Source: Ostreococcus lucimarinus
Lineage: Eukaryota
NCBI GenBank assembly: GCA_000092065.1
Contig: CP000582.1
Length of the DNA stretch: 64,000 nucleotides
Reading direction: 5' to 3' (one strand)
Numbering within the stretch: the first letter of the stretch is position 1; every line of letters begins with the position of its first letter. This document shows positions 1 to 64,000 of the stretch, one piece after another. A program made the position numbers and the translations under genes. The notes under the pieces are model-generated. The model was given only the letters and a program-made list of their open reading frames with translations, made no database searches and was not told where the DNA came from.

Positions 1-42
1 GCGGAACTAGGAAAAGTATTTTGTCCTTGTCATCTGATTGGA

Positions 43-96
43 CTAGGCACTTTAGTGATCGTAACCTAGGCACTAAAGTGCCTAGGTTACGATTCA
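43..96. repeat. Compound nested inverted repeat: arms atcgtaacctaggcac (58-73) / gtgcctaggttacgat (78-93), plus outer arms ctaggcactttagtg (43-57) / cactaaagtgcctag (71-85)
   Basis: Reverse complements verified by eye. A degenerate copy of the same motif (taaagtgcctaNNNggttacgattc) occurs at 35897..35960. Confidence 0.6.
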
Positions 97-128
97 AATA
101 GCTTTATATTATATTGTTATATGTATGA

Positions 129-150
129 TATGATATGATATCATATCATA
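129..150. promoter_or_regulatory. 22-nt perfect palindrome (tatgatatgatatcatatcata) within a 'atgatat'-rich block 121..156, followed by palindrome cgtggtaccacg (168..179); intergenic, upstream of the glutathione reductase gene
   Basis: Checked by hand: positions 129-139 are the reverse complement of 140-150. A related motif occurs at 63783..63803. Confidence 0.5.
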
Positions 151-253
151 CATATCGTGGTACCACGTGTATGTTTTGTGGAGCCTCGACGGCGCGGTGT
201 GGCCGACCAGGTATGTTCTTTGTCTTTCACGCGGCCGAACTTGACGCATTCGA

Positions 254-1914
254 ATGTTAGTCGCTAAACTATCATCACAAGGATTTAATCTCGTTCGTTT
301 TCAAAAACGGACGGCGCTCCGGGTCGTCGCTTCTGCGAAAAATACGGAGGGTGCCCGCGTGATGCGTACAGCGGCCGTGAGGGGAGCTTCCTCAGAACAT
401 GGTTTCGACTACGATATTTTCGTCATCGGTAAGTCATACTTTCACATCGCGCGTTTCTAAATCGAATGAATATTGGTAGGTGGGGGATCTGGCGGAGTTC
501 GCGCGTCGCGAATGGCTTCAAGCGCGGGTGCAAAAGTTGGACTCTGTGAAATGCCTTACGACCCAATAAGTTCAGATAGGACTGGTGGGCTCGGCGGCAC
601 TTGTGTAATTCGAGGTTGCGTTCCGAAGAAACTATTCGTCTTTGGAAGCGGATTTTCTGCCGATTTCGAAGACGCAAGTGGATTCGGATGGGTGTTGAGT
701 GAACCCAAGCTAGACTGGAAGAGGCTACTCGACGCAAAATTGAAGGAAACAGAGCGTTTAAATGGGATTTATGAAAGGTTACTTGATGGTTCAGGTGTCA
801 CATCCTACGTAGGCGCTGGGAAATTATTGGACAATCACACAGTCGAGATAACTGGACAAGAGGTACGAGAAGTTTTTTTCTCTAAACGTGTGCGTGTTGA
901 AAATGAATATAGGGCTCAAAGGAAAGCGTGACTGCGAGAGATATCCTCATCGCCACCGGGGGGAGAGCTTATGTGCCCGACATCCCTGGTGCAGAGCTTG
1001 GCATAACGTCGGATGAAGCCCTAAACTTGACCGAGCTACCGAAGAAAATGGTGATAGTGGGTAGTGGTTACATTGCAGTCGAGTTTGCTGGTATTTTCGC
1101 TGGACTTGGCGTGGAAGTCGACTTGGTTTATCGTCAAGCCCTTCCTCTTAGAGGCTTTGACGATGATATACGCAGCACAGTCTACTCTAACTTGAAAGAG
1201 AGAGGAATTAATCAAATTTCTAGCTGTCAACTCGTCAGTTTGGACAAACAGTCGGATGGTCGGTTGTTGTTAAGAACGTCTACTGAAGAATTAGAAACGG
1301 ATGTAGTTATCTTTGCGACAGGAAGGATACCAAATACAACTAGACCGAAACTTGGGCTAGAAAGTGTGGGGGTCGAACTTTCTGCAACGGGTGCCATAAA
1401 AGTGGATGAATACAGTAGAACTACGGTGAGCAATATATGGGCTGTTGGTGATGTTACCGATAGAGTCAATTTGACACCGGTTGCGCTTATGGAAGGGATG
1501 GCCTTTGTAGACACAGTCGTAAGGGGTAATCCGACTAAACCGGATTATGAGAATATACCATGTGCAGTATTCTCTCAACCGCCCGTTGCGACCGTCGGTT
1601 TATCAGAAAACGATGCGATTATGAGGGGGGTTCGATGCGATGTTTTCATGTCTTCTTTCACTCCGATGAAATATTCTCTCTCTGGGCGTAAAGAGAAAGC
1701 TCTGATGAAACTGGTAGTTGATTCAGTCAGTCAAAGGGTATTAGGTGTGCACATGGTAGGCCCCGATGCGGCAGAAATACTTCAAGGTTTCGCAACAGCT
1801 CTGAAATGTGGAGCTACCAAGCAGCACTTCGATCAGACTGTTGGTATCCATCCCTCTAGTGCTGAAGAGTTCGTGACAATGCGTTCGTTGACGCGGACAG
1901 TGGGGGGCGAATAG
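254..1914 (+). CDS. Glutathione reductase (pyridine nucleotide-disulfide oxidoreductase); 3 exons 254-428, 479-862, 913-1914; introns 429-478 and 863-912 (50 nt each, GTAAGT..TAG and GTACGA..TAG); ~45 aa N-terminal presequence
   Basis: Joining the three ORF-track pieces gives ...DYDIFVIG|GGSGGVRA...[13 protein letters not shown] (FAD site, redox-active disulfide), then [35 protein letters not shown] (NADPH site), GRIPNT, AVGDV, and C-terminal [12 protein letters not shown] (His-Pro...Glu active site). It is collinear with human GR. The 'GTG-start' ORF 928..1914 is really exon 3. Confidence 0.85.
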
Positions 1915-2151
1915 GATGTAGGTAAGAATCATGGGCAGCGTTCTCAAGCATCAGGCAAGTACGCACGTTAGTCACACGCGAATTCATCATGAACAACCAA
2001 AGGAAAATCATTTGTCGCTTTGGCTCCATAGTCATGTATCGGCTCTACACTCATATTTAGTTTTAATACGACAACGAATCTAAATACCAGTCAAGCCTAC
2101 TCTCGCTGAACGAGAAAATCATCTGTTTTCGCACAGCATACTCGTAATATA

Positions 2152-3066
2152 TTAGCCAAACAGCACATTCAACGGATCAACTCTAGGAACAATCGACGTA
2201 ACCTGAGCATATTTATGTTCAGAATACTTTTCATGAATTGCTTGAAACTGATCTGGCTCATAAGCCATCATATCGGCATGAAGGATGTCGATGCACTGTC
2301 GCAATTTTGGTGTGTCTAAATCTACCAAGAACGGTATAATTTGTGGCTTTTCTCTACACAAGTAAAATTCTGCAAGGACAGTAGCTGCGGCGGCAATAAC
2401 CGCGGGAGGAAATTGCAGAAAAACACTTCGCATCAGCGTTACTTCAGACAAAAATGATGCCAAATGTGAGCACAACTGATCCGCTTTGATTTTCGATAGA
2501 TAAATTGTGAGAAATGTTTTCGTCGTCGTCAGCGTGACAGAGAAATCCAAACATTTTAATATGATTCGTTCCATCTCGATAATCTGAGATCGATCGTACG
2601 AGTTATCTGTTATAAAGCACAACTCTTCGATCTGTGGTGCATAGATTTCCTCATATTTTGCGGCTATGAATACGCATGTTATCCCCAACAACTGAAGTTT
2701 TGAACGACTTATTGGTAGCTGTTGCAAACACATATCCGTGTACGCCACGCTTAAAAATAGTGTTTCGGGTACGAGCTTATACTCTTCTGCAACTTCTATC
2801 ATCCAATCGACTAAAATACGTCTCATACTCATACTGATATCTGGGGAAGAAAGCCCAAGTTTGCTGGGAGGTTCCCGCTGCGACTTCAGAAGGTTGATGT
2901 AAATATCGTCTACAGTTGAGAACTTGTTAGACATTCTAACGTTATTCCCAGTCAGAGATGCCGCGGATACATCTTTGGCGTATCCCTGGCTCGCGCTCTT
3001 GTGAACCTGGTCTTCGGACGCAGAAGTTGATGGTGCTGAACCTGCTAATTTTGAGCTCTCTTTCAA
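2152..3066 (-). CDS. A/B-type cyclin (cyclin box MRRILVDWMIEVAEEYKL...KYEEIYAPQIEELCFITDNSY)
   Basis: The cyclin-box motifs match B-type cyclins (MRAILVDW..VEV.EEYKL..ETL; AAKYEEIY.P). The N-terminus may continue in an upstream exon (the small ORF 2942..3139 is in a different frame). Confidence 0.75.
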   Translation of the reverse strand: MKESSKLAGSAPSTSASEDQVHKSASQGYAKDVSAASLTGNNVRMSNKFSTVDDIYINLLKSQREPPSKLGLSSPDISMSMRRILVDWMIEVAEEYKLVPETLFLSVAYTDMCLQQLPISRSKLQLLGITCVFIAAKYEEIYAPQIEELCFITDNSYDRSQIIEMERIILKCLDFSVTLTTTKTFLTIYLSKIKADQLCSHLASFLSEVTLMRSVFLQFPPAVIAAAATVLAEFYLCREKPQIIPFLVDLDTPKLRQCIDILHADMMAYEPDQFQAIHEKYSEHKYAQVTSIVPRVDPLNVLFG

Positions 3067-3428
3067 AAGAAAGCGGTTTGTGCTCGAGTTCGTGACATCG
3101 CGTAGTATTGTCAGGTGTCCCTAATTGAGAGCAAAACATGAGAAGATGCGGTTTTGCGTTGTTTTAACATCCGTACCGATTCGTCCACTACACCAGGAAC
3201 CATGTCGCGCCACGAGACTCCGTTTTTTTGAATTTGCCGACTTTCACTGCGACTGGCGAACGGTAGAGGGACCGCAGAGCGACGAAGGAGCGACGAAGGA
3301 GCGATCGTAGATCGTAGATTGCGTCCTCTGCAAGACCGCAAATGTCTTAAGGAATCGAGCTTGTGTAACGTGTTGCGATGTGAGTCGTCTGCGATTTTGA
3401 ACGGCGGGGTTCGTTTCGTTCCCAGCAC

Positions 3429-3518
3429 GGAAAAATTTATATATCGCCCCTTTAGAGAGTACCTACACACATGACGAGTCATGAACCGTGGATATATACG
3501 TATTTTACACCGTTTAGT
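3429..3518. repeat. Left terminal inverted repeat (90 nt)
   Basis: ggaaaaatttatatatcgcccctttagagagtacctacacacatgacgagtcatgaaccgtggatatatacgtattttacaccgtttagt; its reverse complement is at 4192..4279. Confidence 0.8.
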
Positions 3519-3519
3519 T

Positions 3520-4086
3520 CTAAAAGTTTGATTCTACAACATCTACGAGGTACTTACTAATGCTAATTTGCTCGCCTTTGCTTGCCTTGCGTTTGTGTTC
3601 ATCGACCATCTTCTCGTGCCAGCCCCTCTTCCTGCTCAACGCCGTATCACCCGCCGCGCCTCTCATAGGAATCGCAACCAGGTTCGACATACCGAGCACA
3701 CCATCGCCGTCCATTTTGCTATTCTTGGACATGTTTTGAGACATCTCTCTGTGTGTCTTCAAGTTGTGCATGAAACGTTGAAGTTTGTCGAGCGCGTCTG
3801 TGATGTGTGCGGCTTCATCAGGCTCGAACGTAAACTCCGGATCGAGTGCGAGTTGTATCATCTCGGTACACGATTGAACCCAGCGTGACTTTACACTCAC
3901 GTTGTCGAAAGCTGCTCCAAGGCTTCTCCGATGAGTTGGTAGAGAGGCTTCAACATTATCTGGAATCGCTGGAGTCACGTGTCTCCTGGAATCGCTGGAG
4001 TCACGTGTCTCCTGGAGCCCGGACGATACGTGAAGAGCATCACCGAACGGATCGTCGAAGGGATCATCGTCGCACTCGTCTTCCAT
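3520..4086 (-). CDS. Hypothetical acidic protein encoded inside the TIR element (188 aa; N-terminal DDDPFDDPF, C-terminal basic SRKRGWHEKMVDEHKRKASKGE)
   Basis: Longest ORF in the element core. It might be the accessory DNA-binding ORF of a Harbinger-type element, but no clear Myb/SANT motif is seen. A 26-nt tandem duplication lies within it. Confidence 0.25.
   Translation of the reverse strand: MEDECDDDPFDDPFGDALHVSSGLQETRDSSDSRRHVTPAIPDNVEASLPTHRRSLGAAFDNVSVKSRWVQSCTEMIQLALDPEFTFEPDEAAHITDALDKLQRFMHNLKTHREMSQNMSKNSKMDGDGVLGMSNLVAIPMRGAAGDTALSRKRGWHEKMVDEHKRKASKGEQISISKYLVDVVESNF
3961..4012. repeat. Tandem duplication, 2 x 26 nt (tggaatcgctggagtcacgtgtctcc)
   Basis: Exact direct repeat read in the sequence. 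Being 26 nt rather than 27, it would shift the frame of any ORF crossing it. Confidence 0.85.
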
Positions 4087-4191
4087 CCGACCATCGCCCG
4101 CACGCGCGACGACAACTGGCGCGACAGGCGTGGAAAAGACACGAGGCGAACGTGTTTTTCACCAAGGTAGGAATACTCTATTGTAGATGGC

Positions 4192-4279
4192 ACTAAACGG
4201 TGTAAAATACGTATATATCCACGGTTCATGACTCGTCATGTGTGTAGGTACTCTCTAAAGGGGCGATATAAATTTTTCC
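4192..4279. repeat. Right terminal inverted repeat (88 nt)
   Basis: Reverse complement of 3429..3518. Confidence 0.8.
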
Positions 4280-4445
4280 CCCCGAACGCGTTTTTTGAAC
4301 GCGCCGGGGTTTAGCGAAACGCGATGGCGCAACCGTCGCGTTCGCGCGCCCGCCAGTGCGCGGTGCGGCCGCGGCCGCCCGCGGGTGCGCGTGAGTAGTT
4401 CGAGGTGATTCCGACGCGTCGCGTCCGCACGTCGTCGCGCGCCGA

Positions 4446-6239
4446 ATGCCTCGCACGTGCGTGTGCACGAACCCGAACTGCGACAAAGATGTCGAGCGAT
4501 TCGCGTTCCAACTCGGCAAGCACTGGAAAGACGACGTGCTCAAATCGATTCTATCGAGTCTCAGACCCGGAGCGGATGCTGATGACGTAGAAAAATACTT
4601 TTTGCGCGCGATGACGAAGCCCGATGGTGTTCGAGTGTCCTCGCAGCACTTCTTCTGGTACCATTTAGCATGGTCTCGAGGAGACCGCCCGAAGCTGGTC
4701 TTCAAAGATGGCGCGCACGTCCGGCCGACGTACATGCTCCATTCGAATCGGCCGACGTACGCGGGCGAACGAATCGTCGATCCGGCTCGTGTAGAATGTT
4801 TATCACCGCGCGAGACGCGTCTGCGCGTGAAGGCGCCGGCACGGGCGCCCCTTTCAGAGATTTCAAATTTGAATGAGGACGACGTGCATGCGACACAAGC
4901 TGGTGTCAGAGTTGGGATTAAACGGCGACGATCTGCTCCTGCGGCAATTTGCTCGCACAATCGCGCGCAAAACATGTCTTTGAACTCGTTTGAACGGGGA
5001 AGGCCGGGGGAAGAGACGTGCCGCGTGCAAGAAGGGACTATCCACAAGTTACGCTGTGATGAGTTGAAGTTGAGCGAGGCGCTGCGGGAAGAGCGTCAGC
5101 ACGCAGACGACGCGCGCGAGGACGTTCGTTTGCTCACGGAAGAACTTGAACGTATTCAAGAAGAAATGCACGACCAGGATCGAAAATCCTCGTTCGTAAC
5201 TATGCGATACTTGCGGGCGACGAGAGCTAGTGATAAGCAAATCAAAGCGCTTACTGGGTGGCCAACTTTGAAAACATTCGATGCTTTGTGGCGTTTCGTC
5301 AACGCGGGCGACCGCAATGCGACGCAAAACTTGTCGATTGTCAAACGAAAATGGAGGGGCGATTCGACGAGCGCGACGGGTTCGCATGGAACGGTCGTTC
5401 CGCGGAAAAAGAGCTTCAAATGGGAAGATGTATTTTTGGCGTGGTGGATGAGAGCGAAGATGGACTTGACCGCGGATCAACTTGCATACTTCGTCGGAAT
5501 ACACAAATCGACGCTTACACGTGCGCTACATCAAATGACATCATTTTTAACGGTTTTTATACGTGCTTACGGTGGCGACCCGATCGATCCCGAATGGATC
5601 CAGATGACAACAGGGGAGGATTGGAAAGAAGCATACGGGCAGAAACCTTATGAGATTATCGACGTGACTGAAGTGCCCATGGAGACTCCAGATGACCCAT
5701 ATATGCAGCGTTTGTTTTACAGTCATTATAAGAAGCGCTACGTGTGCAAATTTCTTGGCGCCTGTCACTCAAATTGTCTTGCCGCTTTCTGTTCAGTTGG
5801 GTTCCCTGGATCCATTTTTGACAATGAAATTTGCTTTGCTGGAAAGGATCATCCGATGCTTAATCATGCGGTACACCGAGCCAGCATCCGCCGGAGGACG
5901 TTCACAGACGAGAACGACGAAAATGTAGTCGTTCCCGAAACAATTGCAGCTGATCGTGGCTTTTGCGAAGGGTTGAATAGACAGTTTGAACGGGATGCGT
6001 TCAGGCTTGTGCACCCTGCGTTTTCAAGAGGCAAGAATGTGGCCTTCTCCAAGGAGGACATTCTCGACACCAGGGCGCAAGCATGTCGCCGAGTGCTAAT
6101 TGAAAATGCTTTCGGTCGCGTCAAGACGATTTGGAAGCGTATGCGCGGTCCAATAGCTATCTCCAAGCTGAAATCGGTGCATCAGGAGTGGCCAATAATA
6201 TTTTTCCTAGCGCTAGATTTACAAGCTTCGCTAAGGTAG
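4446..6239 (+). CDS. PIF/Harbinger-superfamily DDE transposase (DDE_Tnp_4-like), 597 aa, intronless
   Basis: C-terminal catalytic region: IIDVTEVPMETPDD (first D), YYSHYKKRYVCKF, IAADRGF (second D), LIENAFGRVKTIWKRMRG (E; Harbinger IERAFGxLKxRFRIL motif). N-terminal CxC..C zinc-finger-like stretch and an HTH-like ALTGWPTLKTFDALWRF. Preceded by an ~80% GC stretch 4280..4445. Confidence 0.7.
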   Translation: MPRTCVCTNPNCDKDVERFAFQLGKHWKDDVLKSILSSLRPGADADDVEKYFLRAMTKPDGVRVSSQHFFWYHLAWSRGDRPKLVFKDGAHVRPTYMLHSNRPTYAGERIVDPARVECLSPRETRLRVKAPARAPLSEISNLNEDDVHATQAGVRVGIKRRRSAPAAICSHNRAQNMSLNSFERGRPGEETCRVQEGTIHKLRCDELKLSEALREERQHADDAREDVRLLTEELERIQEEMHDQDRKSSFVTMRYLRATRASDKQIKALTGWPTLKTFDALWRFVNAGDRNATQNLSIVKRKWRGDSTSATGSHGTVVPRKKSFKWEDVFLAWWMRAKMDLTADQLAYFVGIHKSTLTRALHQMTSFLTVFIRAYGGDPIDPEWIQMTTGEDWKEAYGQKPYEIIDVTEVPMETPDDPYMQRLFYSHYKKRYVCKFLGACHSNCLAAFCSVGFPGSIFDNEICFAGKDHPMLNHAVHRASIRRRTFTDENDENVVVPETIAADRGFCEGLNRQFERDAFRLVHPAFSRGKNVAFSKEDILDTRAQACRRVLIENAFGRVKTIWKRMRGPIAISKLKSVHQEWPIIFFLALDLQASLR

Positions 6240-8354
6240 ATTCCGCGTCTCGCACGCGTCTGTAACCCTGTGTAAAGTACATTTGTGATTGTTCTCTTTT
6301 TCATATACGTCGAAATACTCCCTGAGAAGTGTTGATGGCTTGTTTCGCGACCACATCGCGCTTACATCAGGTGCAACTTCAGGGAGCTCCAAATCACCGT
6401 CACCGCGAGTGTCCACAGTGCATCGTCGCTTTGCGCGCCCAGCTTCGAATCGATTAAAGTCAATGTTGCTAAGAGGATTTTTGCGATTCATCGGATCCCC
6501 TTCGCCACTCGTGCCGAACCACTCACTTTCGAGCGACGTGCATGGATCAGCTGGTCGTTGCAACTTGGCAAAATACCAGAGCGCTGCGATGACATGGATG
6601 CACCCTCCGAAGTCTCCGCCCGCTCCCGCCTTGCACGCGCACGTCCCACGCTCGACACTGACGACATGGTCATGGACATGTTCATTCGTTTCTTCGTCGA
6701 TGCACCCATACTTGCATAACAAGCATACAGCGACGGCATAACGCTCTGCTTTGAGTGATGCCGGAATACCAACTCGGAACCACACGCGGAAGTGAGTTTG
6801 CATCCACGGATGCCCCACGTGCGCAAAACGAATCGGAAGGGGCGTCCGGGCGTGTATTCGTGCGTATCCTTGTCGATACGCTTTGGATCGAACCGGGTCG
6901 CCGTAAACGGACATCCCCGCGAGCCACGTCGTGATGATGTCCTCACCCATAAGCGGTGACGTCTCGCGGAAAAGCTCAACGTCAGTGCTCCACACTTCAG
7001 CATCCATTGGTGCGTCCAGATCGGGATCTAGCTCAGGGAATTGCGTCACCGGAAGATGAAAATGATGAACCAAATATGTATGAAGACTTTTCCCTTCTGG
7101 ATCCTGGACGTCGCCGTCGACGTCGATATCTAGCTCCTCGTACCGACGCTCAAGCTCCATCCTCTGTATGACCTCTGAGATGATGACATCTTTGTCCCGA
7201 ATATCCTGACATCCGCGGCGGCGATCGTTCCTACGCACGTTCAGCCAACGTATTAAATCCGATTTGGAGTTGTCCTCGACTCTCTTTTCCGGTAAAACGG
7301 CGCCTTTGATGAGATACTTGGGGATTCGTCTCGCCCGTGTTTCACCATGTCTAAAAAGGGCAGCCACTGCAACCAATTCAACGGGTTCGTGAGTATCCGC
7401 ATCGCGCAAACCTAAAGCGAATTCTTCGTTTTCTGAGTGATTTGCGTTGAATATGGTTGCGTCATTGAGCCAGCGTCTCTCTTTCGTCCGCATATCGTAC
7501 ACGATTGCTCGCTCAAAGCCCGCCAGGCTTTCCTCAAGTTTGAGAATTTGCGTGTCCTCATCACTCGCGTCGACGACGTCCTTCTTGACGAGGTATTTCA
7601 CAAAAGAGCGGATACTGAGAGTCTCTGCACTCTGTATGCACGCTACAATGGCTTTCAGAGCCGTTTGGGGTCCAAGTCCGGGAACTTTCCCCTCCCTGTA
7701 ATCACACCCGCTCGCCGCCGCCCACAAGCGCATGGCGGCGTCGCCGTGCATGCACATGAGCTCCGCAACTGTGTTCACCTCGTTCGTGTCTACCGGCATC
7801 CTCAGGTTGTTTCTGTTAAAAACGTTGCACTTTAACGTCGAAACGCTCCAAGACACCTTGTGGACGACCTTGGCGCACCCGAGCACCACTGCATCTGTGT
7901 CATCCGTCAACACGAAATCAACGAGACCACTCGACTCCATGTACTTCAACTGGTGATCTGATTCGTTTGGCGCCACGACGTACACGAATCCACGCTTCCG
8001 CACTTCATTCAGTATCCGAGGCAAATAACATCGTTCGAATTTTTCACCTATCGTACCTGCTCGCTTCGCGTGCGTCTCCTTCTTGTGTGCAGTCCTCGCA
8101 CCGTCGAAAACAAGGACTGGGAAGACACCTGCATTCACGAGCTTCGTAGCGCGCGAAATGACCGTTTCTACAGACGAATCCAGTTTATCCTGAACAGAAC
8201 CAGTTTTTCGCATCGCCCACCCCTGGTGTATCCAGATGTTTGCGTCTACCCCCGCTTTCGCGTTGGCGAACTCGCCGCCGATGGACGTGCGGACGACCGC
8301 ATCGTCGAACGCTTTCCACCCTGCGTCGACGCCCATACGCACCAGAATTTGCAA
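6231..8354 (-). CDS. XPG/Rad2-family (FEN1/EXO1-like) 5' nuclease fused to a C-terminal SWIM-type zinc finger; probable true start MGVDAGWKAF at 8336
   Basis: XPG-N: MGVDAGW...VFPVLVFDGARTAHKKETHAKR. XPG-I: VVAPNESDHQLKYM...VLTDDTDAVVLG. H3TH-like: GKVPGLGPQTALKAIV. C-terminal SWIM-like CxCxnCxH: GTCACKAGAGGDFGGCIHVIAALW. The 3' end overlaps the transposase ORF by 9 nt (convergent). Confidence 0.65.
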   Translation of the reverse strand: MQILVRMGVDAGWKAFDDAVVRTSIGGEFANAKAGVDANIWIHQGWAMRKTGSVQDKLDSSVETVISRATKLVNAGVFPVLVFDGARTAHKKETHAKRAGTIGEKFERCYLPRILNEVRKRGFVYVVAPNESDHQLKYMESSGLVDFVLTDDTDAVVLGCAKVVHKVSWSVSTLKCNVFNRNNLRMPVDTNEVNTVAELMCMHGDAAMRLWAAASGCDYREGKVPGLGPQTALKAIVACIQSAETLSIRSFVKYLVKKDVVDASDEDTQILKLEESLAGFERAIVYDMRTKERRWLNDATIFNANHSENEEFALGLRDADTHEPVELVAVAALFRHGETRARRIPKYLIKGAVLPEKRVEDNSKSDLIRWLNVRRNDRRRGCQDIRDKDVIISEVIQRMELERRYEELDIDVDGDVQDPEGKSLHTYLVHHFHLPVTQFPELDPDLDAPMDAEVWSTDVELFRETSPLMGEDIITTWLAGMSVYGDPVRSKAYRQGYARIHARTPLPIRFAHVGHPWMQTHFRVWFRVGIPASLKAERYAVAVCLLCKYGCIDEETNEHVHDHVVSVERGTCACKAGAGGDFGGCIHVIAALWYFAKLQRPADPCTSLESEWFGTSGEGDPMNRKNPLSNIDFNRFEAGRAKRRCTVDTRGDGDLELPEVAPDVSAMWSRNKPSTLLREYFDVYEKENNHKCTLHRVTDACETRNLP

Positions 8355-8671
8355 ACACGGCTACAACTCGATCAGAAATACATTTTGTCACCTGTTCATG
8401 TGCCTCCGCGATGCCCGACGCGCGTGCGCGCCACGACAGCAGCGTGAAAGTGACGGGGATGCGCGACGGGCCGAGCGAGTTCAAAAAAAGGACGAAAGGG
8501 CACCGGATTCGAGGTTTTCGTCGACAGTGGGTCATGACGAGTCACAAACGTTCGACTTAAATATGTAAAATGATAGGAAAACCTTAATGCAATGGGTCAT
8601 AATAGCTGAATATATATGGTTTCTCGTCGTAATGGACAAAAGTTGCTTTCATAAAAATAAGGATGTAGTTG

Positions 8672-8789
8672 TTACTGAGAGTGGGGTTCGAACCCACGCA
8701 GTCAATGACTACCAGAAATCTCACCAGTTTTTTCGGTGAAGCTTATTCGCACTTGAGTCTGGCCCCTTAGACCACTCGGGCATCCCAGC
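8672..8789 (-). tRNA. tRNA-Leu (anticodon CAA) with a 34-nt intron 3' of position 37; long variable arm; discriminator A73
   Basis: Minus-strand read: GCTGGGA TG CCCGAGTGGTCTAAGGGG C CCAGA CTCAAG[tgcgaataagcttcaccgaaaaaactggtgagat]T TCTGG TAGTCATTGACTGC GTGGG TTCGAAC CCCAC TCTCAGT A. The D-arm is almost identical to yeast tRNA-Leu. Anticodon stem CCAGA/TCTGG and T-stem GTGGG/CCCAC pair perfectly. The acceptor stem has two G-U pairs. A T-run (TTATTTTTA) lies downstream on the minus strand. Confidence 0.75.
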
Positions 8790-8993
8790 ATGCGCAAAGT
8801 GTACAGCTCGCCGAACAAGTACTGTTGTCCCCCCCCATACTGCAGAAAAAAAGTATGGACTCTCATACATCCATGTGACTGACGCGCACGTTCTTACTCG
8901 TTCTTACTGAGTTCATCTTCGCAATGTATGGAGGCCGAAGAGTAATTATATTTTGTAGTTGAGCGCGGTTTTCTGTTCCATCAACGAATATCG

Positions 8994-10454
8994 CTAATCA
9001 AAAAAGCTATGGCTGATTGCGTCTAGTGCACTGATACGATCTTCTCGTTTGGGTGTGAGTAGCGCTGTCGCAAGCGCCCATCCCGCACCTTGTGCTGCGT
9101 CAAGTAAAGCCTCTCCCCTACAGCTTGAGCTCACGACCACACGATCATGTGTTCGCCACTCACTCAGATCATAACGATGGCGAGCAACTTCGTTCTTGAA
9201 TGTTAGTAAGCGTTCAGAATCACGGAGATACGGGAAACATAGCTGTAGCATGACGATACCCACGCTGAACATGTCGAATTTTCCAGGTTGATATATTTCC
9301 CAAAGTTCACTTAAATTGTCTGCAGTTGGTTGTGGTGCAGTCGAAGGAAGCAAATATATATCATCTGCAGAGCAGTATCTAGGGTCGGCTGGTCCTTCAC
9401 CGGGAACATAGTTTTTAGGAACTCCCAAGCACTGAGCAGCGGCACCCAGGTCGATGAACACAACTCCACCTTCTTCTGAGAAAACTATATTATCTGGCTT
9501 GATGTCTCGATGTACAATACCCACCGAATGTAAACTCTCCAAATTCTTCAGAATCGAACGCAGAACGAGTTTTATCATCTCACACTCAGTTGTACTTTGT
9601 GAAAGATTGTAAGCTTTGCGAGTAATTGTTTCGAGTGTTTCAGGTTTACGCAATGCTTCCCCAAGAGTAACCGAGCCACAGTATTCCCACATTAGCCAAA
9701 GGCCAGCTGGTAGCGTACCGTTGTAGATCTGACCTTCTTGACGCTGATCTATTTCGCAACAGCCGAAGAATCGAGCACACGATCCCTTCGCCAACTTGTG
9801 AACTGCCTCGTTCAGCTCAAGCTCTGCGTCTAAGAGCTCAGTCGCACCATACACATTTCTTTTTGCACATTTTAACACGACATCTCTTTCCTTCCACGTA
9901 CCACGGAACACAGTGCCAAAACTACCTTCACCAAGTGGTCCTGATTTTGATATTCGTATATCCTCGGGCTGCACGCCAACCGTTCGACGCAAGACAGCTG
10001 GACTATTCAACCTTTCATTTCGCTTCTTTTCCCAATAAGAGGCCATGTCTTCAGATTCTATCGAAAAAGTCTCAGGTCGTGAAAACGTGAGCTTGACTTG
10101 CACACTTTTTTGAGTAGATATGAAGGAGATGATGTCGTCGAAGTACACACCACTACAACCCGTCAAAGCGACGTTGTTTATTTCAATCGCATCAATAATA
10201 TCACCCACCGAAATAATACCACAATCAGCCGCGTGACTTCTTGGAGAGATGTCGGCAACATAAGCACCCTTATCGTCGTTCTGTGGCTGCAAAATTAAGC
10301 CCAAAGGCCTCTTCAGCGTCGTTTGAAATGACTCTTGTCTTGAGGAACCGCACGTTACACGTTTTCTACCACTGGACAACTTTTTGTTTTTCAACTGTAC
10401 TTTTTTCGATGTCGCCGCATTTACAATAGCGACTAGTGCTAAGCTGCGATTCAT
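8994..10454 (-). CDS. Ser/Thr protein kinase with N-terminal PDZ-like domain
   Basis: Kinase motifs: GEGSFGTVFRG...VVLK (G-loop plus Lys), HRDIKPDNIVF (catalytic loop), IDLGAA (DFG variant). N-terminal GLILQPQNDDKGAYVADI...GDIIDAIEINNV resembles a PDZ fold. Confidence 0.7.
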   Translation of the reverse strand: MNRSLALVAIVNAATSKKVQLKNKKLSSGRKRVTCGSSRQESFQTTLKRPLGLILQPQNDDKGAYVADISPRSHAADCGIISVGDIIDAIEINNVALTGCSGVYFDDIISFISTQKSVQVKLTFSRPETFSIESEDMASYWEKKRNERLNSPAVLRRTVGVQPEDIRISKSGPLGEGSFGTVFRGTWKERDVVLKCAKRNVYGATELLDAELELNEAVHKLAKGSCARFFGCCEIDQRQEGQIYNGTLPAGLWLMWEYCGSVTLGEALRKPETLETITRKAYNLSQSTTECEMIKLVLRSILKNLESLHSVGIVHRDIKPDNIVFSEEGGVVFIDLGAAAQCLGVPKNYVPGEGPADPRYCSADDIYLLPSTAPQPTADNLSELWEIYQPGKFDMFSVGIVMLQLCFPYLRDSERLLTFKNEVARHRYDLSEWRTHDRVVVSSSCRGEALLDAAQGAGWALATALLTPKREDRISALDAISHSFFD

Positions 10455-10617
10455 CTGCGACCGGGTGCACGCGTGGATCGAAAAGCGAGCAACTGTTCAG
10501 CTGTTTTTTGCATCTTACGTTGAGGAAGGGAGGTTTCGCGGGTTCGCTTAGTTTCTTAGTCGTCTTTTCCGTCTTGTCGAAGTGCTCGACGTTAAGTAAT
10601 TTAATATATTTGACATC

Positions 10618-10637
10618 AGAAATAAATATTTATTTCT
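10618..10637. promoter_or_regulatory. 20-nt perfect palindrome agaaataaatatttatttct, 10 nt upstream of the PKS ORF start, in the divergent kinase/PKS intergenic region
   Basis: Self-reverse-complement verified by eye. Confidence 0.45.
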
Positions 10638-10646
10638 TGTGATATA

Positions 10647-13600
10647 GTGACATATGACATCGTATTACAACGTTTTACCCCCACTTCGCAAGGACCGACC
10701 ACCCCATATCCATGTGCTATAAAAGCTAACTCAAAATGGAAGCTCGTACGTCTGAAACGCTTGGCGCTCGAGCGTTTCCGATGTCCGATGTTAACGCGCC
10801 ACAAACCGGAGAGCGTTCAGAATGGTACGCCCCGAAATGAATCACGAATGAGCAATCTAGACACACGCGCTATGTCGAACCCTTACTTTCAGGTCGGGCG
10901 ATGGGACTGCACGGACGAGCTCGAGGGGTGTCAATTCTCCGCGCCACATACGTCGGTGTCAGTTCCTAATTTCGAAGAGATTCAGACCCTTCACTACACC
11001 TGCGTGTATGAAGTGGCGATCACGTGTACACAGCGGCATGATATGCATAACGATGAGTTCGCGCATGTACTTAGTTCTGTCATCGAGCTCGCAAATCGCG
11101 TTGACCTGACACGACTTAGGCAACATCACTCCATAGATAACTTTGCCACACACGTTCTCACTTTTCGGTTCATTCTGGACCTGTTGAGGCAAACTTATCA
11201 GGAATACATCAAAGGAAGCATAGAAAATAATTCGTTTGAGCATGTCGAATTTACTTTCAACAATTGCATGGATGGTACGCACGGAATGGCAACATGCTTT
11301 AAACCGAATAAAAAGCATAGTCACCTTTGTTACATTTTGGATATTTCGCAGGCAGAAAGAAGTTGCAATGGTCGTACTGATGACACAAAATGCGTGCACG
11401 ACAAAATTACTATGAACGATCGCGTTCTTTCCGCGGCTAAGATCCCAGACAACGCAGTGAATAAACAATTCAGTGCTAGTATACTCAATGATGTGTATGG
11501 TTTCGATTCAAGTCTGTTCCATATTTCTCAGTCGGAAACCCTCTGCATGGACCCACAACAACGACTATTACTTCTTGCAGCAGCAGACTTATACCTGAGT
11601 AACACACGTGTTTGTCAACACGACGACTCCTTCTGCGTGCACGTCGGTGTATCGTGGAATGACTTTGAGGAAATTCGCAGAAAGTATAGTGCAGACTTTT
11701 TCTCCACTTATGATTCGACGGGAACATCAATAAGTGTCGCATCGGGTAGAATTGCGTATTATTTTGATTTCAAAGGGTGTGCTGTGACGATTGATACGGC
11801 TTGTTCATCATCTTTGGTTGCGTTGCATCAATCCATGTACGCAGCTGGCTCGCTCCGTGAATCAAGTGCACTTGTATGTGGCATCAACTTGATTTTGACA
11901 ACCACGATGACACATCGATTTCAGCTTGCTGGAATGATGTCTTCAGAGCATCGATGTATGACATTTGATGCACGCGCGGATGGCTACGTCCGGAGTGAGG
12001 CATGCAACATCGTACTCTTACACTTCAATGGCTTCACAAAAACTCATAGGAATGTACTGCGGCATGACGTTCATATGTCATGCGTCGTCAATCAAGATGG
12101 AACATCAACTGGACTTACGGCACCTAATGGAACAGCTCAGCGGAACCTGATGAATGAGTTACTATCGGACGTTTATAACCCTTCAAAACACGTTGGTGCT
12201 AAAATACATGCCCACGGCACAGGTACGCCTCTTGGGGATCCGATAGAGGTGTTTGCTATCAATTCTGCCCTCTCGTTTTCGTCACTGTGCAGGCTGTATG
12301 TGTCAGAAAAGTCGATGCGAGGGCACACAGAACCTGCTTCAGGTCTATGCAGCACCATACTTGCTTTCGTATCAGGTGCACAGTGCAAGCTACATGGTCA
12401 ACCACATTTACAGCAGTTAAACAATCATATACTAACATCGGTTGATGAAAGTATTTTTCAGCGTTCACTGCATTCCAGTTTTCCCTTAACTTCTATGGCG
12501 AGTGTCACCACAGTAAGCTCCTTCGCGTTCCAAGGGACGAACGCAATGGCTTCACTGACATATATCGACAAATGCAGTATTAGAGTGATTCGCAACACGT
12601 CAGGTCTGAGATCTTTGGTCAAGTTGGAGACTGAATCCCCTGTAAGACTCCCGTACACATTTTCTTGCCTTAGCATCGTCAATGGGAAAATGATACAGCT
12701 AACTTCAATGATTCACGACAAAACATTGAAGCGACTTTTGGATCATCGTGTAGCTGATATGCATCTTATGCCAGCCACAGGCCATCTTGAACTTGAAAGA
12801 GAGCTCACGAAGTGCGCTCTCGTAAGGAATGAACCATATCTTCTGACAAAGATCGCATTTATGCTGCCTCTCAAGCTTGATGAAAGCAATCAACTTATCA
12901 CAGAGATGAACACACATGGTCGCTTACGCGTTGGATGTGGCTCTGGCATATCCAATTACTGGTGTAGTACTGCACGACTTCAAATACCAGTAGGACGTGC
13001 CTGGTGCACGGACCGTACTTTTTATCTGACTAGTAAACTCGTTTCTCGGCGTTTCAAAGGTGCGACCGCAACAATAGCAGGGACGACGCCAATTCTCGAT
13101 TCACAAAATGTCGTGAATCCGTGTATCCAGGATGCGAGTCTACAATGCTCTGCATACGTCTTGAACACGTCAGCTTTCGCATCTGATACAACCTACATGG
13201 ACTGCGTATCGTTACTTAAGCTACCAACAACAATTCAAGACGTCATAGTTGTTAATCAGACAGGAAAAATACTTGTTAGATCGACGCATGTTGACATGTT
13301 GCAGAAGACGCAGCATGTGACTGAAAGTAATAACTCTGTCACAAGTAACTCTTCGAGTAACAATAAAACGCAGACATGGATACATCGTTTACTGTGTAAA
13401 GTATCAACCGTACGGATGAAAGCTGGCTTACGCACTCGCACATGCTTGGAACTCGCGAGATTGTTGTACCACGCGAGACAACAAAGAGTGCTGATATCAA
13501 ATATGCAAAACTTGCGTGAAGTAGGCAGTTTACATGCTCCAGAACTGATGCCCATCATGCGCGAAATGGGTCGTAAGTCAATGCAAGATATTAATTCGGC

Positions 13601-16600
13601 TAGTGCCTCTCTTTGCGCGGTTGCGCTGCTGCAGGCTTGCGGCGCTCGTGCGCGCGTTTCCGGCGCCCACGTGCGTGCAAACGACATCGTCCACGAGGAC
13701 GCTTCGGCCGCGCCCGCAGTCTGTGGATCGTGCGTGCGCGCCACCGTGCAATCTTCCGCGCAGGAACGCAGCGAGCCATTGGTGCTGAGTGTCGCGAGCG
13801 CCCCGCACACCGCGCCAGCCCGAGCGTTGCGATCGATCGCCGCCGGGGCGTCGATCGCCGGGGCGCTGTGCGTTGAGCGGCTGCTTCCGGCGTTCGGTCG
13901 CCGGACGCCCGCCGCGTCGCGCGACGGCGCGGCGACGACCACGGCGTCGCCGGCACCGAAAGTCTCGAGCGTGTTCGTGACTGGCGGTCTGGGCGCGTTG
14001 GGTCAGACTTCGGCGGCGTGGTACGCGCATCGAGGCGTTCGCCACGCCTACTTGACTGGTCGCCGCGGGCGCGGAGAGTCCCTTCTGCTGCGATGGTCGT
14101 CGCGCGGCGGTACCGACGTGAGCGCATTGCACGTGCTTCGCGTCGACGCGTGTGCGACCGACGAGGCGTCGTACGGCGGTGCGCGCGCGCACGCGCGCGT
14201 GCGCGCACACGGCGTGCTGCACGCGGGCGGCGTGCTACGCGACTCTTTGACTGCTCGCCAATCCGCGTCGGCCCATCGATACGTGTGGTCGTCCAAAGTA
14301 GTGTCCGCGCACGCATTGCTCCGCCAGTGCGTCGGCGTCGAGCGCGGCGCGCGTCACATCGCGCTGTTCTCGTCGGTGGCGGCGCTGCTGGGGAGTCCAG
14401 GGCAATGCAACTACAGCGCGGCCAACGCCGCGCTGGACGCGCGAGCCGCACACGAGTGGTGCCGCGGGTACGCGGTGCAATCCGTGCAGTGGGGCGCGTG
14501 GGACGGCGCGGGAATGGCGCTGACAAACGCGTCTGTACTCAGGAACGCGCGCACGACAGGCATCGGCGTGCTCGATCCGCAAGCCGGGCTCGGGGCCGTA
14601 CACGTCGCGCTTCAGGGCGCATCAGTGACGGGTCGCTGGCGGGCAATCCAAGGCGTCCTGGCCGTCGTCCCGTTCCAGTGGTCCGTGCTCGCGCGCGCGC
14701 AGCGCTCGCGCGCGCTGATTGCGGAGTACCGCGCGGAGTCGGCGCGGTCGAGCGCTCCAGTCGCCGTCCATCCGGGCGCCGAGGAAGACGCGGCGCGCGA
14801 TGTGTCAGATGAGAGCGTGCGGCAGATCGTGGCCTCCGCCGTGACGCGCGCGCTCGGCAGAGACGTGTCGGTGGACGCGTCGCTCATGGAAGAGGGCCTA
14901 GACTCGCTCGCGGCGGTCGAGCTCGGAGGGGCGTTACAAAAGGAAACGGGCGTGAACATGCCGGCCACGCTGGCATTTGACTACCCGACGATCACCGCGA
15001 TATCTGGGTACCTGAAGGGTGCGATGCTGGCGCGATCGCGTGCGCGCCAATCGAGCGGCGCGGCGTCCAGCGCCGCTCGCACGCGCGCCGCGAGCGGCGC
15101 GGTCGCGCATTCGCGCGACTCGATGCCAGGTATTGCATCCAACGCGCGCGAAATCTTGGGTCTTGCGCCCGTTGTTATGGCCATCAGACGGAGCGTGCGA
15201 CGACTCGACGCGGATGATCGAGAGCCAAAGCCTGCTCGACATGGCGGCTCGGCGTTGTTTTCATCGTTCGTGAGGTGCGTCATGGCAGAGCGAGCCTCTG
15301 AAGATCGCTTCGACACGCCATCGTTGGGCAGGCAGCCGAGCGCGACAGCGCGCGTGGTCTCCTTGACGAAAGCCAGAGATTTCACTACACAAGCTCTCGA
15401 CAGCATGCCGAAATGCAACGAGATTGAGCTGAGCGTCGTCAGCGCTGTGTCGAGTAAGGCATCAGGCGCGCACGATGCCGTGCGTGTGAACAACATGCGA
15501 CATGCGTGCGGCGAAGTGTGTGATCCACAAAGCTCAAAATCGCACGAGTTCGTCGCTCGGCGTCTTGTGCAGTTTGGGTACTTCATCGAGCGCAGCTTGT
15601 TTGACGGGGAGCAGTTCTCCGTAACGGCGCACGAGGCGCGGTTGATGGACCCGCAGCAGCGCGTGCTCCTGGAGAACGCGCTCGCCGCGACGAGTGCGAC
15701 GCCGCACAGCGCGCCGAAGCCAGCCACAGCCGTGTCCGTCGGCGCTTGGACGTCTCAGTACGCAGACATGTGCCGCGTGTACGAGCCAACGCCGGGGCCG
15801 TACTCTGGCGTTGCTTCCGCCTTGAGCGTGCTGTGCGGTCGCGTATCGTACACGTTTGGTATGCGTGGCCCGTCCGTGTGTGTCGACACCGCGTGCTCCT
15901 CCTCGCTCGTGGCCGCGCATGTTGCGAGCTCTCACTTGCGCGATGGATCGTGCGAGGACGCCCTCGTCGCCGGCGTGAGCGTGAACGTCGGCATCGGCAC
16001 CTTCCTCGTGGCCACCGCCGCGAGCATGCTATCGTTCGATGGTCGGTGCAAAACCTTGGATGCCAGCGCCGACGGTTACGCCAAGGGCGAGTGCTGCGTG
16101 GTCCTGCGCGTGTCGGTGGACGGGGCGAGCGCTGGAGCGCCCAAAGCGCCCGATCTTCCAAACGCCGAGTCTCCCTCTCTCGCTCTTCTCGAACAGACCG
16201 GTGTGAACCAGGATGGACGGTCGAGCTCGCTCACCGCACCAAACGGGCCGTCGCAGCAGGCACTCGTGGCCGATGCGCTTCTCCGCTCGGGGCTGCACGG
16301 CGACGCGCTCGGCAGGCTGGAGATGCACGGCACGGGTACTTCGCTGGGAGATCCGATAGAGGTCGGCGCCGCGCTTGAGGTTCTCGCGCCGCCGACGCGC
16401 GCGGACCGGGCGCCGTCCAGGGGCCCCGCGCTCACGCTTGAGGGCGTGAAGCCACGCGCTGGCCACTGCGAACCAGGGGCTGGCGCGGTTGGGTTGCTGT
16501 TTGCGATGGCAAACTTGACGGAGCGAGCCGTCGCGTCCCTCGTCCACCTGCGCCAGCTCAACCCTCACGTCGAGGCCGCGACGCGCCGAAACGCACCGTC

Positions 16601-19600
16601 GCCGCATGCGCGCGCGCCGGTGCTCGCGCGACAAGGCATGCCGCGACCGGATGACGGCGCGTCTGAGGCTGGAGCAGCGGACGCTGCTCGAGCGCGCGTG
16701 CGGCGATCCGGCGTGAGCGGCTTCGCGTTCCAGGGCACAAACGCGCACGCAATCATGGCCCGGGGACCCGGACAGGCGACTGCGCCCGGGTACACGGGAA
16801 GCACGCACACGGCGGCGCGTGCGTGGGAGCGTCAGCGCCACTGGTGCGCGCCAGAACGGCACTGCCTCATCGAGTCCGTGCGCGCTCTGCATCCTCGCGA
16901 GGGAGACTCGAGCGCGTTGGCGCGGTCGTGCGTGCGCCTGTGTCGGTCCGCGTCGCTCGCTGGCATGCTTGATCACGCCGTCGGGCTCCGGACGCTGCTA
17001 CCAGGCACAGCGCACGTCGAGATATGTCGAGCCATGGCGGGCGCGCTGGCAGACCAGCCGCTCGCCGACATCTCGCTGTCGCACGTATCTTTTGCAGCGC
17101 CCCTCGAGCTTCGAGCGCCGACGACCGACGTGCTGTGCGACGTCACGCCGCAAGGCGTGGCCCGCGTGGGCGTGCGCGTGTCGTCGTCCTCTGCCGCCGC
17201 GCCGTTCCTCGCGGGCGCGCTCAGCCGCAGAAGCGCCTCAAGAATTACTGCGTCTCCGGCGCACCTCTCGCGAGGACCGGCGATGCCCGCGCTGGACGTG
17301 CAGCCTTGTGTTCACGGCGCGAGCTGGCTGCGCTCGTCGCAGCGACGAGGCCCGGGCGCGGAGCACCGCGTGTACGGCGACATACGCGCGCGTCAGATGT
17401 CCACGCTGTCGGCTGCGGCGTATCACTCGCCGCCCGCAGTGCTCGATGCCGCGCTGCACGCGCTCAGCGCGTGCGCGCCGCCGCCGGGTAGCGATGCGAC
17501 AGAAGAGAGCCCGCACGTCCCGGCCACGATCGGCGGCGTCCGCACGCGAGGCGGGCACTCGGACATATACCGCGCCCGGTTCGCGCTCGCGACGGCTCCG
17601 CCTGAGCGCGGGGAGCGGAACGCGTCCACGCGCAGATCTCGTCACCACCTGTGGGACTGGTCGAGTCTTTCGGCGGCGCATCGAGGGTGCGTGGTGCACG
17701 CGCTGGAGTCTCGACGACTCGGTGGCGCCGCGGTCGTGCGCTCGCGAGCACAACAGCGCTCGAGGGCACCGCCGCCGCGTCGCGCGGCCGCGCCGCGTGT
17801 GCTTTATGGAGTCGGGCAACAGCGCGCGTGCGGCGCGGCGGATGGCCAGGGCGCGCGTCGACGCTCAACCCTCAACTCGCAGTGCTTTGTGGACGACGCG
17901 TCGCACCGCCGCGAGCTGATGGAGACCCACGCGTCACCATCGATCGCGCAAGGCAGCACGCGAAGCAGCACGCGCGCCTCTCTTTGCGCGGTTGCGCTGC
18001 TGCAGGCTTGCGGCGCTCGTGCGCGCGTTTCCGGCGCCCACGTGCGTGCAAACGACATCGTCCACGAGGACGCTTCGGCCGCGCCCGCAGTCTGTGGATC
18101 GTGCGTGCGCGCCACCGTGCAGTCTTCCGCGCAGGAACGCAGCGAGCCATTGGTGCTGAGTGTCGCGAGCGCCCCGCACACCGCGCCAGCCCGAGCGTTG
18201 CGATCGATCGCCGCCGGGGCGTCGATCGCCGGGGCGCTGTGCGTTGAGCGTCTGCTTCCGACGTTCGGTCGCCGGACGCCCGCCGCGTCGCGCGACGGCG
18301 CGGCGACGACCACGGCGTCGCCGGCACCGAAAGTCTCGAGCGTGTTCGTGACTGGCGGTCTGGGCGCGTTGGGTCAGACTTCGGCGGCGTGGTACGCGCA
18401 TCGAGGCGTTCGCCACGCCTACTTGACTGGTCGCCGCGGGCGCGGAGAGTCCCTTCTGCTGCGATGGTCGTCGCGCGGCGGTACCGACGTGAGCGCATTG
18501 CACGTGCTTCGCGTCGACGCGTGTGCGACCGACGAGGCGTCGTACGGCGGTGCGCGCGCGCACGCGCGCGTGCGCGCACACGGCGTGCTGCACGCGGGCG
18601 GCGTGCTACGCGACTCTTTGACTGCTCGCCAATCCGCGTCGGCCCATCGATACGTGTGGTCGTCCAAAGTAGTGTCCGCGCACGCATTGCTCCGCCAGTG
18701 CGTCGGCGTCGAGCGCGGCGCGCGTCACATCGCGCTGTTCTCGTCGGTGGCGGCGCTGCTGGGGAGTCCAGGGCAATGCAACTACAGCGCGGCCAACGCC
18801 GCGCTGGACGCGCGAGCCGCACACGAGTGGTGCCGCGGGTACGCGGTGCAATCCGTGCAGTGGGGCGCGTGGGACGGCGCGGGAATGGCGCTGACAAACG
18901 CGTCTGTACTCAGGAACGCGCGCACGACAGGCATCGGCGTGCTCGATCCGCAAGCCGGGCTCGGGGCCGTACACGTCGCGCTTCAGGGCGCATCAGTGAC
19001 GGGTCGCTGGCGGGCAATCCAAGGCGTCCTGGCCGTCGTCCCGTTCCAGTGGTCCGTGCTCGCGCGCGCGCAGCGCTCGCGCGCGCTGATTGCGGAGTAC
19101 CGCGCGGAGTCGGCGCGGTCGAGCGCTCCAGTCGCCGTCCATCCGGGCGCCGAGGAAGACGCGGCGCGCGATGTGTCAGATGAGAGCGTGCGGCAGATCG
19201 TGGCCTCCGCCGTGACGCGCGCGCTCGGCAGAGACGTGTCGGTGGACGCGTCGCTCATGGAAGAGGGCCTAGACTCGCTCGCGGCGGTCGAGCTCGGAGG
19301 GGCGTTACAAAAGGAAACGGGCGTGAACATGCCGGCCACGCTGGCATTTGACTACCCGACGATCACCGCGATATCTGGGTACCTGAAGGGTGCGATGCTG
19401 GCGCGATCGCGTGCGCGCCAATCGAGCGGCGCGGCGTCCAGCGCCGCTCGCACGCGCGCCGCGAGCGGCGCGGTCGCGCATTCGCGACGTACAACCATTA
19501 CTCAGCTCCCTCGTCTACGTCTATCATACGTTCCGCATGAAGTCAGCCGACGAACGACTCTTGGCATTAGCGGTCAATATTCTCACGAGCTTAGACACTT

Positions 19601-22600
19601 TAGCTCTGCGGGACCTTCGACCAGTAACTTTGAGGGAGTCCTCTTTGTTCGCATTCATAACTCCACCAAGCCCTTACCCGTGCATCCATATTTCATTGGC
19701 AACTTTTTGCGTTGTGACGAACTCGAGTTCGGCTTGTTTGGCGCACCGCACAGCGAATGGACTACTCTGGACGCGCGGCAGATTCTCTTGATTGAGAGTG
19801 TACACACTATCCAGCTGAACAACAGTTCAGACGTTTCATTGCGCACTCTAGAGACGACGGCTGTTCTTGTTGGAGCACAAGCGGTAGATTCAACTGACGA
19901 GCATAGCGTTGAGATACAGTACAACGCCTACTCTGGCGTTGCTTCCGCCTTGAGCGTGCTGTGCGGTCGCGTATCGTACACGTTTGGTATGCGTGGCCCG
20001 TCCGTGTGTGTCGACACCGCGTGCTCCTCCTCGCTCGTGGCCGCGCATGTTGCGAGCTCTCACTTGCGCGATGGATCGTGCGAGGACGCCCTCGTCGCCG
20101 GCGTGAGCGTGAACGTCGGCATCGGCACCTTCCTCGTGGCCACCGCCGCGAGCATGCTATCGTTCGATGGTCGGTGCAAAACCTTGGATGCCAGCGCCGA
20201 CGGTTACGCCAAGGGCGAGTGCTGCGTGGTCCTGCGCGTGTCGGTGGACGGGGCGAGCGCTGGAGCGCCCAAAGCGCCCGATCTTCCAAACGCCGAGTCT
20301 CCCTCTCTCGCTCTTCTCGAACAGACCGGTGTGAACCAGGATGGACGGTCGAGCTCGCTCACCGCACCAAACGGGCCGTCGCAGCAGGCACTCGTGGCCG
20401 ATGCGCTTCTCCGCTCGGGGCTGCACGGCGACGCGCTCGGCAGGCTGGAGATGCACGGCACGGGTACTTCGCTGGGAGATCCGATAGAGGTCGGCGCCGC
20501 GCTTGAGGTTCTCGCGCCGCCGACGCGCGCGGACCGGGCGCCGTCCAGGGGCCCCGCGCTCACGCTTGAGGGCGTGAAGCCACGCGCTGGCCACTGCGAA
20601 CCAGGGGCTGGCGCGGTTGGGTTGCTGTTTGCGATGGCAAACTTGACGGAGCGAGCCGTCGCGTCCCTCGTCCACCTGCGCCAGCTCAACCCTCACGTCG
20701 AGGCCGCGACGCGCCGAAACGCACCGTCGCCGCATGCGCGCGCGCCGGTGCTCGCGCGACAAGGCATGCCGCGACCGGATGACGGCGCGTCTGAGGCTGG
20801 AGCAGCGGACGCTGCTCGAGCGCGCGTGCGGCGATCCGGCGTGAGCGGCTTCGCGTTCCAGGGCACAAACGCGCACGCAATCATGGCCCGGGGACCCGGA
20901 CAGGCGACTGCGCCCGGGTACACGGGAAGCACGCACACGGCGGCGCGTGCGTGGGAGCGTCAGCGCCACTGGTGCGCGCCAGAACGGCACTGCCTCATCG
21001 AGTCCGTGCGCGCTCTTCATCCTCGCGAGGGAGACTCGAGCGCGTTGGCGCGGTCGTGCGTGCGCCTGTGTCGGTCCGCGTCGCTCGCTGGCATGCTTGA
21101 TCACGCCATCGGGCTCCGGACGCTACTACCAGGCACAGCGCACGTCGAGATATGTCGAGCCATGGCGGGCGCGCTGGCAGACCAGCCGCTCGCCGACATC
21201 TCGCTGTCGCACGTATCTTTTGCAGCGCCCCTCGAGCTTCGAGCGCCGACGACCGACGTGCTGTGCGACGTCACGCCGCAAGGCGTGGCCCGCGTGGGCG
21301 TGCGCGTGTCGTCGTCCTCTGCCGCCGCGCCGTTCCTCGCGGGCGCGCTCAGCCGCAGAAGCGCCTCAAGAATTACTGCGTCTCCGGCGCACCTCTCGCG
21401 AGGACCGGCGATGCCCGCGCTGGACGTGCAGCCTTGTGTTCACGGCGCCATCAGACGGAGCGTGCGACGACTCGACGCGGATGATCGAGAGCCAAAGCCT
21501 GCTCGACATGGCGGCTCGGCGTTGTTTTCATCGTTCGTGAGGTGCGTCATGGCAGAGCGAGCCTCTGAAGATCGCTTCGACACGCCATCGTTGGGCAGGC
21601 AGCCGAGCGCGACAGCGCGCGTGGTCTCCTTGACGAAAGCCAGAGATTTCACTACACAAGCTCTCGACAGCATGCCGAAATGCAACGAGATTGAGCTGAG
21701 CGTCGTCAGCGCTGTGTCGAGTAAGGCATCAGGCGCGCACGATGCTGTGCGTGTGAACAACATGCGACATGCGTGCGGCGAAGTGTGTGATCCACAAAGC
21801 TCAAAATCGCACGAGTTCGTCGCTCGGCATCTTGTGCAGTTTGGGTACTTCATCGAGCGCAGCTTGTTTGACGGGGAGCAGTTCTCCGTAACGGCGCACG
21901 AGGCGCGGTTGATGGACCCGCAGCAGCGCGTGCTCCTGGAGAACGCGCTCGCCGCGACGAGCGCGACGCCGCACAGCGCGCCGAAGCCAGCCACAGCCGT
22001 GTCCGTCGGCGCTTGGACGTCTCAGTACGCAGACATGTGCCGCGTGTACGAGCCAACGCCGGGGCCGTACTCTGGCGTTGCTTCCGCCTTGAGCGTGCTG
22101 TGCGGTCGCGTATCGTACACGTTTGGTATGCGTGGCCCGTCCGTGTGTGTCGACACCGCGTGCTCCTCCTCGCTCGTGGCCGCGCATGTTGCGAGCTCTC
22201 ACTTGCGCGATGGATCGTGCGAGGACGCCCTCGTCGCCGGCGTGAGCGTGAACGTCGGCATCGGCACCTTCCTCGTGGCCACCGCCGCGAGCATGCTATC
22301 GTTCGATGGTCGGTGCAAAACCTTGGATGCCAGCGCCGACGGTTACGCCAAGGGCGAGTGCTGCGTGGTCCTGCGCGTGTCGGTGGACGGGGCGAGCGCT
22401 GGAGCGCCCAAAGCGCCCGATCTTCCAAACGCCGAGTCTCCCTCTCTCGCTCTTCTCGAACAGACCGGTGTGAACCAGGATGGACGGTCGAGCTCGCTCA
22501 CCGCACCAAACGGGCCGTCGCAGCAGGCACTCGTGGCCGATGCGCTTCTCCGCTCGGGGCTGCACGGCGACGCGCTCGGCAGGCTGGAGATGCACGGCAC

Positions 22601-24623
22601 AGGTACTTCGCTGGGAGATCCGATAGAGGTCGGCGCCGCGCTTGAGGTTCTCGCGCCGCCGACGCGCGCGGACCGGGCGCCGTCCAGGCCCCCCGCGCTC
22701 ACGCTTGAGGGCGTGAAGCCACGCGCTGGCCACTGCGAACCAGGGGCTGGCGCGGTTGGGTTGCTGTTTGCGATGGCAAACTTGACGGAGCGAGCCGTCG
22801 CGTCCCTCGTCCACCTGCGCCAGCTCAACCCTCACGTCGAGGCCGCGACGCGCCGAAACGCACCGTCGCCGCATGCGCGCGCGCCGGTGCTCGCGCGACA
22901 AGGCATGCCGCGACCGGATGACGGCGCGTCTGAGGCTGGAGCAGCGGACGCTGCTCGAGCGCGCGTGCGGCGATCCGGCGTGAGCGGCTTCGCGTTCCAG
23001 GGCACAAACGCGCACGCAATCATGGCCCGGGGACCCGGACAGGCGACTGCGCCCGGGTACACGGGAAGCACGCACACGGCGGCGCGTGCGTGGGAGCGTC
23101 AGCGCCACTGGTGCGCGCCAGAACGGCACTGCCTCATCGAGTCCGTGCGCGCTCTTCATCCTCGCGAGGGAGACTCGAGCGCGTTGGCGCGGTCGTGCGT
23201 GCGCCTGTGTCGGTCCGCGTCGCTCGCTGGCATGCTTGATCACGCCATCGGGCTCCGGACGCTACTACCAGGCACAGCGCACGTCGAGATATGTCGAGCC
23301 ATGGCGGGCGCGCTGGCAGACCAGCCGCTCGCCGACATCTCGCTGTCGCACGTATCTTTTGCAGCGCCCCTCGAGCTTCGAGCGCCGACGACCGACGTGC
23401 TGTGCGACGTCACGCCGCAAGGCGTGGCCCGCGTGGGCGTGCGCGTGTCGTCGTCCTCTGCCGCCGCGCCGTTCCTCGCGGGCGCGCTCAGCCGCAGAAG
23501 CGCCTCAAGAATTACTGCGTCTCCGGCGCACCTCTCGCGAGGACCGGCGATGCCCGCGCTGGACGTGCAGCCTTGTGTTCACGGCGCGAGCTGGCTGCGC
23601 TCGTCGCAGCGACGAGGCCCGGGCGCGGAGCACCGCGTGTACGGCGACATACGCGCGCGTCAGATGTCCACGCTGTCGGCTGCGGCGTATCACTCGCCGC
23701 CCGCAGTGCTCGATGCCGCGCTGCACGCGCTCAGCGCGTGCGCGCCGCCGCCGGGTAGCGATGCGACAGAAGAGAGCCCGCACGTCCCGGCCACGATCGG
23801 CGGCGTCCGCACGCGAGGCGGGCACTCGGACATGTACCGCGCCCGGTTCGCGCTCGCGACGGCTCCGCCTGAGCGCGGGGAGCGGAACGCGTCCACGCGC
23901 AGATCTCGTCACCACCTGTGGGACTGGTCGAGTCTTTCGGCGGCGCATCGAGGGTGCGTGGTGCACGCGCTGGAGTCTCGACGACTCGGTGGCCTCACGA
24001 CGAATTCATTTTATCATAGCTTTACGTCTACGCAGGCATATAAGTTGGCTCATATTCCACGGCCAGACATCCTATCGCAGTCTTTCACTTCAATGAAGAC
24101 TATAAATGCTGTCGACAAAGCTAGCAGCACATTTACAGAACGCAGTAGTGATGCGATGGAAATTGTTAACGCCGTGCAACGCGAGATTTTGGAAATTTTA
24201 TCAACATTAACGACCAGTCCTGTAAGTTTAGATGATACACTTGCGAGCCACGGATTGGACTCACTGGGCATTGCATATTTTTTTATTCAAGTTGGCAAAC
24301 GGTTCAATGTTGAAGTGACTGTTGACAGTCTTGGCACGAACACCACAGTCAGTAGTATAGTGCATCAGATATCACAGATGCTTAGTGCAAGGGTGATTTT
24401 CCTACACACCAAGGACCTGGTGCGCGAGCGAAAAGCCGACAGCTCCTCAAGAAGAGGAAGGAGCACTGCGATCACATCGATGGTGTCTGCATACCGTCGA
24501 CACTTGCAGTCAACTGAATTCGAGCCCAAAGCCTGTTTTGCAAGAGGCGTACTTGCTTGCGCAATATTTACTATATTTATCATTGCGTACGGATATCACG
24601 CACACAGATTCGACATGTTTTAG
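10647..24623 (+). CDS. Type I modular polyketide synthase, AT-less (trans-AT-like); domain order KS-DH-[KR-ACP-KS-DH]x2-KS-DH-ACP with a C-terminal hydrophobic tail; 4658 aa, single intronless ORF
   Basis: KS motifs: EAxxMDPQQRLLLE-like CMDPQQRLLLL and RLMDPQQRVLLE; active-site DTACSSSLVALH / DTACSSSLVAAH; HGTGTPLGDPIE / HGTGTSLGDPIE; FQGTNAH. DH motifs: LLDHRVADMHLMPATGHLE and LDHAVGLRTLLPGTAHVE plus DAALHAL. KR motifs: VFVTGGLGALG (NADPH site) and SPGQCNYSAANAALD. ACP motifs: EEGLDSLAAVEL and terminal ASHGLDSLGIAYF. No GHSxG acyltransferase motif and no ER anywhere. The true start Met may be internal (for example MSNLDTRAMSNPYF). Confidence 0.85.
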   Translation: MTYDIVLQRFTPTSQGPTTPYPCAIKANSKWKLVRLKRLALERFRCPMLTRHKPESVQNGTPRNESRMSNLDTRAMSNPYFQVGRWDCTDELEGCQFSAPHTSVSVPNFEEIQTLHYTCVYEVAITCTQRHDMHNDEFAHVLSSVIELANRVDLTRLRQHHSIDNFATHVLTFRFILDLLRQTYQEYIKGSIENNSFEHVEFTFNNCMDGTHGMATCFKPNKKHSHLCYILDISQAERSCNGRTDDTKCVHDKITMNDRVLSAAKIPDNAVNKQFSASILNDVYGFDSSLFHISQSETLCMDPQQRLLLLAAADLYLSNTRVCQHDDSFCVHVGVSWNDFEEIRRKYSADFFSTYDSTGTSISVASGRIAYYFDFKGCAVTIDTACSSSLVALHQSMYAAGSLRESSALVCGINLILTTTMTHRFQLAGMMSSEHRCMTFDARADGYVRSEACNIVLLHFNGFTKTHRNVLRHDVHMSCVVNQDGTSTGLTAPNGTAQRNLMNELLSDVYNPSKHVGAKIHAHGTGTPLGDPIEVFAINSALSFSSLCRLYVSEKSMRGHTEPASGLCSTILAFVSGAQCKLHGQPHLQQLNNHILTSVDESIFQRSLHSSFPLTSMASVTTVSSFAFQGTNAMASLTYIDKCSIRVIRNTSGLRSLVKLETESPVRLPYTFSCLSIVNGKMIQLTSMIHDKTLKRLLDHRVADMHLMPATGHLELERELTKCALVRNEPYLLTKIAFMLPLKLDESNQLITEMNTHGRLRVGCGSGISNYWCSTARLQIPVGRAWCTDRTFYLTSKLVSRRFKGATATIAGTTPILDSQNVVNPCIQDASLQCSAYVLNTSAFASDTTYMDCVSLLKLPTTIQDVIVVNQTGKILVRSTHVDMLQKTQHVTESNNSVTSNSSSNNKTQTWIHRLLCKVSTVRMKAGLRTRTCLELARLLYHARQQRVLISNMQNLREVGSLHAPELMPIMREMGRKSMQDINSASASLCAVALLQACGARARVSGAHVRANDIVHEDASAAPAVCGSCVRATVQSSAQERSEPLVLSVASAPHTAPARALRSIAAGASIAGALCVERLLPAFGRRTPAASRDGAATTTASPAPKVSSVFVTGGLGALGQTSAAWYAHRGVRHAYLTGRRGRGESLLLRWSSRGGTDVSALHVLRVDACATDEASYGGARAHARVRAHGVLHAGGVLRDSLTARQSASAHRYVWSSKVVSAHALLRQCVGVERGARHIALFSSVAALLGSPGQCNYSAANAALDARAAHEWCRGYAVQSVQWGAWDGAGMALTNASVLRNARTTGIGVLDPQAGLGAVHVALQGASVTGRWRAIQGVLAVVPFQWSVLARAQRSRALIAEYRAESARSSAPVAVHPGAEEDAARDVSDESVRQIVASAVTRALGRDVSVDASLMEEGLDSLAAVELGGALQKETGVNMPATLAFDYPTITAISGYLKGAMLARSRARQSSGAASSAARTRAASGAVAHSRDSMPGIASNAREILGLAPVVMAIRRSVRRLDADDREPKPARHGGSALFSSFVRCVMAERASEDRFDTPSLGRQPSATARVVSLTKARDFTTQALDSMPKCNEIELSVVSAVSSKASGAHDAVRVNNMRHACGEVCDPQSSKSHEFVARRLVQFGYFIERSLFDGEQFSVTAHEARLMDPQQRVLLENALAATSATPHSAPKPATAVSVGAWTSQYADMCRVYEPTPGPYSGVASALSVLCGRVSYTFGMRGPSVCVDTACSSSLVAAHVASSHLRDGSCEDALVAGVSVNVGIGTFLVATAASMLSFDGRCKTLDASADGYAKGECCVVLRVSVDGASAGAPKAPDLPNAESPSLALLEQTGVNQDGRSSSLTAPNGPSQQALVADALLRSGLHGDALGRLEMHGTGTSLGDPIEVGAALEVLAPPTRADRAPSRGPALTLEGVKPRAGHCEPGAGAVGLLFAMANLTERAVASLVHLRQLNPHVEAATRRNAPSPHARAPVLARQGMPRPDDGASEAGAADAARARVRRSGVSGFAFQGTNAHAIMARGPGQATAPGYTGSTHTAARAWERQRHWCAPERHCLIESVRALHPREGDSSALARSCVRLCRSASLAGMLDHAVGLRTLLPGTAHVEICRAMAGALADQPLADISLSHVSFAAPLELRAPTTDVLCDVTPQGVARVGVRVSSSSAAAPFLAGALSRRSASRITASPAHLSRGPAMPALDVQPCVHGASWLRSSQRRGPGAEHRVYGDIRARQMSTLSAAAYHSPPAVLDAALHALSACAPPPGSDATEESPHVPATIGGVRTRGGHSDIYRARFALATAPPERGERNASTRRSRHHLWDWSSLSAAHRGCVVHALESRRLGGAAVVRSRAQQRSRAPPPRRAAAPRVLYGVGQQRACGAADGQGARRRSTLNSQCFVDDASHRRELMETHASPSIAQGSTRSSTRASLCAVALLQACGARARVSGAHVRANDIVHEDASAAPAVCGSCVRATVQSSAQERSEPLVLSVASAPHTAPARALRSIAAGASIAGALCVERLLPTFGRRTPAASRDGAATTTASPAPKVSSVFVTGGLGALGQTSAAWYAHRGVRHAYLTGRRGRGESLLLRWSSRGGTDVSALHVLRVDACATDEASYGGARAHARVRAHGVLHAGGVLRDSLTARQSASAHRYVWSSKVVSAHALLRQCVGVERGARHIALFSSVAALLGSPGQCNYSAANAALDARAAHEWCRGYAVQSVQWGAWDGAGMALTNASVLRNARTTGIGVLDPQAGLGAVHVALQGASVTGRWRAIQGVLAVVPFQWSVLARAQRSRALIAEYRAESARSSAPVAVHPGAEEDAARDVSDESVRQIVASAVTRALGRDVSVDASLMEEGLDSLAAVELGGALQKETGVNMPATLAFDYPTITAISGYLKGAMLARSRARQSSGAASSAARTRAASGAVAHSRRTTITQLPRLRLSYVPHEVSRRTTLGISGQYSHELRHFSSAGPSTSNFEGVLFVRIHNSTKPLPVHPYFIGNFLRCDELEFGLFGAPHSEWTTLDARQILLIESVHTIQLNNSSDVSLRTLETTAVLVGAQAVDSTDEHSVEIQYNAYSGVASALSVLCGRVSYTFGMRGPSVCVDTACSSSLVAAHVASSHLRDGSCEDALVAGVSVNVGIGTFLVATAASMLSFDGRCKTLDASADGYAKGECCVVLRVSVDGASAGAPKAPDLPNAESPSLALLEQTGVNQDGRSSSLTAPNGPSQQALVADALLRSGLHGDALGRLEMHGTGTSLGDPIEVGAALEVLAPPTRADRAPSRGPALTLEGVKPRAGHCEPGAGAVGLLFAMANLTERAVASLVHLRQLNPHVEAATRRNAPSPHARAPVLARQGMPRPDDGASEAGAADAARARVRRSGVSGFAFQGTNAHAIMARGPGQATAPGYTGSTHTAARAWERQRHWCAPERHCLIESVRALHPREGDSSALARSCVRLCRSASLAGMLDHAIGLRTLLPGTAHVEICRAMAGALADQPLADISLSHVSFAAPLELRAPTTDVLCDVTPQGVARVGVRVSSSSAAAPFLAGALSRRSASRITASPAHLSRGPAMPALDVQPCVHGAIRRSVRRLDADDREPKPARHGGSALFSSFVRCVMAERASEDRFDTPSLGRQPSATARVVSLTKARDFTTQALDSMPKCNEIELSVVSAVSSKASGAHDAVRVNNMRHACGEVCDPQSSKSHEFVARHLVQFGYFIERSLFDGEQFSVTAHEARLMDPQQRVLLENALAATSATPHSAPKPATAVSVGAWTSQYADMCRVYEPTPGPYSGVASALSVLCGRVSYTFGMRGPSVCVDTACSSSLVAAHVASSHLRDGSCEDALVAGVSVNVGIGTFLVATAASMLSFDGRCKTLDASADGYAKGECCVVLRVSVDGASAGAPKAPDLPNAESPSLALLEQTGVNQDGRSSSLTAPNGPSQQALVADALLRSGLHGDALGRLEMHGTGTSLGDPIEVGAALEVLAPPTRADRAPSRPPALTLEGVKPRAGHCEPGAGAVGLLFAMANLTERAVASLVHLRQLNPHVEAATRRNAPSPHARAPVLARQGMPRPDDGASEAGAADAARARVRRSGVSGFAFQGTNAHAIMARGPGQATAPGYTGSTHTAARAWERQRHWCAPERHCLIESVRALHPREGDSSALARSCVRLCRSASLAGMLDHAIGLRTLLPGTAHVEICRAMAGALADQPLADISLSHVSFAAPLELRAPTTDVLCDVTPQGVARVGVRVSSSSAAAPFLAGALSRRSASRITASPAHLSRGPAMPALDVQPCVHGASWLRSSQRRGPGAEHRVYGDIRARQMSTLSAAAYHSPPAVLDAALHALSACAPPPGSDATEESPHVPATIGGVRTRGGHSDMYRARFALATAPPERGERNASTRRSRHHLWDWSSLSAAHRGCVVHALESRRLGGLTTNSFYHSFTSTQAYKLAHIPRPDILSQSFTSMKTINAVDKASSTFTERSSDAMEIVNAVQREILEILSTLTTSPVSLDDTLASHGLDSLGIAYFFIQVGKRFNVEVTVDSLGTNTTVSSIVHQISQMLSARVIFLHTKDLVRERKADSSSRRGRSTAITSMVSAYRRHLQSTEFEPKACFARGVLACAIFTIFIIAYGYHAHRFDMF
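13605..23993. repeat. 10.4-kb block of near-identical tandem segmental duplications inside the PKS ORF. Segments: a 13605-15115 = 17976-19486 (KR-ACP). b2 15182-15800 = 21449-22067 (linker plus KS N-terminus). c 15801-17320 = 19929-21448 = 22068-23587 (KS core plus DH N-half). d 17321-17975, partial copy 23588-23993. Order is a-b-c-d-a-b'-c-b2-c-d'.
   Basis: The offsets 4371, 4128 and 6267 nt were verified at several junctions. Copies differ by only a few SNPs (for example caatcttcc/cagtcttcc, gagcggctg/gagcgtctg, RRLVQ/RHLVQ, SRGP/SRPP). The block is about 70% GC against about 47% in the flanks. Confidence 0.85.
19487..19928 (+). repeat. Divergent low-GC paralogue (b') of the linker / KS-N-terminus segment, replacing the 685-nt GC-rich b segment in module copy 2
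   Basis: It encodes FGLFGAPHSEWTTLDARQILLIESVHTIQ...TAVLVGAQAVDSTDEHSVEIQYNAYSGVAS. This aligns with FSVTAHEARLMDPQQRVLLENALAATSA...TAVSVGAWTSQYADMCRVYEPTPGPYSGVAS of the other copies. Nucleotide composition resembles the host flanks. Confidence 0.7.
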
Positions 24624-24726
24624 TTACCAACGTCACGGCGGTAGGCTCATTGCCCTTGTAATTCAACTCCGTTCTCAAAAAGTTGTCTGTTAAGTACTTT
24701 GAGCACTGTTCAGCTCTCACCGCTGA

Positions 24727-24795
24727 CTCCCGACAGGAGTTAGCTAAAACTCCTGACAGGAGTTAGCTAAAACTCCTGACAGGAGTTAGCGAAAG
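24727..24795. repeat. 3 x 23-nt tandem repeat (ctcc[c/t]gacaggagttagc[t/g]aaa[a/g]), each unit containing a near-palindrome ctcctgacaggag; immediately upstream of ORF 24796
   Basis: Direct repeats read in the sequence. Only three units and no spacers, so not a CRISPR array. Confidence 0.8.
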
Positions 24796-25677
24796 GTGAT
24801 GCCGAGGCGCACATCATTAGCCAACGGCAGCTCGCTGTACGACGGGTTGCGATTTAAGTCGAGCGGGTTCAAGCGTTCGGGCAGGAAAGTGAACTTTTAC
24901 ACGTGTAGTACGATCGACGACTCGGACAGAAACGCGTCCTCGACGGGGAGATGCACGTTCGAGGCGGAGATCCGGCACAGAGCCGCGACGGACGAGTACT
25001 TCATCACCAAGTACGTCGGCCATTCGTTCGGTTGCACCGCGCTCTCGCCCCACATCGACGGGGAAACGCGAGCCGAGCTCGTCGATGACGTGCAAATGCA
25101 AGCCATATCCCTGCAACGAGGTCGCGTCGCTGTACAATCGTGTATCGATTACGTGTTCCGGCGCTACTCGTACGTCGTCGACGAAGCGCCGGCTGCGTCG
25201 TTACTTCAGTGCGTGCGGCGACGAAGTTCGGTGGCCACTCGCAGAGAGGCTCTTAAGCGCTTCGCTCAGACGAAAGTGCGATCGAAATTACAGGGCGAAC
25301 TCATGACCTGCATCGCGCACTCGCGCCAAGTCATAACCTCGTTGAGCCTGACCGAACGCCCGACGTCACGCGACATTCGAAAGTATTATCATGTGTTCGG
25401 ATTGCTGCACACGCACTGCAGTCGTCTTCCGGAGTTCGACTCGCTCGCAACCGTATGGATGGCCGCAGATACGACTAGCAGCGCCGCGCTCATTCATGCG
25501 CTCGAGCTCGGCATCAAAAAATTCGACAACGCACTGCGCACCGTTCGCCCCGCGACTGCCTCACAAACTGAAGCCTTGCACAACGCTCACGGCCATCTTC
25601 CTCCTTACGATCTCAGTGAAGCCGAGGCGTTGACGGCTCTTCGTAGTATAGCGCGTTCTGCCCAAACACGTTCGTAG
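24796..25677 (+). CDS. Hypothetical protein (293 aa), no recognisable domain; immediately downstream of the PKS
   Basis: Long ORF with host-like composition, preceded by the 23-nt tandem repeat. I could not recognise any motif. Confidence 0.35.
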   Translation: MMPRRTSLANGSSLYDGLRFKSSGFKRSGRKVNFYTCSTIDDSDRNASSTGRCTFEAEIRHRAATDEYFITKYVGHSFGCTALSPHIDGETRAELVDDVQMQAISLQRGRVAVQSCIDYVFRRYSYVVDEAPAASLLQCVRRRSSVATRREALKRFAQTKVRSKLQGELMTCIAHSRQVITSLSLTERPTSRDIRKYYHVFGLLHTHCSRLPEFDSLATVWMAADTTSSAALIHALELGIKKFDNALRTVRPATASQTEALHNAHGHLPPYDLSEAEALTALRSIARSAQTRS

Positions 25678-26194
25678 CGAAGCTTCTTTGTTAAAGATGT
25701 CAAACATCGTTAACTATGTCATCTTTCCATAGTTTAAACCTCGTTTGCCTTTTTCACCATCAAGCGAAGCGAACCTATTGGATTTCACAACCCTCGTTGA
25801 CGTGTCACTTGAGGTCCAGCTCAGCTCGCCGTCATCGTCAGGACGCGGAAGAATCACACTGCGTTGCGCGCTGACCGGACTTCAAGAGCAAGAACAAAAT
25901 TGGTCGCTAATCCACAGCCAGTGCAACGATAGCAGTACAGTTCCTCTCTTCCGACAGCTCTGGTGTGTTTCCCAGCTCATGCCTGGCTCAGAGCCGCCGC
26001 CCACCATGGACCGGACGGACATAGCCACGTCTAGAAAACTCAGCCCGGAAGGCACGAGTCAAGGCGACCGTGAAATGATGAGCTGGAGCCTTGCTTACGC
26101 GAGCAGGATACTACATACTCGAAAAAAATCGAAAGGGAAGCGCAAGTTCACATTTCAAGTGCGTGCTTTTATTACTTCATATTTTTTTCCTTAA

Positions 26195-29100
26195 ATGTGC
26201 CGACAGCCAGTTGCCGACCAGCTTACAGCGATCAATATCGCCCCGTATCCTGACAGTGCGTTTGATCTCAATGTGCGACAACAGGCATTCGGTACTTGTC
26301 TACAACACGCCTTGCTTCACTGGCAGGAATTATGTTGCTCAAACGACTTCAACAGTTTCGCAGCAAAGGCTTCTATCAGGTGCCTCAGTCTACCTCAGCT
26401 CATTTTACACAAAAAGGAAGTAATGGGAGCTCTTTTGAATGGCATTAGATCAGGAAAATGCTATTCTCTTGAAGCGCTCTTTCATTGTCTCGTTGCCATA
26501 GCGAAAGATCTTGGTGCTAGCTTTGTCACATATTTTCCACTTTCAGTTGAGGCAATCACTTGCTGTCTGGAAGGAACTATGGAATTGGACGCGAACCACG
26601 TGGAGTCGGCGTTTCGGTGCCTCGCTACGCTCTGCACATTACTATGGCGGTCAGGCAAAGTTACAATGCTGCATATTTTAGAGTGTACGCGGCATATTAG
26701 AAACCATCCAAAGCAACATGTGCGCAAACTAGCAGCCCAAGCGGTTGCTCCGGCTGTACGAAGTTCGACTAATGAAATCATCTTAGCTAGTGTCAGAAAT
26801 CTCATCATGGAACACTCTATACTGTGTGAGTCAAGTCAGCAGGAACACAGGATAGAAGCAACGACATTCATGTTACACTACATTGCTGTTGGTCATGCGA
26901 GCGCGCTTCACTCAAAGTCGGACAGCGTGCTGAGAGCAGTTTTCGATCCAGACTTCGTACCTGAGGTACGGGGAACTGTCCGTCTAGTCATAGTTCAGAA
27001 CTTACTTGTTTCACTTGATGCATCTCTACCCAAGAGCGCCTTCAAAGAACTATGGAATTCATTTTTACATGTTATCAGTTCTTGTGCTGCTCAAGTGGGT
27101 AACAAGAACATATCAGAAGTCATGTACTTATCTGAGATAGCTATATCCATATGTTCTACAAGGTTCGAATTGTGTACAGATAGCTACAATAAGCTTTCTG
27201 ATTTCGTACACGCTTACTTCTTGTTTTGTACAACCAGTGCAAAACCAGTTGAGCAATCAAGTGTCACTACTTTTGTGCGGCTGCTGGCGGCACTTTCTTC
27301 ACGTAACGAGTTCAAAGCAATGCCAGTGTTAACATCTTTTCCTTGGTGTGATCTGATACGGACTATTGACAACTCTTCGATTACGCTGATACTAAGGGTG
27401 CTGATACAAAACATTGAACTGGGATGCGTCACAGCTCATTACATGAGTGAAGCCTTACTGATAGATTCGTCGCACTTGATTTTTCTTAGAGGATTCGAAA
27501 ACTCTTTAATGTTGGGCAAGATTATTCAAAAGGTGGCAGAATTTTCGAAGGATTTACACTCGAAGTTGATGCGAATCGACGATGCACTCTTGAAGTGGCA
27601 CTTCGAGTGTAAGCTGACATCGCTTGATTTTAGTGAAATATGGTCAACTCTCCAAATTTTACCGTATTTTGCCGACACTCGACTGGTGCAGAGCGTCATT
27701 ACTACCATGGTCTCATATGTCAAGCGTTCAAAAGAGGCAAGTGTGGATCAAAATGCCCTTTCCAGTGGTGCATCGGCTCTTCTCATGTCTTCACTTGAAG
27801 CTGATATACTTTGTCGAGAACTTGATACATCTTCAAATTGCAAGTTCTCGTTTGAACTTATTCGTTTCACTCTCTCATGTCGTATTTCTTCGCCGGCTGT
27901 GTGGTCTTCGTTAGCACGTCTAACTTCTTTGATTATACGGCGAGCCGATGAAATACCAGCCGAACTTATGCCAAGTGATCTGACAGAATGCATACGATCC
28001 CAAAATCGTCTTTTAAGGGTTTCTGTTCTTGAGTATTTAGCGATTATTGCAAACAATCATATGGGCATGTCACCCAAGTCGACTGAGTGTGTTACAGCCT
28101 TTTTGTATATGAACAGGTTGTCTCGTGATAGTGGAAGTATACTCGAATATTCCAGGAAGAGTATCAATTTGATCAGATCCTTGACTCGGAAACTCAGCGA
28201 CTTTGATGCCTCTGATCACGTTGCGGTGTTGAATATGGCTCTGGGAGCGTTGTATCTTCGTTTCAATCCACTATGGGATCCACTTGTAGAACTGATTGGT
28301 GTCTTGAGTGGATCCGATTCTACAGCGCTTCAGTTATTACAGGCAGAAATCCTTCGAACCAAGCAGGAAGTAATTGCTGACCACGATGTCCAAGAAACGA
28401 TTATTTTGTTCCCCACCGACAGCGATCAGACACGTGATGAAGTTTGTGAAGCTCTCAATCCTCAAGAGCGGAGTGTAGAACAGTCTCAACGTTTACAGCT
28501 GTTGATTACGTCTCTGCAGTACTGCACACTTATGGACCAAACTTTTGTACTTGATCTCTTTTTGGATGTTTATTCAGTCTGCCGTAGAAATGAATATAGA
28601 TATGTTGCTACACGGTATTCAGGCATAATTTTAGCTCTCTTAAAGCTTATGCAGAGTAAAGATGAGGTTCGTTCTCTCCTTCTTCGGACAAAATTAGATG
28701 CGCATCAGTTATACGAAGGCGTTTTCACAGCTTTGAAAGCTTTAGTGGGTGATGACAACGCGAACTTGGCATCAGAAGCGCTGAAGTGTATGGGCCTTTT
28801 GAAGTTAGATTATCTCCCTAATATTAGAGTTTCGCAACTATGCTTGCTGACGGATGTTCAGTCAGTGAAGCGCGCGTTAACTTCAATACAATTCGAAGAA
28901 GGTTCAGAGGATTCTGAAGTTTCACATGAGTTTCCTAAGATCCAAGAACGGCACCGGGAGGATGTCATCAGTATCATAGTAAGCATCCTGTCAAAATATA
29001 TTCTCTCAGGGAAAACTTCATTTAGCTCACTAAAGTCGATCATTTTGAGATGGTTCAGCTGTTTGAGATGTGCTGAAATGGAACCATTTATACATGGGCT

Positions 29101-32100
29101 GTTTGTACCCTTGATGAGACCTCATGAAATCAGACTACGTCATGGTACTACTGTATTCTCTACTCAAGCGATAAACTCAGCGATATCAGAAGCTTCACAT
29201 GGTACCTTGATCGCATTGATGTCACAGCTGCGAGAAGTGCATAAAGCGGTACCAATGCATTTGAGAAACTCCACGGATCTTATTCTTTCGGTGATGTTCC
29301 AAATTTTCATGAGAGCATGCAAGCGTCAAGATATCCAAAATGATGAGTTGCTTCGACTTAAAATCTTGCGGTCAAATTCGCTTCGGATGATTGCGCGCAT
29401 TATACCGATTGTGAAGTTCGAAGGTATAGAGCGCCATTGGCTCGATGCGAGTGAATGTTTGATAAATACTGTTAAGGGCTTGGAAAACGAATGCTCCGGC
29501 TCACAAGAACCCGCAGTGCTGTGCCTGCTTTCTTCAATCACACAACGTGTAGATCTCATCAAACTCCTCGAAACTCCCACCGGTCACAAACTTCTCGAAT
29601 ATGTTTTCGCTGTATTGAGCAGCCCAAAGACATCTGAACCATGTAGAAGAACAATTTTGAGCATGATCACCATGCTCCTCAACTCCGTAAATTCTGAGTT
29701 GGGTAATGATTGCACTGTCGCAAATCTGTCCGAAAAAATCGCTGCAGGCGTTCGTATGTCACTTATAAACGAGCTAAAACGCGGAAGAATACCGACATCA
29801 AAGCAATTTGGCGAAGATATGCTCTCTGAAATTCAGATTCTTGAACAATTAAGCAAATTTGAACGCTGCAGTCCGTGGAATATTTGTATGTTCAAAGATG
29901 TGTTAGAGATGGCGTGTACGAAACGTCTGAACAGTGGAAAACGTACTGAGTTGCTCGTTATGTTAAACTCTATACTTTCAGCACTATCTTTGGATGAGCA
30001 ACTCAGACGTGAGTCAGTTGAGAGGTTAGCATTTTTATATGCGACATTGAGAGCACCGTGCTCTAGGAGAGCATTGTTAGATCTCTTCAAAGCACTCGAT
30101 TATTCGCAAGACGGATATAGAGTTCGCATACTTCATGATTTGAATGCTTACTTGGATGGGCGCATTGGCGAAGTGGATCACGGTAGAAGAATTCGGGCAT
30201 ACGCCAAGTTGCAATCACGCTGGGGTGGAGAAGATGAAACATCAATGCAACTGTGGATTTATAACTCGCTGCATGATATATGTTCAAATGACAGCATTCT
30301 TCGTAATTCTGCAAAACTATTGATATATCGGTGTTTGGAAGTTGGTTCAACAGCGTCCTACAACTTCCAGCATGGGCCAAGTTCACGGCTAGTGGTGAAC
30401 ACTGTGTTGCCCTGGGTCGCAGAGCTACTCGGTAGACGGGACCCTCTTATTCGCAATTGTGGTATAGAACTATTAAGATATGCGGTGGTCCGAGGGCATA
30501 TTCTTGATTTTTGCTGTTTGTGTGATCAGAATGAAGAAGTCGATGTATTTCTGAACCTGTGCCACATCCAATCTCACAGGAGAGCCCGGGCAATACGACA
30601 ACTGCATGCGCCTGAAGTTTTAAGCTCTGTGGAGCCCAGACTATATTGGACGTATGTGATTCCTCTTTTCATGGTGTTTTTGGGCGATCCAAGTGCAGAT
30701 GTCGCAGCTACGGCCGTAGATGCTTTGGGTCACACGGTAAAAATACTCGAGTCTGCGGAATATGTCAAGGTTATTTGCCGCCTGTTGCACCTTGCGCACA
30801 GGGCCTCAGAATTACAGAAATTTCATCTGCGCGGTGCGACTTGCATGCTAGAAAATTTGAGAACACACTATGAACCTTACGGCGATTTTGATGATCGGTT
30901 AGTTCGCCGTGGTGAAGCGGCAGATTTGGGGGCTTTATATTCCACTGCACTTCCACTGGCACAGGCATGTATTACTTTGAGACGTGACGCTCAAAGTAGC
31001 GAACAAGGCTCAAGTCAATATCTACAGACAAGTGCAATTTCATGTGTTTCGAGTATGTTGGCACTTTTTGATCATGAAAAATCCGAAGCAGGGACACTTT
31101 GTATGCTCAAGTTCATCATCGAAAACATGAGCAGTCGGTCAGAGAAGTTGCGCGATAATGCAATGACAGCTCTCAAGTTCATTTCAATCAAATTGGGCGA
31201 AAGGCACTTGCCGTTGATCATTCGTGTTCTGCGAAATGGACGGACAACAGGCTTCCATCTCCATGTTCTCGGCAAAGCGATTCATGTGTTAGTGAGTAAC
31301 TGTGTGAACATGTCTCCAGAAATCGCCACAGTCGTTTTTGTGGAAATTGTTCCTACCCTGCAAGCAAATCTCTTCGGAAGCGCGCGAGATCGTATGGATT
31401 CAAAATCTACCAAACCCGTTGTTGAGGCTAAACCAAGTTATTCCTTGAAAACCATAAGCTTAATTGCCGCACTTTTGAAGGACGGAGATTCTTTGATCAA
31501 GTTTGTTCGTACATTTGTTAGGATGCTACCAGAGTCACCAGACAGCAGAAGTCAAAAGAATTTCGAGCTAATTTTACACGCTTTACATGAAGGATTGTTG
31601 CGAAATGCAAGTCTAGGGGTTCAAAATCTTACTTATCTTGCTGGTTCGCTCGTTGAAGAATACATCACTTCCTCCACCGTGGATACCGATTGTGATACGG
31701 ACACAAGTTTGCTTGCGTCAGAGTATTGTGTGAAAATTCATCAATTCGCAATCAGTTTACTATATGATGCACTCAAGTGTGCGGAAAAATTGCGTGATGA
31801 AAGACTTCCATGTGAAAGCGACCTCGAGGCTTTGAAAACGACGATCGCTTTGATGATGCGATGCTTGCTGAGCACGTCATATGAAGTACAGGTCGGGGCA
31901 ACGCGCATCTTAGCAAAACTTTTACGCTCCGGCTTGCTCGCGAAAGAAATTTCCGCAGAAAACTTAACTAAACGGATTATTCGTACACTTAAGTCGTGCA
32001 AGTCTGTGAAAGACCATCTTGCTCAGAACTGCTTGAAGATCCTTGCACACATTATGAAAACTCATCACCAGATAACACTCACATTGCCACAAGTGTCGTT

Positions 32101-33493
32101 TGTGCTGTCATTTTCATTTAAAAATTTGTCAGATGATGCGCAGGACCTGAAAAACTCGTTTCTGTTACTCAATTCTCTCATATCGCGGAGAGTGGTCCAG
32201 AACGACATGTATGCTCTTATGCATGAACTACTGTTGACGATTGCGAAGGGTCAATCGATGCAAGTTCGAAGTATGTGTTCGCACGTATTCATTCGTTTCG
32301 TGTTATCGTATCCCATTGGTGAGAGGAAAGTAGAAGATATGCTTCGAACGCTGATTTCTTCTTTAGAATATCCTCAAGCAGACGGTCGCATGTCTGTGCT
32401 GTCAACGATACATGCACTTCTTTTGAAGTTGCCCGAAGTCGCTCTCAAATCTAACGGGCCTCTCTTCTTCTTTCCACTAGTGCTCCGCGTTGCATCAGAT
32501 ACGCATTCACAGTGCAGTGAGTTGGCAAATAGAGCACTCGATTGCTTATTTTCACGAGTCGATGAGACGCAAATGATGAAATTTCTCTCTTGTACGATCG
32601 TATGGTCAAAAAGGCAAGATATGCTTCAACGTGCGGCATACCAAGTTTTACTGTTGGGATTTTCTAGACATGCCAGTATTACATTTGAAGTGTACTCGCA
32701 AGTTGAAGGTCACATGATAAAAAGAATACGTGCGGCTCTTCAACGTAAAGACGGAGTGGACTGGTCTATTACGTATTGTCAGCTGATTTGCTTTGAACGG
32801 GCAGTCAGCCATCGAAGTCAATGTCTGGATAGTGAGCATTCAGACGCATTCAGCAGTGAAGCTGATTTCGCAATGGTACACATCCTTCCACACGCCGTTT
32901 CTTACGATCATCTTTGGATTCAGGCATCTGCGTTGCGCGTTCTCAGATCTTACCTTCAGGCCGAAACTCGAATGGAAAAGTCTTTCACAATATTGTCTGA
33001 CGTCAATATTGAACTCATCGTTGATGCATTGATTACGGTCATTGAACGACAATCACGAACTAAGAAAGTCGAGCATGCAAACATGGGCGATGTTTTGTTA
33101 TGTTTGACGGCAATCATGACTTCAGTACACGCAAAGGCGATCAGCGAAAAATATAGTTCACAAATATTCCATAGACTTCATAAGTCCGCTTTTTCGTCCC
33201 CAGAGCTCAAGCGTACAATACTCCAATCGATGGCTGCTTTAGTCTCCGCAAACAAATCGCCAATTGATTCGAGTAACATGGTATTATATCATGCATTGCT
33301 TTTATCTTATCATTGCATGGATCGAACAATAGAAGGTTGCGACACCAAGGAAGACTTACAGAGCTATGCAATCGCAGGAGACATATTTTCCAGTCTGCAG
33401 CTGATACTGCCTCCCGAGATTTTTCTTGTGATGTTCGAGCGTGTGAAAACTGACTTAACTAAGAAAGGAAGAAGCGGTACTGTGATTAGCTAG
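26195..33493 (+). CDS. Large (2432 aa) alpha-helical HEAT/ARM-repeat protein, intronless ORF. A nucleolar pre-rRNA-processing scaffold (UTP20/URB1-type) is a guess only. The 5' exon(s) may lie in 25745..26194.
   Basis: Uninterrupted 7.3-kb ORF with leucine-rich helical repeat character throughout. No catalytic motifs. Confidence 0.5.
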   Translation: MCRQPVADQLTAINIAPYPDSAFDLNVRQQAFGTCLQHALLHWQELCCSNDFNSFAAKASIRCLSLPQLILHKKEVMGALLNGIRSGKCYSLEALFHCLVAIAKDLGASFVTYFPLSVEAITCCLEGTMELDANHVESAFRCLATLCTLLWRSGKVTMLHILECTRHIRNHPKQHVRKLAAQAVAPAVRSSTNEIILASVRNLIMEHSILCESSQQEHRIEATTFMLHYIAVGHASALHSKSDSVLRAVFDPDFVPEVRGTVRLVIVQNLLVSLDASLPKSAFKELWNSFLHVISSCAAQVGNKNISEVMYLSEIAISICSTRFELCTDSYNKLSDFVHAYFLFCTTSAKPVEQSSVTTFVRLLAALSSRNEFKAMPVLTSFPWCDLIRTIDNSSITLILRVLIQNIELGCVTAHYMSEALLIDSSHLIFLRGFENSLMLGKIIQKVAEFSKDLHSKLMRIDDALLKWHFECKLTSLDFSEIWSTLQILPYFADTRLVQSVITTMVSYVKRSKEASVDQNALSSGASALLMSSLEADILCRELDTSSNCKFSFELIRFTLSCRISSPAVWSSLARLTSLIIRRADEIPAELMPSDLTECIRSQNRLLRVSVLEYLAIIANNHMGMSPKSTECVTAFLYMNRLSRDSGSILEYSRKSINLIRSLTRKLSDFDASDHVAVLNMALGALYLRFNPLWDPLVELIGVLSGSDSTALQLLQAEILRTKQEVIADHDVQETIILFPTDSDQTRDEVCEALNPQERSVEQSQRLQLLITSLQYCTLMDQTFVLDLFLDVYSVCRRNEYRYVATRYSGIILALLKLMQSKDEVRSLLLRTKLDAHQLYEGVFTALKALVGDDNANLASEALKCMGLLKLDYLPNIRVSQLCLLTDVQSVKRALTSIQFEEGSEDSEVSHEFPKIQERHREDVISIIVSILSKYILSGKTSFSSLKSIILRWFSCLRCAEMEPFIHGLFVPLMRPHEIRLRHGTTVFSTQAINSAISEASHGTLIALMSQLREVHKAVPMHLRNSTDLILSVMFQIFMRACKRQDIQNDELLRLKILRSNSLRMIARIIPIVKFEGIERHWLDASECLINTVKGLENECSGSQEPAVLCLLSSITQRVDLIKLLETPTGHKLLEYVFAVLSSPKTSEPCRRTILSMITMLLNSVNSELGNDCTVANLSEKIAAGVRMSLINELKRGRIPTSKQFGEDMLSEIQILEQLSKFERCSPWNICMFKDVLEMACTKRLNSGKRTELLVMLNSILSALSLDEQLRRESVERLAFLYATLRAPCSRRALLDLFKALDYSQDGYRVRILHDLNAYLDGRIGEVDHGRRIRAYAKLQSRWGGEDETSMQLWIYNSLHDICSNDSILRNSAKLLIYRCLEVGSTASYNFQHGPSSRLVVNTVLPWVAELLGRRDPLIRNCGIELLRYAVVRGHILDFCCLCDQNEEVDVFLNLCHIQSHRRARAIRQLHAPEVLSSVEPRLYWTYVIPLFMVFLGDPSADVAATAVDALGHTVKILESAEYVKVICRLLHLAHRASELQKFHLRGATCMLENLRTHYEPYGDFDDRLVRRGEAADLGALYSTALPLAQACITLRRDAQSSEQGSSQYLQTSAISCVSSMLALFDHEKSEAGTLCMLKFIIENMSSRSEKLRDNAMTALKFISIKLGERHLPLIIRVLRNGRTTGFHLHVLGKAIHVLVSNCVNMSPEIATVVFVEIVPTLQANLFGSARDRMDSKSTKPVVEAKPSYSLKTISLIAALLKDGDSLIKFVRTFVRMLPESPDSRSQKNFELILHALHEGLLRNASLGVQNLTYLAGSLVEEYITSSTVDTDCDTDTSLLASEYCVKIHQFAISLLYDALKCAEKLRDERLPCESDLEALKTTIALMMRCLLSTSYEVQVGATRILAKLLRSGLLAKEISAENLTKRIIRTLKSCKSVKDHLAQNCLKILAHIMKTHHQITLTLPQVSFVLSFSFKNLSDDAQDLKNSFLLLNSLISRRVVQNDMYALMHELLLTIAKGQSMQVRSMCSHVFIRFVLSYPIGERKVEDMLRTLISSLEYPQADGRMSVLSTIHALLLKLPEVALKSNGPLFFFPLVLRVASDTHSQCSELANRALDCLFSRVDETQMMKFLSCTIVWSKRQDMLQRAAYQVLLLGFSRHASITFEVYSQVEGHMIKRIRAALQRKDGVDWSITYCQLICFERAVSHRSQCLDSEHSDAFSSEADFAMVHILPHAVSYDHLWIQASALRVLRSYLQAETRMEKSFTILSDVNIELIVDALITVIERQSRTKKVEHANMGDVLLCLTAIMTSVHAKAISEKYSSQIFHRLHKSAFSSPELKRTILQSMAALVSANKSPIDSSNMVLYHALLLSYHCMDRTIEGCDTKEDLQSYAIAGDIFSSLQLILPPEIFLVMFERVKTDLTKKGRSGTVIS

Positions 33494-33785
33494 TTACCTT
33501 CGCGATCGTTTGTATGATATTTGTATTTAGAGAAACGTAGTCGAGTTGTCCCTTTACCACACCACAATTCAACATCCTCAGACTTCGCCTCTTCTCAACG
33601 CTACGATTTCATCATCGACCAAATCGACATCACGCGTTCATTCACATAACGTTCTCAGGTTCGAGCAGCCTCGTTAATTTTTTGGCGCCGCGAAAAATAG
33701 CGGTCGACACGTTCTCCAACCGAACACAAGATACGAAAAGCGCTTAACACAGAAAGGTAGGCACGCAGTATCTACACGCTTCCGC

Positions 33786-35111
33786 GTGCAGTTCAAGTGG
33801 CGTTCCAACATGGGTAGAACAAGTGTTGCGTCACCCATCTGCTCGTCCATCCACATCCTGAGCTCAAACTGCCAGCTACTTTTGTCCAGGGACTGGCGGG
33901 GAGAGGTGCCGTCTGAATGCTTGAAACGATTAATACAGGATCTTGCGAACAATTTAGAGAACTCTGTCTCCGCTCCAATCGTTGCCGATAGTCAATCTGA
34001 TCTTCGTCTCATGTTCGTTCCGCACAACGATTTAATTATCGCATGCGTTGCGGCAAGCAGCGCCGACATCGGGACTGTTTTTACTTTCCTCCACAGACTA
34101 GTAGGCATATTCTGTGCATATTTTGAGTCTTTCATGGAAGAATCTGTGCGTGATAATTTCGTTATCATATATGAGCTACTCGATGAGGTTGTCGATAACG
34201 GTTATCCTCAGCTTACAGAACCTGCAGTCCTTGGGGAGTTCATCAAAATCCGTGCTCACCGTCTTGAGGCACCAAGCCTGCCTTCAGCTGCTACCAATAC
34301 AATTTCATGGCGAAAGAACGGGATTTTTTACAAAAAGAACGAAGTCTTCTTAGATGTTATTGAGAGATGCAGCTTATTAGTCGATGGAAATGGAAAGGAA
34401 ACGCATTCACAACTTACAGGGACTCTTACTGTACGCTCTCAGTTGTCTGGCCTACCAGTGTGTCAGCTCAGTCTCAACGAACGAGCTACACGGAAAGCCT
34501 TCGACTCTTCGCCAAGTGGTCATGGGTTTCTTGAGGATATGACTTTCCATCCTTGCGTCGATCTGGCGACGTTCAGGATGAAACACCTCCTGTGCTTTAC
34601 TCCGCCTGATGGAAAATTTGACCTCATGACATACCGCACGCTCCACCCTGCAAAGCCACTCATCAATATCAATGCGACAATGTCATCGACAAACTCCAGC
34701 AGAATAGAGTATGCTGTCAGTCTTTCGACTCTCTTTAAAGAACAAAATATTGCTAGTAACATTCAGGTTGAGATTCCTGTGAGCCCTGATACAACTTCTC
34801 CAGAAATTCAGTGTAGCTGTGGCACTGTTGTGTACGATCCCGAGAAAGATGCACTTTTGTGGACGCTTCGAAATATCAAGGGTAAACGAGAATTCAAGTT
34901 ACAGGCTAAACTATGCGTACCATCCACTGGAATTGTAACTCAGTCTCCTGGAATGACTCCGGTGAGAGTTACTTTTGAGATTCCTTACAATACAGCGAGT
35001 GGCTTGCAGGTAAAATATCTCAAGGTTGTAGAAAAAGATGGCTATAGTGCTTTGCCTTGGGTACGTTACATAACACGCTCAAACGGTTATGAATTCCGAT
35101 TCAGAAAATGA
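33786..35111 (+). CDS. Adaptor protein complex medium (mu) subunit, AP-1/AP-2-mu-like; likely start MGRTSV at 33813
   Basis: N-terminal longin-like domain (ILSSNCQLLLSRDWRGEV; EESVRDNFVIIYELLDEVVDNGYPQ) nearly identical to AP-1/AP-2 mu signature motifs. C-terminal mu-homology domain ending WVRYITRSNGYEFR. Confidence 0.8.
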   Translation: MQFKWRSNMGRTSVASPICSSIHILSSNCQLLLSRDWRGEVPSECLKRLIQDLANNLENSVSAPIVADSQSDLRLMFVPHNDLIIACVAASSADIGTVFTFLHRLVGIFCAYFESFMEESVRDNFVIIYELLDEVVDNGYPQLTEPAVLGEFIKIRAHRLEAPSLPSAATNTISWRKNGIFYKKNEVFLDVIERCSLLVDGNGKETHSQLTGTLTVRSQLSGLPVCQLSLNERATRKAFDSSPSGHGFLEDMTFHPCVDLATFRMKHLLCFTPPDGKFDLMTYRTLHPAKPLININATMSSTNSSRIEYAVSLSTLFKEQNIASNIQVEIPVSPDTTSPEIQCSCGTVVYDPEKDALLWTLRNIKGKREFKLQAKLCVPSTGIVTQSPGMTPVRVTFEIPYNTASGLQVKYLKVVEKDGYSALPWVRYITRSNGYEFRFRK

Positions 35112-35146
35112 GCTTCCCTTTACACAACTGTGTTGCAGTTAATTAG

Positions 35147-35701
35147 TCAACAAGAAAGACCAAAAACAGCTGCCACTAGTGAAACATCAACCCGAACTGG
35201 CATTCGGGGCATCGTCTTCCCATTGTCATACCTCGATCGAATCAATGAATCTATCGCGAATAGATTATCTAGTATCATCTTCAGATCCGCTTGTGAGACA
35301 TCAGCACCGGTGCGTGCACACTCGAAACGTTCTAGTAAAGTGGTATTTTCTTTAAGCAGCTTTTCAATGCTTAGAATAGCAGGCTCCCCATCGCCTCTCG
35401 AATAGCCGAGACCAAGTGTGTCCGTTCCGACTCCCACATTCGTCGCGTGGGAATTAAATCGACGCATTTCGATGAAATCGCCCAGAGGGAGCTTGGAGGA
35501 AAACTGCGCAGTTGGTATTTCAGAGTTGCCCTTAAGCCAGCGGACGCGAATAGCGACGTCGCGCGCGAGTTTGTTGGGTAGAAGAGCCGCAATAGAAACA
35601 CATGTTGCTAGGTGCGATGTTTGCGGATCACTGGCTGAACGCCTCAGCTCTTGCGCCAATATGCGCGATTCAGTCTCTGTCCAGGTATTCCGGGACCCCA
35701 T
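35147..35701 (-). CDS. Hypothetical protein (184 aa)
   Basis: Clean ORF between the AP-mu and BiP genes. No confident motif (a possible SANT-like WTETESRILAQEL stretch). Confidence 0.3.
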   Translation of the reverse strand: MGSRNTWTETESRILAQELRRSASDPQTSHLATCVSIAALLPNKLARDVAIRVRWLKGNSEIPTAQFSSKLPLGDFIEMRRFNSHATNVGVGTDTLGLGYSRGDGEPAILSIEKLLKENTTLLERFECARTGADVSQADLKMILDNLFAIDSLIRSRYDNGKTMPRMPVRVDVSLVAAVFGLSC

Positions 35702-35896
35702 GCGCGCGACTGGTTATCCCCGTTAGAAAAGCGTCAATCGTCCTACAAGGAGAACATGTGGGCACGCAAGATACCGATGCGCACGAAGCACTTGCCTTGA
35801 ACACGCTTTCTCTCCCGTTCGTGCGAGAAGCGAGTTGCTCGTTCACAGGGTCTTGCCAAGTCAGGAGGTTTTGTGCTTATTGTACTCTTTGGGGGG

Positions 35897-35960
35897 TAAC
35901 CTATAGGCGAGGTGTATGTAACCAGTCACTATAAAGTGCCTACTGGTAGGTTACGATTCC
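35897..35960. repeat. Second, degenerate copy of the 5'-end palindromic motif (ggtaacctataggcga...cactataaagtgcctactggtaggttacgattcc) in the BiP upstream region
   Basis: Shares taaagtgcctaNNNggttacgattc and gtaacctaNNggc with 58..96. Confidence 0.5.
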
Positions 35961-36169
35961 ACATTACCTATATGGTACGTGGAATATGTACTTTACTTCA
36001 TATGTTGAAAAAACACGCAAAAGCGAGAGTTCTCCCGACGCACGACCAATCATTTTTCACTATTTAGAAAAATGCTTGATTTTGATTGGCTACGTGATGA
36101 GCTCGCACGCTTCAAGGAGCCACGAGCGCACCGCTCGGCAGACTGCGACGCGATCACCCTTTCGACAAG

Positions 36170-38158
36170 ATGCCGATCAAAAGAGCGTCATACCGCAACG
36201 CGGTGGTGTGCGCTTGCGCTTCTCTTTTCCTCTTCGCCGTTTGCGCTTTGCCAATCAACGCCGAAAATCCTACTGAAATCACGGGCACGGTGATCGGCAT
36301 AGATCTCGGCACGACGTACTCTTGCGTTGGTGCATACGTAAACGGTAAAGTCGAGATCATCGCTAATGATCAAGGGAACAGAATCACACCATCTTACGTC
36401 GCATTCACCGATTCTGAAAGACTAATCGGAGATTCGGCCAAGAACCAGGCGTCTGCCAATCCTACTCGGACGGTGTTTGATGCAAAGCGGCTCATCGGCC
36501 GAAAATTCACGGACAAAGAAGTACAACGCGATCTTAAGATGTTCCCATTCAAAGTTGTGGACAAAGACAGTAAGCCATGCATTGAAGTTGAACTCAAAGA
36601 AGGCAAGAAGGTTTTCCAGGCTGAAGAAATTTCAGCGATGGTTCTCACGAAGATGAAGGAGACCGCCGAGGCGTACCTGGGTAAGGATATCAAACACGCC
36701 GTCGTAACTGTCCCAGCGTATTTCAACGACGCACAGCGTCAAGCGACAAAAGATGCTGGTGTTATCGCTGGCTTAAACGTCGCCCGCATCATTAACGAAC
36801 CCACAGCTGCGGCGATTGCATATGGGTTGGACAAGAAAGGCGAGAAAAACATTCTTGTTTTTGATCTCGGAGGAGGTACGTTCGACGTATCGATTCTCAC
36901 GATCGACAACGGTGTTTTTGAAGTCATCTCCACGAACGGAGATACTCATTTAGGCGGTGAGGACTTCGATCAACGTATCATGGAATATTTCATGAAACTC
37001 ATCAAGCGCAAGCACGGCAAGGACGTATCAGGCGACGTGAAGGCTGTGCAAAAGCTTAGACGTGAAGCCGAAAGGGCTAAGCGAACTCTTTCCAATCAAC
37101 ATCAAGTGCGAGTCGAAATCGAAGCTCTTTTCGATGGGATCGATTTCTCTGAACCCCTTACTCGCGCCCGATTTGAAGAGCTGAACAACGACCTCTTCCG
37201 CAAGACCATGGGACCTGTCAAAAAAGCCATGGATGACGCGGGCATGAAGAAGAGCGAAATCGACGAAATTGTGTTGGTCGGTGGTTCGACTCGAATCCCG
37301 AAGGTTCAGGACCTCCTTCGAGACTTCTTCGACGGCAAGGAACCAAACAGAGGAGTCAATCCTGACGAAGCTGTTGCGTACGGCGCCGCTGTGCAAGGTG
37401 GAATACTTTCGGGTGAAGGCGGCGATGAAACCAAAGATATCCTCTTATTAGACGTGGCACCGCTTACTCAAGGTATTGAAACTGTTGGAGGAGTTATGAC
37501 GAAGCTCATCCCCCGTAATACGGTTATCCCAACTAAGAAGTCACAAACTTTCACCACTTATCAGGACAACCAGCAGACGGTAATGATCCAGGTTTTCGAA
37601 GGCGAACGAGCGATGACTAAAGATAATCATCTTTTGGGTAAGTTCGAGCTCACCTCAATCCCTCCAGCTCCTCGCGGTGTGCCTCAGATTGAGGTCACTT
37701 TTGAAATCGACGCAAATGGCATCCTGAACGTTGGCGCTGAAGACAAGGGAACAGGCAAATCAGAAAAGATCACCATAACGAACGACAAAGGACGGTTGTC
37801 GCAAGAAGAAATTGAGCGCATGGTCGAAGAAGCAGAAGAATTTGCGGAAGAGGATAGGAAGACGAAGGAACGCATTGACTCGCGTAATAGTCTTGAGACG
37901 TTTGCGTACAACATGAAAAACACGATTTCTGACTCCGACAAACTCGCTGACAAGCTCGACGACGACGACAAAAACACGATTGAGGAAGCAGTCAAAGAGA
38001 CTCTTGACTGGTTGGATGAAAATCAAAGCGCTGAAAAAGAAGACTACGACGAACAGCTGAAGCAGCTCGAAGAAGTCTGCAACCCTATTGTGGCCAAAGC
38101 GTATCAGAGCGCGGAAACGGACGATTCGGAGACTGTTGACGAACACGACGAACTTTAA
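36170..38158 (+). CDS. HSPA5: ER-lumenal Hsp70 chaperone BiP/GRP78, with signal peptide and C-terminal HDEL
   Basis: Signal peptide [31 protein letters not shown]. Hsp70 signatures: [38 protein letters not shown]. The protein ends ...VDEHDEL. Intronless. Confidence 0.9.
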
Positions 38159-38276
38159 TGTCTGTTCACGGTGGCACGCTTGAAGATTGCAACGCGTAAG
38201 AGACGTAAGAGATTGAGTAGCATGATTTTGTATTAAGCAGTGCCTTCATCCTTCCATGTTTTCGTTTACATCTGAG

Positions 38277-39130
38277 CTATCCCGCCCTCAACCGTACAGA
38301 GTGCCGTTGAATCAGAATGCCGTTGAATCGATCAATGCCCTCTTCGCTAAACTTAGTACCACAGAGTTTAAAAAATGTGAAAGCAGTCAGCAAACTATCA
38401 CTTCCAGCTTGATGTTGTGGACCAATCCTCTCTACTTGCAATAAATCAGCGAGTTTGTTCAGTCCACCGTGTATATTGCCTAGTCGCTTCATCATGAGTT
38501 TCATATCGTAAACTTGTGGGAAGTACTGGTTCAACAGCTCAAAGAACTCGCTTTCTTTTTCTGGAAGTTCTTTACAAGTTGGCAGTTTCAGCAAGTACCC
38601 GAAATCGTAGCCACTGTGAAATGTGATCCAACTCTCTTCATCATTCAATACTACATCACTGACCATCAACAACTCCCCAAACTTTTTGACGTCGATACCG
38701 CGCACTTCGAAGGTAACAAAATCAATGCCGCTTTGTTTCAAAAGCTCTATTGAGTCGCGCGCGTATACATCTTCCCGGAGGCTGAACTCTTTGAAATTGA
38801 ATTGCCAGATACAGTATTGACCATTTACGTGTGCAAGATGTCCGTCGCCGTCAGTGAATGTCAGCCCTAACTGTATAAAGCATATCAACGTTGCAACGCA
38901 GCATGTGATAGTGAAAATCGGACTGTATATAGGGTTGAAAGCCCTTGACTATTGACTTCGTATATTGCGAGGAATTACGGTCTATGTATTCTCCGTTTCG
39001 GCGAATCCAGCTAAAAACGCTTCGGCACAGTTTTTGTGCCGTTGAGCGTCCAGAGGCGTGCTAGCTGAAGTCGGAACAACAACGCCCACCATCGGGTAGC
39101 CACTAGAACACAATAGTAACATCTGCATCA
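38277..39130 (-). CDS. CCR4-NOT deadenylase subunit CAF1/POP2 (CNOT7/8-like), with an apparent frame discontinuity near 38886-38895
   Basis: ORF 38277..38888 gives ICFIQLGLTF...HSGYDFGYLLK...GPQHQAGSDSLLT (DEDDh nuclease motifs). Immediately upstream, in a different frame, SDFHYHMLRCNVDML aligns with the conserved ADYQYQLLRCNVDLL. The two frames differ by +1 with no room for an intron. The 5' end beyond ~39000 is unresolved. Confidence 0.6.
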
Positions 39131-39160
39131 TAATCTAATCTGTCATTTGGTTATCGAACA

Positions 39161-40642
39161 ATGAAGACTGATCCGAGGCCATTTCACGAACGAGAGTATG
39201 CTAGAGCGTGCCAGGAGAACCTGAATGTCTTCCTTACCGAGCGGAGTTGTCCCTTCCACATACCGGAGCAAGAATTTTGGAACACTGCTGTTCCAGGAGA
39301 CATAGATTCCGTCGTTTTGTTTGTTCTAAAACTGGTAGAAAACGACGTAGGTGCAGATAGAGTTGAACATTTTAAATTTGCGCTGAAGTGTTTAAAATAT
39401 CCTTTTCCAGTCAATACTACGGCGCTTGGAAAGAAATACAGTTCAGAACAGCACGTGATACCTTTCTTAACGTGGCTAATTTATTTATTCGTATACGAGG
39501 ATAACCACGAAATGAAAAGTGAGACAAGCGAGAACAAAGGGAGGTTACTTTATTTACAGACAAAGGCGCTATATCAGGATTTTCTGCGAGGTGTGGAAGT
39601 GTACGAGCTCAAAACTGCTGAGCGTTTTCTTTGTCGGTCACCACTATCGAAGGAGCAAGTGCACATAGCAAACAATCGTTTGCAAGGTTTGAAATATGCC
39701 GTTTCAAAGAGAAAGGTAGAGTTGCAACAATACACTGCCACTAAACGGAGCTTCATAACAACACTGAGGAACTTAAAACAGCGAAAGATAGCTGCACTTG
39801 AGCGCCTAGATACGACTCCATCACGCATTTCCATCCAACAGCGACTCTATAGTGGCCTCCAGAATAGCTTGCAGGACTATCGCAAAAAGATTCATATTTC
39901 TGTGGACCGACAAACGCAAAATCGACCTGTGCTTAAACAAGTAGAGTCAGACTCAGACTCTCTTGTGAATACTGAGTCATCCATCTCTATATATAGTGCG
40001 CCACTTGCTGACTTAAAAGAATCACTAGAGAAGCAATATGAGGAATATGTTGGACTGTTGGCTACTTTAGGACTCCCGTGGTCGAGAAGAGGTGTTTTGA
40101 ATGAAGGAAAACTGTTGCAGGTTTTGGAAAATTTTGGCATGCATGAGAAAGAGAATAGTGAGAATTTTCGTGAGTTTCGTGCTTTGTTGGAAAGTGAGTT
40201 ATCGCGAATAAGAGCCAGGAATATTGCCACGCTCGACAGACTAAGAAATACGGAAAGCACAGTACAATTTAACTCGGCAGTGAAAGAGAAACAAATTTCC
40301 GAGTGCGTTTCACTTCAGAAGCAACTTCACAAAGCAGACGTTCATTATCAGCAAGAGCGCCAACGCTGTGATGACGAAATACAGGGACTTGTTCAAAATC
40401 TTCGTGAAATAGAGAAACAAGTTCAGTTGATCACTCATGATGCAAATCCGTCACATGTATCAACTGTGATGGAACGATTGCAGAGTGGTTACGACGAAGC
40501 GTCTCAGTTGTTTTCACACGAGAAAGCAACCATACAGGGCAGTTTACTTATTGCGTTAGACTTACTGATGTTGCATAAGCAACGAAATCACGAACTCTTG
40601 AACAACTGGAGCTTACATACTGACTCCGCTGGTACCGTTTAG
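39161..40642 (+). CDS. NDC80: Kinetochore protein NDC80/HEC1-like (N-terminal calponin-homology domain plus coiled coil), 493 aa
   Basis: EHFKFALKCLKYPFPVNTTALGKKYSSEQHVIPFLTWLIYLF matches the NDC80 CH-domain motif (LK.LGYPF..SKS....G.PH.WP..L..L.WL). The C-terminal half is heptad-rich. Confidence 0.55.
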   Translation: MKTDPRPFHEREYARACQENLNVFLTERSCPFHIPEQEFWNTAVPGDIDSVVLFVLKLVENDVGADRVEHFKFALKCLKYPFPVNTTALGKKYSSEQHVIPFLTWLIYLFVYEDNHEMKSETSENKGRLLYLQTKALYQDFLRGVEVYELKTAERFLCRSPLSKEQVHIANNRLQGLKYAVSKRKVELQQYTATKRSFITTLRNLKQRKIAALERLDTTPSRISIQQRLYSGLQNSLQDYRKKIHISVDRQTQNRPVLKQVESDSDSLVNTESSISIYSAPLADLKESLEKQYEEYVGLLATLGLPWSRRGVLNEGKLLQVLENFGMHEKENSENFREFRALLESELSRIRARNIATLDRLRNTESTVQFNSAVKEKQISECVSLQKQLHKADVHYQQERQRCDDEIQGLVQNLREIEKQVQLITHDANPSHVSTVMERLQSGYDEASQLFSHEKATIQGSLLIALDLLMLHKQRNHELLNNWSLHTDSAGTV

Positions 40643-41959
40643 TTTGTTAAGATGAGGGTCGAGACCTAACACTCGACGTGAGTCGCTCGTCAGCGTATCT
40701 AATTTCAGCGTTCTTGCTACTTTCATGTGCTTGTGGATAGCTTTAGATCTCGCGTAGAACTGCTGTTTGGATATCCCGTGACTTTTAAAGGCCTTGATAA
40801 ATTGTGCCATTCGAGGGTTGGAGCTATTATTTGGTACGGAACCGTGAACAATGCGCTGATCCCAGACTAAAAAGCTACCAGCCCGAAGTGAAATTCTGCG
40901 TTTCAAATTGTGAATAGGGTCCACAGCCGCAAACTTGAAGCTCCCTGCACCGTGACCTCGCCACACGAGCCTATTTGTACTGGAATCGTTGTGGTTCGTA
41001 TATTTGTTCATGGCCCCCAAATGTTCGACCCAATCTGAAAACACGCTATGGAAGCCAGGAACGAGCACCGTGCCGCCATCTTCGTTTTTGTTCTCCGTGA
41101 TCGATAGAATCCCTTGTAGGTGTGGCCCAGTTACCTGTGTAACACTGTTCATCTCTTTGCTAAAATCGCGCAAGTTTTTGTAGTCCAGCGTCTGTGAAGG
41201 TACATTCCCATTTATATACATCCAAGGATTCAAATCCAAGTGAAGATTACTCGGTGTTTTCCAGGTGGGCATGTCCATGAAGTGTTGGCTATTTTTTATA
41301 CTTATACTTTTTGTTGGTCTGTAGAAGCACCAGCGGTCATGTGACAATAATATATCCGCGTGCCCCAATAAAAGTCGCAGTGCCTTGACCACATACTCGT
41401 TACATCTGTTTCTTATCATCTGTGCTGTGAATAGTGCTGGTTCGGGTGCAAGGCCATAGGTCTTGGAAGATAACACTGAATAAGTGTGTGGGACGCCACG
41501 TTGAAGACTGGGATTCCTGGCCTCCAAGTGGTCCCAAATTTCTTTTGCAGTTTCTTCGCACTCTTCAGGACCGATGATATCGCGAAAGATTACGAACCCG
41601 TACGTTTTAAAAAAATCCAAGAGTTCGTGTTTGTCCGTCTCTGGACCACTGAGTACTTGTCCAGCAGGAAAGGACGTTACAAAGCCCTCGTCATCTGTAG
41701 GTATACTGCACGCCCGTGGATAGAGATTTGCACAGTTGTCAACGACCTTCCGGCGCGTCCTGTTTTTGTGCTCTAAGCGAATATCATCTTTAATCGAACG
41801 AAGAACTGTTGCTGCGTTGCGCAACTGAACTTTCTCCGCTCCGCTGCTTTGTAACTGTTTTATCCGTCGTATTTGTGAACGGTACCGCCGCTGCAACTGG
41901 TCTAACTGAACGCTCTTATTTTCTGTAGTACATTGGTCCACCATTCGATTCTTACGCAC
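40613..41959 (-). CDS. Phytanoyl-CoA dioxygenase (PhyH)-family 2OG-Fe(II) oxygenase with N-terminal coiled-coil
   Basis: HxD...H facial-triad candidates (LHLDLNPW; WDQRIVHGSVPN; RISLRAGSFLVW). The 3' end overlaps NDC80 by 30 nt (convergent). Confidence 0.45.
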   Translation of the reverse strand: MRKNRMVDQCTTENKSVQLDQLQRRYRSQIRRIKQLQSSGAEKVQLRNAATVLRSIKDDIRLEHKNRTRRKVVDNCANLYPRACSIPTDDEGFVTSFPAGQVLSGPETDKHELLDFFKTYGFVIFRDIIGPEECEETAKEIWDHLEARNPSLQRGVPHTYSVLSSKTYGLAPEPALFTAQMIRNRCNEYVVKALRLLLGHADILLSHDRWCFYRPTKSISIKNSQHFMDMPTWKTPSNLHLDLNPWMYINGNVPSQTLDYKNLRDFSKEMNSVTQVTGPHLQGILSITENKNEDGGTVLVPGFHSVFSDWVEHLGAMNKYTNHNDSSTNRLVWRGHGAGSFKFAAVDPIHNLKRRISLRAGSFLVWDQRIVHGSVPNNSSNPRMAQFIKAFKSHGISKQQFYARSKAIHKHMKVARTLKLDTLTSDSRRVLGLDPHLNKLNGTSGVSM

Positions 41960-42181
41960 TCTAGTGCATGTTTTATCGGTGCGCGCTTGAGATGCGCGAG
42001 TCTGAAGGCTGTTCGGGAAGAGATGAAGAGTTCGAGAATTGTCACGTTTTTTTATTTGTCCGAGCTAGAACTGTAGAAAATGTAAGCTAACCTGACAGCG
42101 TCATCTTCACGCGCGCTCTTCCCGCGCGAACGGCATCGTGAGATTCGGACCATCATATCATAGACGGCGAAGAAGAAGATA

Positions 42182-42440
42182 CATGTCGAACTCGAGTACT
42201 ACTAAGAAAACGCCGACGGAGGAGGCAGAGTTGTACATTTTGAAACATTTACTTGCAGCGAAGGTAAGAAGATATGAAAACACCGAATGTTGGGTCTAGC
42301 AATATTCATGTTCAGTACTTTTGGCGATTTTAAGCACATTAAGGAACTCGAATATAACTAGTTTGCCACGTTACCACCTTCGATTGACCATGAAGTTAGT
42401 CACTGCTCCAACGGCGCCAAGTGCAGTTAAGTGCTTGTGA
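42182..42440 (+). CDS. Tentative small two-exon gene (about 73 aa): MSNSSTTKKTPTEEAELYILKHLLAAK | intron gtaaga..tctag | QYSCSVLLAIL...
   Basis: An ATG-initiated exon ends at a GTAAGA donor. A 36-nt intron with an AG acceptor restores the frame. No homology recognised. Confidence 0.2.
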
Positions 42441-42720
42441 GAAGAGGGCCCACGCCCTGACGCTCGATATGCAGGCGAAAAAATTCAATAATGTCATCAC
42501 TCAGTATCGTACAACATTGGCCCGGCAGCGATTACACCGGCTTCAACAGTCCTTGTACATTTCATCGACTCGTTTGAACTGGTTATCGAGGTGTCCACGT
42601 AGAACTACAAGCCGCAAAATATGTTAAGGAAACTTTCAGCACGAAAAAGTCTACCGGGCCTGTGCGCACTTAAAATCGACTTGCTACTTTAGAATCATCA
42701 CGTCGCTAGCTTCGAGCGTT

Positions 42721-44121
42721 TCATGCATTTGTTTGCCGAGAGCAAACTCGATACGTGAGTATGCGACCCCTCGCATTCGCGACGGCCAGAAGTGTGCCAT
42801 CGTTGTTGAAAGCTGTCGACGAGACGTAGTGTAAAGGGGTTGAGCTAGTTGGCCAAGCTTTGACCATCGATAACGTAGGGACGTGGAAGGCTCGTAAAGC
42901 GTTCTTCTTGAATGATGACGACATGATGATGATATCACCATGAGGATCTGAACTTAGTGATGTGACCGATGTCGAAAGACTTGATATGCGCTTTGCTGGA
43001 CTCTGCGTTCTTCTCTTATATGGATCACTCCAGTCCACATCTGCGAATCTATGGACGCTGACTATGCCATTGCCTTGCCCCGTGATGATTTTCTCACCGT
43101 CAGGTGTCAAACATATACATTTTGTGTCATCAAAACCAGCTGCTTTTTTCAGACAACGCTGCATCCGAACATCCCAACAATAAAGCAATCCATCATCTGT
43201 GACGCCGATTATCTCCATCCCGGCGTGTGAAAATACACATGCACGAACCGACGTACCAGTAGTATTGAGTTTCATAACACACGTGCGGCTCGTTTGTGAA
43301 ATTATATTCACTTCGGATGATCCTGGAATACCTAACAAGTCTGTGCCTGGAGCTTGAGCAAAGGTACCGCGGACGAGCGTCTCTCTACGCATGTGGACCC
43401 TCTCAACGGTGTTTCTCTCAAGATGGCCCAATAATAAGTTCCCTTTGCCGCATATAATAGTGTAATCGCTACTCCTGCTGAATTCTACGTTCTTAATTGA
43501 TACATTTTCTATCGACAGTGTCTGAAACAGCTTGTTGTTTTTACCGTCCACCCTAAATATATTCACCCGAGAGTCGGCACTAGCACTCAAGGCCAACTCA
43601 CGTTTGTGGTGAAAATGCACACAAATAGCTGCACTCTCAGGGGGGCCGTCAAAATCAAAATCTTTCACCCTCGTAAAATCAAGAAGATTCAGGTTGCGCC
43701 GAGCTTCCAGCCCTACACGAACTGCGGAGTTTCCAACTTCTGGGAAAGCACGACCGGTGCTGGTATGGGTACCATCGGACCAACGCTTGACTACTTTCGA
43801 CCCGATGAAGGAAATAGATTCTTCGTCTGGCTGAGAAAGAGCCAATTCAGAACCCGCAAACTCAACTGCCTCCACCCGTCGCTTGTTCGCAAAATTTCCG
43901 CAGAAACCGCCGTCACCATGGTCGTCTATCCAGGCACGGCCACGTGAGCCTCCCATCTCGACTAGCGTACGCGACGTCAAGTCGAGCGCGATATGATATC
44001 GCCTACACAGATGGTCTTCTGCACAAGCGAGACTCTCGCGCGCGCGTCGACTTTCTTTGCGAGAGAAACAAAAAAAGCGACGCCAGCCGACTTGACTGCG
44101 AGTGGACGGACATAAGTACAA
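42721..44121 (-). CDS. WD40-repeat protein (possibly UTP18/WDR50-like small-subunit processome component)
   Basis: Multiple WD-like repeats (...GDIIIMSS..., TLLAVANARGRILTYRV) in a 466-aa intronless ORF. The UTP18 assignment is tentative. Confidence 0.5.
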   Translation of the reverse strand: MYLCPSTRSQVGWRRFFCFSRKESRRARESLACAEDHLCRRYHIALDLTSRTLVEMGGSRGRAWIDDHGDGGFCGNFANKRRVEAVEFAGSELALSQPDEESISFIGSKVVKRWSDGTHTSTGRAFPEVGNSAVRVGLEARRNLNLLDFTRVKDFDFDGPPESAAICVHFHHKRELALSASADSRVNIFRVDGKNNKLFQTLSIENVSIKNVEFSRSSDYTIICGKGNLLLGHLERNTVERVHMRRETLVRGTFAQAPGTDLLGIPGSSEVNIISQTSRTCVMKLNTTGTSVRACVFSHAGMEIIGVTDDGLLYCWDVRMQRCLKKAAGFDDTKCICLTPDGEKIITGQGNGIVSVHRFADVDWSDPYKRRTQSPAKRISSLSTSVTSLSSDPHGDIIIMSSSFKKNALRAFHVPTLSMVKAWPTSSTPLHYVSSTAFNNDGTLLAVANARGRILTYRVCSRQTNA

Positions 44122-44441
44122 AATGGTAGGCTACGAAGCGTGCATTGTGTGTAAATGATCCGATATATTACACATTCAATATACGGATATACAATATATA
44201 GCGTGTAGATGTCGCATCAGTATGGAAAGAAATGTAACCAATAGGACCCGTTCTAAACCCTAGATTTGATAAAGGCGGCACGAGGGCCGTTCTCGATTTC
44301 TGCGTAGCTGGTTACCACAGAGACGCAGGAGCTCTTCCTTCCAAGTGAAACGATTCAGCGTCAAAGTATGAATCGTACGCTGTACTATCCTTCGTGATGA
44401 AACTACGTGATGAAGTTGCGAATGCACTTTGAACTTCAAGT

Positions 44442-45728
44442 GTGACTGGACAAGCACTGTTTAAGCTCTTTGAAATGACCTCTTTCGACAAGCTTGGTTT
44501 AAGCGGCGTACTGCTACGTAATATTCGGCAGCTAGGTTTTACAGAGCCTAGTTCTGTGCAAAAGTCTTGCATCCCGCCGATCCTTCAGGGAAGGGATGTC
44601 ATCGGCATTGCCAACACAGGAAGTGGAAAAACAGCTGCCTTTGCCCTGCCCGTTGTGCACGTATTGAGTGTAGACCCACATGGCGTCTTTGCGCTCTGCC
44701 TTAGCCCTACGCGGGAACTGGCCTATCAGATAGCTGAACAGTTTGCAGTTTTCAGCGTCGGAATGTCTCTCAGGTGTGAAGTGGTAATTGGTGGTGAGGA
44801 CCTACTTCGACAGGCCAGCTCACTATCGAAACGTCCGCATATTGTTGTCGCAACGCCTGGACGTTTACTAGAGCACTTCATGCACTCCTCTGATACCATA
44901 GAATGCTTTCAGAGACTCAAGTTCTTGATTTTAGACGAGGCGGATAGACTTCTAGATTCCTCCTTTGAGGCTGAGCTCCGATATCTGTTGACAAATTTGC
45001 CACAGAAGCGCCAGACTCTGATGTTTTCTGCCACCATAACACCAAGCGTTATAGCACTCAAGCCACTCCTCGGTCAACGTGCTTTCTACTATGAAGAAAA
45101 AGGTGAATTAACGACGCCCACCGGGTGCGCGCAATACTACTGTTTCATGCCCGAAAAAGTCAAGGATACGTACTTGGTTCACGTGTTGAGAGAACTTGTG
45201 TCAAGCAAGTCCACACGCGCCATGATATTTTGCCCTACAGTTCAGAAGTGTGAGATGGTATCGCATATGCTTCATAATCTCGGTATAGCTGCATGTTCTC
45301 TACATGCAGCGAAGAAACAGAGAGATCGACACTCCACATTGAACGCTTTTAAGAGTACAATGGTGAAGATTTTAGTCGCGACAGATGTTGCGGCGCGAGG
45401 ACTTGACTTGCCTGACGTTGAATTGGTGGTCAACTACGATATACCCTCAGATCCTCGTCAGTACATTCACCGAATCGGTCGAACTGCTCGATTTCACGCG
45501 ACTGGTCAAGCTATATCGCTCGTCACGCAGTATGATGTAGGAAAAATCAAGAAAATAGAAAAACACCTTGGGCACGAACTCGAAGAATTTCATGTGCAAG
45601 AAGCAGATGTTAATAAGTTGGTGGGAGAAGTTTTTGCTTCTAGAAAGATGGCCAAATTACACATGGCTTCCCCAGGCGGATTCGATGAGCAGCTCAGTGC
45701 AAAGAAGAAGCGACAATCGGCTAAGTAA
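44442..45728 (+). CDS. DEAD-box ATP-dependent RNA helicase, DDX49/Dbp8-like
   Basis: Q motif FDKLGLS...SSVQ. Motif I ANTGSGKTAAF. Ia PTRELAYQI. Ib ATPGRLLEH. II LDEADRLLD (DEAD). III SAT. VI HRIGRTARFHATG. Close to Dbp8/DDX49. Confidence 0.85.
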   Translation: MTGQALFKLFEMTSFDKLGLSGVLLRNIRQLGFTEPSSVQKSCIPPILQGRDVIGIANTGSGKTAAFALPVVHVLSVDPHGVFALCLSPTRELAYQIAEQFAVFSVGMSLRCEVVIGGEDLLRQASSLSKRPHIVVATPGRLLEHFMHSSDTIECFQRLKFLILDEADRLLDSSFEAELRYLLTNLPQKRQTLMFSATITPSVIALKPLLGQRAFYYEEKGELTTPTGCAQYYCFMPEKVKDTYLVHVLRELVSSKSTRAMIFCPTVQKCEMVSHMLHNLGIAACSLHAAKKQRDRHSTLNAFKSTMVKILVATDVAARGLDLPDVELVVNYDIPSDPRQYIHRIGRTARFHATGQAISLVTQYDVGKIKKIEKHLGHELEEFHVQEADVNKLVGEVFASRKMAKLHMASPGGFDEQLSAKKKRQSAK

Positions 45729-45831
45729 TGTTTAGACATTTTGTTTTATATACCTATATATAGGTACCTAGTATTGTAATATTACACGGTACTACGCCAG
45801 ATTACGTAGTTTTTTTATCGCATATTGCTGA

Positions 45832-45867
45832 GAAACCTTGGGGCGTGGTTCCACGCCCCAAGGTTTC
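45832..45867. repeat. Perfect 17-nt-arm hairpin, gaaaccttggggcgtgg tt ccacgccccaaggtttc, ~100 nt downstream of the DDX49 stop; also a 16-nt palindrome tacctatatataggta at about 45758-45773
   Basis: Reverse complement verified by eye. A possible 3'-end or regulatory hairpin. The cccaaggtttc core recurs at 46036-46046. Confidence 0.55.
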
Positions 45868-45910
45868 CAGAAAGTAATACATACTGATATCATACGTTCG
45901 CCGACATATA

Positions 45911-46134
45911 GAGAATGAACCCAATCCCGTATTATAGTGGTTCTAACGCATATGTCTACACTACATGACCTAGACCTACATATAGACTTAGCGCGTATGA
46001 ATAAGCATCGGACAAGCACGCACGGCATCCATCGCGACTTATAAACCCAAGGTTTCTCAATTTAGACTTTCGCCGTTTTGCGATGGTGTATAATAAGCGT
46101 TGACAACACTATAATACAGGATTGGGTTCATCTC
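45911..46134. mobile_element. MITE-like element (about 224 bp) with about 38-bp imperfect terminal inverted repeats, lying in the promoter of the aconitase B gene
   Basis: Left TIR gagaatgaacccaatcccgtattatagtggttctaacgc (45911-45949). Reverse complement of the right TIR (46097-46134) is gagatgaacccaatcctgtattatagtgttgtcaacgc, about 33/38 identical. The core is AT-rich and non-coding. Confidence 0.55.
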
Positions 46135-46159
46135 ATGTGTCAATATCTCTCAGCCACAG

Positions 46160-49006
46160 GTGTGGCGCAGCACTCGGTCGATCACAGTTTTTTTATTCAG
46201 CTGCACCAGTTCGCACGCGGAATTTTCCATAACTCGCGACCCGAACCCGATGAATGTACGAGCAGCGCACCGTACGCTTCAATCACTTGTGAGAGTGCGA
46301 AGTTTCGGGCTACTCGGCTGCCGGCTCGCACGGTGTACGTCAGACTTAGCGGACAGCTCAACAACTCTGTTGCCGTTGTTGCGTACACGAAGTACAGGCG
46401 TAATACCGGTTATCAACGTGCAGTCGAGCCGTAGCGCATGCGTCGGTACAAGGGGGATTCTAGATGAGTATGAACAGCATAAAAACGACAGGGCCCAACT
46501 CGGTATACCCGCAAAACCTCTCTCTGCGAAGCAAGTATCAGAACTGATTGCCTTGCTGGAAGCACCGATCAGCGAAGAAGAAGACCGCATATATGATATG
46601 CTAGTAAACTGCATTTCACCTGGTGTCGATGAAGCGGCATATGTTAAGGCAGGTTGGCTTGCAAGTGTAAGCAAAGGCAAGACTGTGAGCCCGTTAGTAT
46701 CGCGGGAAGATGCCGTCCGTATCCTTGGCACCATGCAGGGTGGATACAACATCTCGCCTCTTATTGATGCACTTGATTATGACGACTTGGGTCGCATTGC
46801 CGCTGCCGCTCTTTCTGACACCCTGTTGATATTCGATGCATTTTACGATGTTCAAGAGAAAGCAGATAAAGCAAATAAGTATGCCATGCAAGTAGTGCAG
46901 AGTTGGGCGGACGCAGAATGGTTCACAAAGAAGAGCCCACCACCATCAAAAATCACTGTAACAGTGTTCAAAGTGCCAGGTGAAACAAATACCGATGATC
47001 TTTCGCCCGCTCAAGATGCATGGAGTCGCCCCGATATTCCTCTGCACGCCCTTGCGATGCTCAAATCACCGCGTGAAGGAATTCAAAACCCGATTTCTCA
47101 AATCGACGAACTCAAAAAACTTGGATATCCACTGGCGTATGTTGGCGACGTCGTTGGGACTGGTTCGTCACGTAAGTCTGCAACGAATTCTGTCTTGTGG
47201 CACATGGGTATTGACATTCCGAACGTTCCCAATAAACGCACTGGAGGAGTATGCATCGGTGGTAAAATTGCTCCAATTTTCTTCAACACAATGGAGGACA
47301 GTGGGGCATTCCCTATCGAGATGGACGTGAAGAATATACACATGGGTGATGTCATAGATATATTCCCGTATGAGGGTTTAGTCAAGAAACATGGCACAAA
47401 TGAGGTTATCACAACTTTTTCCCTGAAGAGTCCTGTGCTATTGGATGAAATTCAGGCTGGTGGGCGCATCCCACTCATTATTGGTCGATCGTTGACTGAT
47501 AAAGCTAGAAATGCATTGGGTCTAGAGCCTTCTGAAGTATTTCAAGTGCCCCAGGTCTCTAAATCACGTTCTAAGGGGTTTACACTCGCACAGAAGATGG
47601 TGGGGAAGGCATGTGGTGTGGCTGGGATACTTCCCGGCACATACTGCGAACCTCGTGTAACGACTGTGGGGAGTCAAGATACGACTGGTCCTATGACACG
47701 TGACGAGTTGAAGGATCTGGCTTGTCTTGGTTTCACCGCCGATTTAGTCATGCAGTCTTTTTGCCATACGGCTGCATATCCCAAGCCTGTTGATGTTGAC
47801 ACTCACCACACTCTCCCCACTTTTATTCGCAACCGTGGCGGTGTATCGCTTAGACCAGGAGATGGGGTCATACACAGCTGGCTGAATCGTATGCTCTTAC
47901 CTGATACAGTAGGTACAGGTGGCGACTCGCACACTCGATTCCCGATTGGGATTTCGTTTCCAGCTGGCTCTGGTTTAGTAGCATTCGGTGCTGCCACTGG
48001 AGTTATTCCTCTCGACATGCCAGAATCAGTACTTGTTCGTTTCACTGGGCATCTACAGCCAGGTATTACTTTGCGGGATCTTGTCCACGCTATTCCACTG
48101 CAGGCAATTGAAGATGGATTACTTACAGTCGCAAAAGAAGACAAAGTCAACGCCTTTAGTGGGCGTATTTTGGAAATTGAAGGTCTTGAGCATCTGAAGT
48201 GTGAACAAGCATTTGAACTGTCAGACGCTAGTGCTGAAAGAAGTGCGGCTGGCTGTACAATTAAGCTCGACGAAGCAAGCGTAAAGGAGTATCTTACTAG
48301 TAACGTTGCTCTTCTTAAGTGGATGATAGCCAATGATTATGGTGAGGTTCGTACTCTCGAGCGCAGAATCCTCGCGATGCAACAATGGCTCGCTGCCCCA
48401 GAGCTTTTACGGGCTGATGATGATGCTGAGTACGCTGCGACGATCGAAATTGATTTGAACGCAATCACAGAACCTATATTATGTGCACCGAATGATCCAG
48501 ATGACGCACGTACACTTTCTTCTGTAGTTGGTGATAAAGTTGACGAGGTGTTCATAGGCTCTTGCATGACGAACATTGGTCATTTCAGAGCTGCGGCAAA
48601 GCTTTTGAACGACAATCTCAGTCAGCTTCCCACTCGACTTTGGGTGGCACCCCCAACAAAGATGGACGAATTGCAGCTGAAAGTTGAAGGACATTACAGC
48701 ACTTTTGCTACGGTAGGCGCGAGGACAGAGATGCCAGGGTGCTCTTTGTGTATGGGAAACCAAGCGAGAGTTGCTGAAAAGAGCACAGTAGTTTCTACAA
48801 GTACTCGGAACTTTCCCAATCGTCTTGGTAAAGGTGCAAATGTTTATCTAGCATCTGCAGAACTTTCTGCTGTTTGCGCGATTCTAGGCCGAATACCATC
48901 AAAGGAAGAATACTTGAGCCATGTTGAAGTGCTTACGAACAGTACTGACACGTACCAGTACCTCAACTTCGACAAATTGAGCTATTACACAGATGTACGC
49001 GAGTAA
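46160..49006 (+). CDS. acnB: Bacterial-type aconitate hydratase B (AcnB family), with about 90-aa N-terminal presequence (probable mitochondrial targeting; likely start [10 protein letters not shown] at about 46250)
   Basis: After the presequence, [37 protein letters not shown]...[19 protein letters not shown] is collinear with E. coli AcnB MLEEYRKHVAERAAEGIAPKPLDANQMAALVELLKNP...[19 protein letters not shown]. Fe-S ligand region [27 protein letters not shown] and SCMTNIGH are present. Intronless. Confidence 0.8.
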
Positions 49007-49052
49007 TACTCTGAAGAAGTAGTTACATTTACAATATTAGGCTACGTCGAGT

Positions 49053-50149
49053 TATTCGTCAGAAATGTAATCGTAAAATGCCCTGACTTTCTTGCCAAGC
49101 TGTTCCACAGTTTTGTCGTCTGATGAAAAGTCGACATCGTGCCCAAATTCTAGAATTAGTACTGGCTTCTACATATTTCCCGATCCAAGGCGCAACCAAA
49201 CATGGTGAGTTCATGCTTTTGTGTCAAAAGCTCGATACTGACATACCTTTTTAAATTGACTACACATGTGGTCTGTCACAAAACCTATCGTTAAGGTCTC
49301 CTGATGTTTTTTCCCGACCGTGAGCGCTCTCACATCCTGGTTGGGAATGTCATTAACCTCAATTTCAACTTAACAATTTCGTAATACTTGTAACAGCCAC
49401 TTTTCATGTTTGTAGTGTAGTGATTCAAGGTACTCGAGTGTGATGTTAAGCTCCTCACCACGCGCCCGCCGCTGAAGCCGCTCCATGCACACATCTGGCT
49501 CAACTCTCAAATATATAAACCCATCTGGAATCAGGGAGGGTAAGGCCTTCAGCTACACGTCAGTGCACTTGATAGAGAAACTCAAATCTACTTCACGCAC
49601 ATTTATCATGGGATACAACCAAGCGTTGTAGAGATCAGCCTCAAGCTCGGATAACCAGCCTTGTTCGTGCACTGACTCGACAAATACGTTTCGGTCAGAA
49701 AAAACACTGCGTTCAGTTATTCTTAGTAGTTTCGATGTTCCTGCGCTTTGTCGCTCTTGCAAATACCGAGTCATAAAAACATAATTCTGGAACACATATG
49801 CATATCTTTCTGGATTGGTGTAAAATTCTTTGAGCAAGTTATGAGGAGGATTGCTTGCACTTTTTCGCGGCACGCTTTGCCAACTTTGAACCGGTTCTGG
49901 GACAGTGTACACCAGATCCTATATTCACCAAATGAGTAGAGAGTATAACAAACCGAATCACATACTTCTAGGCGTGAGGCGCTTGAGAGCACCTCTGACA
50001 AAAATGTACTTTTGCCTGAACTGATGTTCCCTTCTACGCAAAGGCTGACCTGGAAAACATTTATCTCGAACTGTTTGTCAAGAAGACGGAACTTACCTTG
50101 TAAGCTGTGTCAAGCGCTTGACGAGAACTGCAAGTGACGTCAGAGAGCA
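49053..50149 (-). CDS. Deoxyribonucleoside kinase (dCK/dGK family), 6 exons with 5 short introns (about 47, 46, 57, about 50, 77 nt; all GT..AG)
   Basis: Spliced minus-strand reading: [18 protein letters not shown]|[28 protein letters not shown] (P-loop)|[13 protein letters not shown]...[13 protein letters not shown]...[13 protein letters not shown]|[46 protein letters not shown]|[10 protein letters not shown]...|[19 protein letters not shown]...ISDE*. This is collinear with human dCK (ISIEGNIAAGKST; EVVPEPVARW; ERSVYSDRYIFA; DGIIYLQATPETCLHRI; EYLEKLHYKHESWLL). Confidence 0.7.
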
Positions 50150-50219
50150 TTAAGTACGTATGTATTGCACTTTCCAACGATACATTCGGAGAACTTGGCG
50201 ATGCCCTCTTCGCCGCGTT

Positions 50220-50241
50220 GTTTGAGAAACGTTTCTCAAAC
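50220..50241. promoter_or_regulatory. 22-nt perfect palindrome gtttgagaaacgtttctcaaac, in the divergent promoter region between the dNK (-) and ASNSD1-like (+) genes
   Basis: Self-reverse-complement verified by eye. Confidence 0.45.
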
Positions 50242-50713
50242 AGACAAGTCGCTCAAACTGTCTCGTGGGCGTAAGCCGACAGGGCATAGATGGCACTGAG
50301 TCGGTAAAATTTGAGGAGAATATGACGTGAAACTTTGTGCGAATAATGCGGCCCCCGTGACGGTCGTATTGGAAGAAGCAGTGAAGAAAAGTTGTGAACG
50401 TTTTGAGGAGGTTGTCTGGTCAGTATGTCTGTATTTGTCGCTAATACTGTGGAATACATGCGACTGAATACTGTACTTGTACCGTGGTATCATTTGTACG
50501 TAAAACTGCATCACGGTATCATAGGAAGATTTGGAATCCCGCCGTTTCCGCTTAGCTCGCACGACTGTCGCGCAAGAACGTAGCGTTAGTGATGACAACG
50601 CTATCGGAGGAGTTATGATGAACGGCTTTTGTCGTTGTATTTTGTTTCCAGGGCACGGTAGACACCAGACAGAGGGCGTCACTGCTCAAACAAGTTAAAC
50701 AAGTTTACTGAAG

Positions 50714-52360
50714 ATGTGCGGTGTCGTTCTAGTCGTTGAAGAAAGTAGTTCGAGTTATCGTTTGTCGGACGTGAAACCACTAGCTTCTATGGTAGACTGT
50801 ACGTCCGACATAGATATTGGACTCAGCTGTGCTTTATCCCGTCGAGGACCTGATGCGTGTGCCACGTTCAATCACGCCAGCCACAAGTTTTGTATTCGCT
50901 TAACAGCTGCGATATTGCAGCTCAGAGGCGAAGAGATGGTAGACAGCCCTTTGATGGTAGCTAATGATTGTGCGATGGCATTCAATGGTGAAATTTATAG
51001 TGGTCTACCTTATCAAGACTCTACTCAACGTGACGCAGCACTCTTATTTCGAGCACTGGGTGATGCCAAAGAAGAAAGCTCGAAGATAGAACTTTTGTCT
51101 GGCGTGCGGGGTCCTTGGGCGATTGTATATTTTGATATGAAAAACGAGAATATTTTGATCGGAAAAGATATCTTTGGAAGGAGAAGTCTTTTGCTACACA
51201 TCCCTGATCACCATGATAGGCGCTTGATTGTATGCTCGACTGGCGCATCCAAACACTGCAGCGTGAAGTTTTGGACCGAGATTGGTTGCGGTGTGCACCG
51301 CATAGACCTAAGAGCCCCAACGCTAGAAGTGATAAAGCTAGACTGGAAGCATAACGTCGCCACTACATGCGGGATGCTCGGTGAAGAATGTAGGCAGCTA
51401 CCAACCTTTCTCTCAAGCCTGCACAGCAAGTGCTCACTGCGTTCGTTCATGCGGTTGCTCGATCGTTCAATGGAAATCAGGGTAACGATGAACTCTCGGA
51501 AGGAGTTATGCGCACCCCCACATGATAAGATGGCTCAGGTTCTTGTTCTCTTCTCAGGGGGGCTCGACAGCACAACCATCGCGTCGTTGGCTCACAGACA
51601 TGTCCCTGCCGGTGAAGTCATCGACCTTTGCAGCGTCTGTTTTCGAGATGGAACCTCTCCGGATCGATTAGCTGCTAAGGATGCTTTAACAGAGCTAAGG
51701 TCGATTTCACCTGGCAGAGTATGGCGATTTATCGAGGCAGACGTGAGTGTGGAAGAGGTTCTCAGGCATTTCTACCACATTCGTTCACTCATTCAACCAC
51801 AAAATAGCACCATGGCTTACAACATTGGAGTGGCCCTATGGTTTGCGTCGCGAGCGAAAGGAACCGCTACGCTCTACAACGTACATGGACCAATTGAAAT
51901 ATCTAGGAATTACATATCGGACGCAAGAGTTGTTCTCTTGGGTCACGGTGCTGATGAAGTCCTTGGTGGGTATCGTAGACATAGAACTGCTTTTGAGCAA
52001 GGTGGGATGATCTCTCTTGCGAGAGAAATTAAATTGGATATAGACCGTCTATGGATTAGAAATCTGGGAAGAGATGATCGCGTTGTGTCAGATTCAGGTC
52101 GAGAGGGTAGGTATCCTTTCCTTGATGAAGAGCTTGTGCGTTCGGTAACAACCAGTTCTTTTCGCGGTGTATTCAACTTTAGTCTTCCACCAGGTCAGGG
52201 CGATAAGCTTATCCTTCGAAAGACAGCGTGCCACCTCGGCTTATTGCATACTTCGAGAAGGCCCAAATGCGCGCTACAGTTTGGGAGCAAAGTTAATCGC
52301 TTTGAGAGTGAGTTGAAACTACGAAATAGTGCCGACGAAGCAGCGTGTAAAAGTGATTGA
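50714..52360 (+). CDS. Asparagine synthetase domain-containing protein (ASNSD1-like): N-terminal Cys2 class-II glutamine amidotransferase plus PP-loop synthetase domain
   Basis: Starts MCG (Ntn nucleophile Cys2). PP-loop VLFSGGLDSTTIASLA (SGGxDS). Confidence 0.65.
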   Translation: MCGVVLVVEESSSSYRLSDVKPLASMVDCTSDIDIGLSCALSRRGPDACATFNHASHKFCIRLTAAILQLRGEEMVDSPLMVANDCAMAFNGEIYSGLPYQDSTQRDAALLFRALGDAKEESSKIELLSGVRGPWAIVYFDMKNENILIGKDIFGRRSLLLHIPDHHDRRLIVCSTGASKHCSVKFWTEIGCGVHRIDLRAPTLEVIKLDWKHNVATTCGMLGEECRQLPTFLSSLHSKCSLRSFMRLLDRSMEIRVTMNSRKELCAPPHDKMAQVLVLFSGGLDSTTIASLAHRHVPAGEVIDLCSVCFRDGTSPDRLAAKDALTELRSISPGRVWRFIEADVSVEEVLRHFYHIRSLIQPQNSTMAYNIGVALWFASRAKGTATLYNVHGPIEISRNYISDARVVLLGHGADEVLGGYRRHRTAFEQGGMISLAREIKLDIDRLWIRNLGRDDRVVSDSGREGRYPFLDEELVRSVTTSSFRGVFNFSLPPGQGDKLILRKTACHLGLLHTSRRPKCALQFGSKVNRFESELKLRNSADEAACKSD

Positions 52361-52998
52361 CCACGCCATGGGCGCGGATGGCGCCGTGTACTGTTGACGT
52401 TCAGTGGTATGTCCCACGTGAGGTCCCTGCGATTTGTTTCTTTCATGAGTCTACCTTATACCCACCTTGACTGTGTACAACTTTGCCACTAAACTGAACA
52501 CTCGAGTTCTCGTCAAGAAGTCAGGCTGTCCCCTTGTGTACTGTGTTGTAGAGCTGGTGCCGCAGCACACAGCGCGGACGCATCAACGGCAACGCTGCGA
52601 ACTCTTTCCATCAATGCCTCTTCCGTAGCATCTCTTTCCTCATGACTTAGCGAACGTGTGCGTTCCTTGTTTTTGTTGTCTGTTTTTCCCCAAGAGTTTG
52701 ATGTGCGTGCGCCACCACTAAAAATCTTAAAGGTTGTATTTGTATCATCAAAGTTCATGAATGGAGTATACTCTCACTATTAGGATTCGTCACGGGCGAA
52801 CAGCTCTGGCAAGTAACTCAGAAAGAGAGTCGCGGCGAGCCGAAATCCGTCACGACGGTGTACGAAGTAACAAAGAGATAGGTTTACAGTATAGGTTATA
52901 TGAATCTCGATCTTGTTTTTTTCGTCCAGTAACCAAATAAAAGAAACGACGCGAACGCGAGATACGTACAGCCGACACGTCGCAGTTGCAGTGCAAGA

Positions 52999-53868
52999 AT
53001 GATACGTTTGGTTACAGACATCGCGAATAAGAGTCTACTGATACTGTCGTGCTCATATGCAGCTATTTTAGGTGCTCTTTGTCTCTTTCAACGGAAGCTT
53101 CAGTACTTCCCCACTGCAGAAGTGCCAACTCTAGATAGCCTTCCAACCGCTTTCCGTCGTGTCGAGGAGTTTGAAGTGCACGTGATTGACGGGCTGAAAC
53201 TGAAAGGCTGGTTATGGCGACAGAAGTCTTCACCAGTGTTGATACTGCATTTGCACGGAAACGCAGGAAATCGATTTCACCGTCTATACTGGGCGAATGA
53301 AATCGTGAAACGGACAAGCTGTTCTGTCGCACTTTTTGATTACCGAGGTTTTGGTGGGAATCCTGGTCGTATCTCAGAGGATGGTCTGATTAAAGACGCG
53401 GTGGCAGCCATAACGTGGGCATACACGAATGCGAAACGAAATTCACAAAAGCTTGTTCTACACCTGGAAAGCATCGGTAGTGCTGTGGGCCTGAGTGCTC
53501 TGCTCAAAATGGCAGTCGAAGTTCGGGTCGATGGAATCGTCGTAGAGGGCGGATTGTGCTCGTGTTATGATTTAGCACGTTCTATGCTACCTTTCGTACC
53601 AGTTAAATTATTATTACGCGACAAATGGAACCTTACCATTCAAGGCGCTCAGGAGCTGGATGAAGATATCAACTTCCTCAGCCTGCACGGGAAGGCTGAT
53701 CGGATAGTGCCACTCTGGTGTGGGACGAAATTGTTCGAAGCAGTGTCTTGTCGTCACAAAAAATTTATAGCGTTTGAATTTGGCGACCATAACGATTTGA
53801 TTATCCAACCTGGTTATCTTGATGCACTTCTTGAATTTTATGCTGAAGTTGAGCGTAAAGACACTTGA
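52999..53868 (+). CDS. Alpha/beta-hydrolase, ABHD13/Bem46-like
   Basis: ILHLHGNAGNRFHRL (oxyanion-region HGN.G). Nucleophile-elbow-like LHLESIGSAVG. Size and layout match the ABHD13/Bem46 family. Confidence 0.55.
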   Translation: MIRLVTDIANKSLLILSCSYAAILGALCLFQRKLQYFPTAEVPTLDSLPTAFRRVEEFEVHVIDGLKLKGWLWRQKSSPVLILHLHGNAGNRFHRLYWANEIVKRTSCSVALFDYRGFGGNPGRISEDGLIKDAVAAITWAYTNAKRNSQKLVLHLESIGSAVGLSALLKMAVEVRVDGIVVEGGLCSCYDLARSMLPFVPVKLLLRDKWNLTIQGAQELDEDINFLSLHGKADRIVPLWCGTKLFEAVSCRHKKFIAFEFGDHNDLIIQPGYLDALLEFYAEVERKDT

Positions 53869-53910
53869 TGGACCAGAGTGCAGTTCCAATCTATCACACT
53901 CACTTTTTCG

Positions 53911-54657
53911 CTACAAACCCTGCAAAACATTAACGAAATCGCCAATACCAGTACCCTGTATTGCAGAGACACCTACAATATTTAGATGCTCATAGAACTC
54001 TTGTAAAATCAAGTTGAGCGATGAAGTTAATGCAGAGGAAAAGTTACTTGCATTCTCAAGTTTTTCCTGAAAGATATTGACATCGGTTAGCAATTTAAGT
54101 AGCGGAGCATGAGGAGCAACGTCAATTTTATTGAAAACTAACACCACATTGAGACGGCTCCTGTATAGTACACTCACGGCTTGCAACATGTTGCTCATCA
54201 ATATCTGTGGATTTTGGCACTGGGGGGTATCCATAACGAAAAGAATGTCCGTGCTAAAGCTACTAGCAATCATTTCTGTGATCATCATACCACTGGCCGA
54301 CCAAGTAAAAATTTCGATCTGTCCAGGAGTATCTACAAAGAAGTACTCATACTCTGTCGCTCTCTGCTCACATATGCTGATAACCTTGTCGAACCTGGTT
54401 GCAAACAGATTCGCTGCGGTGAGTATTGCACCATTCGGACCTAAACTATACTCTTTCATAACGGCTTTGTAGTCAATCGTATCGCGGATATCTATGTTAG
54501 CCTGATAAGGTAAGTTGTGCGCTGCAGGGTCGAGGTTGATTACGTATGACGATTTCCCAGCGGCGTGCGTGAAATCCACAAGCCTTTCCAGCAGCGAAGT
54601 TTTACCCGAACCTGCCATACCAACAAGTATGCACACTCTACCGCGTTGAACGCTCAT
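53911..54657 (-). CDS. GPN-loop GTPase (GPN2/GPN3-like)
   Basis: P-loop VGMAGSGKTS; GPN motif SLGPNGAI; NLDPA. Confidence 0.7.
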   Translation of the reverse strand: MSVQRGRVCILVGMAGSGKTSLLERLVDFTHAAGKSSYVINLDPAAHNLPYQANIDIRDTIDYKAVMKEYSLGPNGAILTAANLFATRFDKVISICEQRATEYEYFFVDTPGQIEIFTWSASGMMITEMIASSFSTDILFVMDTPQCQNPQILMSNMLQAVSVLYRSRLNVVLVFNKIDVAPHAPLLKLLTDVNIFQEKLENASNFSSALTSSLNLILQEFYEHLNIVGVSAIQGTGIGDFVNVLQGL

Positions 54658-54914
54658 GTTTCCTTCTTCACGCAGCTCTACGGATGCGGCGCGCCGACAT
54701 AAACCGGTGCCCCCTTCGCTCAGTCGCGACGTCGATCTTGTGACGTCGAATTCGGCCTTTCAGATGGGCGATCGAACAGTGCAAATATGGGAAAATCCAT
54801 AACATACCAAAATACAAAAAGAAAATACAATTACAAAAACTAACGGTTTTGGCTCGCTGGAGACTTCCTTGCACCGACTAAATAAATCACTACGGCAGTG
54901 GGTCGCAAACGCGA

Positions 54915-57480
54915 ATGGCACGGTCCAGAGAGATACTCGAGTGCTTCTTCCCAGTATGTCAATTTTCATTTCAGCAATATGAAAATAATCTCTGTGACGA
55001 CTGTACACGACCGGTAAAACGTTTTGGCCAGAGAGAGAAATCTATCACAGCTTTCTCGCAGTCGGAGATGCACAACGCCAATTTCATGCTACTGATGCTC
55101 GATTCCCCAAAAGCTCATGGGGCAGCACTGCGCCACACTATGTTACGGCGCATCCAGCGCGTGTTTGCAAAACAACAAGTTACTTGGGTAAGTTCTGTGA
55201 TTCTGTATTTTCATACAACCTTAGCCAAAGTTGAAAGACCGGATTTCAAGTAACGCTACCCTGCGAAGGAAGTCCAAGAATTAAGAAACCAAGCTTCTCT
55301 CTGCAAGTAGCGAAAATTAGTTCTCGAGACGGCAACCATTTACTTTATGAGCCTGGTGAGTGCTTTATTTCAACACTTCGAAGCGGCGATGACTTATTTT
55401 CGTTAGTGGACACGCGTATCGTGGTAAAAGCTCGAGAAAATGAATTTGTACCTTACAAGCACACGATGGTAGTATCACAGGATTTTCGTGCTCGATTTGA
55501 GGCTGTGAAGTCAGCACTTATTCGTCTGTCCTCACCGCTTAACTGCAGCGTATGTCATACCAAGACTACAAATGATGTTTGCTGACTCGTCCAAAGTCAG
55601 GTCGGCTAGCGTCTGACACACCTTTACTTCTCAAACAGTCGTCAAAGCACTTTTTGCGCTGGCTACAGTCAAAGTTGCAGTCGAGTGTTCGCATGCAATC
55701 ACGAGTTATTTCATGCCAATACTTAGTGTTGTTAAAATCTCAAAAACAAGTAAGGAGTGCACAGATTCTTAGAAGATACAAAGCTAAAAACACGAGTAGA
55801 TTAGTTTGATCATAGAACGAGCCCTTACGGGTATCGACTCTGATACTGCTTTGATTTTGGAAGACGTGGATGTTCTTGTTAAAGATAAAGATGGACTCAA
55901 TTTGCAATGTTTGCTATCTACACTGAACGACATTGCAGACTTTCGCACAATCCAAGGTGCGCTTGATCTGAGTAAGACGTTTCAATTGACGCATGACTCA
56001 GGCTCTTTCCATACGTTTATAATTGGAACAACCGCAGAATTTAAGGTGCATTCAGATTTACATCGCCACTTTCCATTGCAGGTATGTTGAACACGCTGAG
56101 CTGTAAGAAAAACTGTTAATTTTGTATTCTCTTCGCAAGATTCCAAGTCCTTCACAAGACAGCGATGTCCATGTACAGCAGATAAGACGCGATGAAGGAT
56201 TGAAGCAAATTCGTTTAAAGGTTCAGAGTGCACTATCCATCGGAGGGCACCGACAACAAAAGGCAATGCGAATTGTACCACTCTCTACGAGCCAACAGGT
56301 AAGTCTTACTATGTCGTGATATTTTCAGGCTAACACGATCAAATAGAACAACGGAAATGTTCGCTGGGATGACGTCGGTGGTCTAGAAGATATAAAAGCT
56401 GCTTTGTGCGACATGCTGAAATGGCCTATTAAATTCCCGAAGCTTTTCAAGAATTACTCGAAAGGAGCTCTCCTTCACGGTCCACCGGTGAGGAAGATGT
56501 AAATATGTCCATTCTTACGTGATGAGTGTCAATAGGGCACAGGGAAGACTCTCATAGCAAAAGCTGCAAGTGTCGAATCAGGCTTGACATTTTTCAACGT
56601 CAAAGGACCAGAGCTTCTAGGGATGTATGTCGGTGAAAGCGAGGTGAACTCTTTCTCTCCTCGATGTACTTCATTTTGACCTCTTAATAGAAATGTGTGC
56701 GAGAACTATTTAACAAAGCCCGAGAATTGGCCCCCGCATTGATTTTCTTTGATGAATTTGATTCTCTCTGCATGGTGTGTTTCTCAGTTGGAATGCCTGT
56801 GTTAAAGTGACGAATCTGTAGGTTGATGCACCGCCTGGAACACTAATAAGCCGTGTCATCAGTCAAGTCGTTACGGAATTGGATTCGCTGAAGGTGTTCA
56901 CGTCTTAGATTCCAGCACTCTTCAATTGATAACAGTTTTCCAGGGGTCTCAAGTATTTGTATTGGCAGCTAGCAACAGATTAGAACTTATTGAACCGACA
57001 ATTCTGCGGTCTGGGCGGTGAGTCAGCTCACGCTTTTTTACTCAAAAACCAACGGAAACTTTCAGACTTGACCGAGTTCTACATGTTCCTCTTCAGAACG
57101 ACGTTCGCTCAAAGGTTGCAATTTTCAAGGTTTGTTGTCAAAACCACTGAGTCAAAGGTCGTCTTAACTTGGCAACCCAGGCTCTAACCAAAAACTTCAT
57201 ATTTTCATCAAACTTCGAGATTGGTCAGGTAATCTTAGATAGGAACAATTGATGAAACTCTGACTGAAAATTGTCTCAAGTTGGCGTTAGTTAGTGAAGA
57301 TGTTAGTGGCGCTGACATCTACTCTGCGTGTGTACGAGCTTGGATCAAGGCTGCCAAGCGGGCGATAGCGTACAATTCCACCGGTATAGTGGTTCAGACG
57401 ATGGATTTCTATTAAAAACAGAAAACACAATTTTCGCCTGCTTCACCAACCGGACTTCCATAATGAAAGTAATATTACTT
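54915..57480 (+). CDS. Type-II AAA+ ATPase, PEX6/PEX1-like (degenerate D1, canonical D2); multi-exon with at least 10 very short introns; 3' limit approximate
   Basis: Exon 1 is ORF 54915..55190, ending at GTAAGT. D2, reassembled across introns: [42 protein letters not shown]|[35 protein letters not shown]|[27 protein letters not shown]|...|[25 protein letters not shown]|[21 protein letters not shown]|[16 protein letters not shown]|[34 protein letters not shown]. It is collinear with human PEX6 D2. Introns are 47-55 nt, GT..AG. Confidence 0.6.
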
Positions 57481-57509
57481 CTTTTTTCTCTACTCGGGCA
57501 CCTACAGGT

Positions 57510-59216
57510 GTGCAACTTGCGTTTCGTTCGACAACGTTCGCCCTACGTGGCATTAGCCTGGTTCGCGCGCCCTTCGTAGCACTAGCCTGGCTCGCGCGCG
57601 CGCGTTCATTCAACCTCGTCCGCGGCGAGCAAAAGCGGATGCCCACTCTAAAACAAGTATCGGTCTTTTCACGCGGTGGGCTTGTTCTCGTGCACGAGTG
57701 TTTCACGAAAGAGGTCGTTCTTCTGACCGAACTTTCAGAATGCGCGCATACCTTGAAAAGCGATTCAGATCGATCTATTGAGTCAAGAATTGCAGCCTAC
57801 GATTCTCAGAAGAGCAAAGTTATTTGGCTAAGTGACGCTGTCACTGGTTTGACGTTTATACTCTCCTTCGAAGAGGCTTTAGAGAAACACGAGGCAGACG
57901 ATTTACTCAGGACAAGCAAAGACGCATTTGCTGAATACTACGAACATGATCGATTCGACTACAGTGAATTCCTACCCGCTCTCCAAGCACGGATTCAGCA
58001 ATTGGAAAGGTCTAATGAGCACTGCGAGCTTGGTGCTGCTAGTGAACGGTCAGGCGTGGATAACTCTGTTTCCGACAGTAAACTGCCTTCACGCGATTTT
58101 GGACGTACAAAGAGGCAGCATCACTACCATGACCCATCCGTGCCCAGATCTCGCCATTCAGAAAGGCTCGATTCACTCGATTTCTCAGAGCCGTCACAGG
58201 TTGCTCAGCCGCCGATTTTTCCAGAGCCTTCAAGCACTCAATCAAAACATACTCAAGCTATTAAGCACGAGGGGGGGAAACGTCTGGGCTTGAGCTGGTG
58301 CCGTGATCTTGTTAGTTTCCGTGAAACACACATTAGTGAGGAATCTTTGTTACCTCTCACAGCGTCAATCAAACACAAATTGACTCAAAAAAATGTGACG
58401 AGCGATATAGCTGATTTACTGGTGACAGAAGTTGCACAGAAACTCGTAGGGAAAAAAGTTTCTACATTCCAGTCACTAGCAAGCATAGTCTACCGTTCAC
58501 TTGAGGAGTCAATCATTCGTATACTGAGTTCTGCGAAGAAAATTGACCTATTGACTGAGGTCGGAAGCGCTCGTAAGAGTAGAAGACCTTTCGTGATTGC
58601 GTTTGTTGGCGTGAACGGTGTCGGTAAAAGTACGAGTCTATCGAAGGTAGTACATTGGCTTAGTCAGCAAAATTTCTCAGTGATGGTTGCTGCATGTGAC
58701 ACGTTTCGTGCTGGTGCAGTAGAGCAACTACGGACACACTGTCAACGTCTTGACTGTGCGCTTTTTGAGAGAGGCTACGAAAGAGATCCATCAGTTATCG
58801 CTCAACAAGCTATTCAGCAAGCCACGCGACAAGGTATTGATGTCGTCATGATAGATACTGCAGGGCGCATGCAAGACAACGAACCATTAATGCGAGCACT
58901 TGCAAAACTCTTGAGTGTAAACCTGCCTGATTTGACACTGTTTGTAGGCGAAGCACTGGTCGGAAATGATGGCGTGAGCCAAATTTTGCAGTTTGAGCAT
59001 AGATTACAAGCATTGATGCAAACGGAGAAGAAATGTGTCATAGATGGCATCTTCCTTTCAAAATTCGACACCATCGACAATAAAGTTGGCACTGCTTTAT
59101 CGTTAGTGTATGCGTCTTCGATTCCCATCATGTTTGTTGGTACTGGGCAGATGTATAAGGATGTTCGTACTTTTCAGGCTGAAAATATTGCAACCGTACT
59201 TCTTGCTGATTCATGA
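57510..59216 (+). CDS. SRPRA: Signal recognition particle receptor alpha subunit (SR-alpha/FtsY family); probable start MPTLKQVSVFSRGGLVLV at about 57640
   Basis: SRX-like N-terminus. NG domain: FVGVNGVGKSTSLSKV (G1), DTAGRMQD (G3), SKFDTIDNKVG (G4), GTGQ. Confidence 0.8.
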   Translation: MQLAFRSTTFALRGISLVRAPFVALAWLARARSFNLVRGEQKRMPTLKQVSVFSRGGLVLVHECFTKEVVLLTELSECAHTLKSDSDRSIESRIAAYDSQKSKVIWLSDAVTGLTFILSFEEALEKHEADDLLRTSKDAFAEYYEHDRFDYSEFLPALQARIQQLERSNEHCELGAASERSGVDNSVSDSKLPSRDFGRTKRQHHYHDPSVPRSRHSERLDSLDFSEPSQVAQPPIFPEPSSTQSKHTQAIKHEGGKRLGLSWCRDLVSFRETHISEESLLPLTASIKHKLTQKNVTSDIADLLVTEVAQKLVGKKVSTFQSLASIVYRSLEESIIRILSSAKKIDLLTEVGSARKSRRPFVIAFVGVNGVGKSTSLSKVVHWLSQQNFSVMVAACDTFRAGAVEQLRTHCQRLDCALFERGYERDPSVIAQQAIQQATRQGIDVVMIDTAGRMQDNEPLMRALAKLLSVNLPDLTLFVGEALVGNDGVSQILQFEHRLQALMQTEKKCVIDGIFLSKFDTIDNKVGTALSLVYASSIPIMFVGTGQMYKDVRTFQAENIATVLLADS

Positions 59217-59308
59217 AGGGTGTATTTAGAGTAGAAGGGCTTTTTATTCAATTGAAGCTAACTCCTAGCGCAGTCTTTTGAAATATATCTGTGTCTCTGT
59301 TTCCTCTT

Positions 59309-60414
59309 CTAGTCCGATAGTACCTGTGGAAACGCTTCATGATAGTTTTTTGAACATGGCAATGGATTCACCTTGTCTATCAAGCCATATTTCACTGCTT
59401 CGGTAGGGTCGAAGTAAAGAGGGCGATTTATATCGCTTTCAACGGTGGCGATGTCCTTGCCGGTCGTCTTCGCTAATATCTCCAGCTGTAGGGAAAGATA
59501 ACATGATTCCTAGGTCAACTAGTTAAAACAGTTACATACCATTTGTCTTTTAGTATTTCGCATCTCCTGGCGTTGAATTTCCAACTCAGATGCCTAATCG
59601 AAGTTAAAATGGCCACAACGCTCAGTATGCAAATGCAAATGTTCACCTGTCCACGAAAAGCGCTCAATGGTTGCTTCAACATAATACTGGCAGAAGGCAA
59701 CGCCGCGCGATTACCCTGTGCCATATTTATCATAGGCTGAGAACGAACAAATTCAAGCGTACCCTACTACCTGCAGCCAACAACATCGCAGCCTCACCCC
59801 AAGCTGTTCCTACTGCTATGGTGTGTACAGGAGGAGATACATACTGGATTGTATCATATATAGCAAACGCCTCAGTATCATACCCATATTTTTGCCCATC
59901 CTTGGTTCGTATTAGTTGCAGTCCATAACATCGATGATATTCGAACCTTCGAAGACCCTGTCGAGTTAATGTACAGTTGTATTGGCTTTTTCTTATCTTC
60001 ATACTGCAAGTAGAGCAGTTCGGCAAGAATCAACTCTGTCACTGAAGGTACAAGGGTCATGCCCTGGTTTGAGAGCTGAGCTGATGACGTTATTGTTTGA
60101 GCATAGTATTACCAAGTAAACGATCCTCTCTTTGAAAATGAAGGATGGAAGATCAGGAGGAGACTGAGTGGACGCATCCCCTTGCAAGCTCGGTATGACC
60201 TGTTGTAAAAATTGAAGTTTGTTCTTTATCGTGGCGGTGAAAGAAAGCCGACCTGCGTAATAGCATGTCGCCCGCGGTCGTTCATAATGATGCGGCGACT
60301 AGTCTTCTGCAAAACTTCTGGAAATGGCTCGCCAGGGCGGAACTTGCTCGCCCGTGAAGCTCGCACGCGAACAGAGCTAGAGCTCGCCGTCACTGTAGGG
60401 GTGAGACGAAACAT
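59309..60414 (-). CDS. ClpP-family protease subunit lacking the catalytic Ser and His (ClpR-type inactive paralogue), with S/R-rich N-terminal presequence; at least 6 exons
   Basis: Spliced minus-strand reading: presequence [24 protein letters not shown]... | [16 protein letters not shown] | [37 protein letters not shown] | [46 protein letters not shown] | [23 protein letters not shown] | [18 protein letters not shown] | [38 protein letters not shown] | VLSD*. It is collinear with E. coli ClpP. The GQAASMG serine corresponds to GTAWGEAAM (no Ser). RVMIHQP corresponds to ASIMLKQP (His replaced by Lys). Introns 46-53 nt, GT..AG. Confidence 0.65.
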
Positions 60415-60936
60415 GTAACTTGTAACTCGTTACGATGAGTTCTGTAAGTCTGACCCACTATTCAAACGTGGGTAACTTCGACTCGGCGTGCAACTGGATC
60501 AGTAATCTACGCCGACGCGTGTTTTAGGCGGACCCCACGGGACGAAAACCTGCGACCAGCAGCGAACTGGCGAACCCTTCAGGGTTGAGCGCGGTTCGGC
60601 AACGCAACCCATCCGGATAAAGCCCTTTGGAGAATGAAATAAGAGAAAATATAAGGATGAAAGTATGAGATCGGTGTTGGTGTCGGCATTGAAAATAGCC
60701 TCATATATTAATATAGACAGCATCTATCATTCACTTTTCTTTCATCGCCTTGCTTCGCCTCGCAGCCGCGGTCAAACGCTGTCGCGTCGCGTGTGAATTA
60801 CCCCGACAGGCCGCACTGAAACGTGTATCCTATATCGTGCCGACAGGAGCGTACTGCGTCTAAGCTTAGGGACAGTGTTGCGAGCGCGCATTACGGCAAT
60901 CACACGTAGCGTTGCTCGTCAAAATAGCAGCACGCG

Positions 60937-63177
60937 ATGTACACGTCTTCAACTCGACTGGCACTGGCTCAAAACCTCAACCAGACTCGAGTCGCGCGCC
61001 CGCGATGTGCTGGGGGGCACGGACGAAACGCCGACAGTCTTCGCCCCGTGATTACGCGAAAATTGAGCGCACGTGCGCGTAATGGGCGCTCAGGCACACG
61101 GTTCGTGCCAAATCGTGGTTCTGAGCAGGATATCTTATCTGAACTTGAAGAAGCGCAAGAAGGAGGAATTGCTGGCTACGGCGTCATCTCGTCCAAACCT
61201 ACGACACCCCTTTTGGATACCGTGCAGTTTCCGAGCCATTTGAAGGGTTTAAACATGGATCAACTCAAGCAAGTCGCGAAAGAACTACGTGCAGACCTAA
61301 TCTACAACGTATCTCAGACAGGAGGGCATCTTGGTTCGAGCCTCGGAGTTATTGAGCTCACCGTCGCACTCAATTACGTATTCGACCAACCGAACGACAA
61401 AATCATATGGGACGTGGGGCATCAAGCTTACCCTCACAAAATTTTGACGGGAAGGAGGGACCAAATGAACACCATGAGACAAACAGGCGGGTTATCACCT
61501 TTCACGAAGAGAAGCGAAAGTCCTTATGACTGCTTTGGGGCGGGACACAGTAGTACGTCCATTTCGGCAGGTCTTGGAATGGCTGTCGCTCGGGATATGC
61601 AAGGCGGCGATAATCATGTCATCAGCATAATCGGAGACGGGGCAATCACGGGGGGGATGGCGTATGAAGCTATGAACAATGCTGGATTTCTGGACACGAA
61701 CATGATCATCATCTTAAATGATAACCAGCAAGTGTCGCTTCCTACGCAATACAACAGTATGAATCAAGATCCAGTGGGTGCGCTTTCGTCGACATTCGCT
61801 CGTCTTCAGTCGTCGCGCCCTCTACGCGAGTTGCGCGAGTCTGCCAAGGCGATTACCAAACAGATGCCAACCCCTGTGCAAGAGGTCACCGCAAAAGTTG
61901 ACGAGTATGCGCGTGGTATGATTAGTGGATCTGGCTCGACTCTATTTGAAGAGCTCGGACTATATTACATCGGAACTGTTGATGGGCATAATTTGGAGGA
62001 TTTGGTCGCCATTCTGCAAGAAGTAAAAGAGACAAAGAGCGTTGGTCCCGTGTTGATTCACATCGTGACCGAGAAGGGCCGAGGCTACTCTTATGCCGAA
62101 GACGCTCAAGACAAGTACCACGGTGTATCCAAATTCGATCTCGCTTCCGGTGAACAAAGCAAATCAACAGATACAATCCCCACTTACACGAAGGTGTTCG
62201 CCGATGCCTTGATTGGAGAAGCCATGGCTGATGAAAAGGTTGTGGCCGTGCACGCTGCCATGGGCGGGGGAACGGGATTAAACCATTTCGAGAAATATTT
62301 CGCCGATAGAACGTACGACGTCGGCATTGCGGAGCAACATGCCGTGACTTTCGCTGCGGGTCTTGCATGTGAGGGATTGAAACCCATGTGTACGATTTAT
62401 TCAACATTTTTGCAACGTGGCTGGGATCAAGTTGTTCACGACGTAGCGCTGCAGAAACTTCCGGTGAGGTTTGCGATGGACCGTGCTGGCTTGGTTGGCG
62501 CGGATGGACCAACTCATGCTGGTGCGTACGATGTGACGTTCATGGCGTGCCTTCCCGATATGGTCGTTATGGCGCCGATGGACGAGGCAGAGCTGTGTCA
62601 TATGGTTGCAACATCTTTAGCTATTGACGATCGTCCCTCCTGTTTCCGCTATCCTCGGGGTGCGGGCGTTGGGGTCAACATGGAAAATGAGAGCGTCAAA
62701 GTGCTCAATCCAGGATACAAGGGTATGGTGTTAGACATTGGGAAAGGCCGAGTTCTACGCGAAGGAACCGATGTCGTTCTGTTGGGTTATGGTACTCCAA
62801 CGAATAACTGTTTGCTGGCTGCCCAAATGTTGCAAGAGTTCGGCGTCAGCGCCACCGTGGCGGATGCTCGATTCTGCAAACCTCTGGACGTCGAACTCAT
62901 TCGTCGCTTGGCAAAATCACACCCAGTTTTCATAACGGTAGAGGAAGGTTCCATAGGCGGCTTTGCGTCTCACGTGTTGCACTTCCTAGCGACTGACGGA
63001 CTGCTCGACGGCGGCTTGAAGGTTCGACCAATGGTACTTCCCGATCGTCCAATTGATCACGGTTCGTATGCATTCCAGCTTAACGAGGCTGGACTTAGCG
63101 TTTCGCACATCGCATCTACGGCGCTTTCGCTTGTCGGGAAGCAAAATGAGTCTCTCGAGGTTTTAGCAAGAGTCTAG
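60937..63177 (+). CDS. DXS: 1-deoxy-D-xylulose-5-phosphate synthase (MEP pathway), with about 60-aa N-terminal targeting presequence
   Basis: [20 protein letters not shown]; [16 protein letters not shown]; thiamine-diphosphate motif [18 protein letters not shown]...NDN; [17 protein letters not shown]; transketolase C-terminal domain. The S/T/R-rich N-terminus [14 protein letters not shown]...[13 protein letters not shown] reads as a transit-peptide-like region. Confidence 0.85.
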
Positions 63178-63363
63178 AGAAACTTATAATTCAATTTGCC
63201 AACGCTGCTGAAGCTCCCGCAACGCTACTCGGAGGATTTCCGAGTAGTTCGAAGAAAGCTGGATAGGCGAGCCACGTCACAGCCACTACAATAACCAATA
63301 TTCATCACGAATTCACCCACGTGAGTCGCCGAGTCAACTCTCAGACGTGTGTCTACTATGCAG

Positions 63364-63750
63364 CTATGGCGCGGCGACGTCGCGAAATAAGAAATATTGA
63401 TTGATGTACTTACTTCCAGCGCCGAAACCGACACCCCACGCAAGACCAACGCCTACGCCACAACCACCACCTATACCTAAGCCCCAAAACCCAATCGGTA
63501 CCCCTGGGTGAAGTGGTAAACTGCGTGTCATAGTATTTAAGTTAAACGACTCACCGCCAAAGCCCCAACCTAAACCGAATCCGCAGCCCAATCCGATCCC
63601 TACGCCGAAAAAGTTGAGCGAAAGTATGTCTACACATGGCGTGAACGCACCGACCCCAACTCCTCTGCCTACGAGTCTCCGATCCTTACTCGGCGGCATG
63701 AGACCACTTCTGCAGTACTGACGTAAGTTAGGCTCGCCGTATTGGGACAT
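63364..63750 (-). CDS. Small glycine-zipper membrane protein (Tim17/OEP16-like or Gly-rich TM protein); tentative
   Basis: The 128-aa ORF is dominated by GxxxG-type repeats (GVGIGLGCGFGLGWGFGG; GLGIGGGCGVGVGLAWGVGFGAG). Confidence 0.3.
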   Translation of the reverse strand: MSQYGEPNLRQYCRSGLMPPSKDRRLVGRGVGVGAFTPCVDILSLNFFGVGIGLGCGFGLGWGFGGESFNLNTMTRSLPLHPGVPIGFWGLGIGGGCGVGVGLAWGVGFGAGSKYINQYFLFRDVAAP

Positions 63751-64000
63751 CAGGACACACTTTTTTTATCGAATTTCAGACGGTATGATATGATATCATA
63801 TAAATCACTCTTTACGTCCTATAAAGCTGTGGAGAACAACTCCATGAAGTCCGGAATGTTGCTTCCTCAGGCAGAGATTGCTAAAATTCTCCAAGTTAGC
63901 GACCATTTAGCTGGTTTGAAAATGTGAAAAAGGGATTGCTCTCACTGCTGCAAAAGCTCAGGCGCGCGGCCGTTTTACAATTCGGCACTTTGACTCGACT

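Follow-up and report, generated by a model that had tools for sequence, protein, structure and literature searches.

An inverted-repeat element on chromosome 2 of Ostreococcus lucimarinus is very probably an internally deleted, non-autonomous derivative of a Mutator-like element family

We analysed a stretch of 64,000 nucleotides (hereafter the window) from chromosome 2 of Ostreococcus lucimarinus CCE9901; four proteins that it encodes are identical to proteins of this strain. The low-GC part of this chromosome is transposon-rich and a candidate mating-type region (PMC2367439; PMC8557840). As shown in Table 1, an 851-bp element with long terminal inverted repeats (TIRs) lies beside a cyclin gene and is followed by a DDE_Tnp_4 gene, an XPG/Exo1-like nuclease gene, an STN7 kinase gene and a giant PKS gene. 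One tRNA was found in the window by Rfam and none by ARAGORN.

Table 1. Features of the element and its surroundings (window coordinates) and target-site duplications (TSDs) of the family (by metagenome locus)
Feature	Position or locus	Strand	Remarks
Cyclin gene	2152-2934	-	
Left junction	3428..3429	.	Host DNA (...CCCAGCAC) directly abuts MULE terminus; probable deletion breakpoint
Left TIR	3429..3518	+	90 nt; outer terminus GGAAAAATTTATATAT
Core	3519..4191	.	673 bp; element interior very probably left after internal deletion
ORF XP_001416425.1	3520..4086	-	188 aa; putative fused remnants from both ends of transposase gene region
ORF residues 53-180	3547..3930	-	Matches C-terminal 128 aa of MULE-domain transposase; coordinates by tblastn
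26-nt tandem duplication	3960..4016	.	2.2 copies, 100% identical; near internal deletion junction
ORF residues 1-24	4015..4086	-	Matches N-terminus of first ORF of longer elements (MED..DDDPF.DPF)
Right TIR	4192..4279	-	88 nt; (TA)2 where left arm has (TA)3
Right junction	4280..4293	+	CCCCG then AACGCGTTT, retained right copy of 9-bp target duplication
PIF/Harbinger host element	4280..8598	+	Left end truncated; carries DDE_Tnp_4 and XPG-like nuclease genes
DDE_Tnp_4 protein	4446-6239	+	Pfam; 167 bp from element
XPG_N/XPG_I (XPG/Exo1-like) nuclease	6231-8336	-	Pfam
Harbinger right TIR	8582..8598	-	CCTTAATGCAATGGGTC; then A and TAA, probable TWA target site
STN7 kinase	8994-10454	-	
Giant PKS	from ~13.6 kb		Start ~9 kb from element
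TSD	L011		CTCTTGACG, 9 bp
TSD	L021		CCGAAAACC, 9 bp
TSD	Locus common to L043 and L010		TTCTGAGAG, 9 bp
TSD	Insertion into Harbinger: left copy L002/L033/L041, right copy L006/L007/L009		AACGCGTTT, 9 bp
TSD	L018		TCGGATCG, 8 bp

The near-perfect inverted arms described in an earlier note on this DNA were confirmed by alignment, and the one 2-nt indel, a single TA near the outer end, is the sole difference between them. A repeat search returned arms of 86 nt with 97% complementarity (3433-3518 and 4192-4277), and a second, overlapping repeat pair extended them outward to 3429 and 4279. A 52-nt arm segment occurs exactly twice in the window, once per strand, while shuffled sequences (n = 100) gave an expectation of 0, and the window holds no other inverted repeat of 30 nt or more. 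No tandem sub-repeats were found in the arms by a tandem-repeat scan. Between the arms, the core carries the ORF with an acidic N-terminus (MEDECDDDPFDDPFGD) and the tandem duplication, both also as the note had them. Folded as single-stranded DNA, the element gave -199.6 kcal/mol (z = -17 versus shuffles), a value that reflects the arms.

Copies of the family were collected by searching JGI metagenome contigs with an exact 22-mer of the arm, and all copy counts refer to those contigs. The 22-mer matched 35 stretches, of which 32 are true family members, with arms 91-100% identical to the window arm; the other three (L026, L034 and L036) are chance matches in unrelated contigs of 64% GC and were discarded. 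The same 22-mer had no match in IMG/VR viral contigs, hence no sign of a viral vector. Every family arm begins GGAAAAATTTATAT..CGC(C/A)CCTTTAGAGAGTACC, a constant terminus that carries GGAAAAATTT, and the sequence outside it differs among more than 20 junctions. The earlier note's proposal of a mobile DNA element would have fallen had the TIR occurred only here or had other copies lacked consistent termini; instead, the arm lies in 32 stretches with one constant terminus. Several family copies share one long contig.

Full E-type copies were found at L002, L003, L012, L018 and L031/L043, with cores 89-99.9% identical to the window core at other loci. Other family cores are longer, shorter or different, as in L011, L025 and L030, whose interior differs and whose 233-aa ORF is unrelated to the window ORF and without a Pfam match. 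Very short members of 98-268 bp consist almost only of two arms (L021, L017, L009 and L039), and solo arms also occur. Some arms are preceded by an extra 33-35-nt copy of the terminus. A breakpoint at arm position 33-35 recurs at three loci.

TSDs were sought at other copies, as the earlier note had recommended, and were seen at five loci, 9 bp long at four and 8 bp at one (Table 1); none is present at the window copy, at the L009/L033 locus or at L039. An allele of the L043/L010 locus, L019, retains just a 65-nt arm fragment between two intact TSD copies. Short members and full copies also share loci, the former being deletion alleles of the latter (L012 versus L009/L033/L017). The E-type deletion junction occurs at at least four different loci, a further junction variant occurs in L018, and the L011 type occurs at at least three loci; since the same derivative junctions are found at several loci, the derivatives spread after the deletion had happened. 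The note had called the element recently active, and support for this claim is indirect: copies at different loci are nearly identical, and natural haplotypes differ in structure.

We compared the 188-aa ORF with its relatives. It has 61 homologues, all from Ostreococcus or marine metagenomes, some of them annotated in O. tauri; they are conserved over the C-terminal ~125 aa and differ by many indels in the N-terminal half. Pfam gave no significant domain for the 188-aa ORF or for the 312-aa and 223-aa intermediates. Longer relatives keep both ends of the ORF (MEDECDDDPFDDPF... and ...EQISIRNYLS) around increasing amounts of internal sequence, and the MED..DDDPF.DPF N-terminus is also found in intermediates of 312-499 aa (P0121-P0126). 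Contig L060 contains, in order, an arm, a 402-aa ORF that starts MEDVNDDDPFGDPF, a Peptidase_C48/Ulp1 ORF and a 663-aa ORF with the MULE domain PF10551 (43.7 bits versus a cut-off of 27.6, Pfam). Residues 53-180 of the window ORF are 64% identical to residues 535-662 of this 663-aa protein (E 4e-53, BLASTP), and residues 1-24 share 16 of 24 positions with the N-terminus of P0125, the first ORF of L060. When the three L060 proteins were compared with all loci by tblastn, a nested deletion series appeared, from full length down to the last 45 codons only, and these nested derivatives connect full-length and E-type elements. On these matches, the 188-aa ORF is a transposase remnant in which N- and C-terminal pieces appear to be fused.

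The arms of the longer elements are homologous as well. The L060 left arm is 79% identical to the window arm, and in a second subfamily (L061-L066) an intact 649-aa ORF with the MULE domain is combined with a right arm that is a homologue of the window arm. Arms of L060, L058, L054 and L062 align with the window arm over their full length, with conserved blocks, and arms of transposase-bearing relatives are ~70-80% identical to it. PF10551 is also carried by P0149 and P0150. A right arm in L060 and a left arm in L061-L066 were searched for and not found, and among the metagenome loci no both-armed, fully intact autonomous element was recovered. Pfam found no SWIM domain and no WRKY-GCM1/FAR1-type zinc finger in the related transposases. 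By eye, Cys-rich motifs can be seen in the relatives (CCECGPEDC...KKCGCKK and VKCSCALGRNGQLC).

We therefore regard the element as very probably a non-autonomous, internally deleted derivative of a Mutator-like element (MULE) family of O. lucimarinus. Like MULEs, the family has long TIRs with conserved termini (88/90-nt arms, more than 20 flanks) and TSDs within the 8-11 bp range, seen at five loci though not at the window copy or two other loci. Its longer members with homologous arms carry a PF10551 transposase (L060, P0149 and P0150), and the interior of the window copy is colinear with the coding-region ends of such an element. The assignment follows from four features taken together: the long TIRs, the 9-bp TSD, the homology of the ends to those of a MULE-domain relative and this colinear interior.

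The earlier note had proposed a foldback or MITE-like element. The termini are indeed those of a mobile DNA family, but neither name fits the window copy, and it is very improbable that this is an element without assignable superfamily in which the inverted repeats are the functional unit and the ORF is incidental or captured. Such an element would account for the long near-perfect arms, for their strong hairpin potential and for the members that are almost only two arms. However, the arms lack internal tandem sub-repeats and the TSD is 9 bp. The short members are deletion derivatives of full copies with which they are allelic, and both ends of the ORF are homologous to both coding-region ends of a MULE-domain element with homologous arms. 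As a class name, foldback does not suit arms without tandem repeats that make up 178 of 851 bp (21%), nor does MITE suit an 851-bp copy with a 188-aa transposase-derived ORF and no TSD; the 98-268-bp members would qualify as MITEs. The hAT superfamily was rejected because an 8-bp TSD was found in just one of five cases, the TIRs are 90 bp long and the related transposase is of MULE type, and Pack-MULE because the window ORF is transposase-derived rather than a captured host gene.

The DNA to the right of the element belongs to a different transposon. The right TIR of this PIF/Harbinger element has an inverted partner, GACCCATTGCACTAAGG, at L002:3140-3156, ~87 nt left of the MULE insertion, and the Harbinger TIR (GACCCATTGCA(C/T)TAAGG) is unrelated to the MULE arm. 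The outer flanks of segment 4280-8598 in L002/L009 differ from those in the window, and the breakpoint 8598/8599 was seen in L002, L007, L009 and L045. Haplotype L045, on a 53-kb contig, matches the window at 99% identity on either side and has neither MULE nor Harbinger; its order is kinase, 75 nt, cyclin gene, the 75 nt replacing window 3430-8599. The TAA that follows the right end of Harbinger is present once in this empty haplotype. A 17-mer at 8533-8549 that weakly resembles the arm was considered as a third, degenerate arm of a larger MULE, and this idea was dropped because the Harbinger TIR pair explains the 8598 breakpoint.

Since the 9-bp duplication AACGCGTTT brackets the element within Harbinger sequence, the MULE insertion is nested. 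This bears on the idea that the element belongs to the adjacent PIF/Harbinger, whether as a Tourist-like non-autonomous partner or as one of its terminal parts, and is moved by the DDE_Tnp_4 protein. The element immediately adjoins the DDE_Tnp_4 gene, and the two occur together in two genomic contexts and are both missing from L045, as that idea would have it. But Harbinger has unrelated TIRs of its own and a TAA target, the family's TSDs elsewhere are 9 bp and not TWA, most copies are not beside this Harbinger, and the bracketing duplication lies inside it, so the likelihood of such a partnership is remote. For the same reasons, TSDs of 8-9 bp rather than a 3-bp TWA and an unrelated TIR, the non-autonomous PIF/Harbinger class was rejected. 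The second MULE subfamily also adjoins this Harbinger sequence, at a distance of 4-5 bp and in both orientations, with an implied TSD of CCCCGAACG.

Compared with L045 and L002, the left junction in the window lacks the left ~103 nt of Harbinger, the left TSD copy and 75 nt of host DNA. The window copy is thus probably without a TSD because ~180 bp were deleted beside its left end. A deletion adjoining the MULE terminus after the composite had arrived is the most economical reading of the other haplotypes, and L017, compared with L009, shows a similar terminus-adjacent deletion. A simple two-copy inversion model for the window flanks was also considered and set aside; the reciprocal junction that it predicts was not among the examined loci. 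The direct similarity between the flanks (left TTTGAACGGCGGGGTT, right TTTGAACGCGCCGGGGTT), which the earlier note had put down to a duplicated target or extended sub-terminal repeats, is real but is neither of these. Its left copy (TTTGAACGGCGGGGT) is host DNA that the empty haplotype L045 also contains, and its right copy is internal to Harbinger in every context, so it is not a target duplication.

The core is found in both orientations. The 5' end of the ORF faces the DDE gene in the window and in L001, while the 3' end does so in L002, L006 and L009. L006 runs through Harbinger into window 8599-9220 and is therefore the same locus as the window copy; its core lies in the opposite orientation and is a variant with 96% identity, and at the junction the arm terminus is present in an extra 35-nt copy. 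In L002 and L009, where Harbinger occupies a second locus, the core is inverted in the same way. These orientation differences rest on short-read metagenome assemblies, in which a mis-join across the 90-bp repeat is possible, yet three independent assemblies agree. As the simplest cause, the 90-bp arms may have recombined or undergone gene conversion, either with each other or with other copies. A host invertible segment, in which an orientation switch controls expression of a gene between inverted repeats, would also give both orientations relative to the DDE flank among natural haplotypes, including at the same locus. We consider it scarcely credible here, because the unit occurs in multiple copies with TSDs, encodes a transposase remnant and has no associated recombinase, and because inversion is an expected by-product of homologous recombination between 90-bp inverted repeats.

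The history of the locus may then be as follows. A MULE derivative would have entered the PIF/Harbinger transposon at AACGCGTTT, and the composite would have come to sit on chromosome 2 between the tRNA/STN7-kinase gene and the cyclin gene. The ~180 bp beside the MULE left terminus (Harbinger left end plus 75 nt of host DNA) would have been lost together with the left TSD, and the core would have flipped with respect to that of other haplotypes, for which recombination of one 90-bp arm with the other is the simplest route.

The 26-nt duplication places the MEDEC start codon in frame with the C-terminal module, and it is polymorphic. L012 has one copy only; there the MEDEC frame runs for 34 aa before a stop, and it is an ATG within the arm that is in frame with the C-terminal module. 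The other junction, in L018, is likewise in frame. The three variants (with the duplication, without it as in L012, and with the L018 junction) thus all keep the C-terminal module in an ATG-started ORF of 165-220 aa. This retained frame would be explained if the truncated fusion of N- and C-terminal parts acted in trans as a regulator or inhibitor of transposition, like P-element repressors of the KP type. In keeping with this, the C-terminal module is the part best conserved across subfamilies, and pN/pS among the derivative copies is ~0.45, a value that is based on just 16 substitutions and indistinguishable from neutrality. Conservation can, however, be inherited from transposase-encoding elements, and arm-adjacent sequence may be kept for cis requirements. 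An AlphaFold2 model of the 188-aa ORF (15-sequence alignment) is mostly disordered, with a mean pLDDT of 52.7 and two helices of ~80. We hold such a regulatory role to be improbable.

For the derivation of the MULE copy itself, the source would be a longer family element whose ~90-bp TIRs enclose an N-terminal Cys-rich ORF, an Ulp1/C48 protease ORF and a MULE DDE-domain ORF that ends in a conserved C-terminal tail. Almost all of this interior would have been lost by internal deletion, and what survives besides the two TIRs is the 5' leader, the ~31 codons that follow it and the final ~135 codons, the two coding remnants being joined in one frame with the help of the 26-nt tandem duplication. 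The transposase of a full-length member may act in trans: it would bind the conserved TIR blocks, excise the element and reinsert it, duplicating 9 bp of the target. Excision followed by abortive gap repair could then produce internally deleted and one-armed derivatives. We infer both trans mobilisation and the gap-repair origin of the deletions by analogy with Mutator elements.

A copy in O. tauri RCC1115 is 88-97% identical at the nucleotide level. Orthologous proteins of the two Ostreococcus species are reportedly, after Palenik et al. in 2007, only ~70% identical. Against that figure the nucleotide identity is high, which hints at a possible horizontal transfer of the MULE between O. tauri and O. 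lucimarinus. A wider reading would join several of these points: a MULE family currently active in wild Ostreococcus, with three unusual traits, namely in-place inversion of the core between the 90-bp arms (one locus segregating for either orientation), two MULE subfamilies that have repeatedly inserted within 4-5 bp of one another in a Harbinger with an Exo1/XPG-like nuclease, and spread between O. tauri and O. lucimarinus, with a fusion protein that might also regulate transposition. Taken as a whole, this combination is doubtful.

For annotation, the 'predicted protein' XP_001416425.1 can be read as a transposase remnant, and the neighbouring genes annotated as 'hypothetical protein' and 'Exodeoxyribonuclease I' sit in a Harbinger that is missing from some natural haplotypes. 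The analysis also describes the anatomy of a MULE family from the low-GC candidate mating-type region, with its TIR sequence, 9-bp TSD and deletion series, and it indicates that polymorphism of such elements in wild populations, be it in presence or absence, internal deletion or orientation, can be read from metagenome contigs. Nothing here alters knowledge of how MULEs work. We found no family-level description of Ostreococcus MULEs in the literature; the family is anatomically defined here, and its superfamily is already known in this compartment.

Drosophila Foldback (FB) elements also make a 9-bp TSD. Like the present family, FB elements have short members dominated by inverted repeats and are associated with rearrangements, but their arms are very long and built of tandem sub-repeats, whereas the arms described here are unique 90-bp sequence. 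KI-MULE or Kaonashi-type elements of Arabidopsis and related plant MULEs carry an Ulp1/C48 protease domain. L060 and P0150 likewise combine a Peptidase_C48 (Ulp1) region and a MULE domain in one element; the likeness is one of domain content, and the present elements come from a prasinophyte alga. Closest in setting are the MULEs flagged by EDTA, which are enriched in the low-GC 'BOC1' region of Ostreococcus chromosome 2, often beside giant PKS genes (bioRxiv 10.1101/2025.04.21.649811). They share with the present family the genus, the chromosome compartment, the PKS neighbourhood and the superfamily; the searched passages of that preprint give density at the superfamily level, with no TIRs, TSDs or deletion series. 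In comparison with maize Mu1-type elements and MuDR, the TIRs are shorter (~90 bp versus ~200 bp), the window copy has no TSD and the transposase-bearing relatives each lack a detectable arm on one side. Like the maize elements, however, the family has long TIRs in which terminal blocks are conserved, makes a 9-bp TSD, has an interior that internal deletion has left of the transposase gene, and includes many variants with the same ends, with presumed mobilisation in trans.

Extra partial copies of the window element's arm, made up of precisely its outer 33-35 nt, recur at three independent loci; in one case, 6 nt of the target duplication are repeated as well. The breakpoint that they share may mark a site protected by transposase, or a point at which gap repair tends to stop. 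A sister variant of the element, present at at least three loci, has the same arms and an unrelated 233-aa ORF, for which a Pfam search returned no match; this ORF could be Pack-MULE-like cargo. A family member was also found in O. tauri. Its nucleotide identity to the O. lucimarinus element is 87-88% in the arms and 91-97% in core segments, which seems too high if the two species had simply inherited the element from their common ancestor, and suggests possible horizontal transposon transfer.

Locations of the arm copies, related elements and neighbouring features (L, comparison loci)
Feature	Location	Strand	Details
Extra partial arm copies	L006:496-528; L007:56-90; L009:11474-11508; L010:8586-8621; L021:2883-2915		
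Sister variant of window element	L011:1366-2499; also L025, L030		1134 bp
Second MULE subfamily against Harbinger	L062:5333-5932; L063:3356-3400; window 4280-4293		
Family member in O. tauri RCC1115	L067, KZ155840.1, 5454-7903		
tRNA gene	window 8673-8789	-	117 nt; Rfam 42.4 bits
Palindromes	window 58-93 and 119-155		17-nt arms, 2-nt spacer; 18-nt arms, 1-nt spacer

A second, more diverged MULE subfamily, which has an intact 649-aa MULE-domain ORF, was found against both sides of the Harbinger site, and the Harbinger sequence adjoining it is the same as that adjoining the window element. Its implied TSD, CCCCGAACG, is offset by 4-5 nt from AACGCGTTT, the 9-bp target duplication from the insertion into the Harbinger. 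Either the site shared by the two subfamilies is a hot spot for insertion, or the arrangement is an old composite; it may account for the CCCCG found at the right junction in the window.

The empty haplotype, L045, has 75 nt (L045:5421-5495) in place of window 3430-8599, with a small inverted repeat, CCGGTG...CACCGG, inside them. Loci L050 and L051 carry a variant of this stretch followed by different downstream sequence, and therefore at least three haplotypes exist at this intergenic site.

The right end of Harbinger lies 75 nt from a tRNA gene, which probably contains an intron because of its length; ARAGORN did not detect this gene. Elsewhere in the window are two neighbouring perfect short palindromes, and a block of about 70% GC (window ~13600-24000) within a region of 42-49% GC. 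This block codes for a giant modular type I polyketide synthase and has exact repeats of at least 300 nt at spacings of 4128, 2139, 4371 and 6267 bp.

Window 4280-8598 is a PIF/Harbinger transposon remnant encoding a DDE_Tnp_4 transposase. The entire unit is missing from L045 and was found in a second genomic context at L002 and L009. Its second gene encodes a 701-aa XPG_N/XPG_I nuclease (XP_001416426.1, annotated as 'Exodeoxyribonuclease I') with a SWIM-like C-terminal Cys/His motif. The usual second gene of Harbingers encodes a Myb-like DNA-binding protein, in whose place the window Harbinger has this nuclease.

What the first reader, a model, noticed from the sequence alone, without database searches (positions are those of the whole stretch)
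4446..6239. Intact PIF/Harbinger-type DDE transposase gene adjacent to the TIR element
A 597-aa uninterrupted ORF carries the DDE_Tnp_4 hallmark motifs (IIDVTE..., YYSHYKKRY, AADRGF, IENAFGRVKTIWKRMRG) plus an N-terminal Cys-rich region and an HTH. It has no frameshifts, so it is potentially active. An about 80% GC tract lies immediately upstream (4280-4445).
Basis: partly seen in the sequence, partly recalled or inferred. Interest (0 to 1): 0.5.

Follow-up and report, generated by a model that had tools for sequence, protein, structure and literature searches.

The report
Harbinger-like transposon with nuclease partner
The ORF is a real, intact Harbinger-superfamily transposase in a green-alga (Ostreococcus) jumping gene whose second gene is a DNA-repair-type nuclease rather than the usual DNA-binding protein, but this copy has lost one end and probably cannot move by itself.

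Summary
The 597-aa ORF (4446..6239) is real and matches Pfam DDE_Tnp_4. It is one half of a two-gene DNA transposon of about 4.4 kb. The other half is a convergent gene (6231..8336, minus strand) that overlaps it by 9 bp. That gene encodes an EXO1/FEN1-type nuclease with all seven catalytic acidic residues, followed by a conserved C-terminal domain with a SWIM-like CxCx10CxH motif.

Full-length relatives have 17-bp terminal inverted repeats (TIRs), GACCCATTGCAYTAAGG, and sit in ATA|..|TAT sites. Only a 2-bp target-site duplication (TSD), or none, fits these flanks; the Harbinger 3-bp TWA does not. The same convergent nuclease/transposase pair recurs in relatives only 25-27% identical, so the nuclease gene belongs to the element.

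The host is Ostreococcus lucimarinus. Both genes are under purifying selection, a relative is transcribed, and natural populations carry occupied and empty alleles at two loci.

The window copy (4280..8598) keeps only the right TIR. Its left ~100 bp are missing. The neighbouring "TIR element" (3430..4279) is a Mutator-like element nested in the transposon's left end. One related contig keeps both TIRs.

Verdict: a new variant of the PIF/Harbinger-ISL2EU-Spy (PHIS) superfamily. This copy could only supply proteins in trans. The nuclease's role is inferred.

The parts
4446..6239 (+). Transposase gene of 597 aa. Layout: N-terminal Cys/His module, coiled coil (about aa 189-241), HTH-like region, then the DDE catalytic domain.
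   Evidence: ORF. Pfam DDE_Tnp_4 E=4.5e-18. All five homologous clusters found are also 597 aa. dN/dS 0.19-0.35 between diverged copies.
5658..6185 (+). DDE_Tnp_4 catalytic domain (aa 405-580). Triad codons: D406 at 5661-5663, D503 at 5952-5954, E553 at 6102-6104.
   Evidence: The triad is conserved in the 25%-identical L034 transposase and invariant in alignment A1.
4280..4445 (+). GC-rich (72%) 5' leader or promoter region of the transposase gene, internal to the element. It contains the subterminal motif TTTTTGAAC at 4292-4300, which is repeated in inverted form near the other end.
   Evidence: Homologous to positions 96-261 of the full-length element in L005.
6231..8336 (-). Partner gene of 701 aa counted from the ATG at 8336. 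It is convergent with the transposase gene, and the two coding ends overlap by 9 bp (6231-6239).
   Evidence: The same pair with the same 9-bp overlap occurs in the contigs that carry both genes (L001, L005, L006, L007). dN/dS 0.13-0.22.
7701..8336 (-). XPG_N plus XPG_I 5'-nuclease domain of the partner protein. All seven acidic active-site residues are present: D31, D78, E125, D127, D146, D148, D212.
   Evidence: Pfam XPG_I 4.1e-15 and XPG_N 6.3e-12. The nearest solved relative is human Exonuclease 1, E=2.7e-12, with an alignment shown.
6594..6641 (-). SWIM-like zinc-finger signature CxCx10CxH (C566, C568, C579, H581) inside the conserved C-terminal domain of the partner protein.
   Evidence: Two Cys and the His are invariant and the third Cys is conserved in at least 90% of 13 homologues down to about 20% identity. 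Pfam SWIM is only sub-threshold: E=0.04-0.07, 13-14 bits against a cut-off of 19.6.
8337..8581 (.). Right subterminal non-coding region, the leader of the partner gene. It holds GTTCAAAAA (8479-8487), the inverted copy of the left subterminal motif.
8582..8598 (.). Right terminal inverted repeat (CCTTAATGCAATGGGTC). It is the only TIR of this copy.
   Evidence: Single match in the window. It is the homology limit shared with every related locus. It is also the exact breakpoint against the empty allele.
3430..4279 (.). Nested Mutator-like inverted-repeat element with 86-nt arms at 3433-3518 and 4192-4277 and a 188-aa ORF at 3520..4086 (minus strand). It replaces the transposon's left end in this copy.
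   Evidence: In L040 the same element sits inside an otherwise complete transposon, flanked by the 9-bp duplication AACGCGTTT. A 231-bp version is in L008. Its interior is inverted in L030 at the same locus.

Best explanation
Shown: window 4280..8598 is a left-truncated copy of a two-gene cut-and-paste DNA transposon of the PIF/Harbinger-ISL2EU-Spy (PHIS) superfamily, in the nuclear genome of Ostreococcus lucimarinus. A complete element is about 4.4 kb and has 17-bp TIRs, GACCCATTGCAYTAAGG. It carries two convergent genes read inward from the ends. One is the 597-aa transposase (Cys/His module, coiled coil, HTH, DDE_Tnp_4). The other is a 701-aa protein made of an EXO1/FEN1-type nuclease domain plus a conserved C-terminal domain with a SWIM-like zinc finger. 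Elements sit in AT-rich palindromic sites (ATA|element|TAT). The O. lucimarinus subfamily descends from one copy that had taken up a Mutator-like element about 103 bp from its left tip. That composite still has both TIRs at one locus (L040). It also reached the site in the window, next to a tRNA gene. There the left TIR, about 100 bp of the left end and 61 bp of host DNA were later lost. The window copy therefore keeps both genes open but has only one TIR. Inferred mechanism: the DDE transposase binds the TIRs and makes the 3'-OH nicks and the strand transfer. The partner protein takes the place of the Myb-like (Harbinger) or YqaJ (ISL2EU) second protein. Its SWIM domain would supply DNA or protein contacts. 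Its 5'-flap/5'-exonuclease domain would cut or trim the non-transferred 5' strand, or process the gapped ends. This would be a division of labour like TnsA/TnsB in Tn7. The loss of the left end is most simply explained by recombination between two copies of the nested repeat.
For: Family assignment of both proteins.
The pair is one unit inside TIRs: full-length copies in L005 (4411 bp), L006, L010 and L048.
The partnership is old. XPG-SWIM homologues of about 27% identity (P0114, P0116, P0127) each lie convergent to a DDE_Tnp_4 gene. L034 has 159-nt TIRs, 99% complementary, that enclose exactly these two genes. Its transposase aligns with the window's over the full length at 25% identity, E=2e-32.
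Selection: dN/dS is 0.13-0.35 for both genes.
Expression: a collinear 527-aa transcript product comes from Ostreococcus sp. RCC789 (MMETSP0937).
Mobility: there are at least 10 different flanks, and dead frameshifted copies in L014-L017. Empty alleles exist at the window locus with 99.0-100% identical flanks (L020-L023) and at a second locus (L045, L051). Two family members are inserted at the identical position in opposite orientations (L047 and L048).
Truncation: there is a single TIR match in the window, and homology starts at position 96 of the reference element. L040 shows the complete composite with the left TIR and the nested element's 9-bp TSD.
Host: BiP and STN7 kinase are exact matches to O. 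lucimarinus CCE9901 proteins.
Against: No function was tested. The roles of the nuclease and of the SWIM domain are inference only.
The TSD is unresolved: TA, AT or none. The window's right flank (GGGTC|ATAATAG) and one copy in L007 depart from the usual TAT. L034 shows no TSD.
The empty alleles do not match the simple pre-insertion sequence at either locus; there is a 61-bp difference here and AT-rich length variation at the second locus.
One distant XPG-SWIM homologue (P0124) has no DDE neighbour on its short contigs.
In L044 and L050 the partner gene sits next to a piggyBac-type transposase instead, so the partnership is not exclusive.
Both AlphaFold models failed (pLDDT 35 and 39.5), so there is no structural support for the unknown domains.
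Placement among PHIS groups was not tested by phylogeny.
Confidence: 0.8

Rival explanations
1. It is a classical autonomous PIF/Harbinger element that is currently able to transpose from this locus.
For: Intact DDE_Tnp_4 ORF. Right TIR present. The family has been active recently.
Against: There is no left TIR in the window, and the left ~100 bp are missing. There is no Myb/SANT ORF; the second ORF is an XPG nuclease. The symmetrical flanks ATA|..|TAT cannot be a 3-bp direct repeat.
Confidence: 0.05
2. It is a divergent member of the ISL2EU group in which the YqaJ exonuclease gene was replaced by an XPG-type nuclease gene.
For: ISL2EU elements have a 2-bp AT TSD in an A|AT|T target, a transposase with an N-terminal zinc finger (THAP), an HTH and a DDE domain, and a second ORF that is a nuclease (PMC4482050). 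Here the flanks fit W-AT-[A-GACCC..GGGTC-T]-AT-W. There is an invariant N-terminal C..C..C...H module whose RVSSxHF motif recalls the THAP RVCSxHF motif; that comparison is from my own knowledge. The second ORF is a nuclease. The distant relative L034 has TIRs starting with GG.
Against: Pfam finds no THAP even at E<=10, and a profile search of solved structures finds no THAP domain. No YqaJ is present. The Ostreococcus TIR starts with GA. ISL2EU was reported only from animals. No phylogeny was done.
Confidence: 0.25
3. The nuclease-SWIM gene is cargo or an independent hitch-hiker, for example a captured host EXO1-like gene, and plays no part in transposition.
For: XPG-family genes are ordinary host genes. 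In L044 and L050 the same gene lies beside, and fused in frame with, a piggyBac-type transposase. P0124 has no DDE neighbour.
Against: Convergent pairing with DDE_Tnp_4 inside the TIRs is kept at 25-27% identity in three of the four distant relatives examined. Purifying selection on the partner is at least as strong as on the transposase. The C-terminal domain is absent from cellular EXO1 or FEN1 hits: the best cellular hits cover only the N-terminal nuclease domain. In the L044 fusion the catalytic D78 is replaced by V, as expected for a decaying copy hit by another transposon.
Confidence: 0.12
4. It is a domesticated, immobile host gene pair kept for a cellular function.
For: Both ORFs are intact although a TIR is lost. 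The same allele is common in metagenomes. Length is strictly conserved at 597 aa.
Against: The locus is empty in other members of the population, with 99.0-100% identical flanks. In one strain the transposase gene at this locus is disrupted (L019). Other copies have different flanks, TIRs and decay. dN/dS between the 99%-identical copies is about 0.6-0.9, based on very few changes.
Confidence: 0.03

Closest known systems
ISL2EU group of the PHIS superfamily (Han et al. 2015, PMC4482050)
   Same: DDE_Tnp_4-type transposase preceded by a zinc-binding N-terminal module and an HTH. A two-gene layout in which the second gene is a nuclease. An AT-rich target with a probable 2-bp duplication. Element size of 4-5 kb.
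   Different: The second gene is an XPG/EXO1-type (FEN-fold) nuclease with a SWIM-like finger, not a YqaJ (PD-(D/E)XK) exonuclease. THAP is not detectable. The TIR starts GACCC rather than GG. The host is a green alga, whereas ISL2EU was reported only from animals.
PIF/Harbinger sensu stricto
   Same: Catalytic domain family (Pfam DDE_Tnp_4; HTH_Tnp_4 in relatives). Short TIRs. A need for two ORFs. AT-rich targets.
   Different: No Myb/SANT protein. A 3-bp TWA TSD is excluded by the flank symmetry.
AcademX transposons (Kojima 2020, PMC7165386)
   Same: A eukaryotic DDE transposon that carries an XPG-family nuclease and a Cys-rich zinc finger. The authors likewise speculate that the nuclease acts in processing transposition intermediates.
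   Different: In AcademX the nuclease is fused to an Academ-type transposase in one large protein and the TSD is 3-4 bp. Here the nuclease is a separate, convergent gene, and the transposase is of the unrelated DDE_Tnp_4 (IS5/Harbinger) type.
Spy group of PHIS
   Same: Insertion into the centre of an AT-rich palindrome. A no-TSD reading is not excluded here, and L034 shows none.
   Different: Spy targets AAA|TTT. No nuclease partner is mentioned for it in the parts of the PHIS survey read here.
Tn7 TnsA/TnsB (a functional analogy only; from my own knowledge)
   Same: A DDE transposase paired with a separate nuclease that could cut the 5' strand, giving full excision.
   Different: TnsA has a restriction-enzyme fold, is bacterial and is experimentally proven. 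Nothing was tested here.

Membership tests
PHIS superfamily (PIF/Harbinger, ISL2EU, Spy and allies) | Transposase with an IS5/Harbinger-type DDE domain (Pfam DDE_Tnp_4) | tested here: met
   E=4.5e-18, 65.8 bits against a cut-off of 24.8. D406, D503 and E553 are conserved.
PHIS superfamily (PIF/Harbinger, ISL2EU, Spy and allies) | Terminal inverted repeats bounding the element | tested here: met
   The family has 17-bp TIRs, and the distant relative L034 has 159-nt TIRs. The window copy itself has only the right one.
PIF/Harbinger sensu stricto | 3-bp TWA target-site duplication | tested here: not met
   The flanks are ATA|GACCC..GGGTC|TAT in L005, L006, L010 and L040. Only an even-length duplication, or none, can be a direct repeat there.
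PIF/Harbinger sensu stricto | Second ORF encoding a Myb/SANT DNA-binding protein | tested here: not met
   The only second ORF inside the element hits XPG_N and XPG_I and has no Myb/SANT hit.
ISL2EU | 2-bp AT duplication in an A|AT|T target | tested here: inconclusive
   The flanks fit either TA (TIR starting GACCC) or AT (TIR starting AGACCC). The one clean right junction with an empty allele reads GGGTC|AT. No copy has both junctions plus a matching empty site.
ISL2EU | THAP domain at the N-terminus of the transposase | tested here: inconclusive
   An invariant C5, C7, C12 ... H68 pattern is present. Pfam gives no THAP hit at E<=10, and the search of solved structures gives none. The structure model was unusable.
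ISL2EU | Second ORF with a YqaJ exonuclease domain | tested here: not met
   The second ORF is XPG/EXO1-like.
Spy | No TSD, and insertion into AAATTT | tested here: inconclusive
   The target consensus is WATA|TATW, not AAATTT. Absence of a TSD can be neither shown nor excluded.
AcademX | [quoted passage not shown] | tested here: not met
   The nuclease is a separate 701-aa protein, and the transposase is DDE_Tnp_4. Features are as described in PMC7165386.
XPG/Rad2/FEN1/EXO1 5'-nuclease family (partner protein) | XPG_N and XPG_I regions with the seven conserved acidic metal-binding residues | tested here: met
   Both Pfam domains score above their cut-offs. The alignment to human EXO1 covers six of the residues; D212 (SGCDY) corresponds to EXO1 D225 by motif, which is my own knowledge.
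SWIM zinc finger (partner protein) | CxCxnCxH signature recognised by the Pfam SWIM model | tested here: inconclusive
   The signature is conserved across 13 homologues. The Pfam score of 13-14 bits is below the cut-off of 19.6, and only 4 of 12 members hit.
Mutator-like elements (the nested inverted-repeat element) | Long TIRs and a 9-bp TSD (known features of the superfamily; from my own knowledge) | tested here: met
   86-nt arms. A 9-bp duplication, AACGCGTTT, in L040. No transposase was identified, so this is a structural assignment only.

The most novel reading that the evidence does not exclude
This would be a previously undescribed lineage of the Harbinger/ISL2EU superfamily in which transposition needs a heteromeric machine. 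A DDE transposase would handle the 3' ends, and a dedicated FEN1/EXO1-fold nuclease with a SWIM finger would cut or resect the 5' strand. That would make it a eukaryotic counterpart of Tn7 TnsA/TnsB. Together with ISL2EU (YqaJ) and AcademX (XPG), it would be a third independent case of a eukaryotic DDE transposon recruiting a 5' nuclease. The lineage is still moving in wild Ostreococcus populations.
Probability: 0.3. Interest if true: 0.7.

Novelty: new variant of a known kind. Interest (0 to 1): 0.5.

Why it matters
How IS5/Harbinger-type transposases deal with the second DNA strand, and why they need a second protein, is poorly understood. An element that pairs such a transposase with an intact flap/exo-nuclease offers a directly testable model: transposase with or without the partner, and nuclease-dead mutants. 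The pairing has lasted through deep divergence, down to 25% protein identity.

It also matters for Ostreococcus biology. These 13-Mb genomes hold few transposons, yet this family shows presence/absence, inversion and rearrangement polymorphism in natural populations. At one site three kinds of transposon are stacked on one another. This makes the family a marker, and probably a driver, of structural variation.

For annotation, the pair is currently unnamed or mislabelled in public sources. The transposase is called 'coiled-coil protein SlyX' or 'hypothetical', and the partner is called 'exonuclease-1' or "5'-3' exonuclease". A survey of PHIS elements that screened this very genome lists no family from it.

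Tried and rejected
- AlphaFold2 on the partner's C-terminal half and on the whole transposase gave pLDDT 35 and 39.5, because only 4-6 sequences were allowed in the alignments. I ran no fold search, since the matches would be meaningless.
- THAP detection failed with Pfam at E<=10 on three N-termini and with profile searches of solved structures.
- A profile of the partner's C-terminal domain found nothing among solved structures.
- A scan of viral contigs found no relatives, so there is no sign of a viral origin.
- Word-indexed protein searches found only 5 transposase clusters, even with a profile. The exhaustive search was therefore spent on the partner protein.
- I first thought the composite 3430..8598 might move without a left TIR, because the same kind of junction occurs with another right flank (L001, L002, L008). 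I rejected this once L040 showed that locus keeps the left TIR upstream of the nested element.
- A 3-bp or 4-bp TSD was rejected on flank symmetry.
- An exact TSD from empty sites failed at both loci. Here the left junction is deleted. At the second locus the AT-rich site varies in length.
- The bacterial promoter/terminator scan is irrelevant for a eukaryote.
- ARAGORN missed the intron-containing tRNA that Rfam found.
Full report
**Observation.** The ORF at 4446..6239 (+, 597 aa, ATG to stop) exists as described. Pfam assigns DDE_Tnp_4 at E=4.5e-18, 65.8 bits against a cut-off of 24.8, over aa 405-580. Three of the four quoted motifs are exact. The fourth reads FYSHYKKRY. The catalytic triad is D406/D503/E553. 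The tract at 4280-4445 is 72% GC, not 80%. The inverted repeat next to it is real: 86-nt arms at 3433-3518 and 4192-4277, 97% complementary.

**Host and setting.** The surrounding ORFs are eukaryotic housekeeping genes: a cyclin, BiP/Hsp70, an AP-mu subunit, Ndc80 and a WD40 protein. BiP and the STN7-like kinase are residue-for-residue identical to Ostreococcus lucimarinus CCE9901 proteins ABO94474.1 and ABO94720.1, on a record of 895,087 bp. From memory, that size and the low GC (42-50%) fit the low-GC outlier part of chromosome 2. I did not verify this.

**The unit is a two-gene transposon.**
- A second ORF (6231..8354; 701 aa from the ATG at 8336) converges on the transposase gene and overlaps it by 9 bp. 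It hits XPG_I (4.1e-15) and XPG_N (6.3e-12).
- In the related contigs that carry both genes, the same pair appears with the same 9-bp overlap. Transposase identity in these contigs ranges from 62% to 99%.
- Nucleotide homology between these loci and the window begins at 4280 and stops exactly at 8598.
- Full-length copies in L005 (4411 bp), L006, L010 and L048 are bounded by a 17-bp TIR, GACCCATTGCAYTAAGG.
- The flanks differ from copy to copy; I count at least ten distinct sites. They nearly always read ATA|GACCC ... GGGTC|TAT.
- Because the two flanks mirror each other, a 3-bp direct repeat is impossible. Only a 2-bp duplication fits (TA, or AT if the TIR is read one base longer), or none. 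The Harbinger TWA signature is therefore not met.

**The partner protein.**
- Its nearest solved relative is human Exonuclease 1 (E=2.7e-12).
- All seven acidic active-site residues of the FEN1/EXO1 family are in place: D31, D78, E125, D127, D146, D148, D212.
- Its C-terminal 370 residues are more conserved than the nuclease domain.
- This region contains CxCx10CxH (C566/C568/C579/H581), followed by a PCTSxxCxW-like motif. Two Cys and the His are invariant across 13 homologues down to about 20% identity, and the third Cys is nearly so.
- Pfam SWIM scores only 13-14 bits against a cut-off of 19.6. Nothing in the PDB resembles the domain by sequence. I therefore call it SWIM-like.

**The partnership is ancient.**
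- An exhaustive HMMER search with the partner protein found full-length relatives at about 27% identity.
- Of the four I could place on contigs, three (P0114, P0116, P0127) lie convergent to a DDE_Tnp_4 gene.
- In L034 a 159-nt TIR, 99% complementary, encloses exactly these two genes in 4351 bp.
- The L034 transposase aligns with the window's from the N-terminal Cys module to the C-terminus at 25% identity, E=2e-32.
- The nuclease gene is therefore a component of the element, not a neighbour.

**Evidence that the family is alive.**
- dN/dS between diverged copies is 0.19-0.35 for the transposase and 0.13-0.22 for the partner.
- A 527-aa product from the MMETSP0937 transcriptome (Ostreococcus sp. 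RCC789) is collinear with the ORF without gaps.
- Dead copies also exist: L014-L017 are frameshifted, internally deleted and lack the partner gene.
- At the window's own locus, contigs L020-L023 have flanks 99.0-100% identical to the window but lack 3430..8598. They carry 61 bp there instead.
- Contigs L018, L024-L026 and L028-L030 are occupied at this locus like the window.
- At a second locus, between a PsbP-like gene and PsaL, L045 and L051 are empty and L046, L047, L052 and L053 are occupied.
- At that second locus a family member 88% identical to the L047 copy sits at exactly the same position in the opposite orientation in L048. This points to strong target preference.

**This copy is truncated, and the 'TIR element' is nested.**
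- The window has one TIR match only, at 8582-8598. Homology to the reference element starts at its position 96.
- L040 explains why. L040 lies on a 531,739-bp contig from the same sample as L019. There the element runs from a left TIR (4849) to a right TIR (10153).
- The inverted-repeat element is inserted 103 bp from the left tip of that element, flanked by a 9-bp duplication, AACGCGTTT.
- Long arms plus a 9-bp TSD are the structural signature of Mutator-like elements. A 231-bp version of the repeat occurs elsewhere.
- All copies of the roughly 99%-identical class whose left end could be read carry this nested element at the same place: the window, L001, L002, L008, L030, L040, L046, L052 and L053. 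They therefore descend from one composite copy, which must have transposed after acquiring the insertion.
- In the window, and independently in L046/L053 and L052, the sequence beyond the nested element is something other than the transposon's left end.
- The interior of the nested element is flipped in L030 at the same locus.
- The nested repeat is thus a recurrent rearrangement breakpoint.
- The simplest account for the window is inference only. Recombination between the nested copy and a second copy 61 bp away would have deleted the left TIR, about 100 bp of the transposon and 61 bp of host DNA.
- Consequence: both ORFs here are intact, but this copy cannot be excised by a TIR-to-TIR reaction. 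It can only provide proteins to other copies.

**Comparison with known systems.**
- The PHIS survey of Han et al. 2015 (PMC4482050) describes six groups. Their second ORFs are a Myb/SANT protein (Harbinger, NuwaI/II), a YqaJ exonuclease (ISL2EU) or an unknown protein (Pangu). None has an XPG nuclease.
- The closest layout is ISL2EU: a zinc-finger/HTH/DDE transposase, a nuclease second ORF and a 2-bp AT TSD. However, THAP is not detectable here, YqaJ is absent, and ISL2EU is known only from animals.
- AcademX carries an XPG nuclease, but fused to an unrelated transposase (PMC7165386).
- In the searched library, only the Academ paper combines the terms Harbinger, XPG and transposon.
- The PHIS survey lists O. 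lucimarinus CCE9901 and O. tauri among the 836 genomes screened, yet names no family from them.
- I cannot check Repbase. I therefore rate this as a new variant of a known kind, not as categorically new.

**Mechanism.**
- Shown: the domain content, the intact catalytic residues in both proteins, their co-inheritance, the purifying selection and the recent mobility.
- Inferred: the DDE protein nicks and joins the 3' ends. The partner supplies DNA or protein contacts through its SWIM-like domain, and a 5'-flap or 5'-3' exonuclease activity on the non-transferred strand or the gapped product.
- This would be analogous to TnsA with TnsB in Tn7. It matches what has been speculated for YqaJ in ISL2EU and for XPG in AcademX.

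**Limits.**
- The TSD is unresolved.
- There is no phylogeny against reference PHIS transposases.
- Both structure predictions failed.
- The copy number in the source genome outside this window is unknown.

Noticed in passing
window 10647-24623: A single 4658-aa ORF with polyketide-synthase domains (ketosynthase, ketoreductase and PP-binding in the gene tables). Its middle part, about 13.5-24 kb, is 61-72% GC, against 42-50% around it. It contains a 4371-bp direct repeat; 13605-13904 equals 17976-18275 at 99%.
   Followed up: no
window 3430-4279, L030:1-496: The segment between the 86-nt inverted arms is in the opposite orientation in L030, a k127 assembly of the same locus with the same right flank. 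The nested element therefore behaves as an invertible segment in the population. Its 188-aa ORF carries a 26-bp tandem duplication at 3960-4011.
   Followed up: partly
L044:10230-14063 and L050:8360-12193: In assembly GCA_014466335.1 the partner gene of a family member is fused in frame to a complete piggyBac-type transposase. The product is 1277 aa; DDE_Tnp_1_7 scores E=1.8e-44 over aa 786-1165, followed by a C-terminal Cys-rich domain. The junction DNA reads CCCTAGAACCG, which resembles a piggyBac terminus. The XPG catalytic D78 is replaced by V. This is probably a piggyBac-like element that landed in the 3' end of the gene.
   Followed up: partly
L044-L053, about 10,060-10,150 in each locus (between the PsbP-like gene and PsaL): This is an AT-rich insertion hot spot (TTTTATAATTATTATAATATG). 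It holds, in different strains, nothing, this transposon in either orientation, Mutator-like repeat pieces, a piggyBac-like gene, and an 831-bp block ending in CCCTAG.
   Followed up: partly
window 8673-8789 (minus strand): A 117-nt tRNA gene, long enough to contain an intron, was found by Rfam (42.4 bits) but missed by ARAGORN. It lies 75 bp from the right TIR. A paralogous tRNA flank (86% identical) lies about 850 bp from the element in L040.
   Followed up: partly
L019 (reverse complement, 5036-6225), equivalent to window 4959-5218: In one strain, 260 bp of the transposase gene at this same locus are replaced by 1190 bp of GC-rich DNA containing a GAGAC repeat.
   Followed up: no
window about 45,915-46,152; L008:6177-6337 and 11397-11439: Another short element has inverted ends GAATGAACCCAATCC.... 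Separately, a repeat family has termini GACCCATAACGCGAGAAATTTCG, which share the first 7-8 bases with this transposon's TIR. That family is found as abutted ends ...TATGGGTC ATATAT GACCCAT....
   Followed up: no
L007:4422-4460: Two non-identical copies of the transposon lie tail to tail, separated by only 5 bp (TATAA).
   Followed up: no
window 3472-3483 and 8533-8544; window 3393-3410: A 12-nt string, CATGACGAGTCA, is shared by the arm of the nested element and the transposon's right subterminal region. Host DNA just left of the insertion, also present in the empty allele, contains TTTTGAACGGCGGGG, which resembles the transposon's subterminal TTTTTGAACGCGCCGGGG. Neither observation is explained.
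   Followed up: no

Follow-up and report, generated by a model that had tools for sequence, protein, structure and literature searches.

The gene annotated as 'Exodeoxyribonuclease I' in Ostreococcus lucimarinus CCE9901 belongs, as the second of two genes, to a PIF/Harbinger-type transposon that has moved recently, and represents neither the host EXO1 nor a domesticated gene. It occupies the slot that in canonical PIF/Harbinger elements belongs to a Myb/SANT DNA-binding protein, and encodes an XPG nuclease of the EXO1 type with a SWIM-like zinc finger in its C-terminal half, referred to below as the XPG-SWIM protein. In the window, i.e. the whole stretch of 64 kb that was analysed, the open reading frame at 6231-8354 of the minus strand, reported previously with 707 residues, is real if counted from a TTG at 8354; the in-frame ATG at 8336 removes six codons and yields a product of 701 residues identical to ABO94719.1/XP_001416426.1, the protein carrying the above-mentioned name. 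The surrounding segment 3429-8599 is a 5'-truncated copy of the transposon with the following features:

3429-4279: nested 850-bp element with inverted repeats of 86-90 nt (3433-3518 and 4192-4277)
3520-4086, minus strand: ORF of 188 aa inside the nested element
4280-4445: subterminal region, lying upstream of the transposase gene
4446-6239, plus strand: DDE transposase of the PHIS superfamily (PIF/Harbinger-type), 597 aa, exact match to XP_001416176.1 (OSTLU_119558)
6231-8336, minus strand: gene for the XPG(EXO1-like)-SAP-like-SWIM-like accessory protein, exact match to XP_001416426.1
8337-8599: subterminal region on the XPG side, at the end of which homology to L001, L008 and L002 stops
about 8579-8599: right terminal inverted repeat (TIR) CCTTAATGCAATGGGTCA, reverse complement TGACCCATTGCATTAAGG, pairing with the left TIR TAGACCCATTGCACTAAGGAA of L008
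8600-8602: flanking TAA, presumably one half of a 3-bp TWA target duplication

The intact copies, about 4.4 kb long or 5.3 kb with the nested passenger, contain exactly two genes in convergent orientation—one for a DDE_Tnp_4 transposase, the other for the XPG-SWIM protein of 700 residues—and end in 20-nt TIRs that start with TAGAC and are inserted mostly at TWA. The repeat TAGACCCATT[GC]C[AT][CT]TAAGG is present on both ends of L002, L008 and L017, the TIR of L004 being TAGACA.C.CCGCAT. Concerning the target site, matched duplications were found in L036 (TAA/TAA) and L002 (TTA/TTA), the flanks of L017 (AAA/TAC) and L004 (TAA/TTG) being unmatched; single flanks are mostly TAA or TTA, and TAA is present in empty alleles, that of L035 exhibiting 9 extra nt compared with a simple TAA duplication. 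The dinucleotide TA, present on both ends of every copy, is indistinguishable from the TIR sequence. A duplication of just these 2 bp, as in ISL2EU, and the absence of any duplication, as in Spy, were also considered; the matched TAA and TTA pairs tentatively favour a 3-bp TWA duplication instead.

The evidence for recent mobility comes from several loci. L042-L046, with flanks 99.8% identical to those of the window, have no element at the locus occupied in the window; the empty allele of L042 reads ...ATTAATAATAGCTG..., the window GGGTCA/TAATAGCTG. At the PsbP locus, L034 and L035 lack the element and L030, L033, L038 and L036 carry it, the flanks of L035 being 100% identical to those of the filled alleles. 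A second subfamily, with members 95-98% alike, occurs in at least four unrelated flanks, and the copies of the window and L008 differ by three substitutions per gene. The 'compact composite mobile unit' suggested in the initial annotation is thus a TIR-bounded gene pair, dispersed and polymorphic for presence and absence. Its other suggestion, a 'domesticated TE-derived nuclease', does not hold, the gene never being found without the transposase save in decayed or rearranged copies; a single-copy gene with orthologues in TE-free contexts, looked for as the opposite outcome, was not what the searches returned. It may be mentioned that in two lineages the insertion points, both adjoining one tRNA flank, are separated by 16 nt, the tRNA there being intron-containing, detected by Rfam and missed by ARAGORN. 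Targeting of tRNA genes was dropped, as other insertion loci are without a tRNA.

The copy in the window lacks the left TIR together with about 105 nt that precede the region 4280-4445 in intact copies (positions 4847-4951 of L008 have no counterpart), the deletion having taken the left TIR plus 61 nt of host DNA. No second TIR was found in the whole 64-kb window with up to three mismatches allowed, and this copy, devoid of its left TIR, has probably lost its mobility. The nested element lies in the orientation opposite to that in L008, i.e. it is invertible; the direct repeat CCCGAACGCGTTT stands on either side of it in L008, and it is missing from L002 and L017, being a passenger within the subfamily and outside the core transposon. 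The stretch TAGATGGCACTAAACGG near 4184 was considered as a degenerate left TIR and rejected, L008 showing it to be interior to the nested element. The L008 contigs also contain an MCM3-like gene, whose best named match reaches 51% identity.

With regard to the partner gene, the transposase matches Pfam DDE_Tnp_4 with 65.8 bits (E-value 4.5e-18; cut-off 24.8), and its triad D406/D503/E553 is invariant in four lineages, the class assignment being made at the level of the PHIS superfamily. The 9-nt overlap of the two 3' ends noticed at the outset is real: the 9-mer CTAAGGTAG at 6231-6239 holds both TAG stops, and a relative 67% identical in amino-acid sequence retains the identical overlap. A profile of the C-terminal half retrieved 34 relatives among 1.84 billion representatives. 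Recognisable XPG domains are present in four of the distant long relatives, and two more keep the H3TH region in the alignment. A convergent DDE_Tnp_4 gene follows the XPG-SWIM gene in all six lineages whose contigs were read (the window-type copy on L001, L002, L003, L004/L005, L006 and L007). The pair keeps its order and orientation down to about 20-25% identity, and the transposases of the lineages are homologous along their full length. The profile search started from the family alignment returned metagenome fragments only, with no named proteins among them, and viral contigs, searched with the closer family alignment, contained no relatives. Purifying selection acts on both genes, with dN 0.235 and dS 1.88 for the XPG-SWIM gene (dN/dS about 0.13 against the L002 relative), dN 0.12 for its SWIM region, and dN 0.29 and dS 1.6 for the transposase.

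The two halves of the XPG-SWIM protein comprise the following segments, all on the minus strand:

8058-8336: XPG_N domain, aa 1-93, with D31, D78, K85 and R92 (Pfam E-value 6.3e-12; EXO1 alignment)
7701-7991: XPG_I domain, aa 116-212, with E125, D127, D146, D148 and D212 (Pfam E-value 4.1e-15)
7212-7274: possible SAP-like helix-extended-helix motif, aa ~355-375, DLIRWLNVRRNDRRRG
6561-6833: SWIM-like zinc-finger module, aa 502-592, four putative β-strands, CxCx10CxH (nt 6594-6641), then a putative helix

The XPG-N, XPG-I and H3TH modules recognised from the beginning were borne out. Curated Pfam thresholds are passed by both domains (XPG_N 46.3 bits, cut-off 22; XPG_I 56.4 bits, cut-off 24.9), and the H3TH region SGCDYREGKVPGLGPQTALKAI, which aligns with EXO1 residues 219-242, contains after the I domain the stretch SGCDY..GLGPQTALKAI with invariant G220 and G222. 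In the numbering of the 701-residue form, the acidic D31, D78, E125, D127, D146, D148 and D212 and the basic K85 and R92 are all kept, at the positions of D30, D78, E150, D152, D171, D173, D225, K85 and R92 in EXO1; their roles there—seven acidic metal ligands and the Lys/Arg pair of helix α4—we take to be those known from EXO1 structures. The active site including K85 and R92 is intact throughout the family, and by its domains, metal ligands, Lys/Arg pair and H3TH the protein belongs to the XPG/Rad2 family. Compared with the PDB, the family profile gave EXO1 as the best-scoring solved relative (2.9e-36), followed by Rad2 (2.8e-25), FEN1 (3.5e-20) and GEN1 (5e-14). It differs from EXO1 as follows. 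The helical arch that links the N and I domains falls about 25 residues below the length in EXO1, such shortening being seen in the Ostreococcus clade and distant family members keeping the arch at full length; the C-terminal half is unrelated; and identity to any cellular EXO1 found is only about 26%, the nearest named protein being EXO1 from Symbiochloris (E-value 2e-6, 26% identity), with no homologue returned from any other named genome. An EXO1 orthologue would be expected to occur once per host genome, at a conserved position, and to have counterparts throughout the eukaryotes; the present gene is not one, because it lies inside TIRs, is missing from sister haplotypes and is multi-copy.

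Concerning the C-terminal half, the SWIM finger claimed in the initial annotation stands as to its ligands and falls short as to its profile score. The motif CACKAGAGGDFGGCIH at aa 566-581 provides C566, C568, C579 and H581, invariant in the family alignment of 13 sequences (in the raw sequences of a few relatives, the first ligand pair is of the CxxC type), and the module is followed by a conserved PCTS..E/C.W motif. Pfam SWIM (PF04434), the only Pfam family to match the isolated segment, scored 14.6 bits (E-value 0.025), i.e. below the cut-off of 19.6, and among the 13 family members its profile scores in two, at best with an E-value of 0.075. The module is therefore called SWIM-like, and its combination with XPG, pointed out earlier as unusual, proved to be an architecture conserved across relatives. 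The hint at MULE/FAR1 ancestry was not substantiated: Pfam detected no MULE or FAR1 domain in the protein or its 13 relatives at E≤1, nor in the isolated C-terminal 407 residues at E≤10. No transposase fold or match was found in the C-terminal 400 residues; Foldseek against both PDB and BFVD gave no significant match, and neither did a scan of PDB sequences with the C-terminal profile. The AlphaFold2 model of the full-length protein, based on a 3-sequence alignment, was unusable (pLDDT 36). The SAP-like motif is a weak assignment.

Based on the above results, the element is probably an autonomous cut-and-paste PHIS (PIF/Harbinger-ISL2EU-Spy) transposon, in which the XPG-SWIM protein would act as the partner of the transposase and process 5' strands. 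The transposase would cut and join the TIR ends, and the XPG-SWIM protein would be its obligatory partner, tethered by the SAP-like and SWIM-like modules to the transposon DNA or to the transposase and thus replacing the recruiting role of the Myb protein. Judging from the sequence, the intact active site may process 5' strands of transposition intermediates; in the favoured role it would resect 5'→3' or remove flaps at the break left by excision, directing donor-site repair towards homologous recombination with the sister chromatid and so restoring the element. Transposition of canonical PIF/Harbinger elements proceeds with no nuclease of the element's own, and the one found here may therefore be dispensable.

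A catalytic role in which the XPG-SWIM and DDE proteins together form a heteromeric transposase, like TnsA with TnsB in Tn7, seems unlikely. The DDE protein would then cleave and join the 3' ends and the XPG protein would cut, at the TIRs, the 5' strands that are not transferred, the nuclease being needed in the excision step and not for repair. The active site intact across the family, the strict coupling of the two genes with overlapping 3' ends, and the shortened arch of the Ostreococcus clade, which could let the nuclease act on DNA that lacks a free 5' end, are in agreement with such a role; the full-length arch in distant members is not, and other PHIS elements handle both strands with a DDE protein and a non-catalytic Myb partner (PMC4482050). 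It is likewise unlikely that the element would be the first eukaryotic cut-and-paste transposon with a split chemistry, DDE serving the 3' strands and an XPG nuclease guided by the SWIM-like finger the 5' strands, in the manner of TnsA with TnsB; if so, the element, currently active in wild Ostreococcus populations, could serve both as a model of the mechanism and as a picoalgal genetic tool.

That a Harbinger element simply captured a host EXO1-like gene having no part in transposition is improbable. Transposons do capture host genes, the subfamily also carries the unrelated nested element with the 188-aa ORF, and in one allele the XPG-SWIM gene is fused to a piggyBac-type transposase; a mere passenger, however, would hardly be kept in order and orientation among lineages only 20-25% identical, under purifying selection similar to that on the transposase, in an element with no Myb-type partner to do the accessory job, and its product would not be expected to be as remote as ~26% identity from any cellular EXO1. 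Least probable by far, and already contradicted, is a host DNA-repair gene—an EXO1 paralogue or domesticated nuclease—adjoining the transposase by chance: the genome annotation and EXO1 as the best PDB match speak for it, but the gene is inside TIRs, the whole unit is missing from haplotypes otherwise 99.8% identical, and copies occupy unrelated loci with no homologue in other named genomes. The transposon partner remains the preferred reading. It corrects the annotation of the reference genome, where 'Exodeoxyribonuclease I' is a transposon gene, and adds to the PHIS superfamily a lineage with an enzyme as the accessory protein instead of a Myb-type DNA binder. An intact element, nearly uniform from locus to locus and polymorphic in wild populations of a transformable picoalgal model genus, makes the question accessible to experiment.

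With canonical PIF/Harbinger elements, the present one shares the DDE_Tnp_4 transposase with its triad, short TIRs, two genes, mostly TWA flanks and the two matched 3-bp duplications. It differs in the TIR start (TAGAC versus the usual GG), in the convergent genes with overlapping stops, and in the second gene, which encodes a 700-residue XPG nuclease with a SWIM-like finger instead of a Myb/SANT (or MADF) protein; Pfam found no Myb match, and the two ORFs fill the 4.4-kb copies, leaving no room for a third. The literature searched on Harbinger/PIF elements with XPG, SWIM or exonuclease domains contained no account of this architecture; an entry may exist in Repbase. The closest precedents are ISL2EU, with YqaJ in the second ORF, and AcademX, with XPG fused to a different transposase. 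ISL2EU belongs to the same transposase superfamily, is of similar size (~4.8 kb) and has a 5'→3' exonuclease domain in its second ORF, so that the functional logic appears alike (PMC4482050). It has, however, a 2-bp AT duplication, a THAP domain in the transposase and TIRs starting with GG, and is reported only from animals (PMC4482050), the present host being a green picoalga. Its YqaJ is of the λ-exonuclease fold, unrelated to XPG. Neither THAP nor YqaJ was matched here by Pfam, and the flanks are TA or TWA rather than AT; the element thus falls outside the ISL2EU group, sharing with it no more than the broad principle that the second ORF supplies an exonuclease. AcademX, too, is a eukaryotic DNA transposon with an XPG-family nuclease, a zinc finger and 3-4-bp duplications, but its transposase is of another superfamily, and XPG is fused with it and a Cys8 finger into one giant protein (PMC7165386), whereas the XPG nuclease of the present element has a gene to itself, carries a CCCH SWIM-like finger and adjoins a DDE_Tnp_4 transposase. 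The likeness to TnsA/TnsB of Tn7, a DDE transposase with a separate nuclease, is at most one of possible analogy, TnsA having a restriction-enzyme fold with no homology to the XPG-SWIM protein. Taken together with ISL2EU (YqaJ), AcademX (XPG) and AcademH (RecQ-like helicase; PMC7165386), the present element shows 5'-end resection enzymes to have entered unrelated transposons more than once, which points to a general and testable strategy of steering the repair of the excision break.

The window lies on a contig of 895,087 bp, evidently a chromosome, and seven of its ORF products match proteins of O. lucimarinus CCE9901 exactly. The features concerned here—the XPG-SWIM gene, coding for an EXO1-like XPG nuclease joined to a SWIM-like module, its convergent transposase gene and two neighbouring features—are as follows:

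3429-4279 (in the L008 copy 4952-5805): nested 850-bp element with 86-90-nt terminal inverted repeats and a 188-aa ORF
4446-6239, plus strand: DDE_Tnp_4 transposase ORF (Pfam E 4.5e-18), corresponding to XP_001416176.1
6231-8354, minus strand: XPG-SWIM, extent of the ORF call
8673-8789, minus strand: intron-containing tRNA gene of 117 nt (Rfam 42.4 bits), missed by ARAGORN

The most probable start codon of the XPG-SWIM protein is the ATG at 8336; the resulting 701-aa product is identical to ABO94719.1/XP_001416426.1, annotated as 'Exodeoxyribonuclease I'. The XPG-N, XPG-I and H3TH modules named in the initial annotation are borne out, with Pfam recognizing XPG_N (E 6e-12) and XPG_I (E 4e-15) and with the H3TH motif kept together with all seven acidic ligands. 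Human EXO1 is the closest solved relative, and a profile of the nuclease half, based on five family members, yielded values of 2.9e-36 for EXO1, 2.8e-25 for Rad2, 3.5e-20 for FEN1 and 5e-14 for GEN1. Residues K85 and R92 occupy the very positions they have in EXO1; compared with that protein, the helical arch is shortened by about 25 residues, a longer one being found in the distant relatives.

Concerning the C-terminal half, no Pfam match was obtained when the full-length protein was scanned, and the isolated segment gave SWIM as its sole match, scoring 14.6 bits where the cut-off is 19.6; the SWIM profile scores in only two of 13 relatives. The four ligands of the CxCx(n)CxH motif (C566, C568, C579 and H581) are invariant or nearly so in the family alignments, as are the PASMK strand, R594 and the motifs PCTS..C.WN.P and L..WL..RG. 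Since the motif is present, the profile stays below threshold and the fold comparison is suggestive, the module is named SWIM-like: of the SWIM finger proposed initially, the ligand motif is borne out. The association with MULE/FAR1 proteins found no support, no domain of either kind being found in XPG-SWIM. A SAP-like motif is proposed tentatively.

When a profile built on the last 462 aa was run against 1.84 billion representative proteins, 34 relatives were recovered. N-terminal XPG domains are recognizable in four distant long ones (P0029, P0030, P0033 and P0038) and the XPG H3TH region still aligns in two others (P0024 and P0025); the XPG plus SWIM-like architecture is therefore conserved and no one-off fusion. 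The pairing with the transposase is conserved as well. The two genes are convergent and share the 9-mer CTAAGGTAG, which contains both stop codons and accounts for the 9-nt overlap of their 3' ends already remarked on from the sequence. A convergent DDE_Tnp_4 gene follows the XPG-SWIM gene in six of the six lineages with a readable contig:

L001: window-type copy, DNA 99.5% identical to the window
L002: 67% amino acid identity, same 9-nt overlap
L003: gene pair
L004/L005: gene pair
L006: gene pair
L007: gene pair

The transposases can be aligned end to end, the triad D406/D503/E553 being invariant. Their N-terminus (window 4446-4660) exhibits a conserved CxCx4C…(V)SSxHF pattern without a Pfam match, reminiscent of a degenerate THAP finger, i.e. 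of a domain typical of ISL2EU transposases.

Intact copies of the element are bounded by 20-nt terminal inverted repeats (TIRs):

L002: TAGACCCATTCC[A/T]CTAAGGA
L008: TAGACCCATTGCACTAAGGAA and its partner
L017: same type, delimiting a two-gene copy of 4,417 bp
L004 (distant): TAGACA.C.CCGCAT

If the TIRs are taken to start with TAGAC, the element is bordered on both sides by the same 3 bp in L036 (TAA/TAA) and L002 (TTA/TTA), TAA or TTA stands in most single flanks, and at the right junction of the window copy GGGTCA is followed by a TAA that corresponds to one in the empty allele, i.e. the one lacking the element. The target site duplication is thus likely to be TWA, this being short of proof because the flanks are unmatched in L017 (AAA/TAC) and L004 (TAA/TTG) and the empty allele L035 is 9 nt longer than a simple duplication would give. 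It should be noted that in L002 (88-240) two XPG-side ends abut head to head (…GGAATGGGTC TTATA GACCCATTCC…), which could stem from neighbouring insertions of two copies, from an end-to-end junction or from faulty metagenome assembly. A 66-bp MITE-like insert in L037 (~6097-6162) has the ends CCTTTTTTAGTG/CACTAAAAAAGG and a centre (TATGGGTCATATATGACCCATA) resembling a junction of two XPG-element termini.

L008 has a left TIR and some 105 nt of element sequence that are missing from the window copy, and comparison with the empty allele L042 shows that 61 nt of host DNA have gone as well. The deletion boundary (3428/3429) coincides exactly with the outer end of the nested 850-bp element, so that this is apparently an adjacent deletion caused by that element; both proteins are still encoded intact, mobilization of this copy being probably impossible. 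The nested element sits about 105 bp inside the left end of the transposon, has opposite orientations in the window and in L008, where the direct repeat CCCGAACGCGTTT flanks it, and is absent from L002 and L017. Its 188-aa ORF corresponds to XP_001416425.1, from a 90% cluster of 59 members, three O. tauri proteins among them. It has the appearance of a separate mobile or invertible element.

The composite mobile unit envisaged in the initial annotation proved to be real: it is TIR-bounded and presence/absence polymorphic at two loci, and its second subfamily, whose copies are 95-98% identical to one another and 88% to the window type, occupies low-GC flanks of at least four unrelated kinds. 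For the window's own locus, an identical STN7 kinase is encoded by contigs of two classes, a filled one (L040, element 99.97% identical to that of the window) and an empty one (L042-L046, flanks 99.8% identical to the window). The second locus lies between a PsbP-like gene and a tRNA; it has no insertion in L034 and L035 and holds the element in L030, L033, L038 and L008, as well as, in reverse orientation, in L036. The L035 flank and those of the filled alleles are 100% identical. L030 and L036, different contigs with opposite element orientations, have an identical left junction at ~6098 (GTTTTATAA followed by TAGACCC), which implies either that a single TAA has been used more than once or that the element was inverted where it stands. 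In each gene, just three substitutions separate the window copy from that of L008. Against L002, dN is 0.235 and dS 1.88 for XPG-SWIM (dN 0.12 in the SWIM region), and 0.29 and 1.6, respectively, for the transposase; both genes are maintained by selection. The two-gene TIR element has been mobile recently, with the nuclease active site intact.

Several further observations concern the surroundings of the copies. The window tRNA, 74 nt from the transposon end, reads like a tRNA-Leu with a CAA anticodon; at the second locus (L008, L035) the adjoining tRNA and flank are similar (~86% identical to the window's), the insertion point lying 16 nt further from the tRNA. The contigs with a 99%-identical copy at the PsbP locus (L001 2375-4495 and the L008 flanks) encode an MCM3-like protein 51% identical to its best named match (O. 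mediterraneus) and a PsaL from a 90% cluster without a named Ostreococcus member; the element may have spread horizontally in recent times. A 1277-aa ORF in L031 (6233-10063; also in L032 and L039) begins with an XPG-SWIM part (residues 1-656; 88% identical to the window protein, V replacing the catalytic D78) and continues in frame as a piggyBac-type transposase (DDE_Tnp_1_7, E 1.8e-44); bounded by a different TIR (CCTTTTTTAGTG) on one side and a Harbinger-type TIR on the other, it is a chimeric element on three contigs. Elsewhere, window 10647-24623 (plus strand) is a single polyketide-synthase ORF of 4658 aa, its interior consisting of near-identical repeated modules of 66-71% GC with flanks of ~45% GC. 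A short repeat in inverted-repeat arrangement, possibly a MITE, is 80-89% identical between window 45915-46152, upstream of an aconitase gene, and the unrelated L001 4623-4774, upstream of an MCM gene.

As to function, XPG-SWIM would replace the Myb partner in uniting the transposase with transposon DNA, the SAP-like and SWIM-like modules being the putative means of that recruitment, and would also contribute a 5' nuclease activity. That activity might be TnsA-like, cleaving the 5' strand; this main rival is considered unlikely. The favoured role of XPG-SWIM is instead to resect the excision break or process flaps there, because EXO1, lambda-type exonucleases and RecQ helicases all act in 5'-end resection, and canonical PHIS elements are not known to need a nuclease of their own. 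Such processing would bias repair to homologous recombination and so restore the donor copy.

No description of the combination of XPG-SWIM with a DDE_Tnp_4 transposase was found in the searchable literature, although a Repbase entry for the family may exist; it was compared with the PHIS groups and AcademX through their published descriptions. The defining features of PIF/Harbinger are duplication of TWA and a second ORF of Myb/SANT type (PMC4482050); the present family shares its transposase type, TIRs and probably the target site duplication, but lacks the Myb partner. For ISL2EU, reported from animals only, the defining features are duplication of AT, a THAP domain in the transposase and a YqaJ exonuclease in the second ORF (PMC4482050); the logic of an exonuclease as the second ORF is common to both, although the nuclease folds are unrelated. 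In AcademX, an XPG nuclease and a Cys8 finger are fused to the Academ transposase, AcademH having a RecQ-like helicase instead (PMC7165386); the XPG domain is common to AcademX and the present family, whereas the transposase of the latter is unrelated and its XPG nuclease is encoded by a separate gene.

Follow-up and report, generated by a model that had tools for sequence, protein, structure and literature searches.

Why should a single protein-coding gene be assembled from two base compositions that alternate abruptly within one reading frame? The question is raised by a 64,000-nucleotide stretch of DNA (hereafter, the window), which five exact protein matches (ABO94474, ABO94475, ABO94479, ABO94483, and ABO94720) place on chromosome 2 of Ostreococcus lucimarinus CCE9901 (895,087-bp contig). 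The same matches ruled out a Bathycoccus host, which 46% GC and abundance in marine metagenomes had at first suggested. The initial annotation of this DNA described a sharp island of about 70% GC at 13600–24000, all within one frame, and put forward 3 possible causes, namely, horizontal acquisition, GC-biased gene conversion (gBGC) in a recombining repeat, and misassembly.

An AT-less PKS gene in the low-GC region of chromosome 2

The island lies inside a type I modular PKS gene (Table 1), in which Pfam places KS, ACP, and reductive-loop domains colinearly in one polypeptide. Without a choice of start codon, the ORF covers 10647..24623 (4658 aa); the ATG at 10788, where the gene calls in independent contigs begin, is the likely start. 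The 4658 aa contain 4 ketoacyl-synt, 4 Ketoacyl-synt_C, 2 KR, 3 PP-binding, and 4 PKS_DH_N stretches, and the resulting domain order is KS-DH / KR-ACP-KS-DH-KR-ACP-KS-DH(N-terminal part only)-KS-DH / ACP. In translation, the GC-rich modules carry the catalytic motifs DTACSSS, HGTGT, NAH, GGLGALG, YSAAN, LDSL, and HAVGLRTLLPG, which include the KS Cys-His-His residues, the KR NADPH site and Tyr, the ACP DSL, and the DH HxxxGxxxxP. In the low-GC KS1, NAM takes the place of the NAH of the other KS domains, and the second catalytic His is absent; because of this replacement, KS1 is probably non-condensing, as judged from its sequence. Across the 4658 aa, no Acyl_transf_1 match was obtained at E ≤ 0.01, as is typical of trans-AT (AT-less) synthases, and a scan of 10 neighbouring ORFs revealed no free-standing acyltransferase.

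In its architecture, the gene resembles the algal AT-less (trans-AT-type) PKSs of Shelest et al. 2015 (PMC4661987), in which KS-DH-KR-ACP modules without an integrated AT are likewise near-identical within one protein; O. lucimarinus PKSs with 14, 4, and 4 KS domains were reported there, and the present gene has 4. The view taken in that study is one of protein-level duplication, and composition, mating-type setting, and concerted evolution are not addressed. For Bathycoccus, it lists no PKS of type I, whereas arrays are present in newer assemblies.

The island had been set against an otherwise ~47% GC genome, which proved to be the wrong reference. The GC of the Ostreococcus genome is 0.60 (PMC8557840) and the window sits in a low-GC outlier region; with a genome norm of ~60%, it is therefore the low-GC flanks, not the island, that are unusual. 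The literature treats this low-GC part of chromosome 2 as a recombination-suppressed outlier and candidate mating-type (MT) locus, gives the mutational equilibrium GC as 0.36 against the genome GC of 0.60, and offers support for gBGC in O. tauri. BOC1 is set apart by a GC of 9 to 17 points, and a GC3 of about 20 points, below the norm. On composition the window belongs to it, with a background GC of 0.41–0.49 against ~0.60 (PMC8557840) and a gene GC3 of mostly 0.41–0.49 (0.41–0.58 over the genes other than the PKS, and up to 0.68 in one uncharacterised ORF). The BiP-CAF1 and DXS blocks of the window are 98–99% identical to contigs with unrelated flanks, whose UTP20 is only ~28% identical; these contigs may represent an MT+ haplotype, possibly of the same species. 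The window also carries a polymorphic, GC-elevated transposon/XPG insertion.

The present gene, given its place in the chromosome-2 outlier region, is a member of the Mamiellales BOC1 type I PKS loci (Valiadi et al., 10.1101/2025.04.21.649811), with which it has in common structural polymorphism between strains and a nearby DDE transposon (here, a DDE transposase gene 5 kb upstream). The accessible part of that preprint reports variation in PKS size and domains, an association with MULE, and elevated levels of MNase coverage and CpG methylation over PKS, and contains no mention of sharply bounded GC-rich repeat islands with edges at breakpoints.

Compositional switches and repeat breakpoints

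A sliding GC profile was non-uniform, with 1-kb windows of 0.61–0.72 at 14001–24000 and 0.41–0.57 elsewhere, and the island was recovered at 13605–23993, with ~70% GC and a GC3 of 0.76–0.80 (change-point estimates for its outer borders, 13597 and 24000). Both ends of the PKS ORF have ~45% GC and a GC3 of ~0.44. Two features had been overlooked: the island is made up of near-identical repeats, and inside it lies a low-GC stretch of 439 nt (insert "ins" in Table 1). Each compositional switch is completed within ~10 nt (30-nt windows), and the reading frame is preserved across all 4. That both outer junctions keep the frame, as originally stated, is also seen in the independent alleles L028 (3979 aa) and L027 (2522 aa), which have an identical C-terminus. 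The description of the gene as a compositional chimera likewise holds, segments of 0.44–0.45 and 0.68–0.73 GC sharing a single frame. For the low-GC ends, the KS-DH and ACP content agrees with Pfam, but the codon usage that had been called host-like is really that of the outlier region.

Table 1. Features of the PKS gene and its off-frame ORFs (window coordinates).
Feature	Coordinates	Strand	Details
Type I modular AT-less PKS CDS	10788..24623	+	Single ORF, 4611 aa from ATG; L028 and L027 share start and stop
Single-copy N-terminal part	10788..13604	+	GC 0.452, GC3 0.443; KS1 ~11442-12374, weak DH ~12693-12902
Repeat A (KR-ACP)	13605..15115	+	GC 0.711, GC3 0.80; 99.8% identical to 17976-19486
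Linker "l" between A and B, 64 nt	15116..15179	+	One copy in reference allele, two in 2-unit alleles
Repeat B (KS-DH)	15180..17726	+	GC 0.684, GC3 0.76; 99.6% identical to 21447-23993
Spacer "u" (DH-to-KR linker)	17727..17975	+	GC 0.727; single-copy in reference allele, part of 4371-nt array period
Repeat A' (KR-ACP), second copy of A	17976..19486	+	From repeat comparison
Insert "ins"	19487..19925	+	Unique, GC 0.49; codes N-terminal third of KS3
Partial repeat B'' (KS core and N-terminal part of DH)	19926..21446	+	GC 0.70
Repeat B' (KS-DH)	21447..23993	+	Ends at the right compositional switch
Single-copy C-terminal part	23994..24623	+	GC 0.444, GC3 0.448; ACP ~24186-24365 and hydrophobic tail
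Antisense ORFs of the initial annotation	13600..23243	-	13600..14526, 16029..16976, 17872..18897 and repeat copies up to 22296..23243
Alternative-frame ORFs	16819..17919, 23086..24096	+	Same kind as the antisense ORFs

Within the PKS gene, repeated DNA has a GC of 0.694 and unique DNA of 0.457 (100-nt bins, Mann–Whitney p = 3e-19), and all 4 GC switches (4/4) lie only 6–28 nt away from repeat-homology breakpoints, the left one being the first base of repeat A (13605). The switch at 19926 falls midway through a KS domain, whose Pfam match runs across it. The same kinds of domain occur in both compositions in one ORF, with a GC3 of 0.44–0.45 in the unique KS1 and unique ACP and of 0.76–0.80 in the repeated KS and KR-ACP; GC1 (0.72) and GC2 (0.60) of the island are likewise strongly raised.

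The array has a period of 4371 nt, its unit being KR-ACP-KS-DH; spacer u, which belongs to this period, has no Pfam domain. In the ACP-KS linker and the KS N-terminus, the GC drops although that stretch is repeated. The portion 15797–17320 of repeat B is 99.7% identical to 19926–21448, and the partial copy B'' is a mosaic of variants, some B-like and some B'-like. For the single-copy N-terminal part, the best database matches, among those listed, are just 35–39% identical.

Exchange with KS1 or a further copy as the source of ins was ruled out, as neither its DNA nor its protein matches anything else in the window or in the loci retrieved. It is missing from the metagenome alleles and has a counterpart in the O. 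tauri chromosome-2 PKS P0006, which is colinear with A'-ins-B'' and shares derived motifs with ins; the orthology is indicated by these motifs and by a narrow difference in score (89 vs 78). By its amino-acid composition, P0006 appears to have the same mosaic.

Alleles, relatives, and other lineages

Repeats and extreme GC are classic error sites in assemblies, many short-read contigs end exactly at the island edges, and the ins-B'' unit of the reference allele was seen in no metagenome contig examined. Nevertheless, the chance that an assembler joined a GC-rich block from another molecule, through misassembly or contamination, is negligible. The left junction is spanned by 4 contigs (L015, L016, L027, and L028) and by L011, which reaches 140 nt past it; the right junction is spanned by L027 and L028 and by L019 and L020, which reach 127 nt past it. 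These contigs originate from different projects and are 99.7–99.98% identical to the window, and L028 contains the complete PKS gene as one ORF. The intact frame at the 4 switches and the presence of the A'-ins-B'' order in O. tauri also speak against a misjoin. Copy-number alleles encode 2522, 3979, and 4611 aa, every one in frame, whereas another allele (JGI 3300047157) carries a frameshift at each of the two junctions; short-read metagenome assemblies may collapse or mis-thread repeats, and copy-specific variants from such contigs are weak evidence.

Sharp borders and a mobile-element gene nearby are also what horizontally acquired genomic islands display, and PKS genes are often transferred between bacteria. 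The idea that the high-GC modules came from a bacterium, a virus, or another alga and were fused in frame into a resident gene could draw on all three, the borders being very sharp and a DDE transposase gene lying upstream. The nearest relatives of the island are, however, not foreign: the closest non-self matches are to an Ostreococcus-type contig (65–67% aa identity), the O. tauri chromosome-2 PKS (62%), and a Bathycoccus PKS (50%). Bacterial matches to the island proteins peak at ~35–38% identity, and 185,579 bacterial and archaeal genomes yielded on scanning a single contig, which is mis-binned eukaryotic and bears a UTP20 gene; a bacterial donor was ruled out on both counts. A viral source was likewise ruled out, the viral scan having returned nothing relevant. 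An island of foreign origin is expected to have foreign nearest relatives and to be missing from sister taxa. Here, by contrast, there are no donor-like best matches, relatives hold orthologous arrays at the same locus with like architecture and synteny, and the borders are repeat breakpoints rather than insertion sites. Horizontal acquisition is unsupported, nor can it account for the identical mosaic in diverged orthologs and in Bathycoccus, and we consider it very improbable.

The mosaic recurs as follows. At a deeply diverged orthologous locus (L030 and L029), where the syntenic UTP20 is only 27% identical and KS-DH is 52% identical, the array ends 2 nt from the GC step, and the ORF runs on into a low-GC tail without loss of frame; the GC step is also present in L026. 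In Bathycoccus, a GC step lies 68 nt from the array start (L024), and repeated (R) and unique (U) segments alternate as U-R-U-R-U-R-U in L035, with a GC of 0.458–0.465 in the repeated and 0.35–0.41 in the unique segments (p = 1e-15); summarised over the Bathycoccus PKS, GC is 0.46 in repeated, 0.38 in unique, and 0.36 in flanking DNA. The GC of the arrays varies between lineages (0.57–0.70). High GC as a general trait of Mamiellales PKS coding sequence was ruled out, unique PKS segments being low-GC in both genera.

Between lineages, conservation is higher in the GC-rich modules than in their flanks (52% vs 27–31%), and preprint 10.1101/2025.04.21.649811, in its accessible part, describes PKS regions as distinct in their MNase and CpG-methylation signals. 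Both would suit selection, under which the repeated catalytic modules would be GC-rich through protein, mRNA, or chromatin needs and the termini unconstrained. This explanation is nonetheless improbable: third codon positions shift most (0.44 to 0.80), BiP, a highly conserved gene of this region, reaches a GC3 of just 0.535, KS and ACP domains occur on either side of the compositional divide, and the domain-less linker u matches the catalytic domains in GC.

Proposed conversion among repeats and its main rival

Among the 3 causes originally listed, gBGC in a recombining repeat is the best supported, whereas ongoing conversion and GC bias as the cause of the island are what we infer. We put at roughly 55% the probability that gene conversion and unequal exchange among the repeats, with a GC bias, maintain the GC-rich modules. 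Single-copy DNA of the outlier region would drift toward AT, because mutation is AT-biased and no allelic recombination opposes it. The repeated modules would still recombine together through intra-array gene conversion and unequal exchange, which would hold the copies at 99.6–99.8% identity and, because conversion is GC-biased in Ostreococcus, keep or drive them GC-rich. KS1-DH1, the KS3 N-terminus encoded by ins, and the C-terminal ACP would have decayed to the regional 45% GC because single-copy parts cannot be converted. Both u and l are single-copy in the reference allele, and the high GC of u would be accounted for only by their membership of the array period. This point counts against the conversion reading, as do the variation in array GC between lineages and the drop in GC across the repeated ACP-KS linker and KS N-terminus.

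Several observations bear on this reading. The copies are near-identical, and exchange between them is indicated by the mosaic B'', the KS3 counterpart, and the copy-number alleles. KS3 looks older than the species split because O. tauri P0006 aligns colinearly with A'-ins-B'' and shares its amino-acid mosaic, yet the core of KS3 is 99.7% identical to those of KS2 and KS4 and B'' is mosaic, which points to conversion rather than simple duplication. The GC elevation is coextensive with the repeats in the window, in L030/L029, and in L024, and is strongest at synonymous sites. Among young variants in the array, 14 are S>W and 4 are W>S, a spectrum that matches AT-biased mutational input, and GC3 is still ~0.8.

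The main rival to conversion among the repeats is import from a GC-normal paralog in the same genome: a PKS on a normally recombining chromosome would have supplied the modules by transfer or copying, either in one recent event or through repeated ectopic conversion, and their decay would be pending. Higher-GC3 genes of the MT region with paralogs outside it are read as recent translocations in PMC8557840, O. tauri PKS genes exist on standard chromosomes, O. lucimarinus has 2 further PKSs, and the transposon/XPG insertion shows that DNA does arrive in the window. The GC3 of the island is, moreover, near or above our estimate for standard genes, and in the comparison of the L025 and L029 arrays, polarised with 2 outgroups, S>W changes outnumber W>S (10 vs 3), a set of just 13 informative changes that leans to decay in that lineage. 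Against import, a search of 5.8 billion proteins listed no match at 67%–99% identity, in a database apparently without giant PKS proteins (no listed match exceeds ~1640 aa), and every O. lucimarinus match in the JGI metagenome scan is this very locus. The position of the GC switches at intra-gene breakpoints, one of them mid-KS, is automatic for intra-array conversion and a coincidence for an outside donor, and each lineage would have required an import of its own in parallel, as the loci with a 27% identical UTP20 and Bathycoccus share the mosaic. The raised GC1 and GC2 also count against import, in that they suggest long exposure to GC pressure. On balance, we regard import as unlikely.

Conversion among the repeats can be extended, tentatively and at somewhat less than even odds, to the repeated PKS modules of Mamiellales mating-type regions as self-converting "GC refuges," in which intra-gene conversion replaces the missing meiotic recombination. 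Conversion would keep the catalytic modules homogeneous, GC-rich, and conserved, and a domain losing its partner copy would fall to low GC and diverge fast, as KS1, ins, and the terminal ACP may have done. Were this so, repeat status would decide the fate of each enzyme domain, and the sharp borders within an ORF would provide a natural, internally controlled gauge of how strong GC-biased conversion is where allelic recombination is missing.

In rDNA and histone multigene families, concerted evolution has reportedly led to GC enrichment via gBGC. There, as proposed here, repeat-linked conversion raises GC over the single-copy surroundings; those families are whole-gene arrays, whereas the present repeats are enzyme modules in one frame, with composition changing mid-protein and even mid-domain. 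A second parallel is provided by human Y palindromes and ampliconic genes (Skov et al. 2017, PMC5591018), multi-copy DNA of a non-recombining sex-linked region that is, as proposed here, kept nearly identical by GC-biased intrachromosomal conversion and escapes the decay hitting adjacent single-copy DNA. Unlike the palindromes, the repeats described here are direct tandem modules in one megasynthase ORF of a haploid unicellular alga; the contrast is far larger (~25 GC points), and the GC bias of conversion is, for this locus, our deduction.

If the conversion reading is true, the gene shows recombination-linked GC evolution in an exceptionally clean form, with the control inside the same ORF. 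Loss of GC-biased conversion as the source of the low GC in the Mamiellales outlier/mating-type region would gain support, because the local exception sits exactly where conversion remains possible; the principle of the Y palindromes would extend to a haploid alga and to modules within a single gene; and algal PKS megasynthases would evolve by concerted evolution, not one-off duplication.

In practice, such islands can pass for contamination or horizontal transfer, fragment short-read assemblies at their edges, and yield spurious off-frame ORFs. The off-frame ORFs listed in Table 1 had been dismissed as by-products of composition, and rightly so: as candidate genes they were rejected, having no Pfam matches, and in 4 of 5 frames their lengths fall inside the range given by codon shuffles, the sole nominal outlier being a 400-aa run in the +1 frame (p = 0.004).

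Repeated modules and compositional borders in the PKS gene

A single ORF (10647..24623; 4658 aa) covers the entire GC-rich block, and an ATG at 10788 is the start of the gene calls in independent contigs. GC content is 0.61-0.72 at 14001-24000 versus 0.41-0.57 in the window background, with the switches complete within ~10 nt, and GC1 (~0.72) and GC2 (~0.60) of the island are raised too. The recomputed profile and the spanning ORF thus bear out the sharp, single-frame island of the initial annotation, in which two features were absent, namely an internal low-GC insert (ins) and the repeat structure. The latter comprises two KR-ACP repeats (A and A', 99.8% identical), two KS-DH repeats (B and B', 99.6%), and a partial copy, B'', which matches B and B' at 99.7% identity each and is a mosaic of their variants; the basic period is 4371 nt, or 1457 codons.

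Table. Segments of the PKS gene and borders of composition and repetition (window positions unless a locus is named)
Feature	Coordinates	GC	GC3 (coding frame)	GC change-point	Repeat breakpoint
N-terminal part	10788-13604	0.452	0.443		
A	13605-15115	0.711	0.80		
B	15180-17726	0.684	0.76		
u (spacer)	17727-17975	0.727	0.77		
A'	17976-19486				
ins	19487-19925	0.494	0.49		
B''	19926-21448				
B'	21447-23993				
C-terminal part	23994-24623	0.444	0.448		
Left edge				13597	13605
A' to ins				19514	19487
ins to B''				19954	19926
Right edge				24000	23994
Locus L030				6207	6209
Locus L029				4363	4365
Locus L024 (Bathycoccus)				12324	12392

Pfam matches on the ORF comprise four KS, two KR, three ACP, and four DH domains, with no match to an acyltransferase. 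The order is KS-DH, then KR-ACP-KS-DH-KR-ACP-KS-DH (N-terminal part only)-KS-DH, then ACP, where the first KS, a weak DH, and the last ACP lie on the low-GC ends. The GC-rich modules retain intact catalytic motifs. The first KS carries GTNAM (~12300-12375) in place of the GTNAH of the three GC-rich KS domains, which suggests that it is non-condensing or degenerating, the former being probable from the motif.

GC is 0.694 in the repeated and 0.457 in the unique parts of the gene (p = 3e-19), and the switch at 19926 interrupts a KS domain mid-way. PKS genes are a described feature of the outlier region (10.1101/2025.04.21.649811, as far as its accessible text goes), and duplication of algal PKS modules is already known (PMC4661987). 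Within the accessible portions of the literature found, we saw no description of repeated modules as sharply bounded GC-rich islands with edges at repeat breakpoints, and in that respect the arrangement appears new.

Related arrays in other lineages

The lineage of loci L029 and L030 is strongly diverged from the window (27% identity in UTP20, 31% in the C-terminal tail, and 52% in KS-DH). Its orthologous locus, followed by UTP20, holds an array with a 4179-nt period and 99.95% identical copies, at the end of which GC falls from 0.64 to 0.445 while the ORF runs on in frame through ~600 nt of low-GC sequence. A like step (0.57 to 0.41) is seen in contig L026. In Bathycoccus prasinos, the start of a tandem PKS array with 99.3-99.8% identical copies (L024) coincides with a rise from ~0.37 to 0.45, and in a second allele (L035) repeated and unique GC alternate strictly (p = 1e-15), with three repeated segments at 0.458-0.465, four unique PKS segments at 0.35-0.41, and flanks at 0.362.

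This multi-module type I PKS of B. prasinos, with tandem repeats unequal in copy number between the two alleles, belongs to a species for which a 2015 algal survey listed no type I PKS (PMC4661987). A further array, L025 (JGI 3300046169 Ga0494224_6240), repeats every 4168 nt, a length not divisible by 3, and its reading frame is broken, whereas its relative L030 (92% nucleotide identity) is in frame; L025 may be pseudogenised or carry consistent indel errors.

Assembly and origin of the island

The initial annotation had offered misassembly and horizontal acquisition as explanations, and neither survived. Metagenome contigs cross both boundaries: starting in the kinase gene, L015 and L016 (Tara and another project) pass 13605 and reach ~6 kb into the island (99.9% identity), four contigs (L011-L014) end 140 nt inside it, and two (L019 and L020) start 127 nt inside its right end. 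L028 spans the whole gene (10339 to 25390) as a two-unit allele with one 3979-aa ORF, which, with the independent contigs crossing the edges, rules out misassembly of the island. A one-unit form (L027, 2522 aa) may be a collapsed assembly. A 360-kb JGI contig (3300047157 Ga0494219_00130; L009/L017) has deletions adjoining both edges (net -767 and -796 nt, corresponding to 12837-13604 and 23443-24238), a natural or assembly variant; both shift the frame, so that the GC-rich array forms an ORF of its own (2630 aa), cut off from the low-GC ends.

The ins+B'' unit is specific to the reference and was found in none of the metagenome contigs compared (L011-L016, L019, L020, L027, L028, and the 360-kb contig). 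The Ostreococcus tauri chromosome-2 PKS fragment P0006 is colinear with A'-ins-B'' (62% overall; KR-ACP 72%) and has in common with ins a derived PxxEW...LIExV motif and loss of the canonical MDPQQR motif, which makes it very probable that the unit is real.

Self-matches apart, the GC-rich KS-DH is most similar to an Ostreococcus-type metagenome contig (65-67% amino acid identity), followed by the O. tauri chromosome-2 PKS (62%) and Bathycoccus PKSs (up to 50%), with bacterial matches at ~35-38% at most; these values depend on a protein database seemingly lacking giant PKS proteins, in which the low-GC KS1 part had no relative above 39%. A viral scan returned nothing relevant, and a foreign donor is very unlikely. 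Among 185,579 bacterial and archaeal genomes scanned, only one contig matched, L026 (PBDU01000024.1, 'Methanobacteriota archaeon isolate SP339'). Its Mamiellales-type PKS is followed by a UTP20 gene, by which we recognize a mis-binned picoeukaryote contig, eukaryotic contamination of a GTDB species-representative archaeal MAG.

The off-frame ORFs are compositional by-products, as had been proposed for the antisense ones. None has a Pfam match, and their runs (257-322 aa, except 400 aa in the +1 frame, p = 0.004) lie near those of the codon-shuffled island (whose five other frames stay open for at most 192-335 aa on average), versus only 80-182 aa in the low-GC part of the gene. The +1 run (16819-17919; copy 23086-24096), also without a Pfam match, exceeds 99.6% of shuffles and is probably a chance or codon-pair effect.

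Chromosomal setting and proposed maintenance of the array

Eukaryotic genes surround the PKS (UTP20, XPG, AP-mu, BiP, Ndc80, AcnB, and DXS), and five window proteins match those of Ostreococcus lucimarinus CCE9901 exactly (ABO94474, ABO94475, ABO94479, ABO94483, and ABO94720) on an 895,087-bp contig, which is the 'big outlier chromosome', chromosome 2. Its low-GC part is a recombination-suppressed candidate mating-type locus, MT- in CCE9901, where GC drops by 9-17 points and GC3 by ~20 points, ascribed to missing GC-biased gene conversion, in a genome with 0.60 GC and a mutational equilibrium of 0.36 (PMC5498103, PMC8557840). The 46% background is therefore the known anomaly of this region, and the earlier assumption that the rest of the genome is ~47% GC was mistaken.

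The best reading is self-conversion of the array with GC bias. Gene conversion and unequal exchange between its own copies would account for the copy-number alleles, the B/B' mosaic in B'', and a KS3 core matching its own paralogs despite an O. tauri KS3 counterpart; GC-biased conversion would keep it GC-high while single-copy DNA of the non-recombining region decays toward AT. The closest precedent is the non-recombining human Y, whose palindromes undergo GC-biased conversion (PMC5591018). This reading takes up the earlier suggestion of biased conversion in a recombining repeat. The repeat array and the GC borders at its breakpoints are observed; we infer ongoing conversion, its GC bias, and an O. 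tauri mosaic at the DNA level. Young array variants are mostly G/C to A/T (S>W, 14 versus 4 in reverse), an AT-biased mutation supply, yet GC3 is ~0.8, so fixation bias or recent renewal is called for.

The main rival, in which the modules came from a paralog of normal GC by import or repeated ectopic conversion, strikes us as rather unlikely, since the GC borders coincide with intra-gene breakpoints and the pattern recurs across lineages. It keeps its place because a polarised test gave 10 S>W versus 3 W>S at only 13 informative sites, array GC varies among lineages, the look for a donor paralog within the CCE9901 genome covered the window only, and the protein database seems incomplete for giant PKSs.

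Elsewhere in the window, a 293-aa ORF immediately downstream of the PKS (24796-25677, + strand; GC 0.58, GC3 0.68, well above its neighbours) is a gene call in several assemblies, with no Pfam match and no homolog in the diverged locus L030. A 5.2-kb insertion polymorphism (3430-8598) with DDE_Tnp_4 transposase and XPG-like nuclease genes (GC3 0.56-0.58) is present in the window and JGI contigs and absent from L011-L014 (61 nt instead); within this transposon region, one metagenome allele carries 1190 additional nt of ~70% GC (L010:10312-11501, between window 4958 and 5219) that contain only Arg-rich ORFs in several frames. The BiP-CAF1 (35956-38925) and DXS (60648-63699) blocks, where BiP and DXS have somewhat raised GC3 (0.535 and 0.525 versus 0.41-0.49 in most neighbours), are 98.1% and 99.2% identical in nucleotide sequence to metagenome contigs (L001, L003, L004, and L005-L008) with wholly different flanks, including glucokinase and a UTP20-like gene only ~28% identical. 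The pattern suggests the haplotype of the other mating type, or else a sister lineage, sharing recently converted or introgressed blocks.
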